Source of the DNA: a virus
Taxonomy: Duplodnaviria > Heunggongvirae > Uroviricota > Caudoviricetes
Virus record (IMG/VR): IMGVR_UViG_2695420617_000005
Coordinates: 1 to 14,002 of that record
Length of the DNA: 14,002 bases
Reading direction: 5' to 3' (one strand)
Positions 1 through 14,002 of this stretch are shown piece by piece. Each line of letters opens with the position of its first letter. Within the stretch, counting starts at the first letter, position 1. The notes under the pieces are model-generated. The model saw only the letters and a list, made by a program, of their open reading frames with translations, had not been told where the DNA came from and made no database searches. The position numbers were made by a program, and so were the translations under genes.

Positions 1-102
1 TCTTTTCCTTTACTTTCTTTTTCTTTTTTGTGTGTTCTGCCCTTCCTTTTTTTCCTTTTTTTTTTCCGCTTTCGGCGCCCCCCGAGATCTACCCCTCTCT
101 TT
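1..102. other. Low-complexity T/C-rich non-biological sequence (read-end junk) preceding an adapter
   Basis: Homopolymer-like T and C runs with no coding or structural logic, immediately followed by a library adapter; the ORF-track translation here (FLFFLFFF...) is meaningless. Confidence 0.6.
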
Positions 103-135
103 TCGTCGTCAGCGTCAGATGTGTATAAGAGACAG
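103..135 (+). other. Nextera/Tn5 transposase adapter ending in the 19-bp mosaic end AGATGTGTATAAGAGACAG
   Basis: tcgtcgtcagcgtcAGATGTGTATAAGAGACAG matches the Nextera read-1 adapter plus Tn5 ME as recalled, with one mismatch in the overhang; ME at 117-135. Genuine sequence starts at 136. Confidence 0.85.
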
Positions 136-279
136 GTTTTCGACGTTACACGCATGATTTTGTCAGCGAAAGAAGAGTTGGCTAATGAAGCGCATCCGAT
201 TGATGGCCTGTCTGGTGAATATGCGGAGAAATCCCTTGAAGAATGGGCGGAACAGATTCGCAAAGGAAGCAGCCAGTGA
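136..279 (+). CDS. 3' fragment of a CDS truncated by the contig/adapter boundary; hypothetical protein (C-terminal 47 aa)
   Basis: Open frame continuing from the adapter junction to TGA at 277-279 (VFDVTRMILSAKEEL...KGSSQ); N-terminus missing. Confidence 0.45.
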   Translation, partial: VFDVTRMILSAKEELANEAHPIDGLSGEYAEKSLEEWAEQIRKGSSQ

Positions 280-566
280 ATATCGACACGACCGTAACGA
301 TCGATACGCTCCTAAATACCGGTCTGGCACTTCTCGGTTGGCTTTACATCATGTCCCGCACATGGCGATGGCTGGGTTCCATTTTCCTAAAACAGTGGAA
401 AAAACGGCGCAAACAGGAACTACGCCAGAAGGCATTAGAAGCGTTCTATGACGCATTTGAGCTTAGCCGCATTGAACCAGGTACAACAGCCAGGATAGCG
501 ACAAAAGGCGACCTGATGATAGTGATGTTCCGACAGGAGAGAGCAGAGAAAGGGGAATCAGCATGA
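276..566 (+). CDS. Hypothetical small membrane protein (96 aa from a GTG start), one predicted TM helix then a basic tail
   Basis: GTG at 276 overlaps the upstream stop (GTGA) and is preceded by AAGGAAG at 263-269. Hydrophobic segment TLLNTGLALLGWLYIM followed by KQWKKRRKQ. Start could instead be ATG 243. Confidence 0.45.
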   Translation: MNIDTTVTIDTLLNTGLALLGWLYIMSRTWRWLGSIFLKQWKKRRKQELRQKALEAFYDAFELSRIEPGTTARIATKGDLMIVMFRQERAEKGESA

Positions 567-1297
567 AATTTTCCAAATTTTCTGAGTTGGTGAATCGTAT
601 TTTGTCCAACAACCACAGCCATCGTCGCGATATGGATGTAACAATCGTTGTTCATTCGCCTGGCAGCATTGGTTCAACACCTTCAGTTGAGGTTCAGTCA
701 ATTCACGCTGGTTTTGATTGGGATTCCGGGAAAGTGCTTATTTTCCCATCACAGCCACTGACCACGCTAACACCAGAACAGATTACTGATATCACTGATA
801 GTGTGCGCAAAGGTCAGTCTTGGCACGCATATCAGGAATACAAGAAGCATCAAGAGCAGTTGGAAAAATTGTCGATTGAACTGGATGCCGCAAAACAGCG
901 CATTGCAGAGCTGGAGGGTAATCGCACGGCGCTGGCAGTGGAGAATGAGCTGGCTCGTAAGGCAGTTCAGGCATTCTGCGATGTTGTTGGCGACAACACC
1001 GAGGTTATCGCTGAGGTGGTTGGGCGAGATGGCGTTCTGGTTATTTTGGAGGCCATGAAGGCAACAGGAAATATGCCAGCCACCGATGCTTTCCTGGCTG
1101 AAGTACGGGCGCAGGGGGTAGAGATGTACGCAGATAACCTCGACAACGTAGCAGGAGACGCAGAACGAGGTGGTTTTGATTATGCCGTTAAGTTTCTACG
1201 CAGTGAAGCGTCTAGTGTACGTTTGTTCGCCGACCAGCTTCGCAAAGGAGGCGACCAGTGGGTAAATCAAAATGCCAGGTTTATGGCAACAAGATAG
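563..1297 (+). CDS. Hypothetical protein, 244 aa, with a central predicted coiled-coil
   Basis: ATG 563 overlaps the upstream stop (ATGA). Heptad-like region EQLEKLSIELDAAKQRIAELEGNRTALAVENELARKA. No motif I can assign. Confidence 0.6.
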   Translation: MKFSKFSELVNRILSNNHSHRRDMDVTIVVHSPGSIGSTPSVEVQSIHAGFDWDSGKVLIFPSQPLTTLTPEQITDITDSVRKGQSWHAYQEYKKHQEQLEKLSIELDAAKQRIAELEGNRTALAVENELARKAVQAFCDVVGDNTEVIAEVVGRDGVLVILEAMKATGNMPATDAFLAEVRAQGVEMYADNLDNVAGDAERGGFDYAVKFLRSEASSVRLFADQLRKGGDQWVNQNARFMATR

Positions 1298-1512
1298 AAC
1301 CGTGTACGACCCTGGCAAAATCCCTTGAGCATGATGCTGAATACACGATGCGAAAAGGTCTGCTGATATACAAAATCTGGAATGAGAGTTTAACTCGCGG
1401 TCCTGATTTTGTGATGTTGCGTTCCGGTGAATTTTCTAAATTACCAGTTCGGGTTTCATTTTGTCCGTTCTGTGGTGAAAGTCTGAAAACGTGGGAGAAC
1501 AGAAATGAATGA
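1258..1512 (+). CDS. Hypothetical small zinc-ribbon-like protein, 84 aa
   Basis: GTG start with AAGGAGG at 1243-1249. Four Cys arranged C6, C16 ... C69-P-F-C72. Overlaps the 3' end of the previous gene out of frame. Confidence 0.5.
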   Translation: MGKSKCQVYGNKIEPCTTLAKSLEHDAEYTMRKGLLIYKIWNESLTRGPDFVMLRSGEFSKLPVRVSFCPFCGESLKTWENRNE

Positions 1513-1816
1513 AATTAAAGAAATACCAGTAGTACGTGATGAATATGGCTACTGGACGCATCCTGAATATGAAAAATTCTGTGACGGTCGGGAATATATT
1601 TCAACGGAAGAGTTTAACGCCTGGATGGAGGAAAATAATCTTCAATACGTCCTCTGCTTCAGAGATGAAGGATGTGCTGACCTTGATGCGTGTGATGCTG
1701 ATATTTCTGCATGGGAACCGGAACGACCAGAGGGCAATGGATGGTTTATTGGTTCAATACATGACACCGAAGATGGCCCGGTTTGTGTATGGCTGAGAAA
1801 TAAGGCCGAAGCATAA
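1505..1816 (+). CDS. Hypothetical highly acidic small protein, 103 aa
   Basis: ATG 1505 in an ATGAATGA overlap with the upstream stop. About 25 Asp/Glu versus about 8 Lys/Arg (net about -17), with Cys/Asp-rich stretch CFRDEGCADLDACDAD. Confidence 0.55.
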   Translation: MNEIKEIPVVRDEYGYWTHPEYEKFCDGREYISTEEFNAWMEENNLQYVLCFRDEGCADLDACDADISAWEPERPEGNGWFIGSIHDTEDGPVCVWLRNKAEA

Positions 1817-1920
1817 AGGCTATAAACCGACTAACAACTAAATACTGAAGATTTAAATCAGAAACGATTTTTATTAAATCCTTAACCGGAGGGATTCCTG
1901 CACCCTCAGAACATCAGGAG

Positions 1921-1938
1921 GCCGCCCGAAAGGGCGGT
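1921..1938 (+). promoter_or_regulatory. GC-rich hairpin (6-bp stem ccgccc/gggcgg, GAAA loop) between an AGGAGG motif and the start codon of the next ORF
   Basis: AGGAGG at 1916-1921, hairpin 1921-1938, ATG at 1944. No U-tract follows, so it does not look like an intrinsic terminator. Confidence 0.4.
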
Positions 1939-1943
1939 AAGAA

Positions 1944-2162
1944 ATGACTACATTATTCAGAAAAGAATATCCGCAAAAAAGTAGGGCGACAGAATTTTTG
2001 TTTCTCATTCTGTTTATCGTATTGATGATACCGATATCCCCTCTAATTTTTGTCTGGGCAATCGGGAAAATAATTGAGCCAGTTACTGAATTGTATAACG
2101 ACGTGGTATGGGCGTCATTCAACACACTGCACAATAAAATTAATCCGTATAAGGAAAACTGA
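1944..2162 (+). CDS. Hypothetical small membrane protein, 72 aa, single TM segment
   Basis: Hydrophobic stretch FLFLILFIVLMIPISPLIFVWAIG. Linear SD spacing is too long (22 nt) unless the hairpin brings SD and ATG together. Confidence 0.4.
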   Translation: MTTLFRKEYPQKSRATEFLFLILFIVLMIPISPLIFVWAIGKIIEPVTELYNDVVWASFNTLHNKINPYKEN

Positions 2163-2163
2163 T

Positions 2164-2427
2164 ATGGCAACTTTGACAAAAAAAGAACGGGCATGGTTGA
2201 ACGAATTACAGGAAGTTCTTGATCGCTGTCCATCACCGAAAAAAATTGGCTTTTACACCATTGGCGATAAAAGCATTTACCTGTATGACCTGCGCCGCAT
2301 GGATGAAATCATGGAGGCTCTTGATAATCGTTCGTCAATGGATTGGTGTGTTGCTGTCCATGATATGAATGCAGGGTTTGATGAAAAGATTTTGTTCCCC
2401 TCATCAGTTGAAAGCACTGCGGGTTAA
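2164..2427 (+). CDS. Hypothetical protein, 87 aa
   Basis: ATG 2164 two nt after the upstream stop, AAGGAAAA 8 nt upstream. The longer ORF-track version from 2074 is probably not the real start. Confidence 0.5.
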   Translation: MATLTKKERAWLNELQEVLDRCPSPKKIGFYTIGDKSIYLYDLRRMDEIMEALDNRSSMDWCVAVHDMNAGFDEKILFPSSVESTAG

Positions 2428-2437
2428 GGAGTAACAC

Positions 2438-3436
2438 ATGACCACTATTACCAAAGAACGTATTGAATTGTTCATTAAAAATCCGCTTGAAAACGGGCTT
2501 ACCCGTGGTGAACAAATGGAACTGGCACGGATTGCACTGGCATCACTGGAAGCAGAGCCTGTTCTGTATCAGTCCTGCACTCGTCCCACCTGGAATAGCG
2601 GTGTTCCGTGGACGGAATGGAAAGAACGAAGTCGTGAGTGCTACGAAGACGATTTGCGCTTTACAGACACGCCTGACCATGCCGGTTGGATATACAAATG
2701 TCGAAAACTATATACCACTCCGCCAGCGCCGATAGCGTTAGAGGCCATTGAAAACGCAATTGAATACATCCGCAGTATCGCTTTTCACATCGATGAAGAC
2801 GATTACCACGGCAAACATATTGCGTATTTCATGCAACAAGCATTGGCCTGGCTGGAAGGGCATTCATGCAGCGACGACAGACTGGGTAAAGCCGAGAATC
2901 AACCAGTACGCGGCAACCAGGCTGCCGAATCCAATCGCAGTAATGAGTGGACTGGCAATCCTGATATTGATAACGCCATCATCATGCTCGACCGCATAGA
3001 TACGCTGGAAAGTTGCGATGATGACCGTATTGAGGCGGTTAAGGCTGTTTTGCGTAGACTGGCTGGCAACTATCCGGATATTCCGGATAGTTCGGTGCCA
3101 GCGCCAGGAAAGGGCGTCACCGGTGAACGTATCCGCATTAAGCCGCATGTTTATCGCGAACTGGTTAACCGTCTCCACGATACAGCGATCAAGTGTGCTG
3201 GCACCCAGCAATTACGAGAAAGAATTAGCCGTGTTTTGGGCGACGTTATTACACCAGATCATCATAAACAAGCCGAGAAAAGTGGCCTGGAAAGGTGTCA
3301 CCTTGAGACGGCATTAAACATTAAGCCGGGGCATACGCTTGGCATTATTGATGCACTATTGGTTCATAAGATGGCCAGGGCTTTATTGCCGCTGGTGGCT
3401 GAAAAGCATGAGGCGGACCATGCCAACGAAAGCTGA
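2438..3436 (+). CDS. Hypothetical protein, 332 aa, acidic, no recognisable motif
   Basis: Strong RBS TAAGGAG at 2424-2430 with 7-nt spacing to ATG. Longest ORF in the left block. Confidence 0.65.
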   Translation: MTTITKERIELFIKNPLENGLTRGEQMELARIALASLEAEPVLYQSCTRPTWNSGVPWTEWKERSRECYEDDLRFTDTPDHAGWIYKCRKLYTTPPAPIALEAIENAIEYIRSIAFHIDEDDYHGKHIAYFMQQALAWLEGHSCSDDRLGKAENQPVRGNQAAESNRSNEWTGNPDIDNAIIMLDRIDTLESCDDDRIEAVKAVLRRLAGNYPDIPDSSVPAPGKGVTGERIRIKPHVYRELVNRLHDTAIKCAGTQQLRERISRVLGDVITPDHHKQAEKSGLERCHLETALNIKPGHTLGIIDALLVHKMARALLPLVAEKHEADHANES

Positions 3437-3704
3437 GTTACAGGCGCGCATAGAGATTCTTGAAAAAGAGAATGCGAGTCTAAAAGGAATGCTGGCACGG
3501 GCGGAAAGGGAATTATCAGGTAAATTATTGCCAGAAGAACTGCCACCAGCAGATATACCAGATCGAGTGTCCCAGTGGATGAAGTCTTTTGGTTTACCGT
3601 GGGAGGCTTTTTGGTGCTACGAGCATCGCAGATGGTGTGATGAACTTGATAGCAGTTTTCCCTACTTTGCGGAAGGGAACACTTGCCCTGAGTGTAGGAG
3701 GTAG
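3420..3704 (+). CDS. Hypothetical protein, 94 aa: N-terminal coiled-coil plus C-terminal zinc-finger-like motif
   Basis: ATG 3420 with GAGG 6 nt upstream, overlapping the 3' end of the previous gene. C-terminal CYEHRRWC...CPEC (C-x6-C-x17-C-x2-C). Confidence 0.5.
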   Translation: MPTKAELQARIEILEKENASLKGMLARAERELSGKLLPEELPPADIPDRVSQWMKSFGLPWEAFWCYEHRRWCDELDSSFPYFAEGNTCPECRR

Positions 3705-3708
3705 CGCG

Positions 3709-3969
3709 ATGTTTCGTCCTCGTCCAATACCGCCGAAAATAACTAATGGCTATCAGCCGAATACTCCAGAAATACAAGGGAGCGAGGGGCTTAAACCACC
3801 ACCAGCACCACGTATTCCGCCTGTAGCAAGGAGCGTATCATTACGACGAGAGTTAATATTAGCCTTGTCGCCCGTTCTGGCTGCCCGCCAGGATTGGGTA
3901 AGTAATGATGACCTGGCAGAAAAAATCACATCGCTGGTGGATAAAATTCTGCATAAAGCTGATCTCTGA
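3709..3969 (+). CDS. Hypothetical proline-rich protein, 86 aa
   Basis: AGGAGG at 3695-3700, 8 nt from ATG 3709. Pro-rich N-terminal half (RPRPIPPK...KPPPAPRIPP). Confidence 0.4.
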   Translation: MFRPRPIPPKITNGYQPNTPEIQGSEGLKPPPAPRIPPVARSVSLRRELILALSPVLAARQDWVSNDDLAEKITSLVDKILHKADL

Positions 3970-3979
3970 TCACCATGCT

Positions 3980-4013
3980 AAAATCCCCTCAATTCACAGA
4001 GGGGATTTTTGTC
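3980..4013 (+). terminator. Rho-independent terminator (11-bp stem, 8-nt loop, U-tract)
   Basis: aaaatcccctc (3980-3990) pairs with gaggggatttt (3999-4009), followed by TTTTTGT. Closes the upstream plus-strand gene string. Confidence 0.6.
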
Positions 4014-4014
4014 T

Positions 4015-4281
4015 ATGTTGTATAGAGTTTTATGGAAAAGCGTTATTGTCGGCGCGATACTGGCTATATCTGGGTGTGCAATGGTGCAATACAACGACGG
4101 TGAAAAGGTAAGCATACAGTCAGATGGTTGGTATGGCCTGGATAGCCTGCAAAAAACCGCAGATAAAGCCTGTCAGCAATATGGGAAGTCTAAAGCTGTA
4201 TATCAGCATAGCGCGAACGCTAATCCCCATCTCGCTCCTGGGTCGGGTGTTCAGAATACCATCTGGAAATGTGAGCTTTAA
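4015..4281 (+). CDS. Putative lipoprotein, 88 aa (signal peptide with lipobox ISGC)
   Basis: N-terminus MLYRVLWKSVIVGAILAISGC fits a signal peptidase II lipobox. Starts 2 nt after the terminator U-tract, with SD-like GAGGGG inside the terminator stem. Confidence 0.6.
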   Translation: MLYRVLWKSVIVGAILAISGCAMVQYNDGEKVSIQSDGWYGLDSLQKTADKACQQYGKSKAVYQHSANANPHLAPGSGVQNTIWKCEL

Positions 4282-4291
4282 ACGTGAGCAA

Positions 4292-4305
4292 CTGCAATAT
4301 TGCAG
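4292..4305. promoter_or_regulatory. Perfect 14-bp palindrome CTGCAATATTGCAG in the gap before the Toprim-like gene; candidate operator
   Basis: Exact dyad symmetry in the 48-bp intergenic gap. Not followed by a U-tract, so more likely a protein-binding site than a terminator. Confidence 0.35.
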
Positions 4306-4329
4306 CTAAAAGCCAGGAAGAACGGAATT

Positions 4330-4854
4330 ATGACAAAATTTGGAAAGCTGGAAGCTCATTTGCTAACTCGTAACTACCGCCATGATATACACCCATATAG
4401 ACAGTGGATCGATGAAAGTGAAGGAGTAGTTACATTCCCTCTATACAGGTTTGATGGGATGTTGGCTGGGTATCAGACATATAGACCAGGTGCTCCTAAG
4501 CAGCATAGCAATCCGAAGATGGCCCGGTATTTCACGCGATCACATGGCAGACAGTTACTTTGGGGAACCTATCTTCCTTTAAAAGATGGCCCAATATGGA
4601 TCACTGAGTCTATTTTTAAGAGCGCAGCTGTACACAACGCGGGCGGCAATTCGTGGGCGCTGTTAGGTTCGACTTTCTCCGCAGGATTACGCCGTCAACT
4701 TGCGATGCTGCCGTATGACTTTCGTGTAATAGGTGACAATGATGCGGCTGGTGAATTACTTGTGAAGTCTTTCGGAAAAGGTTTTGTGGCCCCGGATCTT
4801 GACGAGCTACAACCACATGAAGTGTCTCATTTGATTTTTAGCCATAGCCAATAA
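4330..4854 (+). CDS. Hypothetical protein with a Toprim-like motif pair, 174 aa
   Basis: AGGAAG 9 nt before ATG 4330. Conserved-Glu context WITESIF followed about 50 aa later by VIGDNDAAGE, the E ... DxD arrangement of DnaG-type Toprim domains. Called by eye, not by HMM. Confidence 0.55.
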   Translation: MTKFGKLEAHLLTRNYRHDIHPYRQWIDESEGVVTFPLYRFDGMLAGYQTYRPGAPKQHSNPKMARYFTRSHGRQLLWGTYLPLKDGPIWITESIFKSAAVHNAGGNSWALLGSTFSAGLRRQLAMLPYDFRVIGDNDAAGELLVKSFGKGFVAPDLDELQPHEVSHLIFSHSQ

Positions 4855-4870
4855 GCCTCCCTCCTCCATC

Positions 4871-4917
4871 AAGGCCACAATTTGTGACCTTAAACAATTT
4901 GTTTTCTGCTTTTTCTT
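4871..4917 (+). terminator. Possible weak terminator: imperfect 21-bp palindrome plus T-rich tract
   Basis: AAGGcCACAAtTTGTGaCCTT (4871-4891) then tttgttttctgctttttctt. Sits in the convergent intergenic region; could alternatively be a protein-binding dyad. Confidence 0.3.
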
Positions 4918-4980
4918 ATTTGAGGAAATAACGTTGTTGACAGCTAATAGGCTCGTTGTTGTTATACATGCCTGTATAGA

Positions 4981-5337
4981 TTATGACCGTAAATTATTAG
5001 CGGATTTTAAGCCATATTCACCGTTGTAGAAATTACTCATGTTCCATTCATTAGGAAGTTCTTTTCTGTCCAATGTATAGTGGCGCACGATATAACGATC
5101 TTCATCTTCTTCGATGGACAGGCGGACATAGCCAATGTGAATCACCGATACGGGCGGTGTTCGTATTGCATAGATGTCGCGGAGATATACCGGCAGCTCG
5201 ACAAATGCATCAGGTGCATCTGTGATGCTCGTTTTTTCACAGTATTCATATAACGCATCGTTGATATCGTTAAGAGATTCATGATCGTATATTTCCAGGT
5301 AATTACCGCGATCGCGATGGTACTCGATTTTAGCCAT
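4981..5337 (-). CDS. Hypothetical protein, 118 aa; distal gene of a two-gene minus-strand operon
   Basis: ATG directly abuts the upstream gene stop (TGAATG on the minus strand), with AGGGGA as RBS. Visibly AT-richer than its neighbours, with an acidic patch SIEEDEDRY. Confidence 0.6.
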   Translation of the reverse strand: MAKIEYHRDRGNYLEIYDHESLNDINDALYEYCEKTSITDAPDAFVELPVYLRDIYAIRTPPVSVIHIGYVRLSIEEDEDRYIVRHYTLDRKELPNEWNMSNFYNGEYGLKSANNLRS

Positions 5338-5922
5338 TCAAAATCCCCTGTTATCGTTTTGCATTTCTCTAATCCGGTTCAGAACTACTTCGTGCTGGAC
5401 TTGGATAGCGGCTTTTTCGTTTTCAAGCCGGGCAATAGACATCTCTAATTCTTTGCTGTACCAGGCGAGCTGGGCCAGGTTCATCCGGTTGTGGTCGAGA
5501 GTTGGAGACACTTCGACGCGATCCCTTTCTTCCTGCTTTAATGAGAAGAGATTCATCTCATCCCTTGAGGAAAATTCAGCAACAATTTCTTGTTGATGAT
5601 CCGGTCGCTGCGGCATCCTCGCCAGTATAAATGGCGGTTCTTTTGAAAACATGAATGTCGGTTCAGACCGTGTTTTTACCCAGCTTGCCTGCTGTCTTTC
5701 GGCAAGTTCACAGGCTTCATCATAGTTATCTGCCAAACAAAGCACGGATGGACGGTCCCACGCCCCACCATTCAGACAATAAACTACAATTTTCCCGTCA
5801 GGTTGTGTAACCCCATATGGATGGTCCCACCAGGCGTCCAGCTGAGCTTTAGAGCGTTTCTCGTTAGGAGTGCAGTCAAAATTTTTGGGCAATACAGGAT
5901 CGAGAGGAATGCGATTAGGCAT
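5338..5922 (-). CDS. Hypothetical protein, 194 aa; Cys-containing N-terminal domain and C-terminal predicted coiled-coil
   Basis: AAGGA RBS upstream of the minus-strand ATG at 5922. C-terminal heptad-like region LAQLAWYSKELEMSIARLENEKAAIQVQHEVVLNRIREMQ. Divergent from humD. Confidence 0.65.
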   Translation of the reverse strand: MPNRIPLDPVLPKNFDCTPNEKRSKAQLDAWWDHPYGVTQPDGKIVVYCLNGGAWDRPSVLCLADNYDEACELAERQQASWVKTRSEPTFMFSKEPPFILARMPQRPDHQQEIVAEFSSRDEMNLFSLKQEERDRVEVSPTLDHNRMNLAQLAWYSKELEMSIARLENEKAAIQVQHEVVLNRIREMQNDNRGF

Positions 5923-6058
5923 AGCTAATTCCTTATTAACTGATTGGCAACGAGGTTACGCTGATCCCGCGGTGATGAATAGTAGCAAAGCGCACAAAAA
6001 TCATCAGCGGTGGTTGATGTACATAACGCGTTTGCACCAAAGGTGCTTCTTTAATGTA

Positions 6059-6078
6059 TACTGTACGGATAAACAGTA
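6059..6078. promoter_or_regulatory. LexA (SOS) box TACTGTACGGATAAACAGTA about 20 bp upstream of humD
   Basis: Fits the CTGT-N8-ACAG core with TA flanks. A possible -10 TATACT (6057-6062) overlaps it; -35 assignment is uncertain. Confidence 0.7.
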
Positions 6079-6096
6079 TTTTTGAGGTAAAACGCT

Positions 6097-6486
6097 ATGG
6101 GTTTCCCTTCTCCTGCGGCGGATTATGTTGAAAGCCGAATTTCTCTTGATCAGCAGATAATTAGACATCCATCAGCAACCTACTTCATGCGGGCAGCTGA
6201 TAGCCATCACCGTGAGGGAATATTGCAGGGTGCTTTGCTGGTGGTTGATTCTTCGCTTACTCCAGTTGATGGTTCGCTGCTTGTGTGCGCTATGGAGGGT
6301 GAATATCGCATAAAGAGATACAGGAAGTATCCGCGCCAGCACCTGGAGGATTTAAGCACCGGGAAGAAAGAGGCGTTACCAGTAGATGACGATGGTTACA
6401 CGGGTAGTAATGCTGTTTTTGGTGTGATCACTCATGTCATCAATGATGCCCGGAGTGGGGAGTTTGATGATTGTCCGGTCATTTAA
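6097..6486 (+). CDS. humD: HumD, UmuD'-like translesion-synthesis accessory protein (129 aa)
   Basis: Begins MGFPSPAADYVE, i.e. at the position equivalent to the UmuD'-generating cleavage site (UmuD ...C/GFPSPAADYVE...). HPSATYF and Ser/Lys contexts conserved. GAGG RBS. Confidence 0.9.
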   Translation: MGFPSPAADYVESRISLDQQIIRHPSATYFMRAADSHHREGILQGALLVVDSSLTPVDGSLLVCAMEGEYRIKRYRKYPRQHLEDLSTGKKEALPVDDDGYTGSNAVFGVITHVINDARSGEFDDCPVI

Positions 6487-6558
6487 GCTGCAAAGTGCTG
6501 GTGCTTTATGCCTGTGAAGTTTATAATTGTGTACACATAACGAGTACACGAGGTGTTT

Positions 6559-6780
6559 ATGCAATCCATTAACTTCCGTACCGCGCGCGGCAACCTTTCT
6601 GAAGTGCTCAACAATGTTGAAGCCGGGGAAGAGGTTGAAATCACCCGCAGAGGCCGTGAGCCAGCAGTAATTGTCAGCAAGGCTACTTTCGAAGCCTACA
6701 AAAAAGCGGCGCTGGATGCTGAATTTGCATCCCTGTTTGACACCCTGGACTCCACCAACAAGGAACTGGTTAACCGATAA
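6559..6780 (+). CDS. phd: Phd antitoxin (73 aa)
   Basis: [49 protein letters not shown]... matches P1 Phd as recalled. TAATG overlap with doc. Confidence 0.95.
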
Positions 6781-7160
6781 TGAGGCATATATCACCGGAA
6801 GAACTTATTGCGCTTCATGATGCGAATATAAGCCGCTACGGCGGCCTGCCGGGAATGTCTGATCCGGGTAGGGCAGAGGCCATTATCGGGAGAGTTCAGG
6901 CCAGAGTTGCCTACGAAGAGATCACCGACCTTTTCGAAGTCTCCGCCACCTACCTGGTAGCTACAGCGAGAGGGCATATATTCAATGATGCCAATAAGCG
7001 TACCGCGCTAAACAGTGCGCTGCTATTTCTACGCCGTAACGGGGTGCAGGTATTTGATTCACCTGAACTGGCAGACCTTACCGTAGGCGGTGCGACTGGC
7101 GAGATATCTGTATCTTCTGTCGCCGACACGTTACGTAGATTGTATGGTTCTGCGGAGTAG
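6780..7160 (+). CDS. doc: Doc toxin, Fic-fold kinase (126 aa)
   Basis: [25 protein letters not shown]... with the Fic-type motif HIFNDANKR; matches P1 Doc as recalled. Confidence 0.95.
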
Positions 7161-7164
7161 ATTA

Positions 7165-7344
7165 ATGGCACGTAAATACAACAAATTGTCCCGTGAAGCG
7201 TTAAAGATGCTTCTTGATGGTGTGAGCCGCAGCGAGGTAAAGCAATACCTGGTTGGTAAGCAAATTGGTGCCAGGACCGCTATTGCTGTGTTATGCCGTC
7301 AGGAAATGGTTGTGCTTAAACAGAGAATGCTGGGCAGCAGATAA
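7165..7344 (+). CDS. pdcA: Small protein downstream of doc (59 aa), corresponding by position to P1 pdcA
   Basis: ATG 4 nt after the doc stop. Name assigned from recalled P1 gene order (doc-pdcA-pdcB-lpa), not from sequence recognition. Confidence 0.55.
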   Translation: MARKYNKLSREALKMLLDGVSRSEVKQYLVGKQIGARTAIAVLCRQEMVVLKQRMLGSR

Positions 7345-7371
7345 AGCCCAATCAGTGATGAAAGGTGTGAT

Positions 7372-8415
7372 GTGAAAGCCGTAATTACTCCCTTTGTACA
7401 AAAAGAGCTTGGCGTCGCCACATTCAAAGTGGATCAGGAAGTCAGAAAGCTGGTGGAGGCTGGCCGTAAATTTATTATGGAGCCGGTGCCGCGTGAGTTA
7501 ATCGAGCACATGGACGACGGCCTCGTTGTTTCCGAGCAAACTATGGCAACAAATGAGGCGTTGCAGCCGTTTTTTAACAGCGATGAACTGTTTCGCCGTA
7601 TTGGTGGAATTGACGCGCTGGTGGCGTGGTTGCGCAGGAAAGAGGGGCAATGCCAGGCCGCAGATCGTAGCTGGTGTGACAACCATATTGTCCACGCAGA
7701 ACGAGACAATAGCGCGGTGTTGTTGTGCTGGCATCACGATAACCATTACCGGATGCGTGGTTTTAATGAGTTGAAAGAAACGCTGCATAATAATCGCGTT
7801 AACTGGATACTGGATGTCGCCCGTCAGGAAATGGGGCTTTCAGATGGCCATGATTTAAGTATTCAGGAACTGTGCTGGTGGGCTTTCATGCGCAACATGA
7901 TGCACCTGATGCCGGAAGAAGTTTGCCGTATATCAATAAATAAGATGAAAGCCGCAACGCAGGATAGCGGACCTCTGAAAGAGGCGGATATTCGCCCGTA
8001 TGACGATCGCGCTACAGCATATGTTCAGATGATGGAAGAACGCGCCGCGCCGATGCGTGCAAAAGTATGCCCTGTGGATGTTGACTCCGACCCAAGTATG
8101 GCGCATTTCAAGATACCAAAACTTCAATCGCTAAAATTGCCCGAGTACATGGACTTTGTGGCTTCCCGTCCATGCTGTGGCTGTGGAGCTGCGGGAGCTG
8201 GCGCTCACATTACGCCTTATATCGTTCGTCATAGTCGATTATGCGCGCATGACATTTATGCTATTCCTCTGTGCCAGTCATGCCAGCGTGATATTGAGCG
8301 TGACCGCGATAATTGGGAGAAGACGCACGGTAGGCTGGCGATGCATCAACGATTGTTCTTTGATTACGCGCTTGGAGTCGGCGCTATCACAAGTCATTCG
8401 TCGAGTGTTAGATAA
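7372..8415 (+). CDS. pdcB: pdcB-position protein, 347 aa, Cys/His-rich C-terminal region
   Basis: GTG start with AAAGGTG RBS (start uncertain). C-terminal cluster RPCCGCG...H...RH...LCAHD...PLCQSCQRD and upstream CWHHDNHY. Name from recalled gene order only. Confidence 0.65.
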
Positions 8416-8416
8416 A

Positions 8417-8433
8417 ATTGCTCTAATGTATTG
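8417..8433 (+). promoter_or_regulatory. C1 repressor operator (ATTGCTCTAATGTATTG) overlapping the lpa promoter -35
   Basis: 14/17 match to the recalled P1 C1 operator consensus ATTGCTCTAATAAATTT, with the first 11 positions exact. Confidence 0.6.
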
Positions 8434-8458
8434 CTATTTCTTTAATCGAGGGTATTAT
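8431..8458 (+). promoter_or_regulatory. Putative sigma70 promoter for lpa (-35 TTGCTA, 16-bp spacer, -10 TATTAT)
   Basis: TTGCTA at 8431-8436 and TATTAT at 8453-8458, about 45 bp upstream of the lpa start. Confidence 0.45.
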
Positions 8459-8503
8459 ATTCGACGTTGATTAGTTGACATGGGCTAATCAGTAGGTGAC
8501 AGG

Positions 8504-8956
8504 ATGTTACTTAACTGGCAGGGACGCCACTTCATGGAAATAAATCACTCACGAATAACATCGTACGAGATTGCGGATTACATGATCCGTACTAAATCTC
8601 TTCTATCAGCGAAAGAACTCGCAGCAATTCTTGAAAAGGAATACCCGCATCTGGATGTCGATAAGCGCGATGTTTATCTGCGCTTAAAGGCTATCGCTGT
8701 GTCTAAGTATTCGTCTGTTTTGATTGATGACAGTACACGCCCACGTAGATTTCAGATCCACTCTCTGAATCCTGAATTCTTTCGCCGCAGCCGCGCTCCG
8801 CGCCGGTTTGATGAAAAACTCCAGAACGAACTCTATATGACGCAGGACGAAAAGGAACGCCGGGAGCACCAGCCTTGGGTGATGGCGCGTCAACTTTTCA
8901 ATAAGGTGGTCCGTCAGCACCGTCATTACGGTAATGCCACATCCGCACGTATCTGA
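8504..8956 (+). CDS. lpa: Lpa, late promoter activator (150 aa)
   Basis: Position between pdcB and pacA with a C1-operator-controlled promoter, as expected for P1 lpa. Start could be ATG 8504 or the in-frame Met at 8534. Confidence 0.75.
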   Translation: MLLNWQGRHFMEINHSRITSYEIADYMIRTKSLLSAKELAAILEKEYPHLDVDKRDVYLRLKAIAVSKYSSVLIDDSTRPRRFQIHSLNPEFFRRSRAPRRFDEKLQNELYMTQDEKERREHQPWVMARQLFNKVVRQHRHYGNATSARI

Positions 8957-8966
8957 TTGATTGCTT

Positions 8967-8984
8967 GCCCGTTCCGGGCCTTTT
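8967..8984 (+). terminator. Possible short intrinsic terminator after lpa (GCCCG-ttc-CGGGC + CTTTT)
   Basis: 5-bp GC stem with 3-nt loop followed by a short T-run; weak by stem length. Confidence 0.35.
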
Positions 8985-9042
8985 GACATGTGACTTTCGT
9001 TACCCTCGCGTCAAAAAGAGTTTTATACGAAAGGAAGCATAA

Positions 9043-10236
9043 GTGACCTGGGACGATCACAAGAAGAATTTTGCTCGCCTGGCGCGAGATGGTGGTTACA
9101 CCATCGCACAATATGCCGCCGAGTTTAATCTCAACCCAAACACCGCACGTCGTTATCTCCGTGCATTCAAAGAAGACACCGGAACAGCGGACAGCCGTAA
9201 GCCAAATAAGCCTGTCAGAAAACCACTAAAAAGCATGATCATTGATCACGCTAATGATCAACGTGCAGGTGATCACGTTGTGGCTGAAATGGCTGAAAAA
9301 CAAAGAGTTAATGCTGTTGTCAGTGCCGCAGTCGAGAACGCGAAGCGCCAGAATAAGCGCATAAATGATCGTTCTGATGATCATGACGTGATCACCCGCG
9401 CCCACCGGACCTTACGTGATCGCCTGGAACGCGACACCCTGGATGATGATGGTGAACGCTTTGAATTCGAAGCTGGCGATTACCTGATAGATAACGTTGA
9501 AGCGCGGAAGGCCGCGCGCGCTATGTTGCGTCGGTCCGGGGCTGATGTTCTGGAAACCACTCTTCTGGAAAAGTCTCTCTCTCATCTCCTTATGCTGGAG
9601 AACGCCAGGGATACGTGTATTCGCCTGGTGCAGGAAATGCGCGATCAGCAAAAAGACGATGATGAAGGTACTCCGCCTGAATACCGTATCGCGAGCATGC
9701 TAAACAGCTGTTCCGCGCAGATAAGCAGCCTGATCAACACCATTTACAGCATCCGGAATAACTATCGAAAAGAAAGCCGGGAGGCGGAAAAGCACGCTTT
9801 GTCTATGGGGCAAGCTGGCATTGTTAAGCTGGCATACGAACGAAAGCGTGAAAATAACTGGTCAGTGCTGGAAGCAGCTGAATTCATCGAGGCGCATGGC
9901 GGGAAAGTGCCGCCCCTGATGCTGGAGCAAATCAAAGCCGATCTGCGTGCTCCTAAGACCAATACCGATGATGAGGAAAGGCAAACAGCCGTCGGTGGCC
10001 CTTCTCTTGAAGATCTGGACAAAGTTGCGCGAGAACGGGCCGCCAACCGCCGCGCGGATGCCGCATTGTGGATTGAGCAGCGTAGGGAAGAAATCGCCGA
10101 TATCGTTGATACAGGCGGTTATGGAGATGTTGATACTGAAGGTGTATCAAACGACCCATGGCTGGAACAAGACCTGGACGAAGACGAGGAGGAAGACGAA
10201 GAAGTTACCCGCAAGCTATACGGGGATGATGATTAA
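9043..10236 (+). CDS. pacA: PacA, terminase/pacase subunit (397 aa); contains the pac site
   Basis: GTG start with AAAGGAAG RBS. Begins [28 protein letters not shown]..., length 397 aa, acidic C-tail; pac hexamer array lies inside the gene. Confidence 0.9.
9236..9394. other. P1 pac packaging site: 4 + 3 TGATC(A/G) hexamers, each with a Dam GATC
   Basis: TGATCA at 9236, 9243, 9255, 9270; TGATCG at 9366; TGATCA at 9378, 9389. Matches the known pac architecture; cleavage region is the roughly 90-bp spacer between the clusters. Confidence 0.85.
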
Positions 10237-11720
10237 TGGCCAGAAGTTGCGTAACGGATCCACGTTGGCGCGAGCTGGTGGCGCTATATCGTTATGACTG
10301 GATTGCGGCCGCTGATGTTTTGTTCGGCAAAACACCTACCTGGCAGCAGGATCTGATTATTGAGTCTGTGCAGGAACAGGGTAGCAAGACATCTGTTTCG
10401 TCTGGTCACGGTACCGGGAAATCAGACATGACTTCTATCATGATCATGTTGTTCATAATCATGTATCCCGGTGCCCGCGCTATTATCGTTGCGAACAAAA
10501 TTCAGCAGGTAATGACCGGTATATTCAAGTACATCAAGATAAACTGGGCTACTGCCACCAGCCGTTTCCCATGGCTTGCTGATTATTTTGTTCTGACAGA
10601 AACCGCTTTCTATGAGGTTACTGGTAAAGGTGTATGGACTGTAGTACCGAAGGGCTTTCGTCTGGGAAGTGAAGAAGCTCTCGCCGGTGAACACGCAGAT
10701 CATCTTCTGTATATTATCGATGAAGCCTCCGGTGTCAGTGATAGAGCTTTCGGTATCATCACCGGTGCTCTTACCGGACAGGATAACCGCATCTTATTAC
10801 TGTCACAGCCTACACGCCCAAGCGGCTATTTCTACGATACACACCATAAACTGGCCAAGCGTCCTGGTAACCCTGATGGCGTTTATACGGCGATCACGCT
10901 TAACAGTGAGGAATCACCGCTGGTAACGCCAGCATTTATCAAAATGAAGCTGGCGGAGTACGGCGGGCGTGATAACCCTATGTACATGATTAAGGTACGC
11001 GGCCTATTCCCTAAATCACAGGATGGCTTCCTTCTTGGACGTGATGAGGTTGAACGTGCAACGCGGCGGAAAGTCAAGATTGCAAAAGGATGGGGCTGGC
11101 TTGCATGTGTGGACGTTGCTGGTGGTACGGGACGGGATAAGTCCGTTATCAATATCATGATGGTGTCCGGCCAGCGAAATAAACGCCGTGTAATCAACTA
11201 TCGAATGCTGGAATACACAGACGTTACAGAAACGCAGCTTGCCGCCAAAATTTTCGCAGAATGTAATCCTGAGCGATTCCCAAATATCACCATAGCGATA
11301 GACGGCGATGGCCTGGGTAAAGCAACGGCGGATCTGATGTACGAGTATTATGGTATTACCGTACAGCGTATACGCTGGGGTAAAAAGATGCATAGCCGTG
11401 AAGATAAGAGCCTGTACTTTGATAAACGTGCTTATGCCAACGTTCAAGCCGCAGAGGCCGTAAAATCTGGTCGTATGAGACTGGATAAGGGTAATGAAAC
11501 TATTGAGGAAGCGTCGAAAATCCCTGTAGGGATTAACTCCGCAGGTCAATGGAAGGTGATGAGTAAGGAGGATATGAAGAAAAAACTCAACCTGCACTCA
11601 CCAGACCATTGGGATACATATTGTTTCGCTATGCTGGCGGATTATGTTCCCCAGGATGAAGTGCTTAGCGTCGAAGACGAAGCGCAGGTTGATGAAGCTC
11701 TGGCATGGCTTAATGAATAA
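10236..11720 (+). CDS. pacB: PacB, terminase large/ATPase subunit (494 aa)
   Basis: TAATG overlap with pacA. Walker A-like P-loop [10 protein letters not shown] near the N-terminus; length 494 aa. Confidence 0.9.
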
Positions 11721-11744
11721 CTCATTGACCATGCCGGATAGAAA

Positions 11745-12596
11745 CTATTGCGCGCTTTCGGGGTTGTCGTTTACCGGCTGCCCCTTCTTAGTTTTACGGC
11801 TGCGCGTAACTGATGCGGCTGATTTGACCTTTTTCTCTTCGCGAGTGATGGCAATTTGTTTTTTTACATTTTCAATATCTGCCAGGCGATATATTTTTGC
11901 CTGCGGCCAGCGGTCGCAGATGATCGGTTCTATGGAGTCATAAAGGCTAAATTTTGCTTTCTCGAATTCACCGTTGATGATGATTCCATCACGGAGAGTT
12001 TCATCGCAGATAAACACACCACACAGCGGCACATGGTAACTAACTGATTTACCATCATTGTAGTTAGGGCTACTGGAAATGTAATGGACGCGTAGCATTG
12101 TTTCGCTAAAGCCGTGTACACGCATACGGAATTTTTCATCCTCCGGGTACTGCTTCATTAGCTCTTTTGTTGCTTCCAGGTTCTCTATGTATTTCGCACT
12201 GTGCTCATTGATCCCCGCGCTTTTCTGGATGCGAATGTCCTTATCAATCAGATGAATAATGCGGCCAGCGGTCATGTTGACGCTGTTCACAGCTTCTGTC
12301 TGATAAGTCGTAACCTTACGCACACCGCGAAGGATGTTAGGCACTGGATATAAAATAGTCTTTGGGATATTGAGGTCTGGGTACTGTTCCAGTTCCCGCG
12401 CCATTAAAGTCCATTTATCAATTTCAGCCTGAATGCTGTCCGTTTCTTTGAACGGCAGAACGACAACCGGGCGAACAGGACGACCGTCGCTGGCGGCATC
12501 AACGTGTTGGGCGCGTGCAACAGCTTTTTTTAGAAAGAGATCCCTGAAGCTGACGAACTCCTGGTACAGTTGTTCGCCGTAGACATAATTTATCAT
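11745..12596 (-). CDS. c1: C1 master repressor of lysogeny (283 aa)
   Basis: MINYVYGEQLYQEFVSFRDLFLKK..., 283 aa, GGAGGAGG RBS. Convergent with pacB, adjacent to coi and the operator cluster. Confidence 0.9.
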   Translation of the reverse strand: MINYVYGEQLYQEFVSFRDLFLKKAVARAQHVDAASDGRPVRPVVVLPFKETDSIQAEIDKWTLMARELEQYPDLNIPKTILYPVPNILRGVRKVTTYQTEAVNSVNMTAGRIIHLIDKDIRIQKSAGINEHSAKYIENLEATKELMKQYPEDEKFRMRVHGFSETMLRVHYISSSPNYNDGKSVSYHVPLCGVFICDETLRDGIIINGEFEKAKFSLYDSIEPIICDRWPQAKIYRLADIENVKKQIAITREEKKVKSAASVTRSRKTKKGQPVNDNPESAQ

Positions 12597-12619
12597 TGAT
12601 CCTCCTCCAGAATTGACAT

Positions 12620-12660
12620 GGCCAACAACTCACAGCGGATTACACTGGGAGTTGTTGGCC
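12620..12660. repeat. 12-bp perfect inverted repeat (GGCCAACAACTC ... GAGTTGTTGGCC, 17-nt loop) in the coi-c1 intergenic region
   Basis: Arms at 12620-12631 and 12649-12660, about 24 nt upstream of the c1 start codon on the transcribed strand; no U-tract on either strand. Confidence 0.5.
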
Positions 12661-12690
12661 ACCATTATAGAAGGATCCAACGAAAATAAT

Positions 12691-12707
12691 AGATTTATTA
12701 GTGCATT
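12691..12707 (-). promoter_or_regulatory. C1 operator-like site abutting the coi stop codon (candidate c1 autoregulatory operator)
   Basis: Minus-strand reading AATGCACTAATAAATCT, 14/17 to the recalled consensus. Confidence 0.45.
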
Positions 12708-12916
12708 TATTGTGAGTCTGGCTGGTTAGTGGCCATGAGATATTCGATTGTGTCAGTGAGATCATCCAGGTCGTCTTGGGTGATGCGGTACTCCTGATTG
12801 GATATCTTTGAGTAGTGTTCAGCAATGGCGCGGGCAGCGTCGGTTTCGGCGGGGTCTACAGATAAAGCGTTAGAGCAATGTCTAACGTCGTCGATGGTTG
12901 GTGGAATGAAAGCCAT
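12707..12916 (-). CDS. coi: Coi, C1 inactivator (69 aa)
   Basis: 69-aa ORF immediately upstream of c1 on the same strand, GAGG RBS; matches the P1 immC arrangement. Confidence 0.85.
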   Translation of the reverse strand: MAFIPPTIDDVRHCSNALSVDPAETDAARAIAEHYSKISNQEYRITQDDLDDLTDTIEYLMATNQPDSQ

Positions 12917-13154
12917 AATTATGCCTCACTGTATTGACAACACAGAGCCTGAAGCTCTGACCTACTGTTTCACCCATGATCCATGCTGGGGTAATCTAAC
13001 AACATTGCGCTGTGTGTAAGATGAGCAATGCATAGCTGTAATGCCGTTGTATAAGGTTTCCCTGTTTGCTCATTTCCTTCTGAGCCGCTCTACAACGCTG
13101 AAGACACATTAAATAGTGAATCCAAAGTCGTATTACGAAACGGCGGCAAAACTA

Positions 13155-13171
13155 TAATTTATTAGAGCAAT
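13155..13171 (-). promoter_or_regulatory. C1 operator (immC Op99-type), minus-strand ATTGCTCTAATAAATTA
   Basis: 16/17 match to the recalled consensus, upstream of the imcB/imcA-coi-c1 transcription unit. Confidence 0.65.
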
Positions 13172-13237
13172 TGTCAGACAACTATGAAAAACAATCCAGT
13201 TTTTGGCTGGTGGAGTGGGATTTTTCTCTCAAAATTT

Positions 13238-13254
13238 ATTGCTCTAATAATTCT
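13238..13254 (+). promoter_or_regulatory. C1 operator (immC Op99-type), plus-strand ATTGCTCTAATAATTCT
   Basis: 13 consecutive consensus positions; opposite orientation to the 13155 operator, about 67 bp away. Confidence 0.55.
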
Positions 13255-13297
13255 TGATTTTTATGCGCAGCTGGACGTAAACTCCTCTTCGGACCTA

Positions 13298-13331
13298 ATA
13301 ACTTCGTATAGCATACATTATACGAAGTAAA
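13298..13331. other. loxP site for Cre: 13-bp arm, 8-bp spacer GCATACAT, second arm with two outer-position differences
   Basis: ATAACTTCGTATA-GCATACAT-TATACGAAGTaAa versus canonical ...TATACGAAGTTAT. Spacer centre lies exactly 436 bp upstream of the cre ATG. Confidence 0.85.
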
Positions 13332-13402
13332 CTTAAGGGTTATTGAACATGATCAATTTACCTGTAAATCCATACAGTTCAATACCTTATCAGGTCAAAT
13401 AG

Positions 13403-13424
13403 TGATCACTTGATCATTTGATCA
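13403..13424. promoter_or_regulatory. Three TGATCA (Dam GATC) hexamers at 8-bp phasing in the cre upstream region
   Basis: TGATCA at 13403, 13411, 13419; the same hexamer as in pac. Dam-sensitive control of cre promoters is described for P1. Confidence 0.5.
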
Positions 13425-13429
13425 AGGTT

Positions 13430-13488
13430 GCGCTACGTAAAATCTGCGAAATGTTGGCAGTGTTAGTGCTCCAGATTTCGCGTAGCGC
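13430..13488. repeat. Imperfect 17-bp inverted repeat (15/17) with about 25-bp spacer upstream of the small ORF and cre
   Basis: GCGCTACGTAAAATCTG (13430-13446) and CAGATTTCGCGTAGCGC (13472-13488). Confidence 0.4.
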
Positions 13489-13520
13489 ACTTAGCACCAC
13501 CAATCAATCAGAGGTGAAAA

Positions 13521-13742
13521 ATGGGATATTCAGCTGCTAAAGTGTCCACTCATCTTGAGCTTGAGAAAAACCGTGGTTACTGGCGGGCAAAAGGGTTTGA
13601 GCGTGATAGTTACCAACTGTCATTATCTCGCGGTGAAGAAAAAATAGAACGCACGCGCGGTCGCTGGCGTTTCTATGACGAGAACCATAAACAGGTAAAG
13701 GCAGAGCCGATCCTGTACACTTTACTTAAAACCATTATCTGA
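13521..13742 (+). CDS. Small basic ORF (73 aa) between loxP and cre
   Basis: Strong SD AGAGGTGA about 5 nt before ATG 13521; stop TGA 13740-13742 is 7 nt before the cre ATG. Lys/Arg-rich, Trp/Tyr-containing. I do not recall whether an annotated P1 gene sits here. Confidence 0.5.
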   Translation: MGYSAAKVSTHLELEKNRGYWRAKGFERDSYQLSLSRGEEKIERTRGRWRFYDENHKQVKAEPILYTLLKTII

Positions 13743-13749
13743 GTGTTAA

Positions 13750-14002
13750 ATGTCCAATTTACTGACCGTACACCAAAATTTACCTGCATTACCGGTCGAT
13801 GCAACGAGTGATGAGGTTCGCAAGAACCTGATGGACATGTTCAGGGATCGCCAGGCGTTTTCTGAGCATACCTGGAAAATGCTTCTGTCCGTTTGCCGGT
13901 CGTGGGCGGCATGGTGCAAGTTGAATAACCGGAAATGGTTTCCCGCAGAAACTGAAGATGTTCGCGATTATCTTCTATATCTTCAGGCGCGCGGTCTGTT
14001 TG
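13750..14002 (+). CDS. cre: Cre tyrosine recombinase, N-terminal 84 codons (truncated by the window end)
   Basis: MSNLLTVHQNLPALPVDATSDEVRKNLMDMFRDRQAFSEHTWKMLLSVCRSWAAWCKLNNRKWFPAE... matches Cre as recalled; 436 bp from the loxP centre. Confidence 0.9.
   Translation, partial: MSNLLTVHQNLPALPVDATSDEVRKNLMDMFRDRQAFSEHTWKMLLSVCRSWAAWCKLNNRKWFPAETEDVRDYLLYLQARGLF

Follow-up and report, generated by a model that had tools for sequence, protein, structure and literature searches.

Positions 136-4854 of the window, the whole 14,002-nt stretch of viral DNA analysed here, very probably represent, taken as a whole, the distal two-thirds of a hypervariable accessory slot of a P1-like phage-plasmid. 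Variability of this slot is already described in the literature, and the block is a real, known variable slot: the interval pmgT..humD is one of eight hypervariable regions in P1-like phage-plasmids ("variable region 8"; 2022, PMC9603915). The left 3.6 kb consists of lambdoid-prophage 'ea/nin'-type genes, whose other carriers are mostly chromosomal lambdoid prophages. On the right, 1.1 kb with an 86-aa ORF, a lipoprotein gene and a primase-domain gene belongs almost exclusively to P1-family plasmids. Such a block is ordinary for P1-like phage-plasmids.

Reading frames of the segment

Twelve ORFs are present on the plus strand, eleven complete and one (ORF1) truncated, represented by its 3' end at the contig start. 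An earlier sequence-only reading had described twelve tightly packed genes here; this count stands, as do the overlaps it quoted (GTGA at 276-279, ATGA at 563-566 and ATGAATGA at 1505-1512). Distances between consecutive ORFs, from ORF1 to ORF12, are -4, -4, -40, -8, +127, +1, +10, -17, +4, +45 and +48 nt. Ten of the eleven complete ORFs match PHROG families at E about 1e-37 or lower, ORF10 being the exception, and two pass the Pfam gathering score: ORF2 (DUF4752) and ORF6 (DUF4014). Substitutions fall mainly on third codon positions in ORF4, ORF5, ORF8, ORF11 and ORF12, a sign of purifying selection; against diverged copies the share is 36-37 of 55-57 in ORF5, 26 of 31 in ORF12 and 21-22 of 27-28 in ORF11. 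Most starts are preceded by a Shine-Dalgarno (SD) motif. Because of the family matches, the third-position bias and the SD motifs, these ORFs are true genes and not chance ORFs.

The same reading took the string as operon-like from the contig start, which has to be corrected. Bases 1-135 are non-biological: T/C-rich junk is followed by a Nextera/Tn5 read-1 adapter at 103-135 (1 mismatch). The twelve ORFs do not form a single continuous operon, because two elements interrupt them: a gap of 127 nt (1817-1943) that holds a conserved linker and, between ORF10 and ORF11, a hairpin with a T-run that resembles a terminator. The true operon start lies about 2.8 kb upstream of the contig start, at pap/Op88.

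Table 1. Features of the segment and its flanks, in window positions
Feature	Position	Strand	Evidence or context
Adapter and T/C-rich low-complexity junk	1..135	.	Outside the element; every megablast match starts at 136
ORF1, ead/Ea22-like gene, 3' end, 47 codons	136..279	+	100% identity to p28Eco12 5599-6465 (annotated ead/Ea22-like)
22-bp junction motif TTCGCAAAGGARGCRRCCAGTG, copy 1 of 2	257..278	+	End of Ea22-type gene, SD and GTG start of next gene
ORF2, 96 aa, DUF4752 family, basic, hydrophobic N-terminal segment	276..566	+	PF15944 at 2.2e-42; phrog_667
ORF3, 244 aa, Ea22-type paralogue	563..1297	+	phrog_368 at 1.6e-58, family common to the upstream Ead/Ea22 gene
22-bp junction motif, copy 2	1239..1260	+	Includes AGGAGG and GTG start of ORF4
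ORF4, 84 aa, four Cys (CX9C ... CXXC)	1258..1512	+	phrog_4030 at 5.7e-37; homologue of P7 Upf87.4 and Rac-SA53 rac21
ORF5, 103 aa, strongly acidic (net charge -17, pI 4.1)	1505..1816	+	Widespread Enterobacterales 'prophage protein' family
Conserved intergenic linker, ~65 nt	1875..1940	+	88-97% identity upstream of unrelated genes in prophages
ORF6, 72 aa, DUF4014, small membrane protein	1944..2162	+	PF13198 at 5.3e-26; phrog_1832
ORF7, 87 aa, no known function	2164..2427	+	phrog_1714 at 9.5e-51
ORF8, 332 aa, mosaic EaA/PmgU-type protein	2438..3436	+	phrog_21459 at 1.5e-100; phrog_60
ORF9, 94 aa, N-terminal coiled coil, C-terminal CX6C...CXXC	3420..3704	+	phrog_3797 at 2.2e-56
ORF10, 86 aa, proline-rich N-terminus	3709..3969	+	p28Eco12 annotation; AGGAGGT 6 nt upstream
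Terminator-like hairpin, 11-bp stem, then TTTTGTCT	3980..4009	+	Best-ranked terminator-like site in scan
ORF11, 88-aa lipoprotein precursor, signal peptide and lipobox LAISG-C	4015..4281	+	phrog_7757 at 4e-52
ORF12, 174-aa stand-alone DnaG/T7-gp4-type primase RNA-polymerase (Toprim) domain	4330..4854	+	phrog_849 'DNA primase'
Homologue of P7 Upf93.6	4981..5337	-	Right flank, outside the block; 99% identity to P7
Homologue of P1 Lxr / P7 Upf94.2	5338..5922	-	Right flank; 94% identity to P1 lxr
LexA-like box	6061-6076		Between lxr homologue and humD
humD	6097-6486		Beyond LexA box

Position of the slot

Positions 136-5200 match E. coli plasmid p28Eco12 and one other complete plasmid with 100% identity. 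The left end of the slot, visible in p28Eco12, carries the C1 operator Op88 and promoters right after pap; the operator (1 mismatch) lies at 3519-3535 of locus L001, and the Op88/promoter region is 99% identical among P1, P7 and p28Eco12. The first gene of the operon, upstream of the window, is a PmgT homologue. At the right end are upf93.6, lxr and humD, and synteny with P1 and P7 extends over both flanks. The slot is occupied by pmgT-pmgU-pmgV-upfM/N/O-hot in reference P1 and by upf86.8-upf91.7 in P7.

The suggestion, made from the letters alone, that a P1-like backbone here carries a variable accessory region was borne out: alignment to P1 and other P1-like phage-plasmids found the block variable, and a same-order match of every ORF to P1 was not seen. 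Two of the accompanying statements hold in part. No ORF was said to match P1, which is true of eleven of the twelve; the sole partial match is the C-terminus of ORF8, which over residues 209-320 has 95% identity with P1 PmgU (in the pmgU frame). The recognisable P1-family backbone begins at 4981 and not at humD as stated, because the interval between block and humD holds the Upf93.6 and Lxr homologues. In P7, ORF4 (Upf87.4) and ORF8 (Upf89.5 type, 97% identity) have counterparts, and the Toprim gene persists there as fragments around IS903.

Left, middle and right parts

The full-length ORF1 gene in p28Eco12 codes for 288 aa and matches Pfam Ead_Ea22 at 3.5e-19, and the fragment present here matches phrog_28257, phrog_614 and phrog_368. 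ORF2, joined to it by the GTGA overlap, exceeds the PF15944 gathering score. In ORF3 a central coiled coil lies between an N-terminal domain and a C-terminal region. The protein has only short motifs in common with ORF1 and gave no match to the Pfam Ead_Ea22 model, so that its suggested likeness to Ea22 is one of PHROG co-membership and not of Pfam membership. It extends 13 codons beyond the usual junction stop and therefore overlaps ORF4 by 40 nt. The junction motif occurs in two exact copies in the window, where none is expected by chance, and also at the ends of Ea22-type genes in loci L001, L005 and L006. ORF4 (74% identity to P7 Upf87.4, 89% to Rac-SA53) is possibly zinc-binding because of its four cysteines. 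Comparison of ORF5 with solved structures gave no fold relative and no resemblance to solved DNA mimics.

The linker carries AGGAGG (1915-1920) and, after it, a GNRA-loop hairpin (GCCGCCC-GAAA-GGGCGG), beyond which comes the ATG of ORF6 at 1944. The hairpin appears in both MFE and centroid folds (z = -2.9), and no SD was found within 21 nt of this ATG; the linker looks like a split ribosome-binding site. Its copies sit directly 5' of unrelated genes in nin-like regions of lambdoid prophages. ORF6 has one strong hydrophobic helix (hydropathy 2.96 over residues 19-37), and ORF7 is 98-100% identical in two further plasmids. ORF8 is a single uninterrupted ORF with AAGGAG 6 nt upstream; RefSeq divides it into a pseudo-fragment (2438-2563) and a CDS. 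Its N-terminal module of ~42 aa is of wide distribution, its middle is variable, and it has a C-terminal module (~209-332) that is the counterpart of P1 PmgU and of the P7 Upf89.5 C-terminus. ORF9 is present in most compared P1-like relatives (86-98% identity in L004-L008 and L011). It is unannotated in p28Eco12.

ORF10, for which PHROG, Pfam and NCBIfam gave no family, is the weakest gene call among the twelve. The surrounding segment, 3700-4335, is covered to at least 80% in only 14 genomes. The mature 67 aa of the ORF11 lipoprotein are almost invariant, and its DNA diverges by 10% at third positions. Homologues with 68-82% identity occur in Klebsiella and Enterobacter prophages; within E. 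coli the gene is almost exclusively plasmid-borne, mostly immediately 5' of hot, and is best described as moron-like. It is unannotated in p28Eco12 and in most RefSeq records examined. ORF12 aligns to positions 145-333 of the 435 of the phrog_849 profile. Its AF2 model (pLDDT 90) has DnaG and T7 gp4 primase domains as best Foldseek matches (TM 0.6-0.68), and its profile aligned on DnaG motifs keeps E93, D136 and D138, with K97 at the D269 position. The primase-domain gene and hot are alternatives, never both intact in the 11 plasmid and phage loci compared.

Mosaic composition

Matches came from 736 plasmids and 3339 E. coli genomes; the whole block in this order occurs in only 1 to 2 of these records. 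Across nine compared loci, a presence/absence matrix and breakpoint map reveal the ORFs as independently present, absent or rearranged. Chromosomal and plasmid places number 2016 and 440 for 276-1816, 4782 and 107 for 1817-2437 (linker, ORF6 and ORF7), and 1612 and 513 for 2438-3704; the numbers are 2 and 186 for 3700-4335, and 0 and 147 for 4330-4854 (ORF12, E. coli complete genomes). In the Rac-SA53 prophage, ead-rac21-rac22 homologues lie downstream of the replication genes.

Proposed mode of action and alternative explanations

We propose that the slot genes would form an early, dispensable operon: once C1 repression is lifted by infection or induction, sigma-70 transcription would start from the pmgT promoters and run through the translationally coupled genes, with the lipoprotein gene as a separate moron. 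C1 control of the block is suggested by the operator 2.8 kb outside the window and by the P1 annotation. Within 136-4854 neither a C1 operator nor a late (Lpa-type) promoter was found, in agreement with this explanation. A plus-strand promoter scan of the segment returned none, which counts against it as regards ORF11 and ORF12, downstream of the hairpin. The gene set would be shuffled via homologous recombination with resident lambdoid prophages at short conserved junctions, namely the 22-bp Ea22-end motif, the 65-nt linker with SD and hairpin, and conserved 5' and 3' gene modules; breakpoint positions point to these junctions as the likely sites. Individual products probably tune host and phage and do not build the virion. 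By analogy, a part in the lysis-lysogeny decision is conceivable for the Ea22-type proteins, a link with the replisome for the hot/primase-domain position, and action at the envelope for the lipoprotein and two small membrane proteins. Functional leads are only four: the primase-domain protein, the lipoprotein, the two Ea22-type proteins and the acidic ORF5.

The sequence-only reading had pointed to counter-defence or host takeover, and this part of it found no backing. It is unlikely that the block is a dedicated island of this kind, whose small early proteins would counter restriction-modification, abortive infection or other immunity, and in which ORF5, being acidic, might mimic DNA and the primase-domain protein might act as decoy. 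The place in an early operon behind a repressor-controlled promoter, the charge of ORF5 and a distant Toprim homologue near a Lar restriction-alleviation-like gene would agree with it, as would DNA-modification-type cargo in the slot of relatives (an adenine methyltransferase in JL22, HNH and metallophosphoesterase genes in D6, ASCH proteins). However, no annotated anti-defence family was recognised among the ORF matches, and ORF5 is structurally unlike solved DNA mimics or anything else. PADLOC gave no match, which has little weight for anti-defence proteins, its models being those of defence systems. No paper was found that ties DUF4752 or DUF4014 to any function or the block's families to counter-defence or host takeover, and the one large accessory-gene screen consulted makes no mention of them. 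The anti-restriction genes known from P1 (dar) lie at another location.

Still less probable is that the block consists for the most part of recombination debris in decay, with gene fragments and fusions that are passive passengers and now functionless. All twelve frames are open, their starts are coupled or have SD motifs, substitutions show the third-position bias given above, and family lengths are conserved across wide taxonomic ranges. These observations outweigh the traces of decay: the RefSeq pseudo-fragment within ORF8 and many pseudo-fragments in relatives, about 85 plasmids that retain only the 3' 210 bp of the Toprim gene, the out-of-frame fusion scar that is P1 pmgT/pmgU itself, and the overrun of the usual stop by ORF3. 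A morphogenetic role is hardly credible, even if pmgT, pmgU and pmgV are annotated in P1 as of 'putative morphogenetic function' and phrog_1832 (DUF4014) is described as 'released from the phage upon host infection'. CRISPRi and deletion experiments found P1 pmgT..hot non-essential, with plaques formed without pmgT, pmgU and pmgV (PMC10695390). Moreover, slot content is swapped wholesale between otherwise near-identical phage-plasmids, the lambdoid-prophage homologues lie in early regions and not in late structural operons, and the block lacks a late promoter.

Comparison with known systems

ORF12 has in common with the E. coli DnaG catalytic core and the T7 gp4 primase fragment the RNA-polymerase domain fold, including the Toprim subdomain, and residues equivalent to DnaG K229, E265, D309 and D311. 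In contrast to both, it has only 174 aa, without a zinc-binding, helicase-interaction or helicase domain, and its subfamily has Lys instead of the acidic residue at the DnaG D269 position. Sequence similarity is marginal (E about 1e-3 with the profile, no match in a single-sequence search). P1 Hot, a homologue of the theta subunit of DNA polymerase III, has no sequence or fold relationship to ORF12, yet each is the last plus-strand gene of its slot: many relatives have hot after the lipoprotein gene, and here the primase-domain gene stands there.

Lambda Ea22 is a pro-lysogenic tetramer with a variable N-terminus, a coiled coil and a variable C-terminal domain (PMC10834534, PMC7093339). Its Pfam family extends to the full ORF1 gene; ORF3 has the PHROG family and the three-part layout, but falls below the Pfam model, and neither its N-terminal nor its C-terminal part is related to lambda Ea22. 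Mosaic domain swapping described among Ea22 variants agrees with the pattern found here. Lambdoid early accessory regions (the exo-xis or 'ea' region in lambda and Stx phages, as well as the nin-like region that follows the replication genes) contain the same families (Ead/Ea22, DUF4752, DUF4014, EaA/DUF551-type, rac21/rac22 types), the same style of short, overlapping, same-strand genes and near-identical DNA segments. The gene order of 136-4854 was not found in the lambdoid prophages searched. These regions are governed by pL/pR with N antitermination, whereas here the setting is a P1-type plasmid prophage with a C1 operator.

Compared with reference P1, gene content is almost wholly different: pmgV, upfM/N/O and hot are missing, the PmgT part and PmgU module are separated by ~4.8 kb of lambdoid-type genes, and the primase-domain gene stands at the hot position. 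The slot itself, its orientation and its flanks (pap/Op88 on the left, lxr/humD on the right) are the same as in P1 pmgT..hot and in the P7 upf86.8-upf91.7 ('hea') operon, and P1 and P7 have in common with the p28Eco12-type slot the PmgT N-terminal gene, the PmgU module and genes of the Upf87.4/Upf89.5 type.

Gene content and layout of the block

Bases 1-135 of the window are non-biological: T/C-rich low-complexity junk is followed by a Nextera/Tn5 read-1 adapter at 103-135 (one mismatch), and every database match starts at base 136. The contig start is therefore an artefact of untrimmed library sequence, and the first gene is truncated there. The sequence-only reading had described twelve tightly packed plus-strand genes between 136 and 4854, and twelve such frames are indeed present, the first truncated and eleven complete (ORF1 to ORF12, numbered from left to right). 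Reading frames in the block are coupled; the gaps between successive frames measure -4, -4, -40, -8, +127, +1, +10, -17, +4, +45 and +48 nt, and the overlaps that the reading had named, GTGA (276-279), ATGA (563-566) and ATGAATGA (1505-1512), are all present.

Features of the block, its junctions and its right flank (window coordinates)
Feature	Coordinates	Strand	Remarks
ORF1, 3' end of ead/Ea22-like gene	136..279	+	last 47 codons of 288-aa gene
22-bp motif, two copies	257-278; 1239-1260		3' end of both Ea22-type genes
ORF2, DUF4752	276..566	+	PF15944
ORF3, Ea22-type	563..1297	+	phrog_368
ORF4, four Cys	1258..1512	+	P7 Upf87.4 homologue, 74% identity
ORF5, acidic	1505..1816	+	~103-aa "prophage protein" family
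Linker, ~65 nt	1875-1940		before ORF6
ORF6, DUF4014	1944..2162	+	PF13198
ORF7	2164..2427	+	
ORF8, 332 codons	2438..3436	+	P7 Upf89.5 type, PmgU module
ORF9, four Cys	3420..3704	+	annotated in relatives
ORF10	3709..3969	+	no family; perfect AGGAGGT upstream
Terminator-like hairpin	3980-4009		before ORF11
ORF11, lipoprotein precursor	4015..4281	+	predicted signal peptide and lipobox
ORF12, predicted primase RNA-polymerase domain, 174 aa	4330..4854	+	AF2 model and structural matches
P7 Upf93.6 homologue	4981-5337	-	right of block
P1 Lxr homologue	5338-5922	-	right of block
LexA box	6061-6076		between lxr and humD
C1-operator matches	8417-8433; 12691-12707; 13155-13171; 13238-13254		include Olpa and c1/coi operators
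LPpac late promoter	8988-9006		

These frames are genes and not chance frames, because 10 of the 11 complete ones match PHROG families (E <= 1e-37), two pass Pfam gathering scores, Shine-Dalgarno motifs precede most of them, and substitutions relative to diverged copies fall mostly in third codon positions. ORF10, without a family, is the weakest gene call of the set. The two Pfam matches span the full models (ORF2 to PF15944, 143 bits against a gathering cut-off of 27; ORF6 to PF13198, 91 bits against 23.2), and we found no paper mentioning either family. Hydrophobicity is strong in a helix of DUF4014 and weaker in an N-terminal segment of DUF4752, while ORF4 and ORF9 carry their four cysteines apiece in the pattern CXnC...CXXC. 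An NCBIfam search of the block ORFs gave no meaningful match, nor did Rfam at a permissive threshold give any over window positions 1-6200.

Several annotations differ from this gene set. In RefSeq the uninterrupted ORF8 appears as two pieces, a pseudogene fragment at 2438-2563 and a CDS from 2564 onward; AAGGAG lies 6 nt before the ATG of the full-length frame. ORF9 has no annotation in p28Eco12, an Escherichia coli plasmid carrying the same block. A minus-strand frame at 1874-2236, antisense to DUF4014, has a family of its own (phrog_20982, 4.8e-34). The substitution test cannot separate the two, because their third codon positions coincide; the Pfam-supported plus-strand gene was retained and the antisense frame was not adopted, phrog_20982 being probably a family of mis-called antisense ORFs.

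The block occupies a variable slot of P1-like phage-plasmids

Window positions 136-5200 are 100% identical to p28Eco12 (NZ_CP038506.1) and to a second complete plasmid; 5 kb of such identity in two independent complete plasmids rules out an assembly chimera. In p28Eco12, a longer plus-strand string, of which the block is the distal part, begins directly after pap with a C1 operator (positions 3519-3535 of that locus, one mismatch) and, as its first gene, a PmgT homologue. The operator/promoter region is 99% identical to P1 OpmgT (Op88) with its promoters P1pmgT and P2pmgT, and to the P7 counterpart. An unannotated 28-codon ORF between Op88 and pmgT (3618-3704 of the same locus) has its own Shine-Dalgarno motif, encodes the hydrophobic peptide MNTAFKIIMAAIYFWLFSITFGGIVAHG and falls in a stretch 99% identical across p28Eco12, P1 and P7.

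On the right, beyond the homologues of Upf93.6 and Lxr and the LexA box, the window continues with humD, phd, doc, pdcB, lpa, pacAB and c1. The P1 backbone regulatory sites downstream of the block, namely the LexA box, four C1-operator matches and LPpac, are intact. The block is thus bounded by pap with Op88 on the left (as seen in p28Eco12) and by lxr/humD on the right, within a P1-type backbone. Because the flanks and the upstream operator agree, we assign it to the slot occupied in reference P1 by pmgT-pmgU-pmgV-upfM/N/O-hot and in P7 by upf86.8-upf91.7. Yang et al. 2022 (PMC9603915) count the pmgT to humD interval among eight regions that are hypervariable in P1-like phage-plasmids. In P1, pmgT, pmgU, pmgV, upfN, upfO and hot were scored as non-essential (Piya et al. 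2023, PMC10695390); upfM had no CRISPRi target in that study, and its non-essential call comes from a deletion survey cited there.

Mosaic composition and origin of the shared pieces

The content of the slot varies among otherwise closely related P1-like elements. A tblastn/blastn matrix covering P1, P7, D6, RCS47, three further P1-like plasmids and prophage Rac-SA53, together with a breakpoint map of nine loci, shows the ORFs to be independently present, absent or relocated, with breakpoints at or near gene boundaries. Partial matches occur in 736 plasmids and 3339 E. coli genomes, of which only 1 to 2 records contain the block in this order (at least 80% coverage). The sole match to reference P1 lies in ORF8, which shares 95% identity with PmgU over residues 209-320. 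ORF8 too is built from modules: many chromosomal genes share the initial ~126 nt, and the final ~370 nt form a module kept across P1-like elements.

Five segments of the block were searched separately. Places on chromosomes and on plasmids numbered 2016 and 440 for segment 276-1816, 4782 and 107 for 1817-2437, 1612 and 513 for 2438-3704, 2 and 186 for 3700-4335, and 0 and 147 for 4330-4854. This gradient marks the left 3.6 kb as material of lambdoid prophages and assigns the right 1.1 kb to the P1 family. Prophage Rac-SA53 carries its homologues of ead-rac21-rac22 in a nin-like location, downstream of its replication genes. In P7, what persists of the ORF12 gene is its 3' end, on both flanks of IS903, in the area annotated as upf91.7 and in the sequence right of the insertion. 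The IS903 copy sits inside this remnant, and the two P7 pieces (positions 10496-10567 and 11628-11759 of the P7 locus, NC_050152) jointly encode ORF12 residues 109-174. The last 210 bp of the gene alone are retained in about 85 plasmids.

Comparison with reference P1 (NC_005856, positions 11183-11189 of the P1 locus) accounts for the odd overlap of its pmgT and pmgU genes. In P1 PmgT, residues 1-232 correspond to the gene that opens the p28Eco12 operon, and residues 235-308 come from the conserved C-terminal module of ORF8 (window 3061-3401) read out of frame; the rest of that module is read in frame as pmgU. Compared with p28Eco12, P1 lacks ~4.8 kb between these two parts, and 5 bases where they meet have no match. 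Because the PmgT tail reads the ORF8 module out of frame, the overlapping pair looks like the scar of an out-of-frame deletion.

Two kinds of short sequence look like points where cassettes join. The first, a 22-bp motif (TTCGCAAAGGARGCRRCCAGTG) present at the end of both Ea22-type genes, includes the Shine-Dalgarno motif and the GTG codon with which the next gene starts. The ORF3 copy has TGG where the motif usually has TGA, which adds 13 codons to ORF3 and hence produces the 40-nt overlap with ORF4. The second is the ~65-nt linker before DUF4014, which recurs at 88-97% identity immediately before unrelated genes in nin-like regions of lambdoid prophages. Its AGGAGG lies 24 nt from the DUF4014 ATG, with a stable GNRA-loop hairpin (GCCGCCC-GAAA-GGGCGG) between the two; one relative has two non-compensatory changes at the stem top. 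The linker may combine a split ribosome-binding site with a recombination junction, its layout presumably resembling the split site of T4 gene 38.

The primase-domain protein and other products

The AF2 model of ORF12 (pLDDT 90) matches DnaG and T7 gp4 primase domains (TM 0.6-0.68, probability 1.0), and its predicted fold is that of a stand-alone DnaG/T7-gp4-type primase RNA-polymerase domain with a Toprim subdomain. The protein, of 174 aa and zero cysteines, contains neither an N-terminal zinc-binding domain nor a helicase or helicase-binding domain, and covers positions 145-333 only of the 435-position phrog_849 profile. Aligned to the DnaG motifs, the family profile has E93, D136 and D138 invariant, and Lys97 stands at the D269 position, so that the full acidic set (DnaG E265, D269, D309, D311) is incomplete; distant stand-alone relatives keep Asp there. 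A crude regular-expression count over the homologues P0001-P0353 divides the family into an ExxxD branch and an ExxxK branch, the latter including all P1-type members. A truncated primase pseudogene is ruled out, since members of this large family mostly remain 160-190 aa long even at identities as low as 32%, with synonymous-biased substitutions. P7 Upf86.8, called "DNA primase" in RefSeq, was considered as a zinc-binding partner and proved to be merely a PmgT homologue (phrog_874).

In the compared loci, the same position is taken by either ORF12 or hot. On a reading that we regard as quite improbable, the last position of the slot is a "replisome-tuning" site for either Hot (a theta homologue) or ORF12, in which a lysine stands in place of a metal-binding aspartate. 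ORF12 would then not be a conventional primase; the DnaB/Ban helicase, SSB or primed templates might be its binding partners, so that it would redirect or protect replication of the phage-plasmid, or it might serve as a decoy against a host defence. Position and fold are what the tuning and decoy ideas are built on.

ORF11 has a signal peptide ending in a lipobox, MLYRVLWKSVIVGAILAISG|C, with predicted lipidation. The lipobox cysteine and the mature part are kept in all homologues, including those in Klebsiella and Enterobacter prophages, while the signal peptide is variable. The mature part is almost invariant although the DNA differs by 10%, mainly in third positions, a pattern indicating that ORF11 is under strong purifying selection. 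The gene comes after the best terminator-like hairpin of the region, and a hairpin followed by a gene is the usual signature of a moron. RefSeq leaves ORF11 without annotation in four of five records checked (p28Eco12 and three of the four other plasmids) and annotates it in pQnrS1_005237.

The complete 288-aa gene of p28Eco12, of which the window holds the end as ORF1, is a member of Ead_Ea22 (PF13935; 70 bits, cut-off 27). ORF3 falls into phrog_368 together with it and contains a central coiled coil; a search of ORF3 for PF13935 gave no match at E < 0.1. In lambda, Ea22 is an early protein that forms tetramers, favours lysogeny and is mosaic in its N- and C-terminal parts (PMC10834534); we take this likeness as a functional lead for the Ea22-type proteins and not as a result. 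ORF5 (net charge -17, pI 4.1) represents a widespread family with many invariant residues, and its model (pLDDT 82) has no relative among solved structures. That this strongly acidic protein without a fold match is a new DNA-mimic inhibitor, an idea built on its charge, we regard as improbable, like the tuning site. A phmmer search of PDB sequences with ORF3, ORF5, ORF8 and ORF12 gave no significant match.

Regulation and possible roles

Neither C1 operators nor the P1 late-promoter pattern occur within the block; all four operator matches in the window lie beyond 8400, and LPpac, at 8988, is its only late promoter. A sigma-70 scan found no plus-strand promoter in the block, with fewer matches than in shuffled sequence. 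We propose that the string is an early, C1-repressed, dispensable operon. Early transcription from the C1-repressed pmgT promoters is predicted from the 99% conserved operator/promoter sequence. The encoded proteins would tune host and phage and would not build virions, the lipoprotein would be expressed separately, and homologous recombination at the junction sequences, with resident lambdoid prophages as partners, would shuffle the gene repertoire.

Other roles were weighed against this proposal. The old "pmg" names suggest a morphogenetic function, but this is unlikely given that the P1 genes of the slot are non-essential and that the block has no late promoter. The main texts of a P1 virion paper and a P1vir RNA-seq paper make no mention of pmgT/U/V or hot. 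That the block is pure decay is likewise unlikely, its frames being open and its genes under purifying selection. The suggestion of a counter-defence island, made in the sequence-only reading, found no backing: a PADLOC scan of ten block ORFs returned no match, and no annotated family, PDB relative or literature link pointing to such a role emerged. These families are outside the scope of the accessory-gene screen by Silas et al. Single genes, for example ORF5, might still act in counter-defence. The proposed early operon for tuning host and phage remains the reading we prefer.

Discussion

Part of this picture was already known: the hypervariability of the slot has been published, deposited plasmids contain an identical region, and lambdoid-type slot content is visible in existing annotations of D6, P7 and RCS47. 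The leads from the block are useful and, for phage mosaicism, unsurprising; they leave the current understanding of P1 biology unchanged, and their value lies mainly in annotation and in picking what to test. Three candidates for function tests stand out: ORF12, which alternates with hot, the overlooked lipoprotein ORF11, and the acidic ORF5 family without a fold match. The block also points to short junction sequences as seeming places of exchange. It is a concrete case of P1-like phage-plasmids trading early accessory genes with chromosomal lambdoid prophages.

Follow-up and report, generated by a model that had tools for sequence, protein, structure and literature searches.

The gene considered here lies within a long run of small accessory genes that share one orientation (Ea22-like, DUF4752, DUF4014, and others) in a 14,002-nucleotide stretch of tailed-phage DNA, hereafter the window, and encodes a small, strongly acidic protein (Table 1). 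From position 136 onward the window is 100% identical to the Escherichia coli plasmid p28Eco12, a 92-kb P1-like phage-plasmid that carries c1, a terminase gene and an adjacent large gene, lpa, phd/doc, genes for an S24 peptidase and a cre-type integrase, ref, and a 6.8-kb DarB-like methylase gene annotated as "N-6 DNA methylase." We take the terminase gene to be P1 pacA and the adjacent large gene, which RefSeq lists as hypothetical, to be pacB. From upstream of the window as far as a strong terminator-like hairpin, every annotated gene is on the plus strand, and the hairpin, which lies where this block ends, probably marks the end of the operon.

Table 1. Features at the acidic-protein locus, in window coordinates
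Feature	Position	Strand	Basis and remarks
84-aa ORF, GTG start, PHROG 4030	1258..1512	+	Overlaps the acidic-protein gene; four conserved Cys
Shine-Dalgarno-like GGGAG	1493..1497	+	Read off the sequence; 7 nt 5' of the ATG, within the end of the upstream ORF; putative function
Acidic-protein gene, stop codon included	1505..1816	+	ORF and translation; 100% DNA match to E. coli "hypothetical protein" genes
N-terminal motif V-x-R-D-x-x-G-x-W-x-H-P, codons 9-20	1529..1564	+	At least 80% conservation in 157 members; invariant alignment columns
Variable acidic loop between beta1 and beta2, codons 53-70	1661..1714	+	pLDDT 65-69 (residues 51-70); length and sequence vary
Most conserved part, codons 70-98: predicted beta2-beta3 hairpin with acidic tip H86-D87-T88-E89-D90	1712..1798	+	Conservation and model strands
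Terminator-like hairpin and T-run	3980..4009	+	11-bp stem AAAATCCCCTC...GAGGGGATTTT; closes the accessory block

The rest of the window (4300-4854, 6097-7160, and 7372-12596) is standard P1-like backbone, with genes for a toprim-domain protein, an S24 peptidase (HumD-like), Phd/Doc, a DUF968 protein, the late promoter activator Lpa, and the terminase with its adjacent large gene; the C1 repressor gene is on the minus strand. Positions 1-135 consist of T/C-rich low-complexity sequence followed by the Nextera read-1 adapter (...AGATGTGTATAAGAGACAG at 117-135); this segment represents contamination (assembly or adapter), and its ORFs are artifacts. Elsewhere in the accessory block, a GC-rich hairpin (GCCGCCC-GAAA-GGGCGGT, 1921-1938) sits between an AGGAGG at 1916-1921 and the ATG of the DUF4014 gene at 1944 (window 1916-1946). 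Because a T-run is absent, this hairpin is not a terminator; its stem could bring the Shine-Dalgarno sequence near the start codon or regulate translation. Positions 2438-3436 encode an intact 332-aa Ea22-like chimera, with an N terminus matching phrog_3323/660 and a C terminus matching phrog_21459. On the identical DNA of p28Eco12, RefSeq places a 126-nt "partial" pseudogene and a separate 873-nt CDS, an annotation that may be inconsistent. An Rfam scan found no RNA family at threshold anywhere within the window.

The acidic-protein ORF begins with ATG, ends with TAA, and specifies 103 residues. It is a real coding gene under purifying selection, as is evident from comparison with its ortholog in phage D6, whose product is 73% identical: the DNA differences fall at codon positions 1, 2, and 3 in the proportion 18/16/45, 29 of the codon changes are synonymous and 28 nonsynonymous, and homologs retain a strict motif. 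The product contains 16 Glu and 9 Asp, together 25 of its 103 residues (24.3%), against 8 Lys plus Arg, which gives a calculated pI of 4.1 and a net charge of -17. These values agree with the first-pass annotation of this DNA, which had described a protein about a quarter Asp/Glu with a net charge of about -17. It is the most acidic product among window ORFs of at least 60 aa, and none of 249 cluster representatives of neighboring genes in related phage loci equaled it in acidic fraction or in charge per residue. The acidic residues had also been described as clustered in the C-terminal half, but they are spread almost evenly, with 12 in residues 1-51 and 13 in residues 52-103; the one local concentration, around residues 52-73, reaches 6 acidic residues in 15 (six lie within 54-66). 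Translational coupling to the upstream ORF, another early proposal, is plausible, given that the two frames overlap by 8 nt (ATG at 1505; upstream stop at 1510-1512) and that GGGAG lies 7 nt upstream of the ATG.

The upstream 84-aa protein belongs to a narrow, enterobacterial family (phrog_4030, 62 clusters) in which Cys residues C6, C16, C69, and C72 are nearly invariant. This four-Cys pattern is compatible with a metal site; the first pair is spaced C-x9-C, with no CxxC knuckle there, and the AlphaFold2 model of the protein is poor and unreliable (pLDDT 58.9). The Pfam family Lar_restr_allev (PF14354) matched neither the 84-aa nor the 103-aa protein. The 84-aa protein was considered as a Lar homolog and rejected as such: hhalign comparison with a Lar-like fusion covered 15 columns around CPFCG, with a probability of 27%. 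The first-pass annotation had presented this ORF as a zinc-ribbon-like partner of the acidic gene. The pairing is not a constant feature of the gene. Among 81 loci that have a close homolog of the acidic protein and a detected upstream ORF, the 84-aa ORF is present in 55 and an unrelated 75-aa ORF in 26, while in D6, mEp213, and PY54 the acidic gene has other neighbors and no 84-aa partner upstream. An obligate two-gene module was accordingly discarded, with another partner found in about a third of the close loci and in all of the distant ones examined. The genes 3' of the acidic gene differ between close loci too, and because the neighbors vary on both sides the acidic gene acts as a cassette of its own. 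One homolog of the 84-aa protein (P0340) switches near its C terminus to ALLMHCWFIRWPGLYCRWW, one residue off the peptide encoded at about position 3339 of the window (about 3339-3400); from its sequence, the switch looks like a recombination or deletion joint that removed the acidic gene and the next three genes in another genome.

The acidic protein is identical to RefSeq WP_001002676.1, annotated as "hypothetical protein," and by profile comparison is a full-length member of PHROG 1372, a family without an assigned function (E = 8.5e-56, residues 1-102 on profile positions 55-158 of 194), with weaker matches to PHROGs 20322 and 6157. The sequence is thus already in databases in thousands of copies, and its family is catalogued; a literature search by accession, PHROG identifier, motifs, and the phage name Rac-SA53 found no function, structure, or publication, and the family goes unmentioned in two papers on anti-defense. 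The gene for WP_001002676.1 is carried by 766 of 5426 complete E. coli genomes (14%, about one in seven), almost always within lambdoid or Rac-like prophages. Its genomic places number 1179 on chromosomes and only 6 on plasmids, so the usual home of the gene is a lambdoid or Rac-like prophage, and its P1-like context in the window is exceptional. A word-indexed search recovered 236 clusters, every one from Enterobacterales, and an exhaustive profile search recovered at least 743 cluster representatives at E <= 1e-3, with 240 at E <= 1e-10. In tblastn searches of phage genomes, members were found in phages of Escherichia, Salmonella, Klebsiella, Yersinia, Erwinia, Pectobacterium, Dickeya, and Serratia, and further in phages of Pseudomonas, Burkholderia, Vibrio, Shewanella, Acinetobacter, Ralstonia, and Variovorax; almost all of them carry a "hypothetical" annotation.

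Conservation was assessed in 157 members, nonredundant at 70% identity, with a threshold of at least 80% per column. The resulting family signature is V-x-R-D-x-x-G-x-W-x-H-P ... W ... W-x-P-x-x-P-x-G-x-G-W-F-x-x-S-I-H-D-T-E-D-G-P-x-x-x-W-x-R, and the loop between its two halves carries a longer insert in distant relatives. The residues H19, C26, H86, and C94 were considered as a zinc site, and this was rejected on the grounds that C26 and C94 are variable in distant members. One 305-aa relative (P0135) has two tandem copies of the acidic domain. The charge of the family behaves differently from its signature. Stand-alone members have a median net charge of -16 among close relatives and -15 among distant ones, and yet only about 10 alignment columns of the 157 members are consistently acidic, most acidic positions being variable. 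Since net charge is kept family-wide while so few columns stay acidic, this pattern suggests selection on overall charge and not just on particular residues, as would be expected of a mimic or a decoy.

An AlphaFold2 model built from a 74-sequence alignment predicts a confident, compact domain (mean pLDDT 84.5, pTM 0.76) with a two-helix, three-strand alpha/beta architecture: helices at residues 20-26 and 34-43, a strand at 46-52, and a hairpin with strands at 80-88 and 91-99. The loop at 53-70 is acidic and of lower confidence, and the tip of the hairpin is formed by the invariant HDTEDG. Foldseek comparison of the model with the PDB gave no significant match (best E = 0.5), and searches of PDB sequences, whether started from the protein itself or from the family profile, returned no solved relative and no Ocr. 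Against BFVD, the only significant Foldseek neighbors were uncharacterized phage proteins of the same family, with TM-scores up to 0.87. Pfam and NCBIfam scans of the protein and its neighbors gave nothing significant; for the protein, Pfam at E <= 1 yielded one weak, sub-threshold match, to RasGEF_N_2. The fold is therefore currently without a solved relative.

Across phages and prophages, the acidic-family gene is always oriented in the same direction as early or accessory genes, although the place it occupies varies from one element type to another. In E. coli 55989 and in phage Rac-SA53, it lies in a nin-like region, downstream of the replication genes; in P1-like plasmids, it is in the variable region, and in the P1-like phage D6 just upstream of ppp; and in mEp213, it is part of the leftward early operon, in the interval from N to cIII. 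Lambda has ral in this interval. In the N15-like phage PY54, it shares an operon with a Lar-like gene and genes for RdgC, an exonuclease, a DNA methyltransferase, and DinI; in Vibrio phage Rostov 7, it is near genes for RdgC and a 3'-5' exoribonuclease; and in the Pseudomonas element phiAH14a, it adjoins genes for a DNA methyltransferase and an integrase. In Salmonella Rac-like prophages, a family member directly follows recE-recT and precedes xis-int, and in K-12 Rac this same slot after recE-recT is occupied by ralR (lar). The slots in which the acidic gene is found are known to hold host-takeover and anti-defense genes. Two observations on individual settings may be added. In Salmonella prophages at icd (loci L091-L095, positions 4001-4321), the family member is 106 aa long and was found in 12324 blocks of the collection, being extremely common in Salmonella. 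In the E. coli 55989 prophage (locus L001, 13441-13623), the gene just downstream specifies a DUF7167 protein of 60 aa whose acidity, with D/E runs, is higher still; it follows the acidic gene in 19 related loci and is absent from the window.

More distant settings were sampled through 79 viral loci retrieved with a degenerate DNA pattern for the hairpin motif. Their neighbors are very diverse (306 clusters for 510 proteins), and the only recurrent ones are C5 DNA methyltransferases and integrases. A C5 DNA methyltransferase gene lies within 4 kb in 18-19 of the 79, a co-occurrence that one phage clade alone may account for; RdgC was seen in 4, and no Lar-like ORF was detected in any of these loci. 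Because prophage accessory regions hold exclusion genes, with sieB in the same Rac region, and because the acidic gene is so common in E. coli genomes, it could be a lysogenic-conversion or exclusion gene that helps the lysogen, for example by blocking the DNA-binding protein of a competing phage. We consider this improbable, however: the gene is oriented with lytic early operons and not as repressor-side morons are, a scan of positions 1-4400 found no promoter-like site on the plus strand, and the PADLOC defense models matched neither the acidic protein nor seven other proteins nearby in the window.

About half of the best 150 representatives of the family are multidomain proteins, with the acidic domain at either end. 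Among the 73 longest multidomain relatives, a Lar-like domain occurs in three (P0145, P0217, and P0241) and an Rv2179c-like 3'-5' exonuclease domain in two, while RdgC, a Tad2-like domain, and a DHH/DHHA1 phosphoesterase are each represented by one fusion; nine carry an unannotated module ending in KAGALILAEIERLDR. Ea22-like coiled coils are fused in several relatives. The unannotated module, the most frequent fusion partner seen, is about 95 aa long with an end of the form ...RRxLVKAGALILAEIERLDR and stands on either side of the acidic domain (P0152, P0172, P0173, P0214, P0224, P0226, P0227, P0255, and P0151); it has no Pfam or PDB match and falls in several PHROGs of unknown function. Because the fusion partners are of the same kinds as the genes that adjoin the stand-alone form, the fusions may mainly record gene neighborhood and not mechanism.

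Two further explanations may be considered. In the first, the acidic protein would be an accessory or regulatory module of phage recombination and nucleic-acid processing, binding or modulating, for example, RecE/RecT, RdgC, a 3'-5' exonuclease, or the SSB/RecA of the host, and would have no anti-defense role. Its place immediately after recE-recT in a Salmonella prophage type that is found very widely points in this direction, as do the fusions to RdgC, the Rv2179c-like exonuclease, and the DHH phosphoesterase, and the nearby genes for RdgC and an exonuclease or exoribonuclease in Rostov 7 and PY54, together with RdgC in the four distant loci. Most copies, however, stand alone beside unrelated genes, the copies in the window and in E. 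coli 55989 are far from any recombination gene, and the domain order in the fusions varies, as would be expected if neighbors had been joined by chance. We regard this explanation as possible but unlikely. In the second, the protein would be a domain that binds a ligand or a metal (a sponge that soaks up a nucleotide immune signal would be one example), with a pocket formed by R11, D12, H19, H86, D87, E89, D90, R98, and Trp residues. The strict conservation of these polar and Trp residues across a very divergent family would fit such a pocket, and so would the Tad2-like and DHH/DHHA1 phosphoesterase fusions. On the other hand, a net charge near -15 is unfavorable for binding anionic nucleotides, each kind of fusion was seen a single time, and fold comparison revealed no resemblance to Tad1, Tad2, Acb2, or any solved binder. 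We regard a ligand- or metal-binding function as very improbable.

Small, very acidic phage proteins invite comparison with known mimics of nucleic acid, and the first-pass annotation had tentatively placed this one with the Ocr and ArdA types of restriction inhibitor. That assignment fails: there is no Pfam, NCBIfam, or PDB sequence match and no structural match, and by sequence and predicted fold the acidic protein is unrelated to Ocr, ArdA, or any solved DNA mimic. The resemblance to Ocr (T7 gp0.3) is one of general character, in that both are small (about 100-117 aa), phage encoded, very acidic, and presumably early. Ocr is an all-helical, elongated dimer that inhibits type I restriction-modification (R-M) and BREX; its carboxylates follow the spacing of DNA phosphates, and it binds the methylase core of type I R-M enzymes. 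The two proteins share no sequence similarity, and the modeled acidic protein, a compact alpha/beta domain with no PDB relative, does not have the all-helical, elongated fold with which Ocr mimics bent B-DNA. The settings differ as well, Ocr being encoded by the first gene of a virulent phage to enter the cell and the acidic protein by accessory regions of temperate phages. ArdA, which is larger and has three domains, is likewise acidic and borne on mobile elements, but it has no Pfam or PDB match to the acidic protein, and the acidic gene lies elsewhere than in the leading region of a plasmid. Neither Lar/RalR of Rac nor Ral of lambda, all of them small proteins, is particularly acidic. They share genomic slots with the acidic gene, and some acidic-family relatives are fused to a Lar-like zinc-ribbon domain, but Lar and the acidic protein are not homologous, and the 84-aa neighbor has the CPFCG knuckle only. 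In size and acidity the acidic protein is also like Ugi, AcrIIA4, T7 gp5.9, lambda Gam, and barstar, some of which are compact alpha/beta proteins. Each of these known mimics folds in its own way, and a new compact fold is therefore no argument against mimicry. The strong negative charge expected of a DNA mimic is present in the acidic protein and conserved in its homologs.

These comparisons bear on the possibility that the acidic protein inhibits R-M systems, of type I or otherwise, by mimicking DNA, resembling Ocr and ArdA in action though unrelated to them. Extreme acidity conserved throughout the family is what such an inhibitor would show. The use of the ralR/lar slot in Rac-type prophages and of the N-cIII interval in mEp213, the three Lar-like fusions and the Lar-like gene in the PY54 operon, and the orphan DNA methyltransferases that are often nearby can be read in the same way. 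Acidity by itself is unspecific, however; analogy of position is weak in mosaic phage genomes; the link to Lar is sporadic; and neither sequence nor fold relates the protein to Ocr, ArdA, or any solved DNA mimic. In addition, the P1-like replicon already has DarB-type anti-restriction, which makes a second anti-type-I function unnecessary, though still conceivable. An inhibitor of restriction in particular is unlikely, and it is in any case a narrower subset of the decoy explanation considered next.

The explanation that we favor, tentatively, is that the acidic protein is a decoy, made early and in stoichiometric amounts, for a basic nucleic-acid-binding protein of the host, with an anti-defense or anti-nuclease effect. 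In this reading it is a soluble, single-domain, strongly acidic alpha/beta protein from a large, uncharacterized accessory ("moron") family found in early regions of temperate phages of Proteobacteria. The protein would be produced early after infection or induction and would act stoichiometrically; its negative surface, an invariant Trp/His-rich face, and the hairpin tip SIHDTEDGP would together bind and block the host protein, which would be a restriction complex or else a nuclease of defense or repair, RecBCD being an example of the latter. Several features are consistent with such a decoy: the family is large and its charge conserved, its genes occupy early accessory slots, the predicted domain is compact and confidently modeled, and most enzymes would need a longer ORF. 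The C5 methyltransferase genes near some of the distant loci and the fusions with Lar-like, Tad2-like, exonuclease, RdgC, and DHH/DHHA1 domains fit as well. Other features weigh against it. Searches revealed no homology to known anti-defense proteins; the fusion partners are a mixed set, most of them without a known function; association with Lar is rare, being limited to 3 of the 73 fusions and none of the 79 distant loci; and the strictly conserved His, Asp, Glu, and Arg residues could instead form a ligand or metal site. Of the details that had been advanced in favor of the idea at the outset, the C-terminal clustering of acidic residues was not borne out, and the zinc-ribbon-like neighbor is not an obligate partner. 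The computations neither support nor refute the acidic-decoy idea, the points in its favor are circumstantial, and an anti-defense role is a plausible guess.

A bolder form of the decoy proposal can be imagined, in which the acidic protein is the stand-alone form of a new and very widespread family of nucleic-acid-mimic inhibitors with an unseen fold, occupying a slot of the Lar/Ral/Gam type and disarming a host nuclease, with the SIHDTEDGP hairpin as the contact. If this were true, the protein might be the missing Gam-like inhibitor of RecBCD beside recE-recT, or an inhibitor of restriction or BREX. Taken as a whole, this extended version is unlikely.

Collectively, these analyses establish a real, mobile, and widespread accessory gene with a compact, persistently acidic product, and what pointers there are to a mechanism come from composition and genomic context. 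About one complete E. coli genome in seven carries the family, as do a great many Salmonella prophages. The gene travels among elements of the lambdoid, Rac-like, N15-like, and P1-like types, and the target of its product is therefore probably a common host function. If the protein has no anti-defense role, it is one of many uncharacterized phage accessory genes, and the finding is an ordinary one. If it is an anti-defense decoy, then a large family, comprising hundreds of clusters, would be added to the catalog of phage counter-defense, and a function would be given to a conserved fold that has no solved relative.

Follow-up and report, generated by a model that had tools for sequence, protein, structure and literature searches.

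A Rad-family gene, probably directed against retron RNA, in the hot slot of a P1/P7-like phage-plasmid

We consider it probable that the gene at 4330-4854 of the window (the whole 14,002-nt stretch analysed here, which belongs to a P1/P7-like phage-plasmid) is an intact and selected member of the Rad family, that it is carried as an accessory gene in the slot of hot, and that it most likely disables the msr-msd RNA of retrons. Rad, an anti-retron protein, provides a testable name for a gene that is labelled 'toprim domain-containing protein' in RefSeq and 'DNA primase' in PHROGs and many GenBank records, and in about 490 phage records the latter name is probably a misnomer. The family corresponds to the entire catalytic core of a DnaG-type primase and not to a bare Toprim domain, which bears on how retron RNA is recognized. 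P1-like phage-plasmids spread resistance genes in Enterobacteriaceae; in some of their lineages the anti-defence cassette has replaced hot, and others, P7 among them, carry it in inactivated form. The features of the gene and its left flank are collected in Table 1.

Table 1. Features of the Rad-family gene and its left flank (positions in the window)
Feature	Position	Strand	Remarks
Remnant of P1 hot (5' end), 12 codons (N-C-N-I-A-A-K-S-Q-E-E-R)	4293..4328	+	92% identity to P1 (NC_005856) within hot, 93% to RCS47 hot
Ribosome-binding site AGGAAG	4317..4322	+	7 nt before the ATG at 4330; read directly from the sequence
Rad-family gene, 174 aa	4330..4854	+	DnaG-type primase catalytic core: N-terminal subdomain and Toprim
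Motifs of the primase N-terminal subdomain, codons 33-70	4426..4539	+	FPLxxFxGxLxGYQxYRP hairpin, APKxxxNP, RYFT
Codon of E93, Toprim catalytic glutamate (ITESIF)	4606..4608	+	aligned to the glutamate of DnaG EGxxD
D136-N137-D138, Toprim DxD metal-binding motif	4735..4743	+	conservation; D138 corresponds to Rad D135
D156-L-D-E159, third acidic cluster	4795..4806	+	E159 corresponds to Rad E156

The start at 4330 matches the RefSeq gene call, and exactly these 525 bases are annotated by RefSeq in identical plasmids. Plasmid NZ_CP038506.1 agrees with the window without a difference in the two segments compared, 3420-3704 and 4330-4854. No promoter near the gene was found by a sigma-70 consensus scan of 3300-5400, nor did the patterns of the P1 late-promoter -22 box or of the C1 operator match anywhere in its vicinity. 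The 14-bp palindrome CTGCAATATTGCAG upstream of the gene was weighed as a candidate operator or LexA box and rejected, as its spacing does not suit LexA and its position falls inside the hot remnant.

The Rad-family gene is an accessory gene in the slot where P1 has hot, namely the last + strand gene ahead of a LexA-controlled divergent pair, upstream of humD. The 36-bp remnant of hot adjoins it and is the left junction at which the Rad cassette took the place of hot, and the P1 late promoter LPhot was not kept in the window. P1 itself is devoid of the Rad-family gene, the P7 copy is cut short and split by IS903, and, like P7, about 85 E. coli plasmids have nothing more than partial copies. 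Among 5,426 complete E. coli genomes, 60 harbour the full-length gene, plasmid-borne in every case, which is consistent with a 2025 preprint that reports Rad in P1/D6 phage-plasmids as 'largely restricted to two clades'. The occurrence of Rad in such elements is thus already known and does not constitute a new kind of system. P1 Hot, a homologue of the theta subunit of DNA polymerase III, and the Rad-family protein that holds the same slot both go back to replication-protein folds of the host, as phage copies or derivatives, although they are unrelated to each other in sequence and fold.

The assignment to Rad comes through phage T5. The best family match of the 174-aa protein was PHROG 849 (E=3.5e-53), the T5 protein T5p074 fits the same positions of this profile (E=2.6e-61), and the two proteins share 43% identity over 167 aa (BLASTP, E=3e-33). 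Within the 8-kb region of T5 that is missing from the viable st0 mutant, no gene other than T5p074 is of Toprim or 'primase-like' type, and a paper on phage BF23 states that the TOPRIM 'primase' ORF of T5 had been established as Rad. Rad, for 'retron anti-defense', is reported to disarm bacterial retrons (Azam et al. 2023, bioRxiv 10.1101/2023.03.15.532788), and mutants at R13, P33, I88, D135 and E156, including D135H and E156H, are reported to have weakened activity (bioRxiv 10.1101/2023.03.15.532788). The 172-aa T5p074 carries these five residues at exactly the positions given in the preprint. All five residues are identical in the window protein, where they are R14, P37, I91, D138 and E159. 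The two proteins further share their length class, a single-domain build, the 'ESxFK' after the catalytic Glu, a location in a variable accessory region, and their identity extends across the whole length. They differ in setting: T5 Rad belongs to a virulent T5-like phage and has tRNA neighbours, whereas the window copy resides in a temperate P1-like phage-plasmid, in the hot slot, with no tRNA neighbours.

In the published work, Rad lowers retron ncRNA and msDNA and not the transcripts of RT or effector, RNA degradation being deduced from the reduced levels of ncRNA and msDNA in cells, and a Rad homologue of the Proteus phage Privateer counters retron Ec78; the data cover homologues from T5-family, Proteus, Shigella and Salmonella phages (bioRxiv 10.1101/2023.03.15.532788). 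The Privateer 'DNA primase' was among the closest viral structure models to the window protein (TM 0.77/0.81). All functional support for Rad comes from this one 2023 preprint, whose peer-reviewed version never mentions Rad, and no later paper on the mechanism of Rad was found in the literature searched.

The family is large and uniform in its build. A total of 1,662 cluster representatives were retrieved at E below 1e-3, and the best 150 of those listed are mostly 165-190 aa long, most of them matching the window protein end to end; a homologue is present in 490 of 50,697 phage records. With 174 aa, a standalone single domain and a primase/Toprim fold, the window protein agrees with the Rad type of about 165-190 aa. 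Comparison with the copy of PhiR41_1 revealed 30 nucleotide differences and only 3 amino-acid differences, and the resulting dN/dS of 0.027 indicates strong purifying selection as judged from the sequences. The neighbourhoods of distant homologues consist of arrays of small early genes without assigned role in accessory regions, and little else. Scans of the 174-aa protein against Pfam, NCBIfam and PADLOC gave zero matches and a single-sequence search of PDB sequences returned nothing meaningful, the PHROG scan and the family profile being the only informative searches.

The original prediction, which pointed to a conserved Glu followed by DxD as in Toprim catalytic cores and proposed a structural comparison with DnaG, was borne out. 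ITESIF holds E93 and VIGDNDAAGE holds D136, D138 and G141, and among 139 diverse family members with a median identity of 32% to the window protein, conservation reached 100% for E93, 90% for D136, 91% for D138, 95% for G141 and 94% for D156; far from lacking conservation, these residues are accompanied by G47, Y51 and Y67 (each at least 98%), R14 (97%) and an E or D at position 159 (87%), while P37 and I91 vary more than R14, D138 and position 159. The predicted model is one compact domain (pLDDT 91.2), and the family profile aligns with DnaG entries of the PDB, the Toprim fold included. Codons 33-70 align with the DnaG motifs RxxFPIxDxxGxxxGFGGR and PKYLNSP (profile-to-PDB matches 4e2k, 1dd9 and 1eqn), so that the N-terminal subdomain of the RNA-polymerase domain adjoins a Toprim with Glu and DxD as in DnaG-type primases. 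The chain ends 15 residues past the third acidic cluster, the catalytic core covers it whole, and it has zero Cys residues; no helicase-interaction domain or fused helicase is present in the 174-aa protein, and no zinc-binding domain was found for it, either fused or as a dedicated partner. The protein is a DnaG/T7-type primase catalytic core cut down to a single 174-aa domain, which retains the hairpin for nucleic-acid or NTP binding, the Lys/Arg motifs and the Toprim metal centre.

Two small upstream ORFs had been described as zinc-finger-like and, together with the Toprim protein, as a possible split primase. The ORFs are indeed real and conserved, with conserved Cys/His. In the ORF at 3420-3704, C66 and H69 are invariant and C89 and C92 nearly so, which gives C-x2-H-x19-C-x2-C, whereas C73, suggested by the raw sequence, is unconserved; in the ORF at 1258-1512, C6, C69 and C72 are invariant and C16 is nearly invariant. 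From these patterns both products may bind zinc. The split primase, on the other hand, is not supported, since elsewhere the Cys-rich ORFs do not accompany the Toprim family: they occur in 17 and 19 phage records as against full-length Toprim homologues in about 480 others, and were absent from the flanks of Toprim homologues (~2-8 kb per side) in seven other phages or contigs. RCS47 directly shows the ORF at 3420-3704 without the Toprim gene, and PhiR41_1 carries the Toprim gene but neither Cys-rich ORF. The ORF at 3420-3704 had no match to Pfam zf-CHC2 and its model did not resemble the zinc domain of a primase in structure, and a sequence scan of the ORF at 1258-1512 likewise gave no zf-CHC2 match. 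The Cys-rich ORFs are unrelated neighbours of the Rad-family gene.

We propose that upon phage infection or induction the Rad-family protein would act through its Toprim metal centre, which would cut or otherwise destabilize the retron msr-msd non-coding RNA; loss of this msDNA precursor would leave the retron abortive-infection systems of the host unable to assemble or fire. The 43%-identical P1-type copy would, by analogy, act like T5 Rad, and the chemistry of Rad is presumably direct RNA cleavage. The other half of the original prediction, a standalone nuclease, fits the lowering of ncRNA and msDNA published for the family and stands as a prediction for the window copy. The primase-specific motifs kept beyond the Toprim centre are unneeded by a simple nuclease and hint at a primase-like binding of substrate. 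Rad-family proteins as primase cores that still bind single-stranded template and NTPs, with a primase-like action on msr-msd RNA, msDNA or tRNA-like substrates, appear decidedly unlikely to us; such proteins could carry out template-directed synthesis of oligonucleotides, or capping, and so block reverse transcription, or they could cut under guidance of the primase template-binding groove. On this reading Rad might, in a temperate phage-plasmid, also act in lysogeny and bring about a lasting silencing of host retrons. What the data show is that the whole primase core, with its motifs outside the Toprim part, is maintained by strong selection.

It is unlikely that the Toprim protein, as a nuclease or by binding nucleic acid, acts mainly on something other than retron ncRNA, such as structured or tRNA-like RNA, another defence component or the DNA of a competing phage. 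Several contexts point that way: the T5 gene lies within a tRNA cluster directly upstream of tRNA-Ser and tRNA-Ile, in Vibrio phages the homologue overlaps the last part of a gene for tRNA nucleotidyltransferase, the metagenomic protein P0131 joins a CCA-adding-enzyme-like region (PolyA_pol head, RNA-binding and HD) to the Rad domain, the Toprim nucleases AriB and RNase M5 act on tRNA or rRNA, and the support for Rad is that of a preprint. However, in the sole experiments carried out with family members the anti-retron activity was broad and ncRNA and msDNA were lost, the co-location with tRNA genes may just mean an anti-defence island, and the further fusion partners (Mom, GNAT plus Arr, HAD and cytidylyltransferase) share no theme. 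It is extremely improbable that the gene is a decaying, functionless remnant of a primase. The 435 positions of PHROG 849, of which the protein covers just 145-333, the existence of the fragment families PHROG 14043 and 17952 and the partial copies in P7 and the E. coli plasmids would suit decay, but the selection and length data, that is, the low dN/dS and the end-to-end matches to relatives of the same size, already contradict it, as do the conserved catalytic residues and the confident, compact model.

A working mini-primase, in which the 174-aa core would supply RNA primers to the replication of the phage-plasmid, alone or with a zinc-finger protein in trans, is very unlikely, in spite of the complete DnaG/T7-type RNA-polymerase-domain fold and the conservation of its FPxxxxxGxxxGY hairpin, APK...NP, E, DxD and third acidic cluster. 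Some jumbo phages do split a zinc-ribbon from DnaG-Toprim (PMC7824862), and in Kagunavirus the homologue follows a helicase gene with a stop/start overlap in a DNA polymerase operon; Kagunavirus, however, has a separate 746-aa helicase-primase. The absence of zinc-binding and helicase-binding domains and of Cys-rich companions elsewhere also speaks against primer synthesis, and the gene is dispensable: T5 st0, T5 8-kb deletion mutants and BF23 are viable without it, P1 has none and the P7 copy is wrecked by IS903. Its contexts are mostly accessory or early gene arrays and not replication modules.

Other Toprim proteins resemble the Rad-family protein less. RNase M5, the B. stearothermophilus structures 2i5r/2fcj, P2 OLD, GajA and AriB match just its Toprim half of roughly 90 residues. 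An identity as RNase M5 or a small Toprim protein was rejected, as the protein is not a Toprim alone (about 110-120 aa), to which RNase M5 adds an RNA-binding domain at the C terminus. OLD, GajA and AriB require an ABC ATPase domain or partner, none of which is present in the window protein or adjacent ORFs, so that OLD-family, PARIS AriB and Gabija GajA identities were rejected as well; PADLOC on the window protein gave nothing at E up to 0.1. Compared with E. coli, Aquifex, B. subtilis and S. aureus DnaG, T7 gp4, the N-terminal domain of Twinkle and T4 gp61, the protein has the same core order, consisting of an FPI...G..G hairpin, a PKY-like Lys, E, DxD and the third acidic cluster, but at only 13-18% identity, and unlike them it is without a zinc-binding domain, a C-terminal helical subdomain and a helicase-binding or helicase domain. 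The Rad family also differs from these primases in being dispensable in its carrier phages and in its reported effect, which is loss of RNA and not primer synthesis. Among the fusions of the Rad domain examined no helicase or zinc-finger partner occurs; some may be gene-calling read-throughs, and they give a weak hint of a link to RNA.

The 174-aa ORF is real: a good ribosome-binding site precedes it, and a RefSeq gene call, 'toprim domain-containing protein', covers exactly these 525 bases. Its best-supported reading is that of a putative anti-retron protein of the Rad (retron anti-defense) family. The protein gave no matches in Pfam, NCBIfam or PADLOC and was assigned among the PHROGs to phrog_849, 'DNA primase' (E=3.5e-53). 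Homologues were found by tblastn in 490 of 50,697 phage records, including T5-like phages (annotated 'DNA primase' or 'DNA primase-like protein'), Kagunavirus and related siphoviruses, jumbo Erwinia phages, and Proteus and Vibrio phages. The T5 homologue T5p074 (43% identity, E=3e-33) is part of the tRNA gene cluster and of the 8-kb segment that the viable st0 mutant has lost. Rad was described in a preprint (Azam et al. 2023, bioRxiv 10.1101/2023.03.15.532788) as a small protein, annotated as primase/helicase and TOPRIM/RNase, that neutralises the retrons Ec67, Ec78, Ec83, Ec48 and Se72; homologues from Proteus phage Privateer and from Shigella and Salmonella phages were active as well. Rad lowered retron ncRNA and msDNA, not the RT and effector transcripts, and was weakened by the mutations R13E, P33T, I88T, D135H and E156H. 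These five residues stand at exactly those positions in the 172-aa T5p074 and are identical to the aligned R14, P37, I91, D138 and E159 of the window protein, and the stated Rad length of 189 aa is that of T5p074 extended to an upstream ATG. The functional evidence comes from this single preprint; the peer-reviewed paper from the same work omits Rad altogether, and our literature search found no later mechanistic study of Rad. A 2025 phage-plasmid preprint places 'Rad (anti-Retron)' in the P1/D6 group, 'largely restricted to two clades'. In agreement with this, 60 out of 5,426 complete E. coli genomes had the full-length gene, each time on a plasmid, and about 85 more had partial copies. Both the family to which the window gene belongs and its occurrence in the P1/D6 phage group had been described before.

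A word-indexed homologue search recovered 20 relatives with identity down to 35%, nearly all of 159-185 aa and one with Pfam Toprim_2. An exhaustive profile search matched 1,662 cluster representatives at E < 1e-3 (172 at E < 1e-30), and most of the best 150 were 165-190 aa long and matched end to end, so the short length is the normal state of the family and not a truncation. The protein contains the motifs ITESIF (E93) and VIGDNDAAGE (D136, D138, G141), in which the original prediction had recognised a Toprim-like Glu and DxD. Among 139 diverse members, whose median identity to the window protein is 32%, E93 was conserved in 100%, D136 in 90% and D138 in 91%, so the non-conservation that would weigh against a Toprim assignment was not seen; Y67 and G79 were conserved in 100%, R14 in 97%, G141 in 95% and D156 in 94%. 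The window gene and its PhiR41_1 copy differ at 30 nucleotides and only 3 amino acids (dN/dS 0.027). Both DxD aspartates are replaced by Q/E and G in about 9% of the 139 proteins, with the catalytic Glu retained, and the Glu +4 position is Asp in 63% (as in DnaG EGxxD) and Lys in 28%, the latter in both the window protein and T5 Rad; these variants may represent functional subtypes or inactive forms.

Structure comparison (two figures per reference) matched the protein to the Twinkle primase-like domain (13.0, 159), Aquifex DnaG and the B. subtilis DnaG RNA-polymerase domain (12.9, 163 each), a T7 primase fragment (12.8, 148), the E. coli DnaG core (12.2, 164), and RNase M5 and 2i5r, which are Toprim only (9.4, about 90). 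Among PDB sequences, the catalytic cores of DnaG were also hit by the family profile (E about 7e-4), over a stretch that starts at the FPI...G..G hairpin, takes in the PKYLNSP-like residues and reaches the Glu and DxD. By these matches, the protein is a complete DnaG/T7-type RNA-polymerase domain core, more than a Toprim domain. In a Foldseek search of viral models, a Proteus phage Privateer protein ranked second (TM 0.77/0.81).

A replication primase, the function implied by the 'DNA primase' label of PHROG 849 and the many GenBank phage records that follow it, is disfavoured, as phages that have lost the gene stay viable, the helicase-primase of Kagunavirus is a separate protein, and the gene is missing from P1 and disrupted in P7. 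The protein contains no cysteine and is without a zinc-binding domain or any helicase-binding region. Many of the 'DNA primase' labels on the family are probably wrong, which, together with the complete DnaG-type core of Rad, is a modest addition to what was described. PHROGs 14043 (92 positions) and 17952 (68 positions) appear to be made up of N- and C-terminal pieces of this protein.

The original prediction also considered a split primase completed by two separate zinc-finger-like proteins. Both are indeed conserved small ORFs with conserved Cys. In the PHROG 3797 ORF (function unknown), an N-terminal coiled coil is followed by the C-terminal motif C66-x2-H69-x19-C89-x2-C92, conserved including its His, with C73 not conserved; the PHROG 4030 ORF (P7 Upf87.4) conserves C6, C16, C69 and C72. 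They were found in 17 and 19 phage records, respectively, mostly of P1-like and lambdoid or P22-like phages, and these carriers do not overlap with Rad-bearing phages, except for P1-backbone relatives with Rad remnants only. The regions retrieved around Rad homologues, roughly 2-8 kb to either side, contained neither ORF in PhiR41_1, T5, Kagunavirus, a Vibrio phage or three metagenomic contigs. The fetched RCS47 locus has the PHROG 3797 ORF without Rad, and D6 apparently likewise, as judged by DNA-level (megablast) coverage only. With the Cys-rich ORFs absent from these flanking regions and the carrier sets otherwise separate, the split primase is not borne out; the Toprim assignment holds, as does a nuclease as a possible reading.

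Several NCBI records name the 94-aa PHROG 3797 protein 'antitoxin PHD', which looks like an annotation error since it had neither a Pfam nor a fold match; its homologues P0194 and P0206 are frameshift variants reading into an overlapping frame. In RefSeq NC_050152, P7 upf86.8, under or next to the tblastn match of the PHROG 4030 ORF, is labelled 'DNA primase'. Should the adjoining window ORF be its counterpart, the label is probably spurious; the only matches of this ORF are to PHROGs of unknown function and to coiled-coil families.

For an anti-retron protein, a Toprim metal centre in a primase-derived nucleic-acid-binding scaffold would bring about removal of the retron ncRNA. The T5 gene (locus L009, 4092-4719) lies immediately upstream of tRNA-Ser and tRNA-Ile, the homologue in Vibrio phages overlaps the 3' end of a tRNA nucleotidyltransferase gene (Vibrio phage F89 g2, L010 3631-5465), and a 582-aa metagenomic protein (P0131) carries PolyA_pol head, RNA-binding and HD domains, CCA-adding-enzyme-like, followed by a Rad domain. 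This recurring link to RNA metabolism may reflect only anti-defence islands.

In P1, hot is the final + strand gene ahead of the LexA-controlled divergent pair; in the window the Rad gene holds this position, and in PhiR41_1 it lies directly before humD. A 36-bp remnant of the hot 5' end (92% identity to P1), reading NCNIAAKSQEER, adjoins the Rad gene in the window; the Rad cassette thus replaced hot by recombination inside hot. The P1 late promoter LPhot is not kept in the window, and a promoter search for the Rad gene found none. In P7 the gene is wrecked (L002 3860-5134): only window 4642-4854 remains, the first 104 or so codons are absent, and IS903 splits the remnant at about codon 131, with a 9-bp duplication (window 4718-4726) on both sides. 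Similar partial copies occur in the about 85 E. coli genomes. Directly upstream of the Rad gene, 3' of a strong terminator-like hairpin, lies a small predicted lipoprotein gene (PHROG 7757, function unknown) whose signal peptide ends in a lipobox (LAISGC). Superinfection exclusion is a frequent role of small phage lipoproteins.

Features of the window and their positions
Feature	Position	Strand
ORF, possible P7 upf86.8 counterpart	563-1297	+
PHROG 4030 ORF	1258-1512	
PHROG 3797 ORF	3420-3704	+
Terminator-like hairpin	3980-4009	
Predicted lipoprotein gene	4015-4281	+
hot remnant	4293-4328	
Ribosome-binding site AGGAAG	4317-4322	+
Rad gene	4330-4854	+
humD	6097-6486	
phd	6553-6780	
doc	6780-7160	
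pdcB-like HNH gene	7372-8415	
lpa	8504-8956	
pacA	9043-10236	
pacB	10236-11720	
c1	11745-12596	minus
coi	12707-12916	minus
C1-operator-like sequences	13155-13171, 13238-13254	
loxP-like site	13298-13331	

The window comes from a P1/P7-like phage-plasmid (Punavirus), with the P1 gene order kept across Ead/Ea22-like and PmgU-like ORFs, humD to coi and the lox site. The E. coli plasmid NZ_CP038506.1 is 100% identical to the PHROG 3797 ORF and, separately, to the Rad gene. The loxP-like site (ATAACTTCGTATA-GCATACAT-TATACGAAGTAAA) is flanked by C1-operator-like sequences and the expected cre position, and matches canonical P1 loxP apart from two bases at the right arm's outer end. Positions 1-135 are non-phage DNA: low-complexity T/C-rich sequence leads into a Nextera read-1 adapter (tcgtcgtcagcgtcAGATGTGTATAAGAGACAG) that is near-exact overall and exact in its mosaic end (117-135). 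They represent an artefact of the library or assembly at a contig end and give rise to the spurious ORFs 28-279 and 32-157.

Follow-up and report, generated by a model that had tools for sequence, protein, structure and literature searches.

Gene order and the packaging region

The window, by which we mean the whole stretch of 14,002 nucleotides that was analysed, carries the genes humD-phd-doc-pdcB-lpa-pacA-pacB-c1-lox-cre in this order. It is ~100% identical to p28Eco12, a P1-like phage-plasmid of E. coli, and 94-98% identical to P1, P7 and SJ46, in which the gene order is the same. Replicons identical to that of the window are present in E. coli strains, and the hosts of its relatives are Escherichia and Salmonella. 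A Pfam scan of 10 poorly annotated ORFs in the window returned DUF968 (pdcB) as the sole match, and no recombination or RecBCD-inhibitor function.

The packaging site pac (9236..9394, plus strand) lies inside pacA, where four TGATCA hexamers (9236-9275) and three TGATCR hexamers (9366-9394) flank the cleavage region. The cut is placed between the two hexamer clusters at ~9318-9327, a position transferred from the P1 annotation (pacA +275..284). The terminase genes pacA (9043-10236) and pacB (10236-11720) are both on the plus strand, and according to the literature packaging follows their direction, which is rightward from pac. The lox site (13298..13331, plus strand), with two mismatches against canonical loxP, is located 4.0 kb downstream of the pac cut. 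The genes and sequence of the pac region match those of P1 and, together with the four-plus-three arrangement of hexamers, place the replicon among the P1-type (Punavirus-like) phages; the window thus belongs to a P1-type phage living as a plasmid in E. coli. This phage-plasmid, from clinical E. coli, is 92 kb in size.

The twelve Chi octamers

The Chi octamer GCTGGTGG has exactly 12 exact matches in the window, nine on the plus strand and three on the minus strand, and a recount reproduced every coordinate and strand of the original prediction. The four leftmost sites lie in an accessory module which P1 lacks and which is partly shared with D6. The first of these (3391..3398, plus) is on the coding strand of a pmgU-like ORF in the frame xxG CTG GTG Gxx; P1, P7 and SJ46 have GTTGGTGG at this locus, and D6 has Chi. 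The second (3543..3550, minus) is in unannotated or intergenic sequence common to the D6 module. One small plus-strand ORF holds the other two, at 3799..3806 (minus, on its template strand, Pro-Pro-Ala) and at 3933..3940 (plus, on its coding strand). The site in humD (6237..6244, plus) is kept in P1, P7, SJ46 and D6.

Three plus-strand sites are found in pdcB, namely 7449..7456, which is lost in SJ46, 7617..7624, and 7874..7881, the last in a Cys-Trp-Trp frame. A further three are located in pacB. At 10274..10281 (plus) P1 and P7 have GCTTGTGG; 10555..10562 (minus, on the template strand of the gene and 1.23 kb from the pac cut) is likewise without a counterpart in P1 and P7; and 11118..11125 (plus, Ala-Gly-Gly frame) is kept in P1, P7 and SJ46. 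No Chi in the window other than that at 10555 is oriented for RecBCD entering the packaged pac end. The rightmost site (13206..13213, plus) is intergenic, between two C1 operators and 92 bp left of lox, and is conserved in P1, P7 and SJ46.

The window has the replicon type and gene order of P1, and six of its Chi sites are P1's own; the extra pacB sites at 10274 and 10555, which this lineage shares with SJ46, and the four of the accessory module are differences of detail only. Conservation itself gives no signal, since six of the nine sites alignable between the window and P1 are intact and ~5.5 would be expected at 94% identity. A longer motif was sought around the Chi sites and around GCAGATAA, and the flanks had no common sequence.

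Chi frequency and clustering around pac and lox

The original prediction proposed that Chi is strongly over-represented in the window, and this has held up. Dinucleotide shuffles yield 0.34 expected copies (maximum 2) and Markov models of orders 2-5 yield 0.7-3.6. Synonymous-codon shuffles, which keep every protein and the codon usage of each gene, yield 3.6 +/- 1.0 copies (maximum 7 in 1000), a figure that includes two immovable intergenic sites. One-mismatch variants of Chi are on average 18 times rarer than the exact octamer (0.67 in the window and 5.4 in the genome, against 12 and 52). The E. coli chromosome carries ~1 Chi per 4.6 kb; chromosomal density predicts about 3.0-4.4 copies per 13.9 kb (Poisson P = 7e-5 to 2e-3), and the density of the window is ~4 times the host chromosomal average. 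The excess persists in the genome-wide count against a codon-aware null that had been suggested as a check, with 52 sites observed and 11.9 +/- 2.1 in codon-preserving shuffles. Chi is the commonest octamer of the genome; among octamers without overlap with it, the highest count is 19. With 12 sites far above the shuffle, Markov, codon, mismatch-variant and host-density baselines, the over-representation is real. The exact octamer, a suitable host, and an excess beyond base, oligonucleotide and codon composition together point to these sites being Chi of enterobacterial RecBCD.

The sites are not spread evenly. The circular mean of all Chi sites in the genome falls at pac+3.4 kb (R = 0.485, Rayleigh p=2e-6), and 47 of the 52 lie within +/-27.6 kb of pac. 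When only those positions are considered at which the protein sequence permits a Chi, 58% carry one within 27.6 kb of pac and 8.5% do so in the rest of the plasmid; the used positions number 27/41 downstream of pac, 15/31 upstream and 4/47 far from it (near vs far p = 2.6e-8). Within the window the figure is 10/16.

Two 50-kb samples of the E. coli chromosome served as the host baseline. Here 32/109 (29%) of the permitted positions carry Chi, 3.6 times the codon-usage expectation, so that part of the phage signal is host-like background; over the whole phage-plasmid genome the used fraction of 39% does not significantly exceed that of the host (p = 0.16). This, and the Leu-Val frame CTG|GTG found in most coding sites (six of the eight coding-strand plus sites in the window), would be in keeping with an enrichment that arises secondarily from protein composition, from codon usage or from a drift toward host-like oligonucleotides over a long stay in E. 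coli as a plasmid, and that has no phage-specific role. Such an origin is nevertheless highly improbable given the codon-preserving shuffles of both window and genome and the fourfold density of the window. Moreover, enrichment over the null is 11-fold for template-strand sites and 6-fold for coding-strand sites, and intergenic sites are enriched too; permitted positions on the template strand carry Chi in 37% of cases, against 11% in the two host samples (p = 0.018). The near and far fractions also bracket the host level, which is impossible by uniform drift. The shuffles and this within-replicon gradient, set against the two host samples, largely refute codon usage or host-like drift as the cause. 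The enrichment is in all likelihood a real, selected feature, with selection acting on the DNA sequence rather than on the protein.

Phage-plasmid and chromosome have the octamer and the enzyme in common, and in both Chi exceeds the codon-usage expectation. The chromosome differs in its lower density, a strong coding-strand preference (29/82 vs 3/27) and an orientation tied to replication, whereas the phage-plasmid uses template-strand and coding-strand sites equally often and has its highest density around pac. With ~60% of the permitted positions filled near pac, this is among the clearer cases of selection for an 8-base DNA signal overriding codon choice.

The P1 genome is reportedly Chi-rich. 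In P1, as here, Chi is the top octamer, with ~1 per 1.8 kb on both strands (31:19 in P1, 32:20 here) and a higher density near pac. D6, an independent relative, supports selection for Chi as well: the octamer again ranks first there, with 53 copies and 52/136 permitted positions used. Chi-rich genomes have been described for P1, P7, D6 and NGUA22 (Subramaniam & Smith 2021 preprint/2022; Zheng et al. 2025), and the 50 Chi of P1, their concentration near pac, the need for RecA and RecBCD and the model considered below have all been put forward (Subramaniam & Smith 2021 preprint; Zheng 2025). Earlier publications on P1, P7 and D6 (Subramaniam & Smith 2021/22; Zheng 2025) already cover Chi richness, clustering at pac and a model in which packaging ends lead to circularisation. 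What is added here is the test on protein-permitted positions, the host baseline, and the recognition that the cluster upstream of pac is unexplained. There is practical relevance for P1 transduction and phagemid design, and little that is conceptually new.

The 12 octamers in this P1-type phage-plasmid are probably genuine Chi sites, with a density held by selection at the DNA level and a clustering where packaging ends would fall. P1-type phages are described as having no general recombination system of their own. Headfuls are packaged from the unique pac, and the injected DNA is linear and terminally redundant, its double-strand ends offering a loading point for host RecBCD. On meeting a correctly oriented Chi the enzyme would halt degradation and put RecA on the 3′ tail, which could then recombine with the repeated sequence of the opposite terminus, resulting in circularisation, or alternatively with sister copies, maintaining the concatemer. 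Both orientations would be useful because the ends face both ways, and the sites would be concentrated in the pac/lox arc, where the ends generated by packaging are expected. A phage without a recombinase thus appears to recruit host RecBCD by Chi loading, most densely where packaging makes DNA ends.

The headful geometry, calculated for a 105-kb headful, is in part as this model would have it. The redundant ends of headful 1 carry nine plus and seven minus Chi and those of headful 2 seven plus and five minus, with the nearest active Chi 0.2-1.7 kb from each end. For headfuls 3 and 4 the redundancy would be almost free of Chi, with a single plus site in the former and one site of each orientation in the latter. 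As lox is in the redundancy of the first headful, Cre could circularise that headful without Chi.

Another role for Chi near ends would be to limit RecBCD products and so reduce CRISPR spacer acquisition or end-triggered defence against the incoming phage DNA, with recombination not the main role. This explanation draws on the fact that RecBCD products feed naive spacer acquisition in E. coli and that Chi sets its limits, and the enrichment of both orientations near packaging-generated ends would be consistent with it. We regard it as very unlikely, as the literature indicates that P1 growth requires RecA besides RecBCD, which points to recombination and not mere protection.

Recombination through host RecBCD and RecA has parallels elsewhere. 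The LLS-class lambdoid phages have no recombination module and abundant Chi (Zheng et al. 2025, PMC12315714); they likewise rely on host RecBCD and RecA and are enriched for Chi near the end at which RecBCD enters. They are cos-type phages in which almost every Chi lies near the right end and has the one active orientation, whereas the phage of the window packages by pac/headful, with ends pointing in both directions and an excess of Chi in either orientation. Chi reportedly shields rolling-circle plasmid multimers from RecBCD (Dabert et al. 1992), a correctly oriented site making the linear tail or end resistant or recombinogenic. That system involves engineered single sites in small plasmids; here the array is natural, dense and of two orientations, in a 92-kb phage-plasmid.

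Orientation and the sites upstream of pac

The rule that a Chi on the plus strand is read by RecBCD on its way to lower coordinates was correctly stated in the original prediction, which went on to treat the predominance of plus sites as meaningful. The 9:3 ratio is not distinguishable from 1:1 (binomial two-sided p = 0.146), and in the genome both orientations are abundant and near-random (32 plus, 20 minus; p = 0.13), as the literature describes for Chi of the P1 family. Among coding sites of the window the ratio of 8:2 is that of the codon-preserving null (1.29:0.33), the genes forming a mostly plus-strand block; the proteins permit 11 plus and five minus sites, of which eight and two are used (p = 0.30). 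Nor is orientation tied to pac, the ratios being alike upstream (12:6) and downstream (17:12; p = 0.76). The variable accessory segments are balanced, at 2:2 in the replicon of the window and 1:1 in P1. The strand bias does not go beyond what gene orientation would produce.

The proposed connection with pac-generated ends is plausible, pac being inside the window and such a connection published for P1, but the idea that strand bias carries it is not supported. A free end to the right, as had been suggested, fits the three plus sites right of pac; since packaging is rightward, these would serve RecBCD coming from headful-cut right ends. The six plus sites left of pac differ, for they look toward the part of the cut DNA that is not packaged.

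These six, together with two minus sites, make up the 8 of 12 window sites upstream of pac. The plus sites are 1.45, 1.71 and 1.87 kb (7874, 7617 and 7449 in pdcB), 3.09, 5.39 and 5.93 kb from the cut, and in the upstream arc 15/31 (48%) of the permitted positions are used, against 4/47 (8.5%) in the far region (p = 1e-4). As no early headful includes these eight sites in its terminal redundancy, the published circularisation model leaves the upstream cluster unexplained.

Orientation might still matter here if the plus excess were itself selected to stop RecBCD from a pac-generated end, protecting or recycling the unpackaged side or the concatemer behind. Besides the six-to-two ratio and the enrichment of the upstream arc, which circularisation does not explain, plus positions in the 15.6 kb upstream are used at 8/13 and minus positions at 1/7 (p = 0.07). 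The same segment has ratios of 10:2 in P1, 7:1 in P7 and 9:2 in SJ46, most of those sites being shared, and D6 has 10:3 in the equivalent orientation over 16 kb upstream of its assumed pac. We consider this unlikely, however, as the genes upstream run toward pac in P1-like phages and in D6, and coding-strand preference predicts the same ratio. The overall ratio, the similarity of the two sides of pac and the balanced accessory segments also speak against it. D6 shows no orientation-specific selection, half of the permitted upstream positions being used for either orientation (9/18 vs 2/4), with pac assumed by analogy since D6 pacA has no P1-type TGATCA hexamer cluster, which limits this comparison. 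None of the binomial, codon-null, permitted-position, upstream/downstream, accessory-segment and D6 tests supports strand bias as a signal.

Chi orientation could also follow replication, with a fork from the plasmid origin crossing the window and producing the plus bias. On the E. coli chromosome Chi is on the leading strand, facing the origin. Throughout the window the GC skew is positive, which fits the plus strand as leading, with a fork from oriR/repA at record position 72-73 kb. However, the halves of the genome split at oriR and the opposite point are both plus-biased (21:12 and 11:8), so that in this one genome there is no change of sign around oriR; the sites cluster around pac/lox rather than being uniform, and the near-random orientation reported in the literature likewise counts against it. 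A replication-linked orientation is rejected as extremely improbable.

The upstream cluster could conceivably be kept because it rescues the pac end that is left unpackaged, although we hold this to be rather unlikely. RecBCD entering that side would meet a plus Chi within 1.5-6 kb, and the recombinogenic end would re-join another concatemer, saving a genome-length piece too short for a head. A duller alternative is that the cluster might be a legacy of ancestors with an inverted pac module, as in D6.

Organization of the window

Positions 136-13998 of the window are approximately 100% identical to NZ_CP038506.1, the circular 92,027-bp E. coli plasmid p28Eco12, a P1-like phage-plasmid. Phages P1, P7 and SJ46 show 94-98% identity to the window across most of its length. 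The genes are arranged in the order accessory genes, lxr-like, humD (6097-6486), phd, doc, pdcA, pdcB (7372-8415), lpa, pacA (9043-10236), pacB (10236-11720), c1 (minus strand), coi, lox (13298-13331), cra and the start of cre. A P1-type pac is located inside pacA, and comprises four TGATCA hexamers (9236-9275) and three TGATCR hexamers (9366-9394); transfer of the P1 cleavage annotation (pacA +275 to +284) places the pac cut at about 9318-9327. Two bases of the lox site depart from canonical loxP, and both lie at the right arm's outer end (GAAGTAAA for GAAGTTAT). Between lox and cra/cre (13350-13424) there is a cluster of Dam sites, TGATCActTGATCAttTGATCA, with an extra TGATCA at 13350, which resembles the pac hexamers and may permit methylation-sensitive control of cre expression.

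The first 135 nucleotides are non-phage, consisting of a T/C-rich low-complexity run followed by an error-laden Illumina P5/index/Nextera adapter (...CGAGATCTAC..CTCTCT..TCGTCGTCAGCGTCAGATGTGTATAAGAGACAG). This looks like untrimmed adapter at the contig end, and homology to P1-like plasmids begins at base 136. From there to 5355 a mosaic accessory region takes the place of the pmgT-hot segment of P1. It carries lambdoid-type genes (ead/Ea22-like, DUF4752, DUF4014, and a toprim-domain protein), has partial matches in 3792 of 5426 complete E. coli genomes, and is 94% identical to phage D6 at 2724-3705.

Chi frequency, codon usage and the host baseline

Chi is the octamer GCTGGTGG, which switches the host RecBCD enzyme from DNA degradation to recombination. 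A pattern search of the window reveals 12 exact copies, nine on the plus strand (3391, 3933, 6237, 7449, 7617, 7874, 10274, 11118 and 13206) and three on the minus strand (3543, 3799 and 10555), reproducing every coordinate and strand of the original prediction. The expectation of about 0.2 per strand on which that prediction drew is correct under equal base frequencies, and the over-representation it proposed is upheld by dinucleotide-preserving shuffles of the window, which yield a mean of 0.34 Chi and never more than two. Markov models of order 2 to 5 give 0.7-3.6, and the 24 single-mismatch variants of Chi average 0.67 copies each. Within the accessory region there are no Chi in 136-3390 and four in 3391-3940. 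The site at 13206 lies 92 bp to the left of lox, flanked by copies of the C1 operator at 13148-13171 and 13238-13261.

The second commonest octamer of the window, GCAGATAA, is present in eight copies versus 0.57 expected, six on the plus strand (1130, 4159, 6153, 7337, 9717 and 12006) and two on the minus strand (5726 and 8674). The plasmid holds 16 copies, half of them inside the window. Comparison of their flanks showed nothing in common, and the excess may be due to chance among some 33,000 octamers.

The whole plasmid, assembled from two fetched halves and entered with 100 annotated CDSs, contains 52 Chi (32 plus, 20 minus), again as its top octamer. When synonymous codons were permuted within each gene, retaining the proteins and the codon usage of each gene (1000 trials), 11.9 +/- 2.1 Chi (maximum 19) were obtained genome-wide and 3.6 +/- 1.0 (maximum 7) in the window, figures that include the intergenic Chi, which cannot move. 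The predicted enrichment therefore survives a codon-aware, genome-wide comparison. The excess over this null is 11-fold for template-strand Chi and 6-fold for coding-strand Chi, which argues for selection at the level of DNA rather than of translation. We also counted permitted positions, the sites at which the encoded peptide allows Chi through synonymous codons: Chi is present at 46 of 119 in the plasmid (5.5 expected) and at 10 of 16 in the window (1.2 expected).

The same count on two 50-kb segments of E. coli K-12 (L009, 100000-149999; L010, 1000001-1050000) served as a host baseline. Across these 100 kb, 32 of 109 permitted positions are used (29%), 29/82 on the coding and 3/27 on the template strand. 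Use exceeds this baseline in the window (63%, p = 0.02) and in the pac-proximal arc (58%, p = 2e-4), is not above it for the whole plasmid (39%, p = 0.16), and falls below it in the pac-distal 37 kb (8.5%, p = 0.004). Template-strand positions are used at 37% in the plasmid (p = 0.018) and at 59% near pac (p = 1.4e-4), versus 11% in the host. Codon usage as a sufficient cause is thus rejected by both the synonymous shuffles and the permitted-position counts, and so is simple drift toward host usage, since use lies above that of the host close to pac and below it far away. The Chi enrichment is real and robust to codon-aware and host-aware nulls.

In the 100 kb of host sequence, Chi use is itself 3.6 times the codon-usage expectation, nearly all of it on the coding strand, and host Chi frequency seems to exceed what independent codon usage gives. 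Subramaniam and Smith (bioRxiv 10.1101/2021.07.08.451572), by contrast, ascribe the frequency of Chi in the host to its usage of codons or dicodons.

Distribution around pac and in related phages

Counted from the pac cut in the packaging direction, successive 9.2-kb bins contain 10, 14, 5, 0, 1, 2, 2, 6, 4 and 8 Chi. Forty-seven of the 52 are no more than 27.6 kb from pac; the circular mean of all Chi falls at pac+3.4 kb, with lox at pac+4.0 kb (resultant length 0.485, Rayleigh p = 2e-6). Of the permitted positions, 27/41 carry Chi downstream of pac, 15/31 upstream and 4/47 far from it (near versus far, p = 2.6e-8; upstream versus far, p = 1e-4). Exact Chi in this P1-type E. coli replicon is enriched by DNA-level selection, in both orientations, and the enrichment is centred on pac/lox.

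If the headful is assumed to be about 105 kb (112% of P1), a 92-kb genome would have a terminal redundancy of about 13 kb. Under this assumption the redundant ends contain nine plus and seven minus Chi in headful 1 and seven plus and five minus in headful 2, with an active Chi 0.2-1.7 kb from every end of both, and the redundant ends of headfuls 3 and 4 are nearly Chi-free. A darB-like methylase/helicase gene outside the window (24732-31499 of L002, one of the two fetched portions of the plasmid record) contains 11 Chi in 6.8 kb, six on the coding and five on the template strand, and falls in the predicted redundancy of headfuls 1-2; in D6, darB is upstream of pac and has five coding-strand and two template-strand Chi. 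Two pairs of Chi in opposite orientation, 14-15 bp apart (GCTGGTGG...CCACCAGC), occur at L002 2963-2985 and at 42995-43016 of the other portion, L003 (plasmid record 2963/2978 and 88995/89009; P1 record 83737/83752). One pair is intergenic and kept in P1, and such pairs could be Chi-built hairpin stems.

Nine of the window Chi can be aligned to P1, where six are intact, about as 94% identity predicts. Those at 6237, 7617, 7874, 11118 and 13206 are common to P1, P7 and SJ46, that at 7449 is missing from SJ46, and those at 10274 and 10555 are found, among these three, in SJ46 only; 3391 and 3543 belong to the module shared with D6. D6 contains 53 Chi, there too the top octamer, with 52/136 permitted positions used. 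Individual Chi sites turn over and density is kept.

Lobocka et al., in the P1 genome paper of 2004, are said to have described that genome as particularly rich in Chi. Chi is the commonest octamer of P1, present 50 times in 94.8 kb, with 31 copies on the top strand (versus 52 and 32 plus in p28Eco12), at higher density near the genome ends, meaning around pac, and more loosely associated with ORFs and the CTG|GTG frame than it is in E. coli (bioRxiv 10.1101/2021.07.08.451572). The same work describes packaging rightward from pac in about four headfuls, a roughly 20-fold loss of P1 yield in recA, recBC and Chi-recognition recC mutants, and the same features, with near-random Chi orientation, in P7, D6 and NGUA22, the last two having inverted pac sites that would use the other side. 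Its authors proposed that Chi is selected to promote RecBCD-dependent circularisation of injected DNA; the Chi point is restated by Zheng et al. 2025 (PMC12315714) and in a P1 phagemid paper (PMC10028697). Chi richness and its pac-related explanation are therefore already known for P1 and its relatives, and the link to pac in the original prediction is in essence this published hypothesis.

Orientation of Chi and the proposed action of RecBCD

The strand bias was originally taken as meaningful, a reading that did not hold. The ratios of 9:3 in the window and 32:20 genome-wide are not significant (two-sided binomial p = 0.146 and 0.126). Eight of the nine plus Chi in the window lie on the coding strand of plus-strand genes, and the 8:2 observed at coding sites equals the ratio of about 4:1 (1.29:0.33) given by the codon null. 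Positions permitted by the protein are used at 8/11 on the plus and 2/5 on the minus strand of the window (p = 0.30), and plus:minus ratios do not differ between the regions upstream (12:6) and downstream (17:12) of pac (p = 0.76). The sole hint of orientation-specific selection comes from the 15.6 kb upstream of pac, where 8/13 plus and 1/7 minus positions are used (p = 0.07).

Homologous segments show 10:2 in P1, 7:1 in P7 and 9:2 in SJ46. The accessory segments, which are the most independent data, are balanced, at 2:2 in the window segment absent from P1 and 1:1 in its P1 counterpart. Upstream of pac in the distant relative D6, where the gene set differs, the corresponding orientation again predominates by about 3:1 in raw counts, and permitted use is equal by orientation (9/18 versus 2/4), assuming that pac occupies the same place in pacA, as the hexamer cluster is absent from D6. 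Chi orientation did not switch at the plasmid origin, the two halves having 21:12 and 11:8. From these results we conclude that the strand bias reflects gene orientation plus chance and does not constitute a separate feature.

Judging from the literature, RecBCD would load where injected headful DNA ends and where packaging creates an end, would degrade the DNA until it reached Chi from the 3′ side of GCTGGTGG, and would then load RecA, allowing the 3′ tail to pair with the redundant copy or a sister genome. The plus Chi to the right of pac (10274, 11118 and 13206) would act on RecBCD that starts where the first headful is cut on its right-hand side, and the minus Chi at 10555, 1.23 kb from the packaged pac end, would be the first active site for enzyme that enters there. 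The six plus Chi to the left of pac would face the unpackaged side of the cut. The upstream cluster to which they belong holds 8 of the 12 window Chi, is significantly enriched relative to the far region, and, given the packaging orientation of P1, is not covered by the redundancy of early headfuls. Two readings of this cluster may be considered, a function at the pac end that is left unpackaged, which we rate as unlikely, and a possible legacy from lineages whose pac module was inverted. Three plus Chi are found within 430 bp (7449-7881) of pdcB, a DUF968 gene annotated as an HNH endonuclease in relatives; P1 and P7 keep each of the three, and no other Chi lies closer to the pac cut on its unpackaged side.

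Follow-up and report, generated by a model that had tools for sequence, protein, structure and literature searches.

We propose that one dual-purpose hairpin insulates a small gene cassette in a P1-like plasmid prophage, and that the cassette's own promoter expresses an outer-membrane lipoprotein which binds an envelope component for the lysogen. We put the probability of this reading at about 0.6. The window (the whole stretch of DNA analysed, 14,002 nt) was 100% identical to the E. coli plasmid p28Eco12, an IncY P1-like phage-plasmid, and the P1-like prophage implied by the preliminary description was supported. The cassette is best explained as a mobile accessory unit (a 'moron') in the variable region of this prophage. 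The features of the region are as follows.

3709–3969, + strand: gene for an 86-residue hypothetical protein (WP_131728164.1), last of the upstream array
3976–3984, + strand: putative extended −10, TGcTAAAAT (TGCTAAAAT), its hexamer TAAAAT (3979–3984) inside the 5′ arm of the hairpin
3980–4009, + strand: terminator-like hairpin, AAAATCCCCTC / loop AATTCACA / GAGGGGATTTT, predicted to sequester the Shine-Dalgarno sequence
3991, + strand: A at which transcription is predicted to start, 7 nt past the −10
3999–4004, + strand: Shine-Dalgarno-like sequence (GAGGGG), lying 10 nt upstream of ATG 4015 and 4 nt upstream of TTG 4009
4006–4014, + strand: T-tract TTTTTGTCT, completing the terminator
4015–4281, + strand: lipoprotein gene, 88 residues, ATG 4015 to TAA 4281 (phrog_7757, E = 4e-52)
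4284–4328, + strand: relic of hot (DNA polymerase III theta homologue), first 15 codons, from alignment with intact hot
4292–4305, no strand: perfect 14-bp palindrome CTGCAATATTGCAG, equivalent to hot codons 3–8
4330–4854, + strand: toprim-domain (primase-like) gene (phrog_849, DNA primase)

The hairpin and putative promoter upstream of the lipoprotein gene

The cassette lies downstream of a co-directional array of accessory genes at least 3.7 kb long. Any read-through transcription halted by the hairpin would probably come from this array. The stop codon of the 86-residue hypothetical gene that ends the array is 10 nt 5′ of the hairpin. The hairpin arms (3980–3990 and 3999–4009) are 11 nt long and 100% complementary, enclose an 8-nt loop, and run into the T-tract TTTTTGTCT, the first four T's of which pair with A's of the −10. 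The hairpin had a minimum free energy of −17.5 kcal/mol (z = −5.7), none of 200 shuffled sequences folded as well, and it ranked first among terminator-like sites in the window. An intrinsic terminator was defined as a GC-rich stem with a U-tract directly after it, downstream of a transcription unit; here, a UCCCCUC/GAGGGGA core lies in the 11-bp stem, which is followed by UUUUUGUCU. The hairpin that had been described as a strong intrinsic terminator at 3980–4013 was thus borne out, and GAGGGG does lie within its stem, inside the 3′ arm. The open reading frame is indeed adjacent to the terminator, but not at the 2 nt given earlier: its ATG is 5 nt past the stem and 1 nt past position 4013. 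The hairpin region matched no family in Rfam, and an RNA thermometer was ruled out since the stem is far too stable. When viral contigs were scanned for AATCCCCTC-N(3-12)-GAGGGGATT, more than 120 unrelated loci matched; such a self-complementary terminator stem is generic and uninformative on the cassette.

The extended −10 proposed at 3976–3984 is present, but taken by itself the window has no more such motifs than chance predicts (one match to TGNTAWAAT, compared to 1.23 expected), and no −35 is recognisable; the support for this −10 comes from relatives. We predict that it is an active promoter, with transcription starting near A3991 at the usual spacing. Such a transcript would have a 24-nt leader lacking the 5′ arm, and a leader from 3991 showed no significant structure (z = −0.35). 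The Shine-Dalgarno sequence would serve ATG 4015 or an alternative TTG start at 4009; either is possible because the ATG is 10 nt from it.

Conservation of the promoter and hairpin in relatives

In 12 lambdoid lineages, an invariant TATAAT has TCGAAA 17 bp upstream and an A 7 nt downstream, while the spacer between TCGAAA and TATAAT varies. The −10 of the window is positionally homologous to this TATAAT. In P1-type copies the −35 was lost at a recombination joint and a TGn precedes TAAAAT; TGn and the hexamer occur together in all P1-type variants (with TGt in L036).

The hairpin is intact in 11 of 11 P1-type upstream variants, one of which has a G-U pair. Lambdoid relatives also place the −10 in the 5′ arm and the Shine-Dalgarno sequence in the 3′ arm, which in some lineages includes the AUG. 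Where the window has GAGGGG, relatives carry GAGAGGG, GGGGG or GGAG. Conservation of the −10 could in part reflect its role as a hairpin arm. A z-score of −2.2 or lower was found for the hairpin in 9 of the 12 lineages; L005, L014 and L064 had no significant hairpin, so occlusion is not universal. The L077 type has a 15-bp stem (caTATAATccctctc/gagagggattatATG; −22.9 kcal/mol, z = −8.1) in which the −10, Shine-Dalgarno sequence and AUG are all enclosed. Since this stem has no U-tract, its role there must be translational. The Shine-Dalgarno sequence and AUG are both covered in the L077, L084 and L086 types.

Comparison between lineages showed a compensatory change (TAAAAT/ATTTT versus TATAAT/ATTATA), as well as matched arm variants (CCCCTC/GAGGGG versus CCCTCTC/GAGAGGG versus CCCCCTC/GAGGGGG). 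Cognate arm pairs beat swapped pairs in a permutation test of duplex energy (p = 0.00055, for lineages that are related and not independent), which was chosen over column pair counting because MAFFT put the arms out of register. The pairing thus appears to be kept by compensatory change, and the hairpin to be under selection. The earlier suggestion of an insulated, independently expressed gene gains comparative support at the upstream side, from the −10 and −35 at 17 bp in the 12 lambdoid lineages and the co-varying arms, but not for the palindrome as its other boundary.

The lipoprotein and its family

The lipobox-bearing open reading frame noted previously is a genuine lipoprotein gene. Lipoproteins were recognised by a positively charged n-region, a hydrophobic h-region and a lipobox ([LVI][ASTVI][GAS]-C) with its Cys at residues 15–35, and this PROSITE-type rule held for the window protein and, across the family, for 123 of 135 proteins. 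The signal peptide (residues 1–20) has R4 and K8 followed by VIVGAILAISG and then Cys21 (4075–4077), within the lipobox A-I-S-G-C. Cys21 is the predicted site of lipidation, and would leave a mature protein of 68 residues (7.4 kDa). In E. coli, lipoproteins destined for the outer membrane lack Asp at +2. This residue is Ala in the window protein and A, T, S, V, G, N, H or E across the family, never Asp, so that an outer-membrane location is predicted.

The AlphaFold2 model of the lipoprotein was confident (pLDDT 86.5) and showed a folded α/β domain. The mature protein has two conserved cysteines, Cys53 and Cys86, and its fold is best explained as a disulfide-braced β-β-α-β-β domain that, judged from the model, would be distantly related to YecR. 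It is not an o-spanin (Rz1-like), which we defined as a proline-rich, unstructured protein encoded within or beside the i-spanin gene of a lysis cassette; here, the neighbours are accessory genes, toprim or hot, and the protein is confidently folded. The gene is not annotated in the RefSeq record of its own plasmid and is a 'hypothetical protein' in other records. Pfam, NCBIfam and PADLOC scans assigned it to no family, and its PHROGs match (phrog_7757) is a family without an assigned function. A search of PDB sequences with the family profile returned only noise. Foldseek searches of the model against PDB and BFVD gave no match at E ≤ 0.001, the best viral match (1.4e-3) being a protein labelled only 'Lipoprotein'.

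The family includes 65 close homologues and 51 clusters at the 50%-identity level; its mature part is nearly invariant and its signal peptide variable. The median dN/dS was 0.05. Between the window and L033, dN was 0 and dS 0.42; between genera, dS was saturated while dN was just 0.11–0.17. Such strong purifying selection means that the gene must be expressed. Neither P1 nor any of the 50,697 INPHARED phage records has it (tblastn, distant blastn); 240 plasmids carry it. Among 5,426 complete E. coli genomes, 182 (~3%) have it, and 183 of its 185 places are on plasmids. The gene is also found in lambdoid prophages (of Klebsiella, Citrobacter and Raoultella, among others), in many prophages of Klebsiella, Citrobacter, Enterobacter and Serratia, and as the outermost gene of prophages of another kind; in all, it occurs on three different prophage backbones. 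Some plasmids have 5′-truncated copies without promoter, hairpin or start codon, and in some of these the lipobox Cys is lost; loss of the promoter–hairpin module accompanies decay of the gene.

The palindrome and the end of the cassette

The palindrome at 4292–4305 is perfect, as had been described, but the proposal that it acts as a boundary or insulator failed. It derives from a truncated hot gene. In relatives, the TAA of the lipoprotein gene is followed by 2 nt and then the ATG of hot, directly continuous. Compared to intact hot (from pF1273-3, P1 and a Citrobacter prophage), the relic reads GTG in place of ATG, Asn in place of Asp and Cys in place of Trp; homology ends near 4328, and plasmid matches break at 4328. 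The intact gene has CTGGAATATTGCAG, with one mismatch, and a single G-to-C change made the window palindrome perfect. Most relatives lack the palindrome. It is imperfect in the ~200 plasmids whose hot gene is intact, and is missing from lambdoid loci. That it is a functional protein-binding site, or a terminator closing the cassette, is suggested by its perfection and its position after the lipoprotein gene and ahead of the following one. We nonetheless consider this very improbable, as two perfect 14-bp palindromes occur in the window compared to 0.94 expected by chance, its bases are codons of truncated hot, and with no T-run after it, it cannot form a useful RNA hairpin. A LexA box has the spacing CTG-N10-CAG, and was ruled out by the CTG-N8-CAG found here; nor is the palindrome among the four sites in the window within 3 mismatches of the P1 C1 operator consensus. 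The palindrome was therefore a false lead, now removed.

In this plasmid, the toprim gene stands in place of hot. The terminator scan of the window found no terminator-like site between 4281 and 4330. Without a terminator 3′ of the lipoprotein gene, the cassette probably reads into toprim here and into hot in relatives; the toprim and lipoprotein genes are probably co-transcribed.

Proposed mechanism of insulation

How could the hairpin insulate the gene? Its 5′ arm would hold the −10 and discriminator of the cassette (TGcTAAAAT followed by CCCCTC), and its 3′ arm the Shine-Dalgarno sequence GAGGGG, continuing into the U-tract. RNA from the upstream array contains both arms and would therefore be terminated, and any RNA that escaped termination would have its ribosome-binding site locked in the stem. 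RNA from the cassette's own promoter would start at ~3991, inside the loop. Lacking the 5′ arm, it would form no hairpin, would not be terminated and would expose a free ribosome-binding site. With read-through blocked and own-start RNA free, probably only the latter is translated. After export and lipidation at Cys21, the product would reach the outer membrane and most likely bind a conserved envelope component, leading to exclusion of other phages or modification of the envelope.

The hairpin could instead merely terminate the upstream accessory operon, with the −10-like sequence incidental and the gene weakly expressed by read-through or from a distant promoter. This would fit the strongest terminator-like site in the window lying 10 nt past the last gene of a co-directional array, and a TGNTAWAAT match that is at chance frequency and lacks a −35. 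However, read-through RNA would bury the Shine-Dalgarno sequence in an 11-bp stem, and a gene under such purifying selection must be expressed. Moreover, L077-type relatives keep the hairpin without a U-tract, while relatives without the hairpin keep the TCGAAA-17-TATAAT promoter. We regard termination alone as unlikely.

Possible functions of the lipoprotein

Our best guess for the lipoprotein is an envelope-acting role in lysogenic conversion or exclusion. It may be a receptor-masking exclusion factor like T5 Llp, Cor or Rtp45, which would attach to an outer-membrane protein from the periplasmic side and block adsorption allosterically; we offer this specific role tentatively, as a possibility that is more probably wrong than right. 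Llp of T5 (PMC9586334) and Rtp45 of Rtp (PMC12685063) are exclusion lipoproteins of this kind. Together with Cor (of T1, phi80, HK022 and N15), they are phage lipoproteins of ~6–7 kDa that are anchored in the outer membrane and face the periplasm, as is predicted here. The 7.4-kDa mature protein is in the same size class, and has a conserved Cys pair where Llp and Cor have in common an intramolecular disulfide. Its gene is an independent unit on temperate phages, and in one class of loci it sits at the end of the prophage, close to genes for lysozyme and the tail tip. Unlike Llp, Cor and Rtp45, however, it is tied to no particular receptor-binding protein, and profile and structure comparison detected no sequence or fold similarity to the three.

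YecR was the best structural match. Based on the model, the two proteins (YecR, PF13992) share the same fold, and profile comparison by hhalign is suggestive of distant homology (probability 84.5%, E = 7e-6, with a single YecR sequence; 90.5%, E = 1.3e-6, with a YecR alignment that was shallow because the homologue search gave only close Escherichia sequences). Both have an ACQQxG motif and a C-terminal aromatic-x-Cys. The link falls below the gathering threshold of PF13992 (27 bits): the window protein gave no hit, and only 1 of 39 members of the broad family gave one, at E = 0.0039, while E. coli YecR itself scored 104.9 bits. Could the lipoprotein then be a functional analogue of YecR that docks on the flagellar L ring and alters motility, the assembly of flagella or how sensitive cells are to flagellotropic phages? 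Prophages of Klebsiella pneumoniae and Raoultella commonly carry the gene. Both genera are classically non-flagellate. The lipoprotein is phage-borne, in non-flagellate hosts too, whereas YecR is chromosomal and belongs to the flagellar regulon; it is shorter (68 mature residues compared to ~90), has only two of YecR's four non-lipid cysteines and is missing its insert. In Salmonella, YecR sits on the outside of the L ring (PMC11756786; PDB 7bgl), and temperate phages are known to remodel flagella in lysogens (PMC12330518), but no defect in L-ring formation is reported for a yecR mutant (PMC11756786). We think such a flagellar role improbable.

Relation to insertion sequences and morons, and implications

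The proposed layout resembles that of insertion sequences. In IS10 and IS50, an inverted repeat spans the element's own transcription start, and only read-through RNA hides the ribosome-binding site. This fold-back inhibition of read-through RNA was reportedly described by Davis, Simons and Kleckner in 1985 and by Krebs and Reznikoff in 1986. As in these elements, the 3′ arm in the cassette lies over the ribosome-binding site (GAGGGG), and the 5′ arm would be upstream of the cassette's own start if this is ~7 nt past the −10, at A3991. In IS200, a terminator immediately precedes the element's own start at ~nt 40 (PMC4513863). In contrast to all three, a single hairpin in the cassette seems to combine terminator, −10 and anti-Shine-Dalgarno sequence, and the gene that it shields is phage cargo, not a transposase.

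Phage morons include HK97 gene 15 and lambda bor and lom, and bor is itself a gene for an outer-membrane lipoprotein (PMC3594210), although a Pfam scan found no sequence relation between Bor and the lipoprotein. Like morons, the cassette is an accessory gene that is patchy among related phages and putatively has its own transcription. In a canonical moron the gene is preceded by a promoter and followed by a terminator, whereas the cassette has a terminator upstream, overlapping the promoter, and none downstream, and ancestrally includes a second gene, hot. Its GC content (0.42–0.46) differs little from that upstream (0.47–0.53). With no 3′ terminator and GC only slightly below that of the flanks, the classical moron signature is incomplete.

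A broader version of our proposal, which we think doubtful, is that the hairpin is a compact, portable insulator (−10, terminator and anti-Shine-Dalgarno sequence), that its cargo is never translated from lytic read-through, and that this cargo founds a widespread, YecR-related family of phage lipoproteins docking on a conserved outer-membrane machine. If true, the cargo would be translated from its own promoter only, for example in the lysogen. If the layout is confirmed, phage morons would use an insertion-sequence trick to ignore outside transcription, and the hairpin would be a very small natural insulator part. The mature sequence of the lipoprotein is almost frozen, yet it has neither a name nor a Pfam family. 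A cargo gene so conserved is probably useful to the lysogen, which makes it a good candidate for an exclusion or envelope-modifying factor, and the P1-like plasmid prophages that carry it also spread resistance genes.

A hairpin abutting a putative promoter precedes the lipoprotein ORF

The preliminary description had placed a strong terminator directly before a lipobox-bearing ORF, and both the hairpin and the ORF were borne out. The inverted repeat at 3980-3990/3999-4009 is perfect over 11 nt and encloses an 8-nt loop; TTTTTGTCT comes after it. With a folding energy of -17.5 kcal/mol (z = -5.7, no shuffle being equally stable), it ranks first among the terminator-like sites of the 14-kb window. 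The ORF encodes a putative signal peptide in which R4 and K8 come before a hydrophobic core and the lipobox is AISG-C21, in agreement with the PROSITE-type lipoprotein rule. The Shine-Dalgarno-like GAGGGG reported in the stem is indeed there, at 3999-4004 within the 3' arm. The proposed extended -10, TGCTAAAAT (3976-3984), is also present, but a single match to TGNTAWAAT in the window, against 1.23 expected, is meaningless taken by itself.

Features of the lipoprotein cassette
ATG 4015 to TAA 4281, + strand: lipoprotein ORF, 88 aa; TTG 4009 is a possible alternative start
4284-4328: relic of hot (DNA polymerase III theta homologue), first 15 codons, from alignment with pF1273-3, P1 and a Citrobacter prophage

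The window is 100% identical to plasmid p28Eco12 of E. coli 28Eco12 (NZ_CP038506.1, 92 kb, IncY, non-mobilizable). As the downstream genes (lxr-like, humD, phd, doc, pdcA, pdcB, lpa and pacA) follow the same order in phage P1, the element is a P1-like plasmid prophage. The cassette lies in a mosaic accessory stretch, the counterpart of which in P1 carries upfM, upfN, upfO and hot. Upstream, accessory ORFs of lambdoid type (Ead/Ea22-like, DUF4752, DUF4014 and others) run in the same direction over at least 3.7 kb; the final stop codon of this array is at 3969, and the hairpin begins 10 nt later. The lipoprotein ORF (NZ_CP038506.1 10201-10467) is unannotated in this RefSeq record, where locus tag RS26500 is skipped, and is annotated in sister plasmids as a hypothetical protein (WP_023356287.1). 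Four sites in the window differ from the consensus of the P1 C1 operator at 1-3 positions (8417-8433, 12691-12707, 13155-13171 and 13238-13254; 0.07 expected). One of them is directly upstream of lpa, as in P1; none of the four is near the cassette.

Conservation of the regulatory region

The most informative result came from the regulatory region, compared over the 130 nt upstream of the lipoprotein gene at 91 loci. In twelve distinct lambdoid lineages, gTCGAAA and TATAAT stand 17 nt apart, followed by CC(C)... and by an A 7 nt downstream of TATAAT; the spacer is variable and the hexamers are conserved, and a Klebsiella copy scored 10/12 in a promoter scan. The C/T-rich run right after the -10 pairs with the G-rich Shine-Dalgarno sequence, and hairpins at z <= -2.2 were found in 9/12 of these lineages. 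At the Citrobacter-type loci L077, L084, L086 and L093, the stem reaches 13-15 bp (caTATAATccctctc / gagagggattatATG, -22.9 kcal/mol, z = -8.1), with the entire -10 in one arm and the Shine-Dalgarno sequence and AUG in the other. As no U-tract was found after the stem at these four loci, it would not be a terminator and presumably must act on translation.

The arms also change together. Where the Citrobacter type pairs TATAAT with ATTATA, the window (AAAATCCCCTC / GAGGGGATTTT) pairs TAAAAT with ATTTT, and between lineages CCCTCTC, CCCCTC and CCCCCTC are matched by GAGAGGG, GAGGGG and GAGGGGG. Cognate arm pairs were more stable than swapped ones (permutation p = 0.00055, a value that overstates independence because the lineages are related).

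P1-type copies, those on P1-like plasmid prophages, diverge from lambdoid copies starting just 5' of the -10; they always have TGn before the hexamer and have no -35. In extended -10 promoters, TGn can make up for a missing -35, and would do so here. A second, unrelated upstream region occurs about 50 nt before the gene at L010, L021, L057, L083 and other loci. It has a -10-like CATAAAAT or CATAATCT, directly followed by a hairpin (ACCCTTGTACA...TGTACGGGT, z = -2.5 to -3.3) and then AUUUAGGAAA and ATG, and may be an independent case of a promoter-abutting hairpin.

The downstream palindrome is a relic of hot

Conservation of hairpin and promoter in relatives strengthens the earlier idea of an insulated gene, but not the role given in it to a downstream palindrome as a boundary element. 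This 14-bp palindrome, CTGCAATATTGCAG (4292-4305), is real and perfect; however, two such palindromes occur in the window against 0.94 expected, and the alignments show it to be a coding relic. In the majority of related plasmids, just 2 nt separate the TAA of the lipoprotein gene from the ATG of an intact hot. The relic in the window has changed ATG to GTG, Asp to Asn and Trp to Cys, and homology to hot is lost around 4328; a toprim-domain gene (ATG 4330) substitutes for the remainder. The palindrome corresponds to CTGGAATATTGCAG in the intact hot of the related plasmid pF1273-3 and to TTGGAATATTGCAG in that of P1; one G-to-C change (Trp to Cys) makes it perfect. At lambdoid loci it is imperfect or absent. 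We rejected it as a terminator or boundary element (no T-run, coding relic), as a LexA box (wrong spacing) and as a C1 operator (absent from the window sites that resemble one). The preliminary description was therefore largely right, its palindrome half being wrong.

The second perfect 14-bp palindrome, CAGCGTATACGCTG (11364-11377), lies within the pacB region. The toprim-domain protein (4330-4854, 174 aa) aligns with primase profiles in their central part only (positions 145-333 of 435 in phrog_849) and looks like a stand-alone primase fragment; in phage PhiR41_1 the same gene comes after an EaA gene.

A conserved and mobile lipoprotein family

The 65 close relatives are all from Enterobacterales, all 80-90 aa long and all labelled hypothetical, and a profile search added 51 more distant clusters of like size and pattern. 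Signal peptides vary freely across the family and the mature part is nearly invariant (consensus VQYNDGxxVSIQSDGWYGLDSLQKTAxxACQQYGKSKAxYxHSANxNPxLPxGSGVQNTIWKCE). Two P1-type copies gave dS = 0.42 and dN = 0; across genera dN was only 0.11-0.17 with dS saturated, and the median dN/dS over computable pairs was 0.05. The lipobox rule was passed by 123/135 distinct family proteins. Sorting of lipoproteins to the outer membrane of E. coli depends on the residue after the lipid Cys, which must not be Asp; as it is never Asp in the family, outer-membrane sorting is predicted. Four proteins from the profile search (P0070, P0078, P0086 and P0106; 456-1197 aa) have 4-14 repeated matches each to parts of the profile, so tandem repeats of all or part of the domain may exist as well.

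The gene was not found in P1 or any INPHARED phage record. It is carried by 240 plasmids of PLSDB and by 182/5,426 complete E. coli genomes, with 183/185 places on plasmids. Its second setting is lambdoid prophages of Klebsiella, Citrobacter, Raoultella and others, where hot comes after it and the conserved 3' end of another gene precedes it; we take the translated C-terminus of the latter to resemble that of a cytosine methyltransferase. In a third setting, exemplified by Phytobacter-type loci, it forms the outer edge of the prophage: chromosomal genes lie on one side of it, and on the other, a few kb into the prophage, come lysozyme, holin-like and tail-tip genes. Many IMG/VR predicted proviruses begin exactly at its ATG. 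The loci behind these two observations are L063, L065-L067, L085, L089, L091, L092, L098, L101-L103; L110-L112. On these comparisons, the lipoprotein gene is real and mobile.

Structure and possible function

AlphaFold2 modelled the protein with confidence (pLDDT 86.5) as a signal helix and, after it, a beta-beta-alpha-beta-beta arrangement. When the profile of the broad family was compared with E. coli YecR, the probability was 84.5%, and with a shallow YecR alignment 90.5%; the ACQQxG helix was aligned in both, and outside the aligned stretch both proteins have an aromatic-x-Cys C-terminus. The lipoprotein fell below the YecR threshold in a Pfam scan, a Foldseek search missed the YecR match, and YecR has four extra cysteines compared to two in the lipoprotein. 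We treat it as a distant relative of YecR rather than a family member. Sub-threshold matches to Pfam DUF4189 from 6/39 distant family members (best E = 0.0027) hint at a wider superfamily that joins all three.

To our knowledge, Klebsiella and Raoultella are non-flagellate. The gene is common in both, which makes a general flagellar role unlikely. YecR itself is a lipoprotein attached to the flagellar L ring of Salmonella (PDB 7bgl; PMC11756786). The exclusion lipoproteins Llp, Cor and Rtp45 are like it in size, anchoring and probable disulfide, but unlike it in sequence and fold. The mature protein is nearly the same across carrier phages with unrelated tails, which argues for a conserved envelope component as target rather than the carrier's own receptor. 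Our favoured guess is an envelope-acting role in lysogenic conversion or broad exclusion.

Proposed insulation and its likeness to known elements

Because the 5' arm carries the -10, it would be present only in RNA from an upstream promoter, which would fold into the hairpin. In the P1 type, such RNA would be terminated at the U-tract, and any that escaped would hide its Shine-Dalgarno sequence in the stem; in Citrobacter-type RNA, the stem would cover the AUG as well as the Shine-Dalgarno sequence. RNA starting about 7 nt after the -10 (predicted start A3991) would lack the 5' arm, and the leader of 24 nt predicted for it shows no significant structure (z = -0.35). We infer this whole mechanism, own start, termination and occlusion, from sequence.

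Copies without the 5' module include 62 E. coli records that are 80-90% identical to the window gene. Among the matches listed and at loci L049-L054 and L060, the truncated copies start at window 4023, with promoter, hairpin and start codon gone, and adjoin a divergent gene. They are probably pseudogenes, since the lipobox Cys is changed to Phe or Gly in some. Loss of both 5' module and lipid Cys fits decay after silencing.

IS10 and IS50 follow the same logic, being protected from outside transcription by an RNA structure that only read-through can form; in the lipoprotein cassette as well, only upstream-initiated RNA would hold the 5' arm and fold. At its left end, IS200 carries a terminator 'that protects against impinging transcription', and its transposase transcript starts just after (PMC4513863); the cassette has the same order, its own start being predicted. 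As independently transcribed cargo (PMC3594210), the cassette would also fit the concept of a phage moron, except that its terminator is upstream, overlapping the promoter, and there is none after the gene. The cassette would be a variant of two known kinds, a phage moron and a unit shielded from outside transcription in the manner of IS elements, and its cargo is a widespread but uncharacterised relative of YecR.

Follow-up and report, generated by a model that had tools for sequence, protein, structure and literature searches.

The closest described relatives of this locus are in P1 and P7, whose GenBank records already catalogue both of its genes under names and without characterisation. 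P1 carries lxr, annotated as a 'LexA regulated function' (AAQ14072), and P7 annotates both ORFs, as Upf94.2 (AAQ07574) and Upf93.6 (AAQ07573), each of 'unknown protein function'. The lxr gene of P1 was scored as non-essential in a genome-wide CRISPRi screen (PMC10695390), the interval between pap/hot and lxr is a variable region of P1-like elements (RD-5 or region 8; PMC6906374, PMC9603915), and a LexA site overlapping the coi promoter of P1 has been described (PMC4713147). Our literature search turned up no work on the function of either gene, and no lxr expression data.

We analysed a stretch of viral DNA of 14,002 nucleotides (hereafter the window), in which homologues of these two genes lie next to humD. 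The features that bear on the comparison are as follows.

4981–5337, minus strand: upf93.6 homologue, an ORF of 118 aa with an ATG start; phrog_5797
5338–5922, minus strand: lxr homologue, an ORF of 194 aa with an ATG start; P1 Lxr / P7 Upf94.2; phrog_6164
5344–5349, minus strand: Shine-Dalgarno-like AGGGGA for the 118-aa gene, read from the sequence, 6 nt before the ATG
5923–6096, no strand: divergent control region between lxr and humD, 174 bp; aligned with P1 and two divergent elements
5930–5934, minus strand: Shine-Dalgarno-like AAGGA for lxr, read from the sequence, 7 nt before the ATG
5979–6007, minus strand: best sigma-70-like candidate in the lxr direction, CTGATG-17-TACTAT; score of 7.8 in a weight-matrix scan
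6059–6078, no strand: LexA box TACTGTACGGATAAACAGTA, a perfect box, which the P1 and P7 records list as a LexA site
6097–6486, plus strand: humD (UmuD'-like S24 peptidase); Pfam PF00717 and phrog_811; annotated in P1 and P7

The identity of the locus is clear from the comparison. The window is 94–98% identical to SJ46, P7 and P1 over its aligned parts, with 98.7% identity to P7 and SJ46 over 4850–6100, and positions 3700–4980 are 100% identical to the E. coli plasmid p28Eco12 (NZ_CP038506.1, IncY, 92 kb). The 194-aa protein shares 94% of its amino acids with P1 Lxr over 189 residues and matches phrog_6164 along its whole length (E=1.3e-135, positions 1–194 of 194), as expected of a full-length member of the Lxr family, and its gene has the same position and orientation with respect to humD and the LexA box as P1 lxr and P7 upf94.2; both traits of the family at this locus, divergence from humD and a LexA box in the spacer, are present. 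The 118-aa protein is encoded immediately after the lxr homologue, as is Upf93.6 in P7, to whose coding sequence it is 99% identical by tblastn, and it too is homologous over its full length to a phrog (phrog_5797, E=3.8e-77). The locus is thus the lxr–upf93.6 accessory module of P1-like phage-plasmids of the P7/SJ46/p28Eco12 type. An earlier description of this DNA, made from the sequence alone and here called the preliminary description, had recognised neither protein, wrongly, since the genes are P1 lxr (P7 upf94.2) and P7 upf93.6. Clear homology to characterised P1 genes, which that description had named as evidence against its own reading, was found in name only, because lxr and upf93.6 are named but uncharacterised.

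P1 itself differs from the window past this point. By megablast it is matched from the lxr gene onward only, and by a more sensitive blastn its homology begins at ~5355, within lxr and close to its 3' end. P1 is without four extra Lxr codons (DNRGF) and without the entire 118-aa gene, and there a convergent hot gene follows lxr; in the window and in P7 the four additional C-terminal codons bear the ribosome-binding site of the next gene. Downstream of upf93.6 the window in turn departs from P7, with a convergent Toprim-domain gene in the place of IS903. The differences between P1 and the window after lxr (the 118-aa gene and a remnant of hot) fit the published variable region (PMC6906374, PMC9603915). 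Among the plasmids of PLSDB, lxr DNA was found in 214 (184 of them at a coverage of at least 80%), and a query spanning the 118-aa gene was matched in 156 at any coverage and in 90 at 80% or more.

Several further observations concern the neighbours downstream of the pair. On the plus strand, at ~4293–4322, is the remnant of P1 hot (a theta-subunit homologue), which reads NIAAKSQEER, has no start codon and lies just upstream of the Toprim gene; related plasmids have an intact hot gene in its place. The Toprim-domain or primase-like ORF (4300–4854, plus strand; RefSeq start at ~4330) converges on the 118-aa gene, aligns with positions 139–333 of the 435 of phrog_849 and appears to be a piece of a larger primase; P1 lacks it, and P7 has its IS903 in the corresponding interval. 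Finally, an ORF of 90 aa (4009–4281, plus strand) has a lipoprotein-like N-terminus (…GAILAISGC…), and the RefSeq entry for the identical plasmid does not annotate it.

The layout given in the preliminary description was borne out by the ORF listing and the sequence: a 194-aa and a 118-aa gene abut on the minus strand at a TGAATG junction, and the pair diverges from humD across a shared spacer that holds the LexA box. Because the minus strand reads GATTTTGAATGGCTAA, the ATG of the 118-aa gene (5337–5335) directly abuts the TGA stop of lxr (5340–5338) with no gap, and the AGGGGA that precedes it is within the final lxr codons, that is, within the four codons missing from P1 Lxr. Both ATG starts are backed by family alignments, in which the N-termini are conserved from residue 1. 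The abutting stop and start, together with the Shine-Dalgarno sequence in the lxr tail, show an arrangement in which the 118-aa gene is predicted to be translationally coupled to lxr, and both genes are real and probably co-transcribed. A terminator scan found no minus-strand terminator for the unit, and an Rfam scan of 4700–6600 found no non-coding RNA.

The preliminary description had also called the distal gene visibly AT-richer than its surroundings and had taken this as a sign of separate acquisition. The first of these statements is true in a weak sense (GC content of 41.7% in the 118-aa gene vs. 47.5% in lxr and a window average of 47.1%, sd 3.7), and an equal AT-richness is seen in ~11% of windows of this size. 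The second holds on other grounds: P1 has no 118-aa gene, and homology to P1 breaks off at ~5355. A separate history for this gene is better supported by the comparative data than by base composition.

We then considered how the pair might be controlled. Upstream of the lxr ATG, the LexA box begins at a distance of 137 nt; its other end is 19 nt short of the ATG of humD. Its CTGT-N8-ACAG core occurs twice in the window vs. 0.15 times expected by chance. The second exact match, CTGTAAATCCATACAG at 13362–13377, lies upstream of the c1/coi region. The best promoter candidate in the humD direction (TTGCAC-19-TATACT) has its -10 element at 6057–6062, in overlap with the LexA box. For lxr, the simple weight-matrix scan for sigma-70 promoters yielded no convincing candidate: the best one scores at background level (7.8 vs. 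a mean of 6.9, sd 1.9, for the best score per 250 nt) and lies ~50 nt downstream of the LexA box with no overlap, and the sole candidate in this direction that does overlap the box scores under the background mean. Among the divergent P1-like elements, L017 has a perfect LexA box, TACTGTATACATATACAGTA, at 4293–4312, between its lxr homologue and an unrelated divergent gene of 84 aa that replaces humD; that the box has been kept there weakly favours a link to lxr, though it adjoins the start of the divergent gene. The box is absent in two other such elements (L018 and L072). Upstream of Lxr-N homologues (homologues of the N-terminal domain of Lxr, see below) outside the P1 lineage, neither CTGT-N8-ACAG (gamma- and betaproteobacterial) nor GTTC-N7-GTTC (alphaproteobacterial) was found, and therefore SOS control is not a trait of the family. 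Within the P1 lineage, the position of the box makes it plausible that lxr–upf93.6 would be under SOS (LexA) control.

Lxr is a soluble and acidic protein (~22.6 kDa, pI 5.2) that consists of an N-terminal globular domain (~aa 1–125, hereafter Lxr-N), a linker and a long C-terminal helix (aa 149–192). Its AlphaFold2 model is confident (mean pLDDT of 86.8) and predicts a beta-beta-beta-alpha-beta core with a further beta-beta-alpha unit, then a flexible linker and one helix of 44 residues (149–192), in which the d positions, read from the sequence, are L, L, L, I, V and M, in the heptad pattern of a leucine zipper. We infer that this helix dimerises Lxr. The zipper is confined to a minority of long forms (~190 aa), mostly P1-like, although long forms occur in Klebsiella too (in K. 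grimontii and, at 192 aa, on a plasmid of K. pneumoniae). Most Lxr-N proteins stand alone at 130–145 aa, in Klebsiella, Pseudomonas, Burkholderia, Bradyrhizobium, Mesorhizobium, Xanthomonas and others. Four motifs of Lxr-N (IPLDP.LP..F..TPN, WWD.P, CLNGG.DR and RPD) are invariant in 41 sequences at 47–91% identity, and when 1.84 billion cluster representatives were searched with a profile, 473 relatives came out at E≤1e-3, many of them lengthened by a helical module of ~60 aa at the N-terminus or by other stretches without a known domain. Together with the presence of the domain in 896 plasmids (see below), this conservation indicates that Lxr is a real and selected protein.

Among the more distant relatives, many (P0140, P0146, P0148, P0155, P0174 and P0179) have at the N-terminus a helical module of ~55 aa (…L..K..AK……H…ALE..A…G…W..L) that weakly resembles the start of PF20066 (Glyoxalase_8), and one of them has a PaaA2 'stability determinant' motif above the Pfam threshold; the longer relatives showed no other domain fusion. 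Two candidate functional sites in Lxr were considered and rejected: a catalytic Cys/His/Asp site in Lxr-N, since distant relatives have other residues in place of Cys49 and Asn51, and a beta-clamp-binding motif at EMNLFSL, which lacks conservation and falls within a predicted structural helix.

The remote-homology and structure search that the preliminary description had proposed was run, and it matched neither protein to a toxin-antitoxin, defence or solved-structure family. Lxr had no significant match in Pfam, NCBIfam, PADLOC or PDB sequences, and neither did the 118-aa protein; PDB sequence searches with single sequences and profiles of both proteins gave nothing below E=0.07, and in PHROGs both proteins and their relatives matched phrogs of unknown function only, the rest being sub-threshold noise. 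Neither protein has a hydrophobic stretch suggestive of a membrane span. HicB-like (TTHA0281-type) small alpha/beta domains scored at noise level, equal to generic coiled-coil matches, and the locus differs from HicB-like systems in that it has neither sequence similarity to them nor a HicA partner nor a C-terminal domain for DNA binding.

The family extends far beyond P1. By tblastn, Lxr-N is present in 896 PLSDB plasmids (472 from Klebsiella, 193 from Escherichia, 106 from Citrobacter and others from elsewhere), 564 of which are typed as conjugative, and in alpha-, beta- and gammaproteobacteria its carriers are conjugative plasmids, ICE-like elements and phage-plasmids. Lxr is thus not an oddity of P1; rather, judged by sequence conservation, P1 Lxr is one member of a large and strongly conserved domain family for which there is no Pfam model. 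Of 60 loci examined, most have Lxr-N as a solitary gene, and across these loci no conserved neighbour was found except the 118-aa gene in the P1-like elements L017, L018 and L072. Its surroundings vary in kind: in 23 of 51 genomic loci of a genome scan, mostly of alpha- and betaproteobacteria, a TraG/VirD4-like gene lies within 3 kb; one Lxr-N gene is terminal in a Trb transfer operon; in Klebsiella IncFIB/IncHI1B plasmids its neighbourhood includes an HNH gene and a restriction-modification system; in a Citrobacter MOBH plasmid it is ~4 kb from umuDC; and in SSU5-like phage-plasmids it is flanked by replication and recombination genes and precedes a HEPN/Toprim gene.

Two contexts were recorded more closely. 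In the Klebsiella SSU5-like loci L007–L011 (6001–7763), an Lxr-N gene of 131 aa is directly upstream of a HEPN_Toprim_N / HEPN_RiboL-PSP gene, in a block with RecA-like, gp32-like, 5'-3' exonuclease and DnaE-like genes. In P. aeruginosa plasmids of ~47–64 kb (L012–L016, 5790–7040), a gene of 66 or 67 aa, an Lxr-N gene of 135 aa and a serine resolvase gene form a conserved trio in which the last two overlap by 4 nt, and which adjoins a Fic/VbhA pair and RepA.

The 118-aa protein is unrelated to Lxr. It is acidic (family pI range of 4.6–5.4), has a mass of 14 kDa and is predicted to have an alpha/beta fold, at an AlphaFold2 pLDDT of just 65. Homologues are 52–58% identical in other P1-like elements and in MOBP plasmids and 38% identical in IncN plasmids; the extended family was found in mobile elements of Enterobacterales only, and all of its members are annotated as hypothetical. 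The pair is kept in the divergent P1-like elements L017, L018 and L072, at 65–70% identity for Lxr and 54–58% for the 118-aa protein. Elsewhere the gene occurs without lxr: in MOBP/MPF_I conjugative Salmonella plasmids it follows unrelated genes of 81 and 320 aa beside ccdAB, and in IncN plasmids (~35 kb) it is amid ssb, a TrfB-like gene, a gene for a small membrane protein and ccgAII. Judged by gene names, this ssb–ccgAII block presumably resembles a leading region. A single ENA protein of 166 aa from a metagenome assembly (P0132) looks as if the Lxr C-terminus had been fused to the 118-aa protein by a frameshift or read-through, and is probably an artefact of assembly or gene calling.

These distributions bear directly on what the two genes might do, and several readings can be weighed against them. 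It is decidedly unlikely, in our judgement, that Lxr is a dimeric DNA-binding regulator of humD and/or of the downstream cargo gene, with Upf93.6 as a regulated passenger. Such a role would suit the location of lxr at a divergent control region, and many Lxr homologues are labelled 'DNA-binding protein' in RefSeq/PGAP, but this name has no traceable source, NCBIfam models were unmatched, and the label fits poorly because Lxr and the Lxr-N family (median pI 5.0) are acidic. The modelled C-terminal zipper would be apt for dimerisation, but it is missing from most family members. DNA-binding candidates are found near relatives of the 118-aa gene, namely a TrfB-related DNA-binding protein encoded two genes upstream in IncN plasmids (with a hydrophobic ORF of 89 aa between) and the adjoining 320-aa protein of MOBP plasmids, whose N-terminus looks winged-helix-like by eye; however, no helix-turn-helix, ribbon-helix-helix or other DNA-binding model was matched.

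The preliminary description favoured a toxin/immunity or sensor/effector pair. A type II toxin-antitoxin or toxin/immunity pair, which would stabilise the plasmid or abort infection after SOS induction, would agree with two small abutting genes that are translationally coupled, with their retention in the divergent P1-like elements, with phd-doc adjoining the locus and with the PaaA2 motif of the one distant Lxr-N relative. The components of a type II system form an obligate pair, however, and here lxr stands alone in P1, the 118-aa family is found without lxr in IncN and MOBP plasmids, and Lxr-N is solitary in most of the loci examined. Nor did either product have a significant toxin-antitoxin match in Pfam, NCBIfam or PADLOC, defence models being likewise unmatched; both proteins are acidic, and neither has a recognisable DNA-binding antitoxin domain. 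The comparison of presence and absence across P1-like elements that had been suggested as a check of the pair speaks against it, as P1-type elements carry lxr without the 118-aa gene. Because each gene occurs without the other, neither a toxin/immunity nor a sensor/effector pair is supported, and we regard the former as very improbable. Least probable of all is an SOS-induced sensor/effector module with which the prophage would counter other phages by abortive infection or superinfection exclusion: the LexA box within the control region, the place of the genes in the variable accessory region (RD-5 or region 8; PMC6906374, PMC9603915) and the Lxr-N gene that precedes a HEPN/Toprim gene in SSU5-like phage-plasmids would speak for it, but PADLOC was unmatched, neither protein has an enzymatic or effector domain, the components are separable, and homologues outside the P1 lineage have no LexA box upstream.

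The reading that we prefer, tentatively and at a rough probability of 0.4, is that lxr and upf93.6 are two independent and dispensable accessory genes of the plasmid and phage-plasmid pool, whose small acidic products may bind host proteins. The two genes would probably be read as one mRNA from the divergent region between humD and lxr, and Lxr and Upf93.6 would act as independent, non-essential accessory factors and not as a mutually dependent pair. Each would most likely bind host proteins of DNA damage, replication or defence during establishment or stress. This idea is based on their acidity, their size and their context on mobile elements, and many small acidic proteins of mobile elements bind host proteins. 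The tight coupling kept in three divergent P1-like elements could reflect a functional partnership specific to that lineage. We consider unlikely as a whole a more detailed version of this reading, in which Lxr-N would be a new family of mobile-element inhibitors that bind a conserved host protein of DNA damage, replication or defence, the P1 lineage would have made Lxr dimeric (by the zipper) and SOS-inducible (by its place beside humD), and Upf93.6 would be a second, independent anti-defence protein of the leading-region type that hitch-hikes on the same transcript.

The locus itself is ordinary, and P1 can plate without lxr. What is modestly new is how widely Lxr-N, for which Pfam has no model, is distributed, that the zipper is specific to a lineage, and that Upf93.6 has relatives in IncN and MOBP plasmids; the wider value lies in the presence of the Lxr-N family on clinically important conjugative plasmids, ICE-like elements and phage-plasmids. 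If either protein were an inhibitor of a host factor, P1 would offer convenient genetics for a function relevant to many resistance plasmids.

Taken as two independent accessory genes, lxr and upf93.6 can be compared with the genes of plasmid leading regions and anti-defence islands. They are unlike leading-region genes in that neither has homology to known anti-restriction, anti-CRISPR or SOS-inhibitor families: Pfam gave no match of either protein to anti-defence families (ArdA, ArdB/KlcA, PsiB, Acr and others), and no anti-defence structure was among the PDB matches listed, in which the full-length Lxr query was dominated by coiled-coil matches. They also differ in their carriers, as P1-like elements are not conjugative, unlike the plasmids whose leading regions have been described, and the placement in a leading region is inferred from gene names. 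The likenesses are several: both proteins are small and acidic, reside on mobile elements and are encoded beside a UmuD homologue; the 38%-identical IncN relative of Upf93.6 is amid ssb/korA-like genes and ccgAII; and the Lxr-N relative of the MOBH plasmid, at ~4 kb from umuDC, recalls islands that have umuDC at their borders. In plasmid leading regions, anti-defence islands frequently have homologues of umuDC at their boundaries (Samuel & Burstein 2024, PMC11541004), and these islands thus provide a precedent for the position of the pair next to humD.
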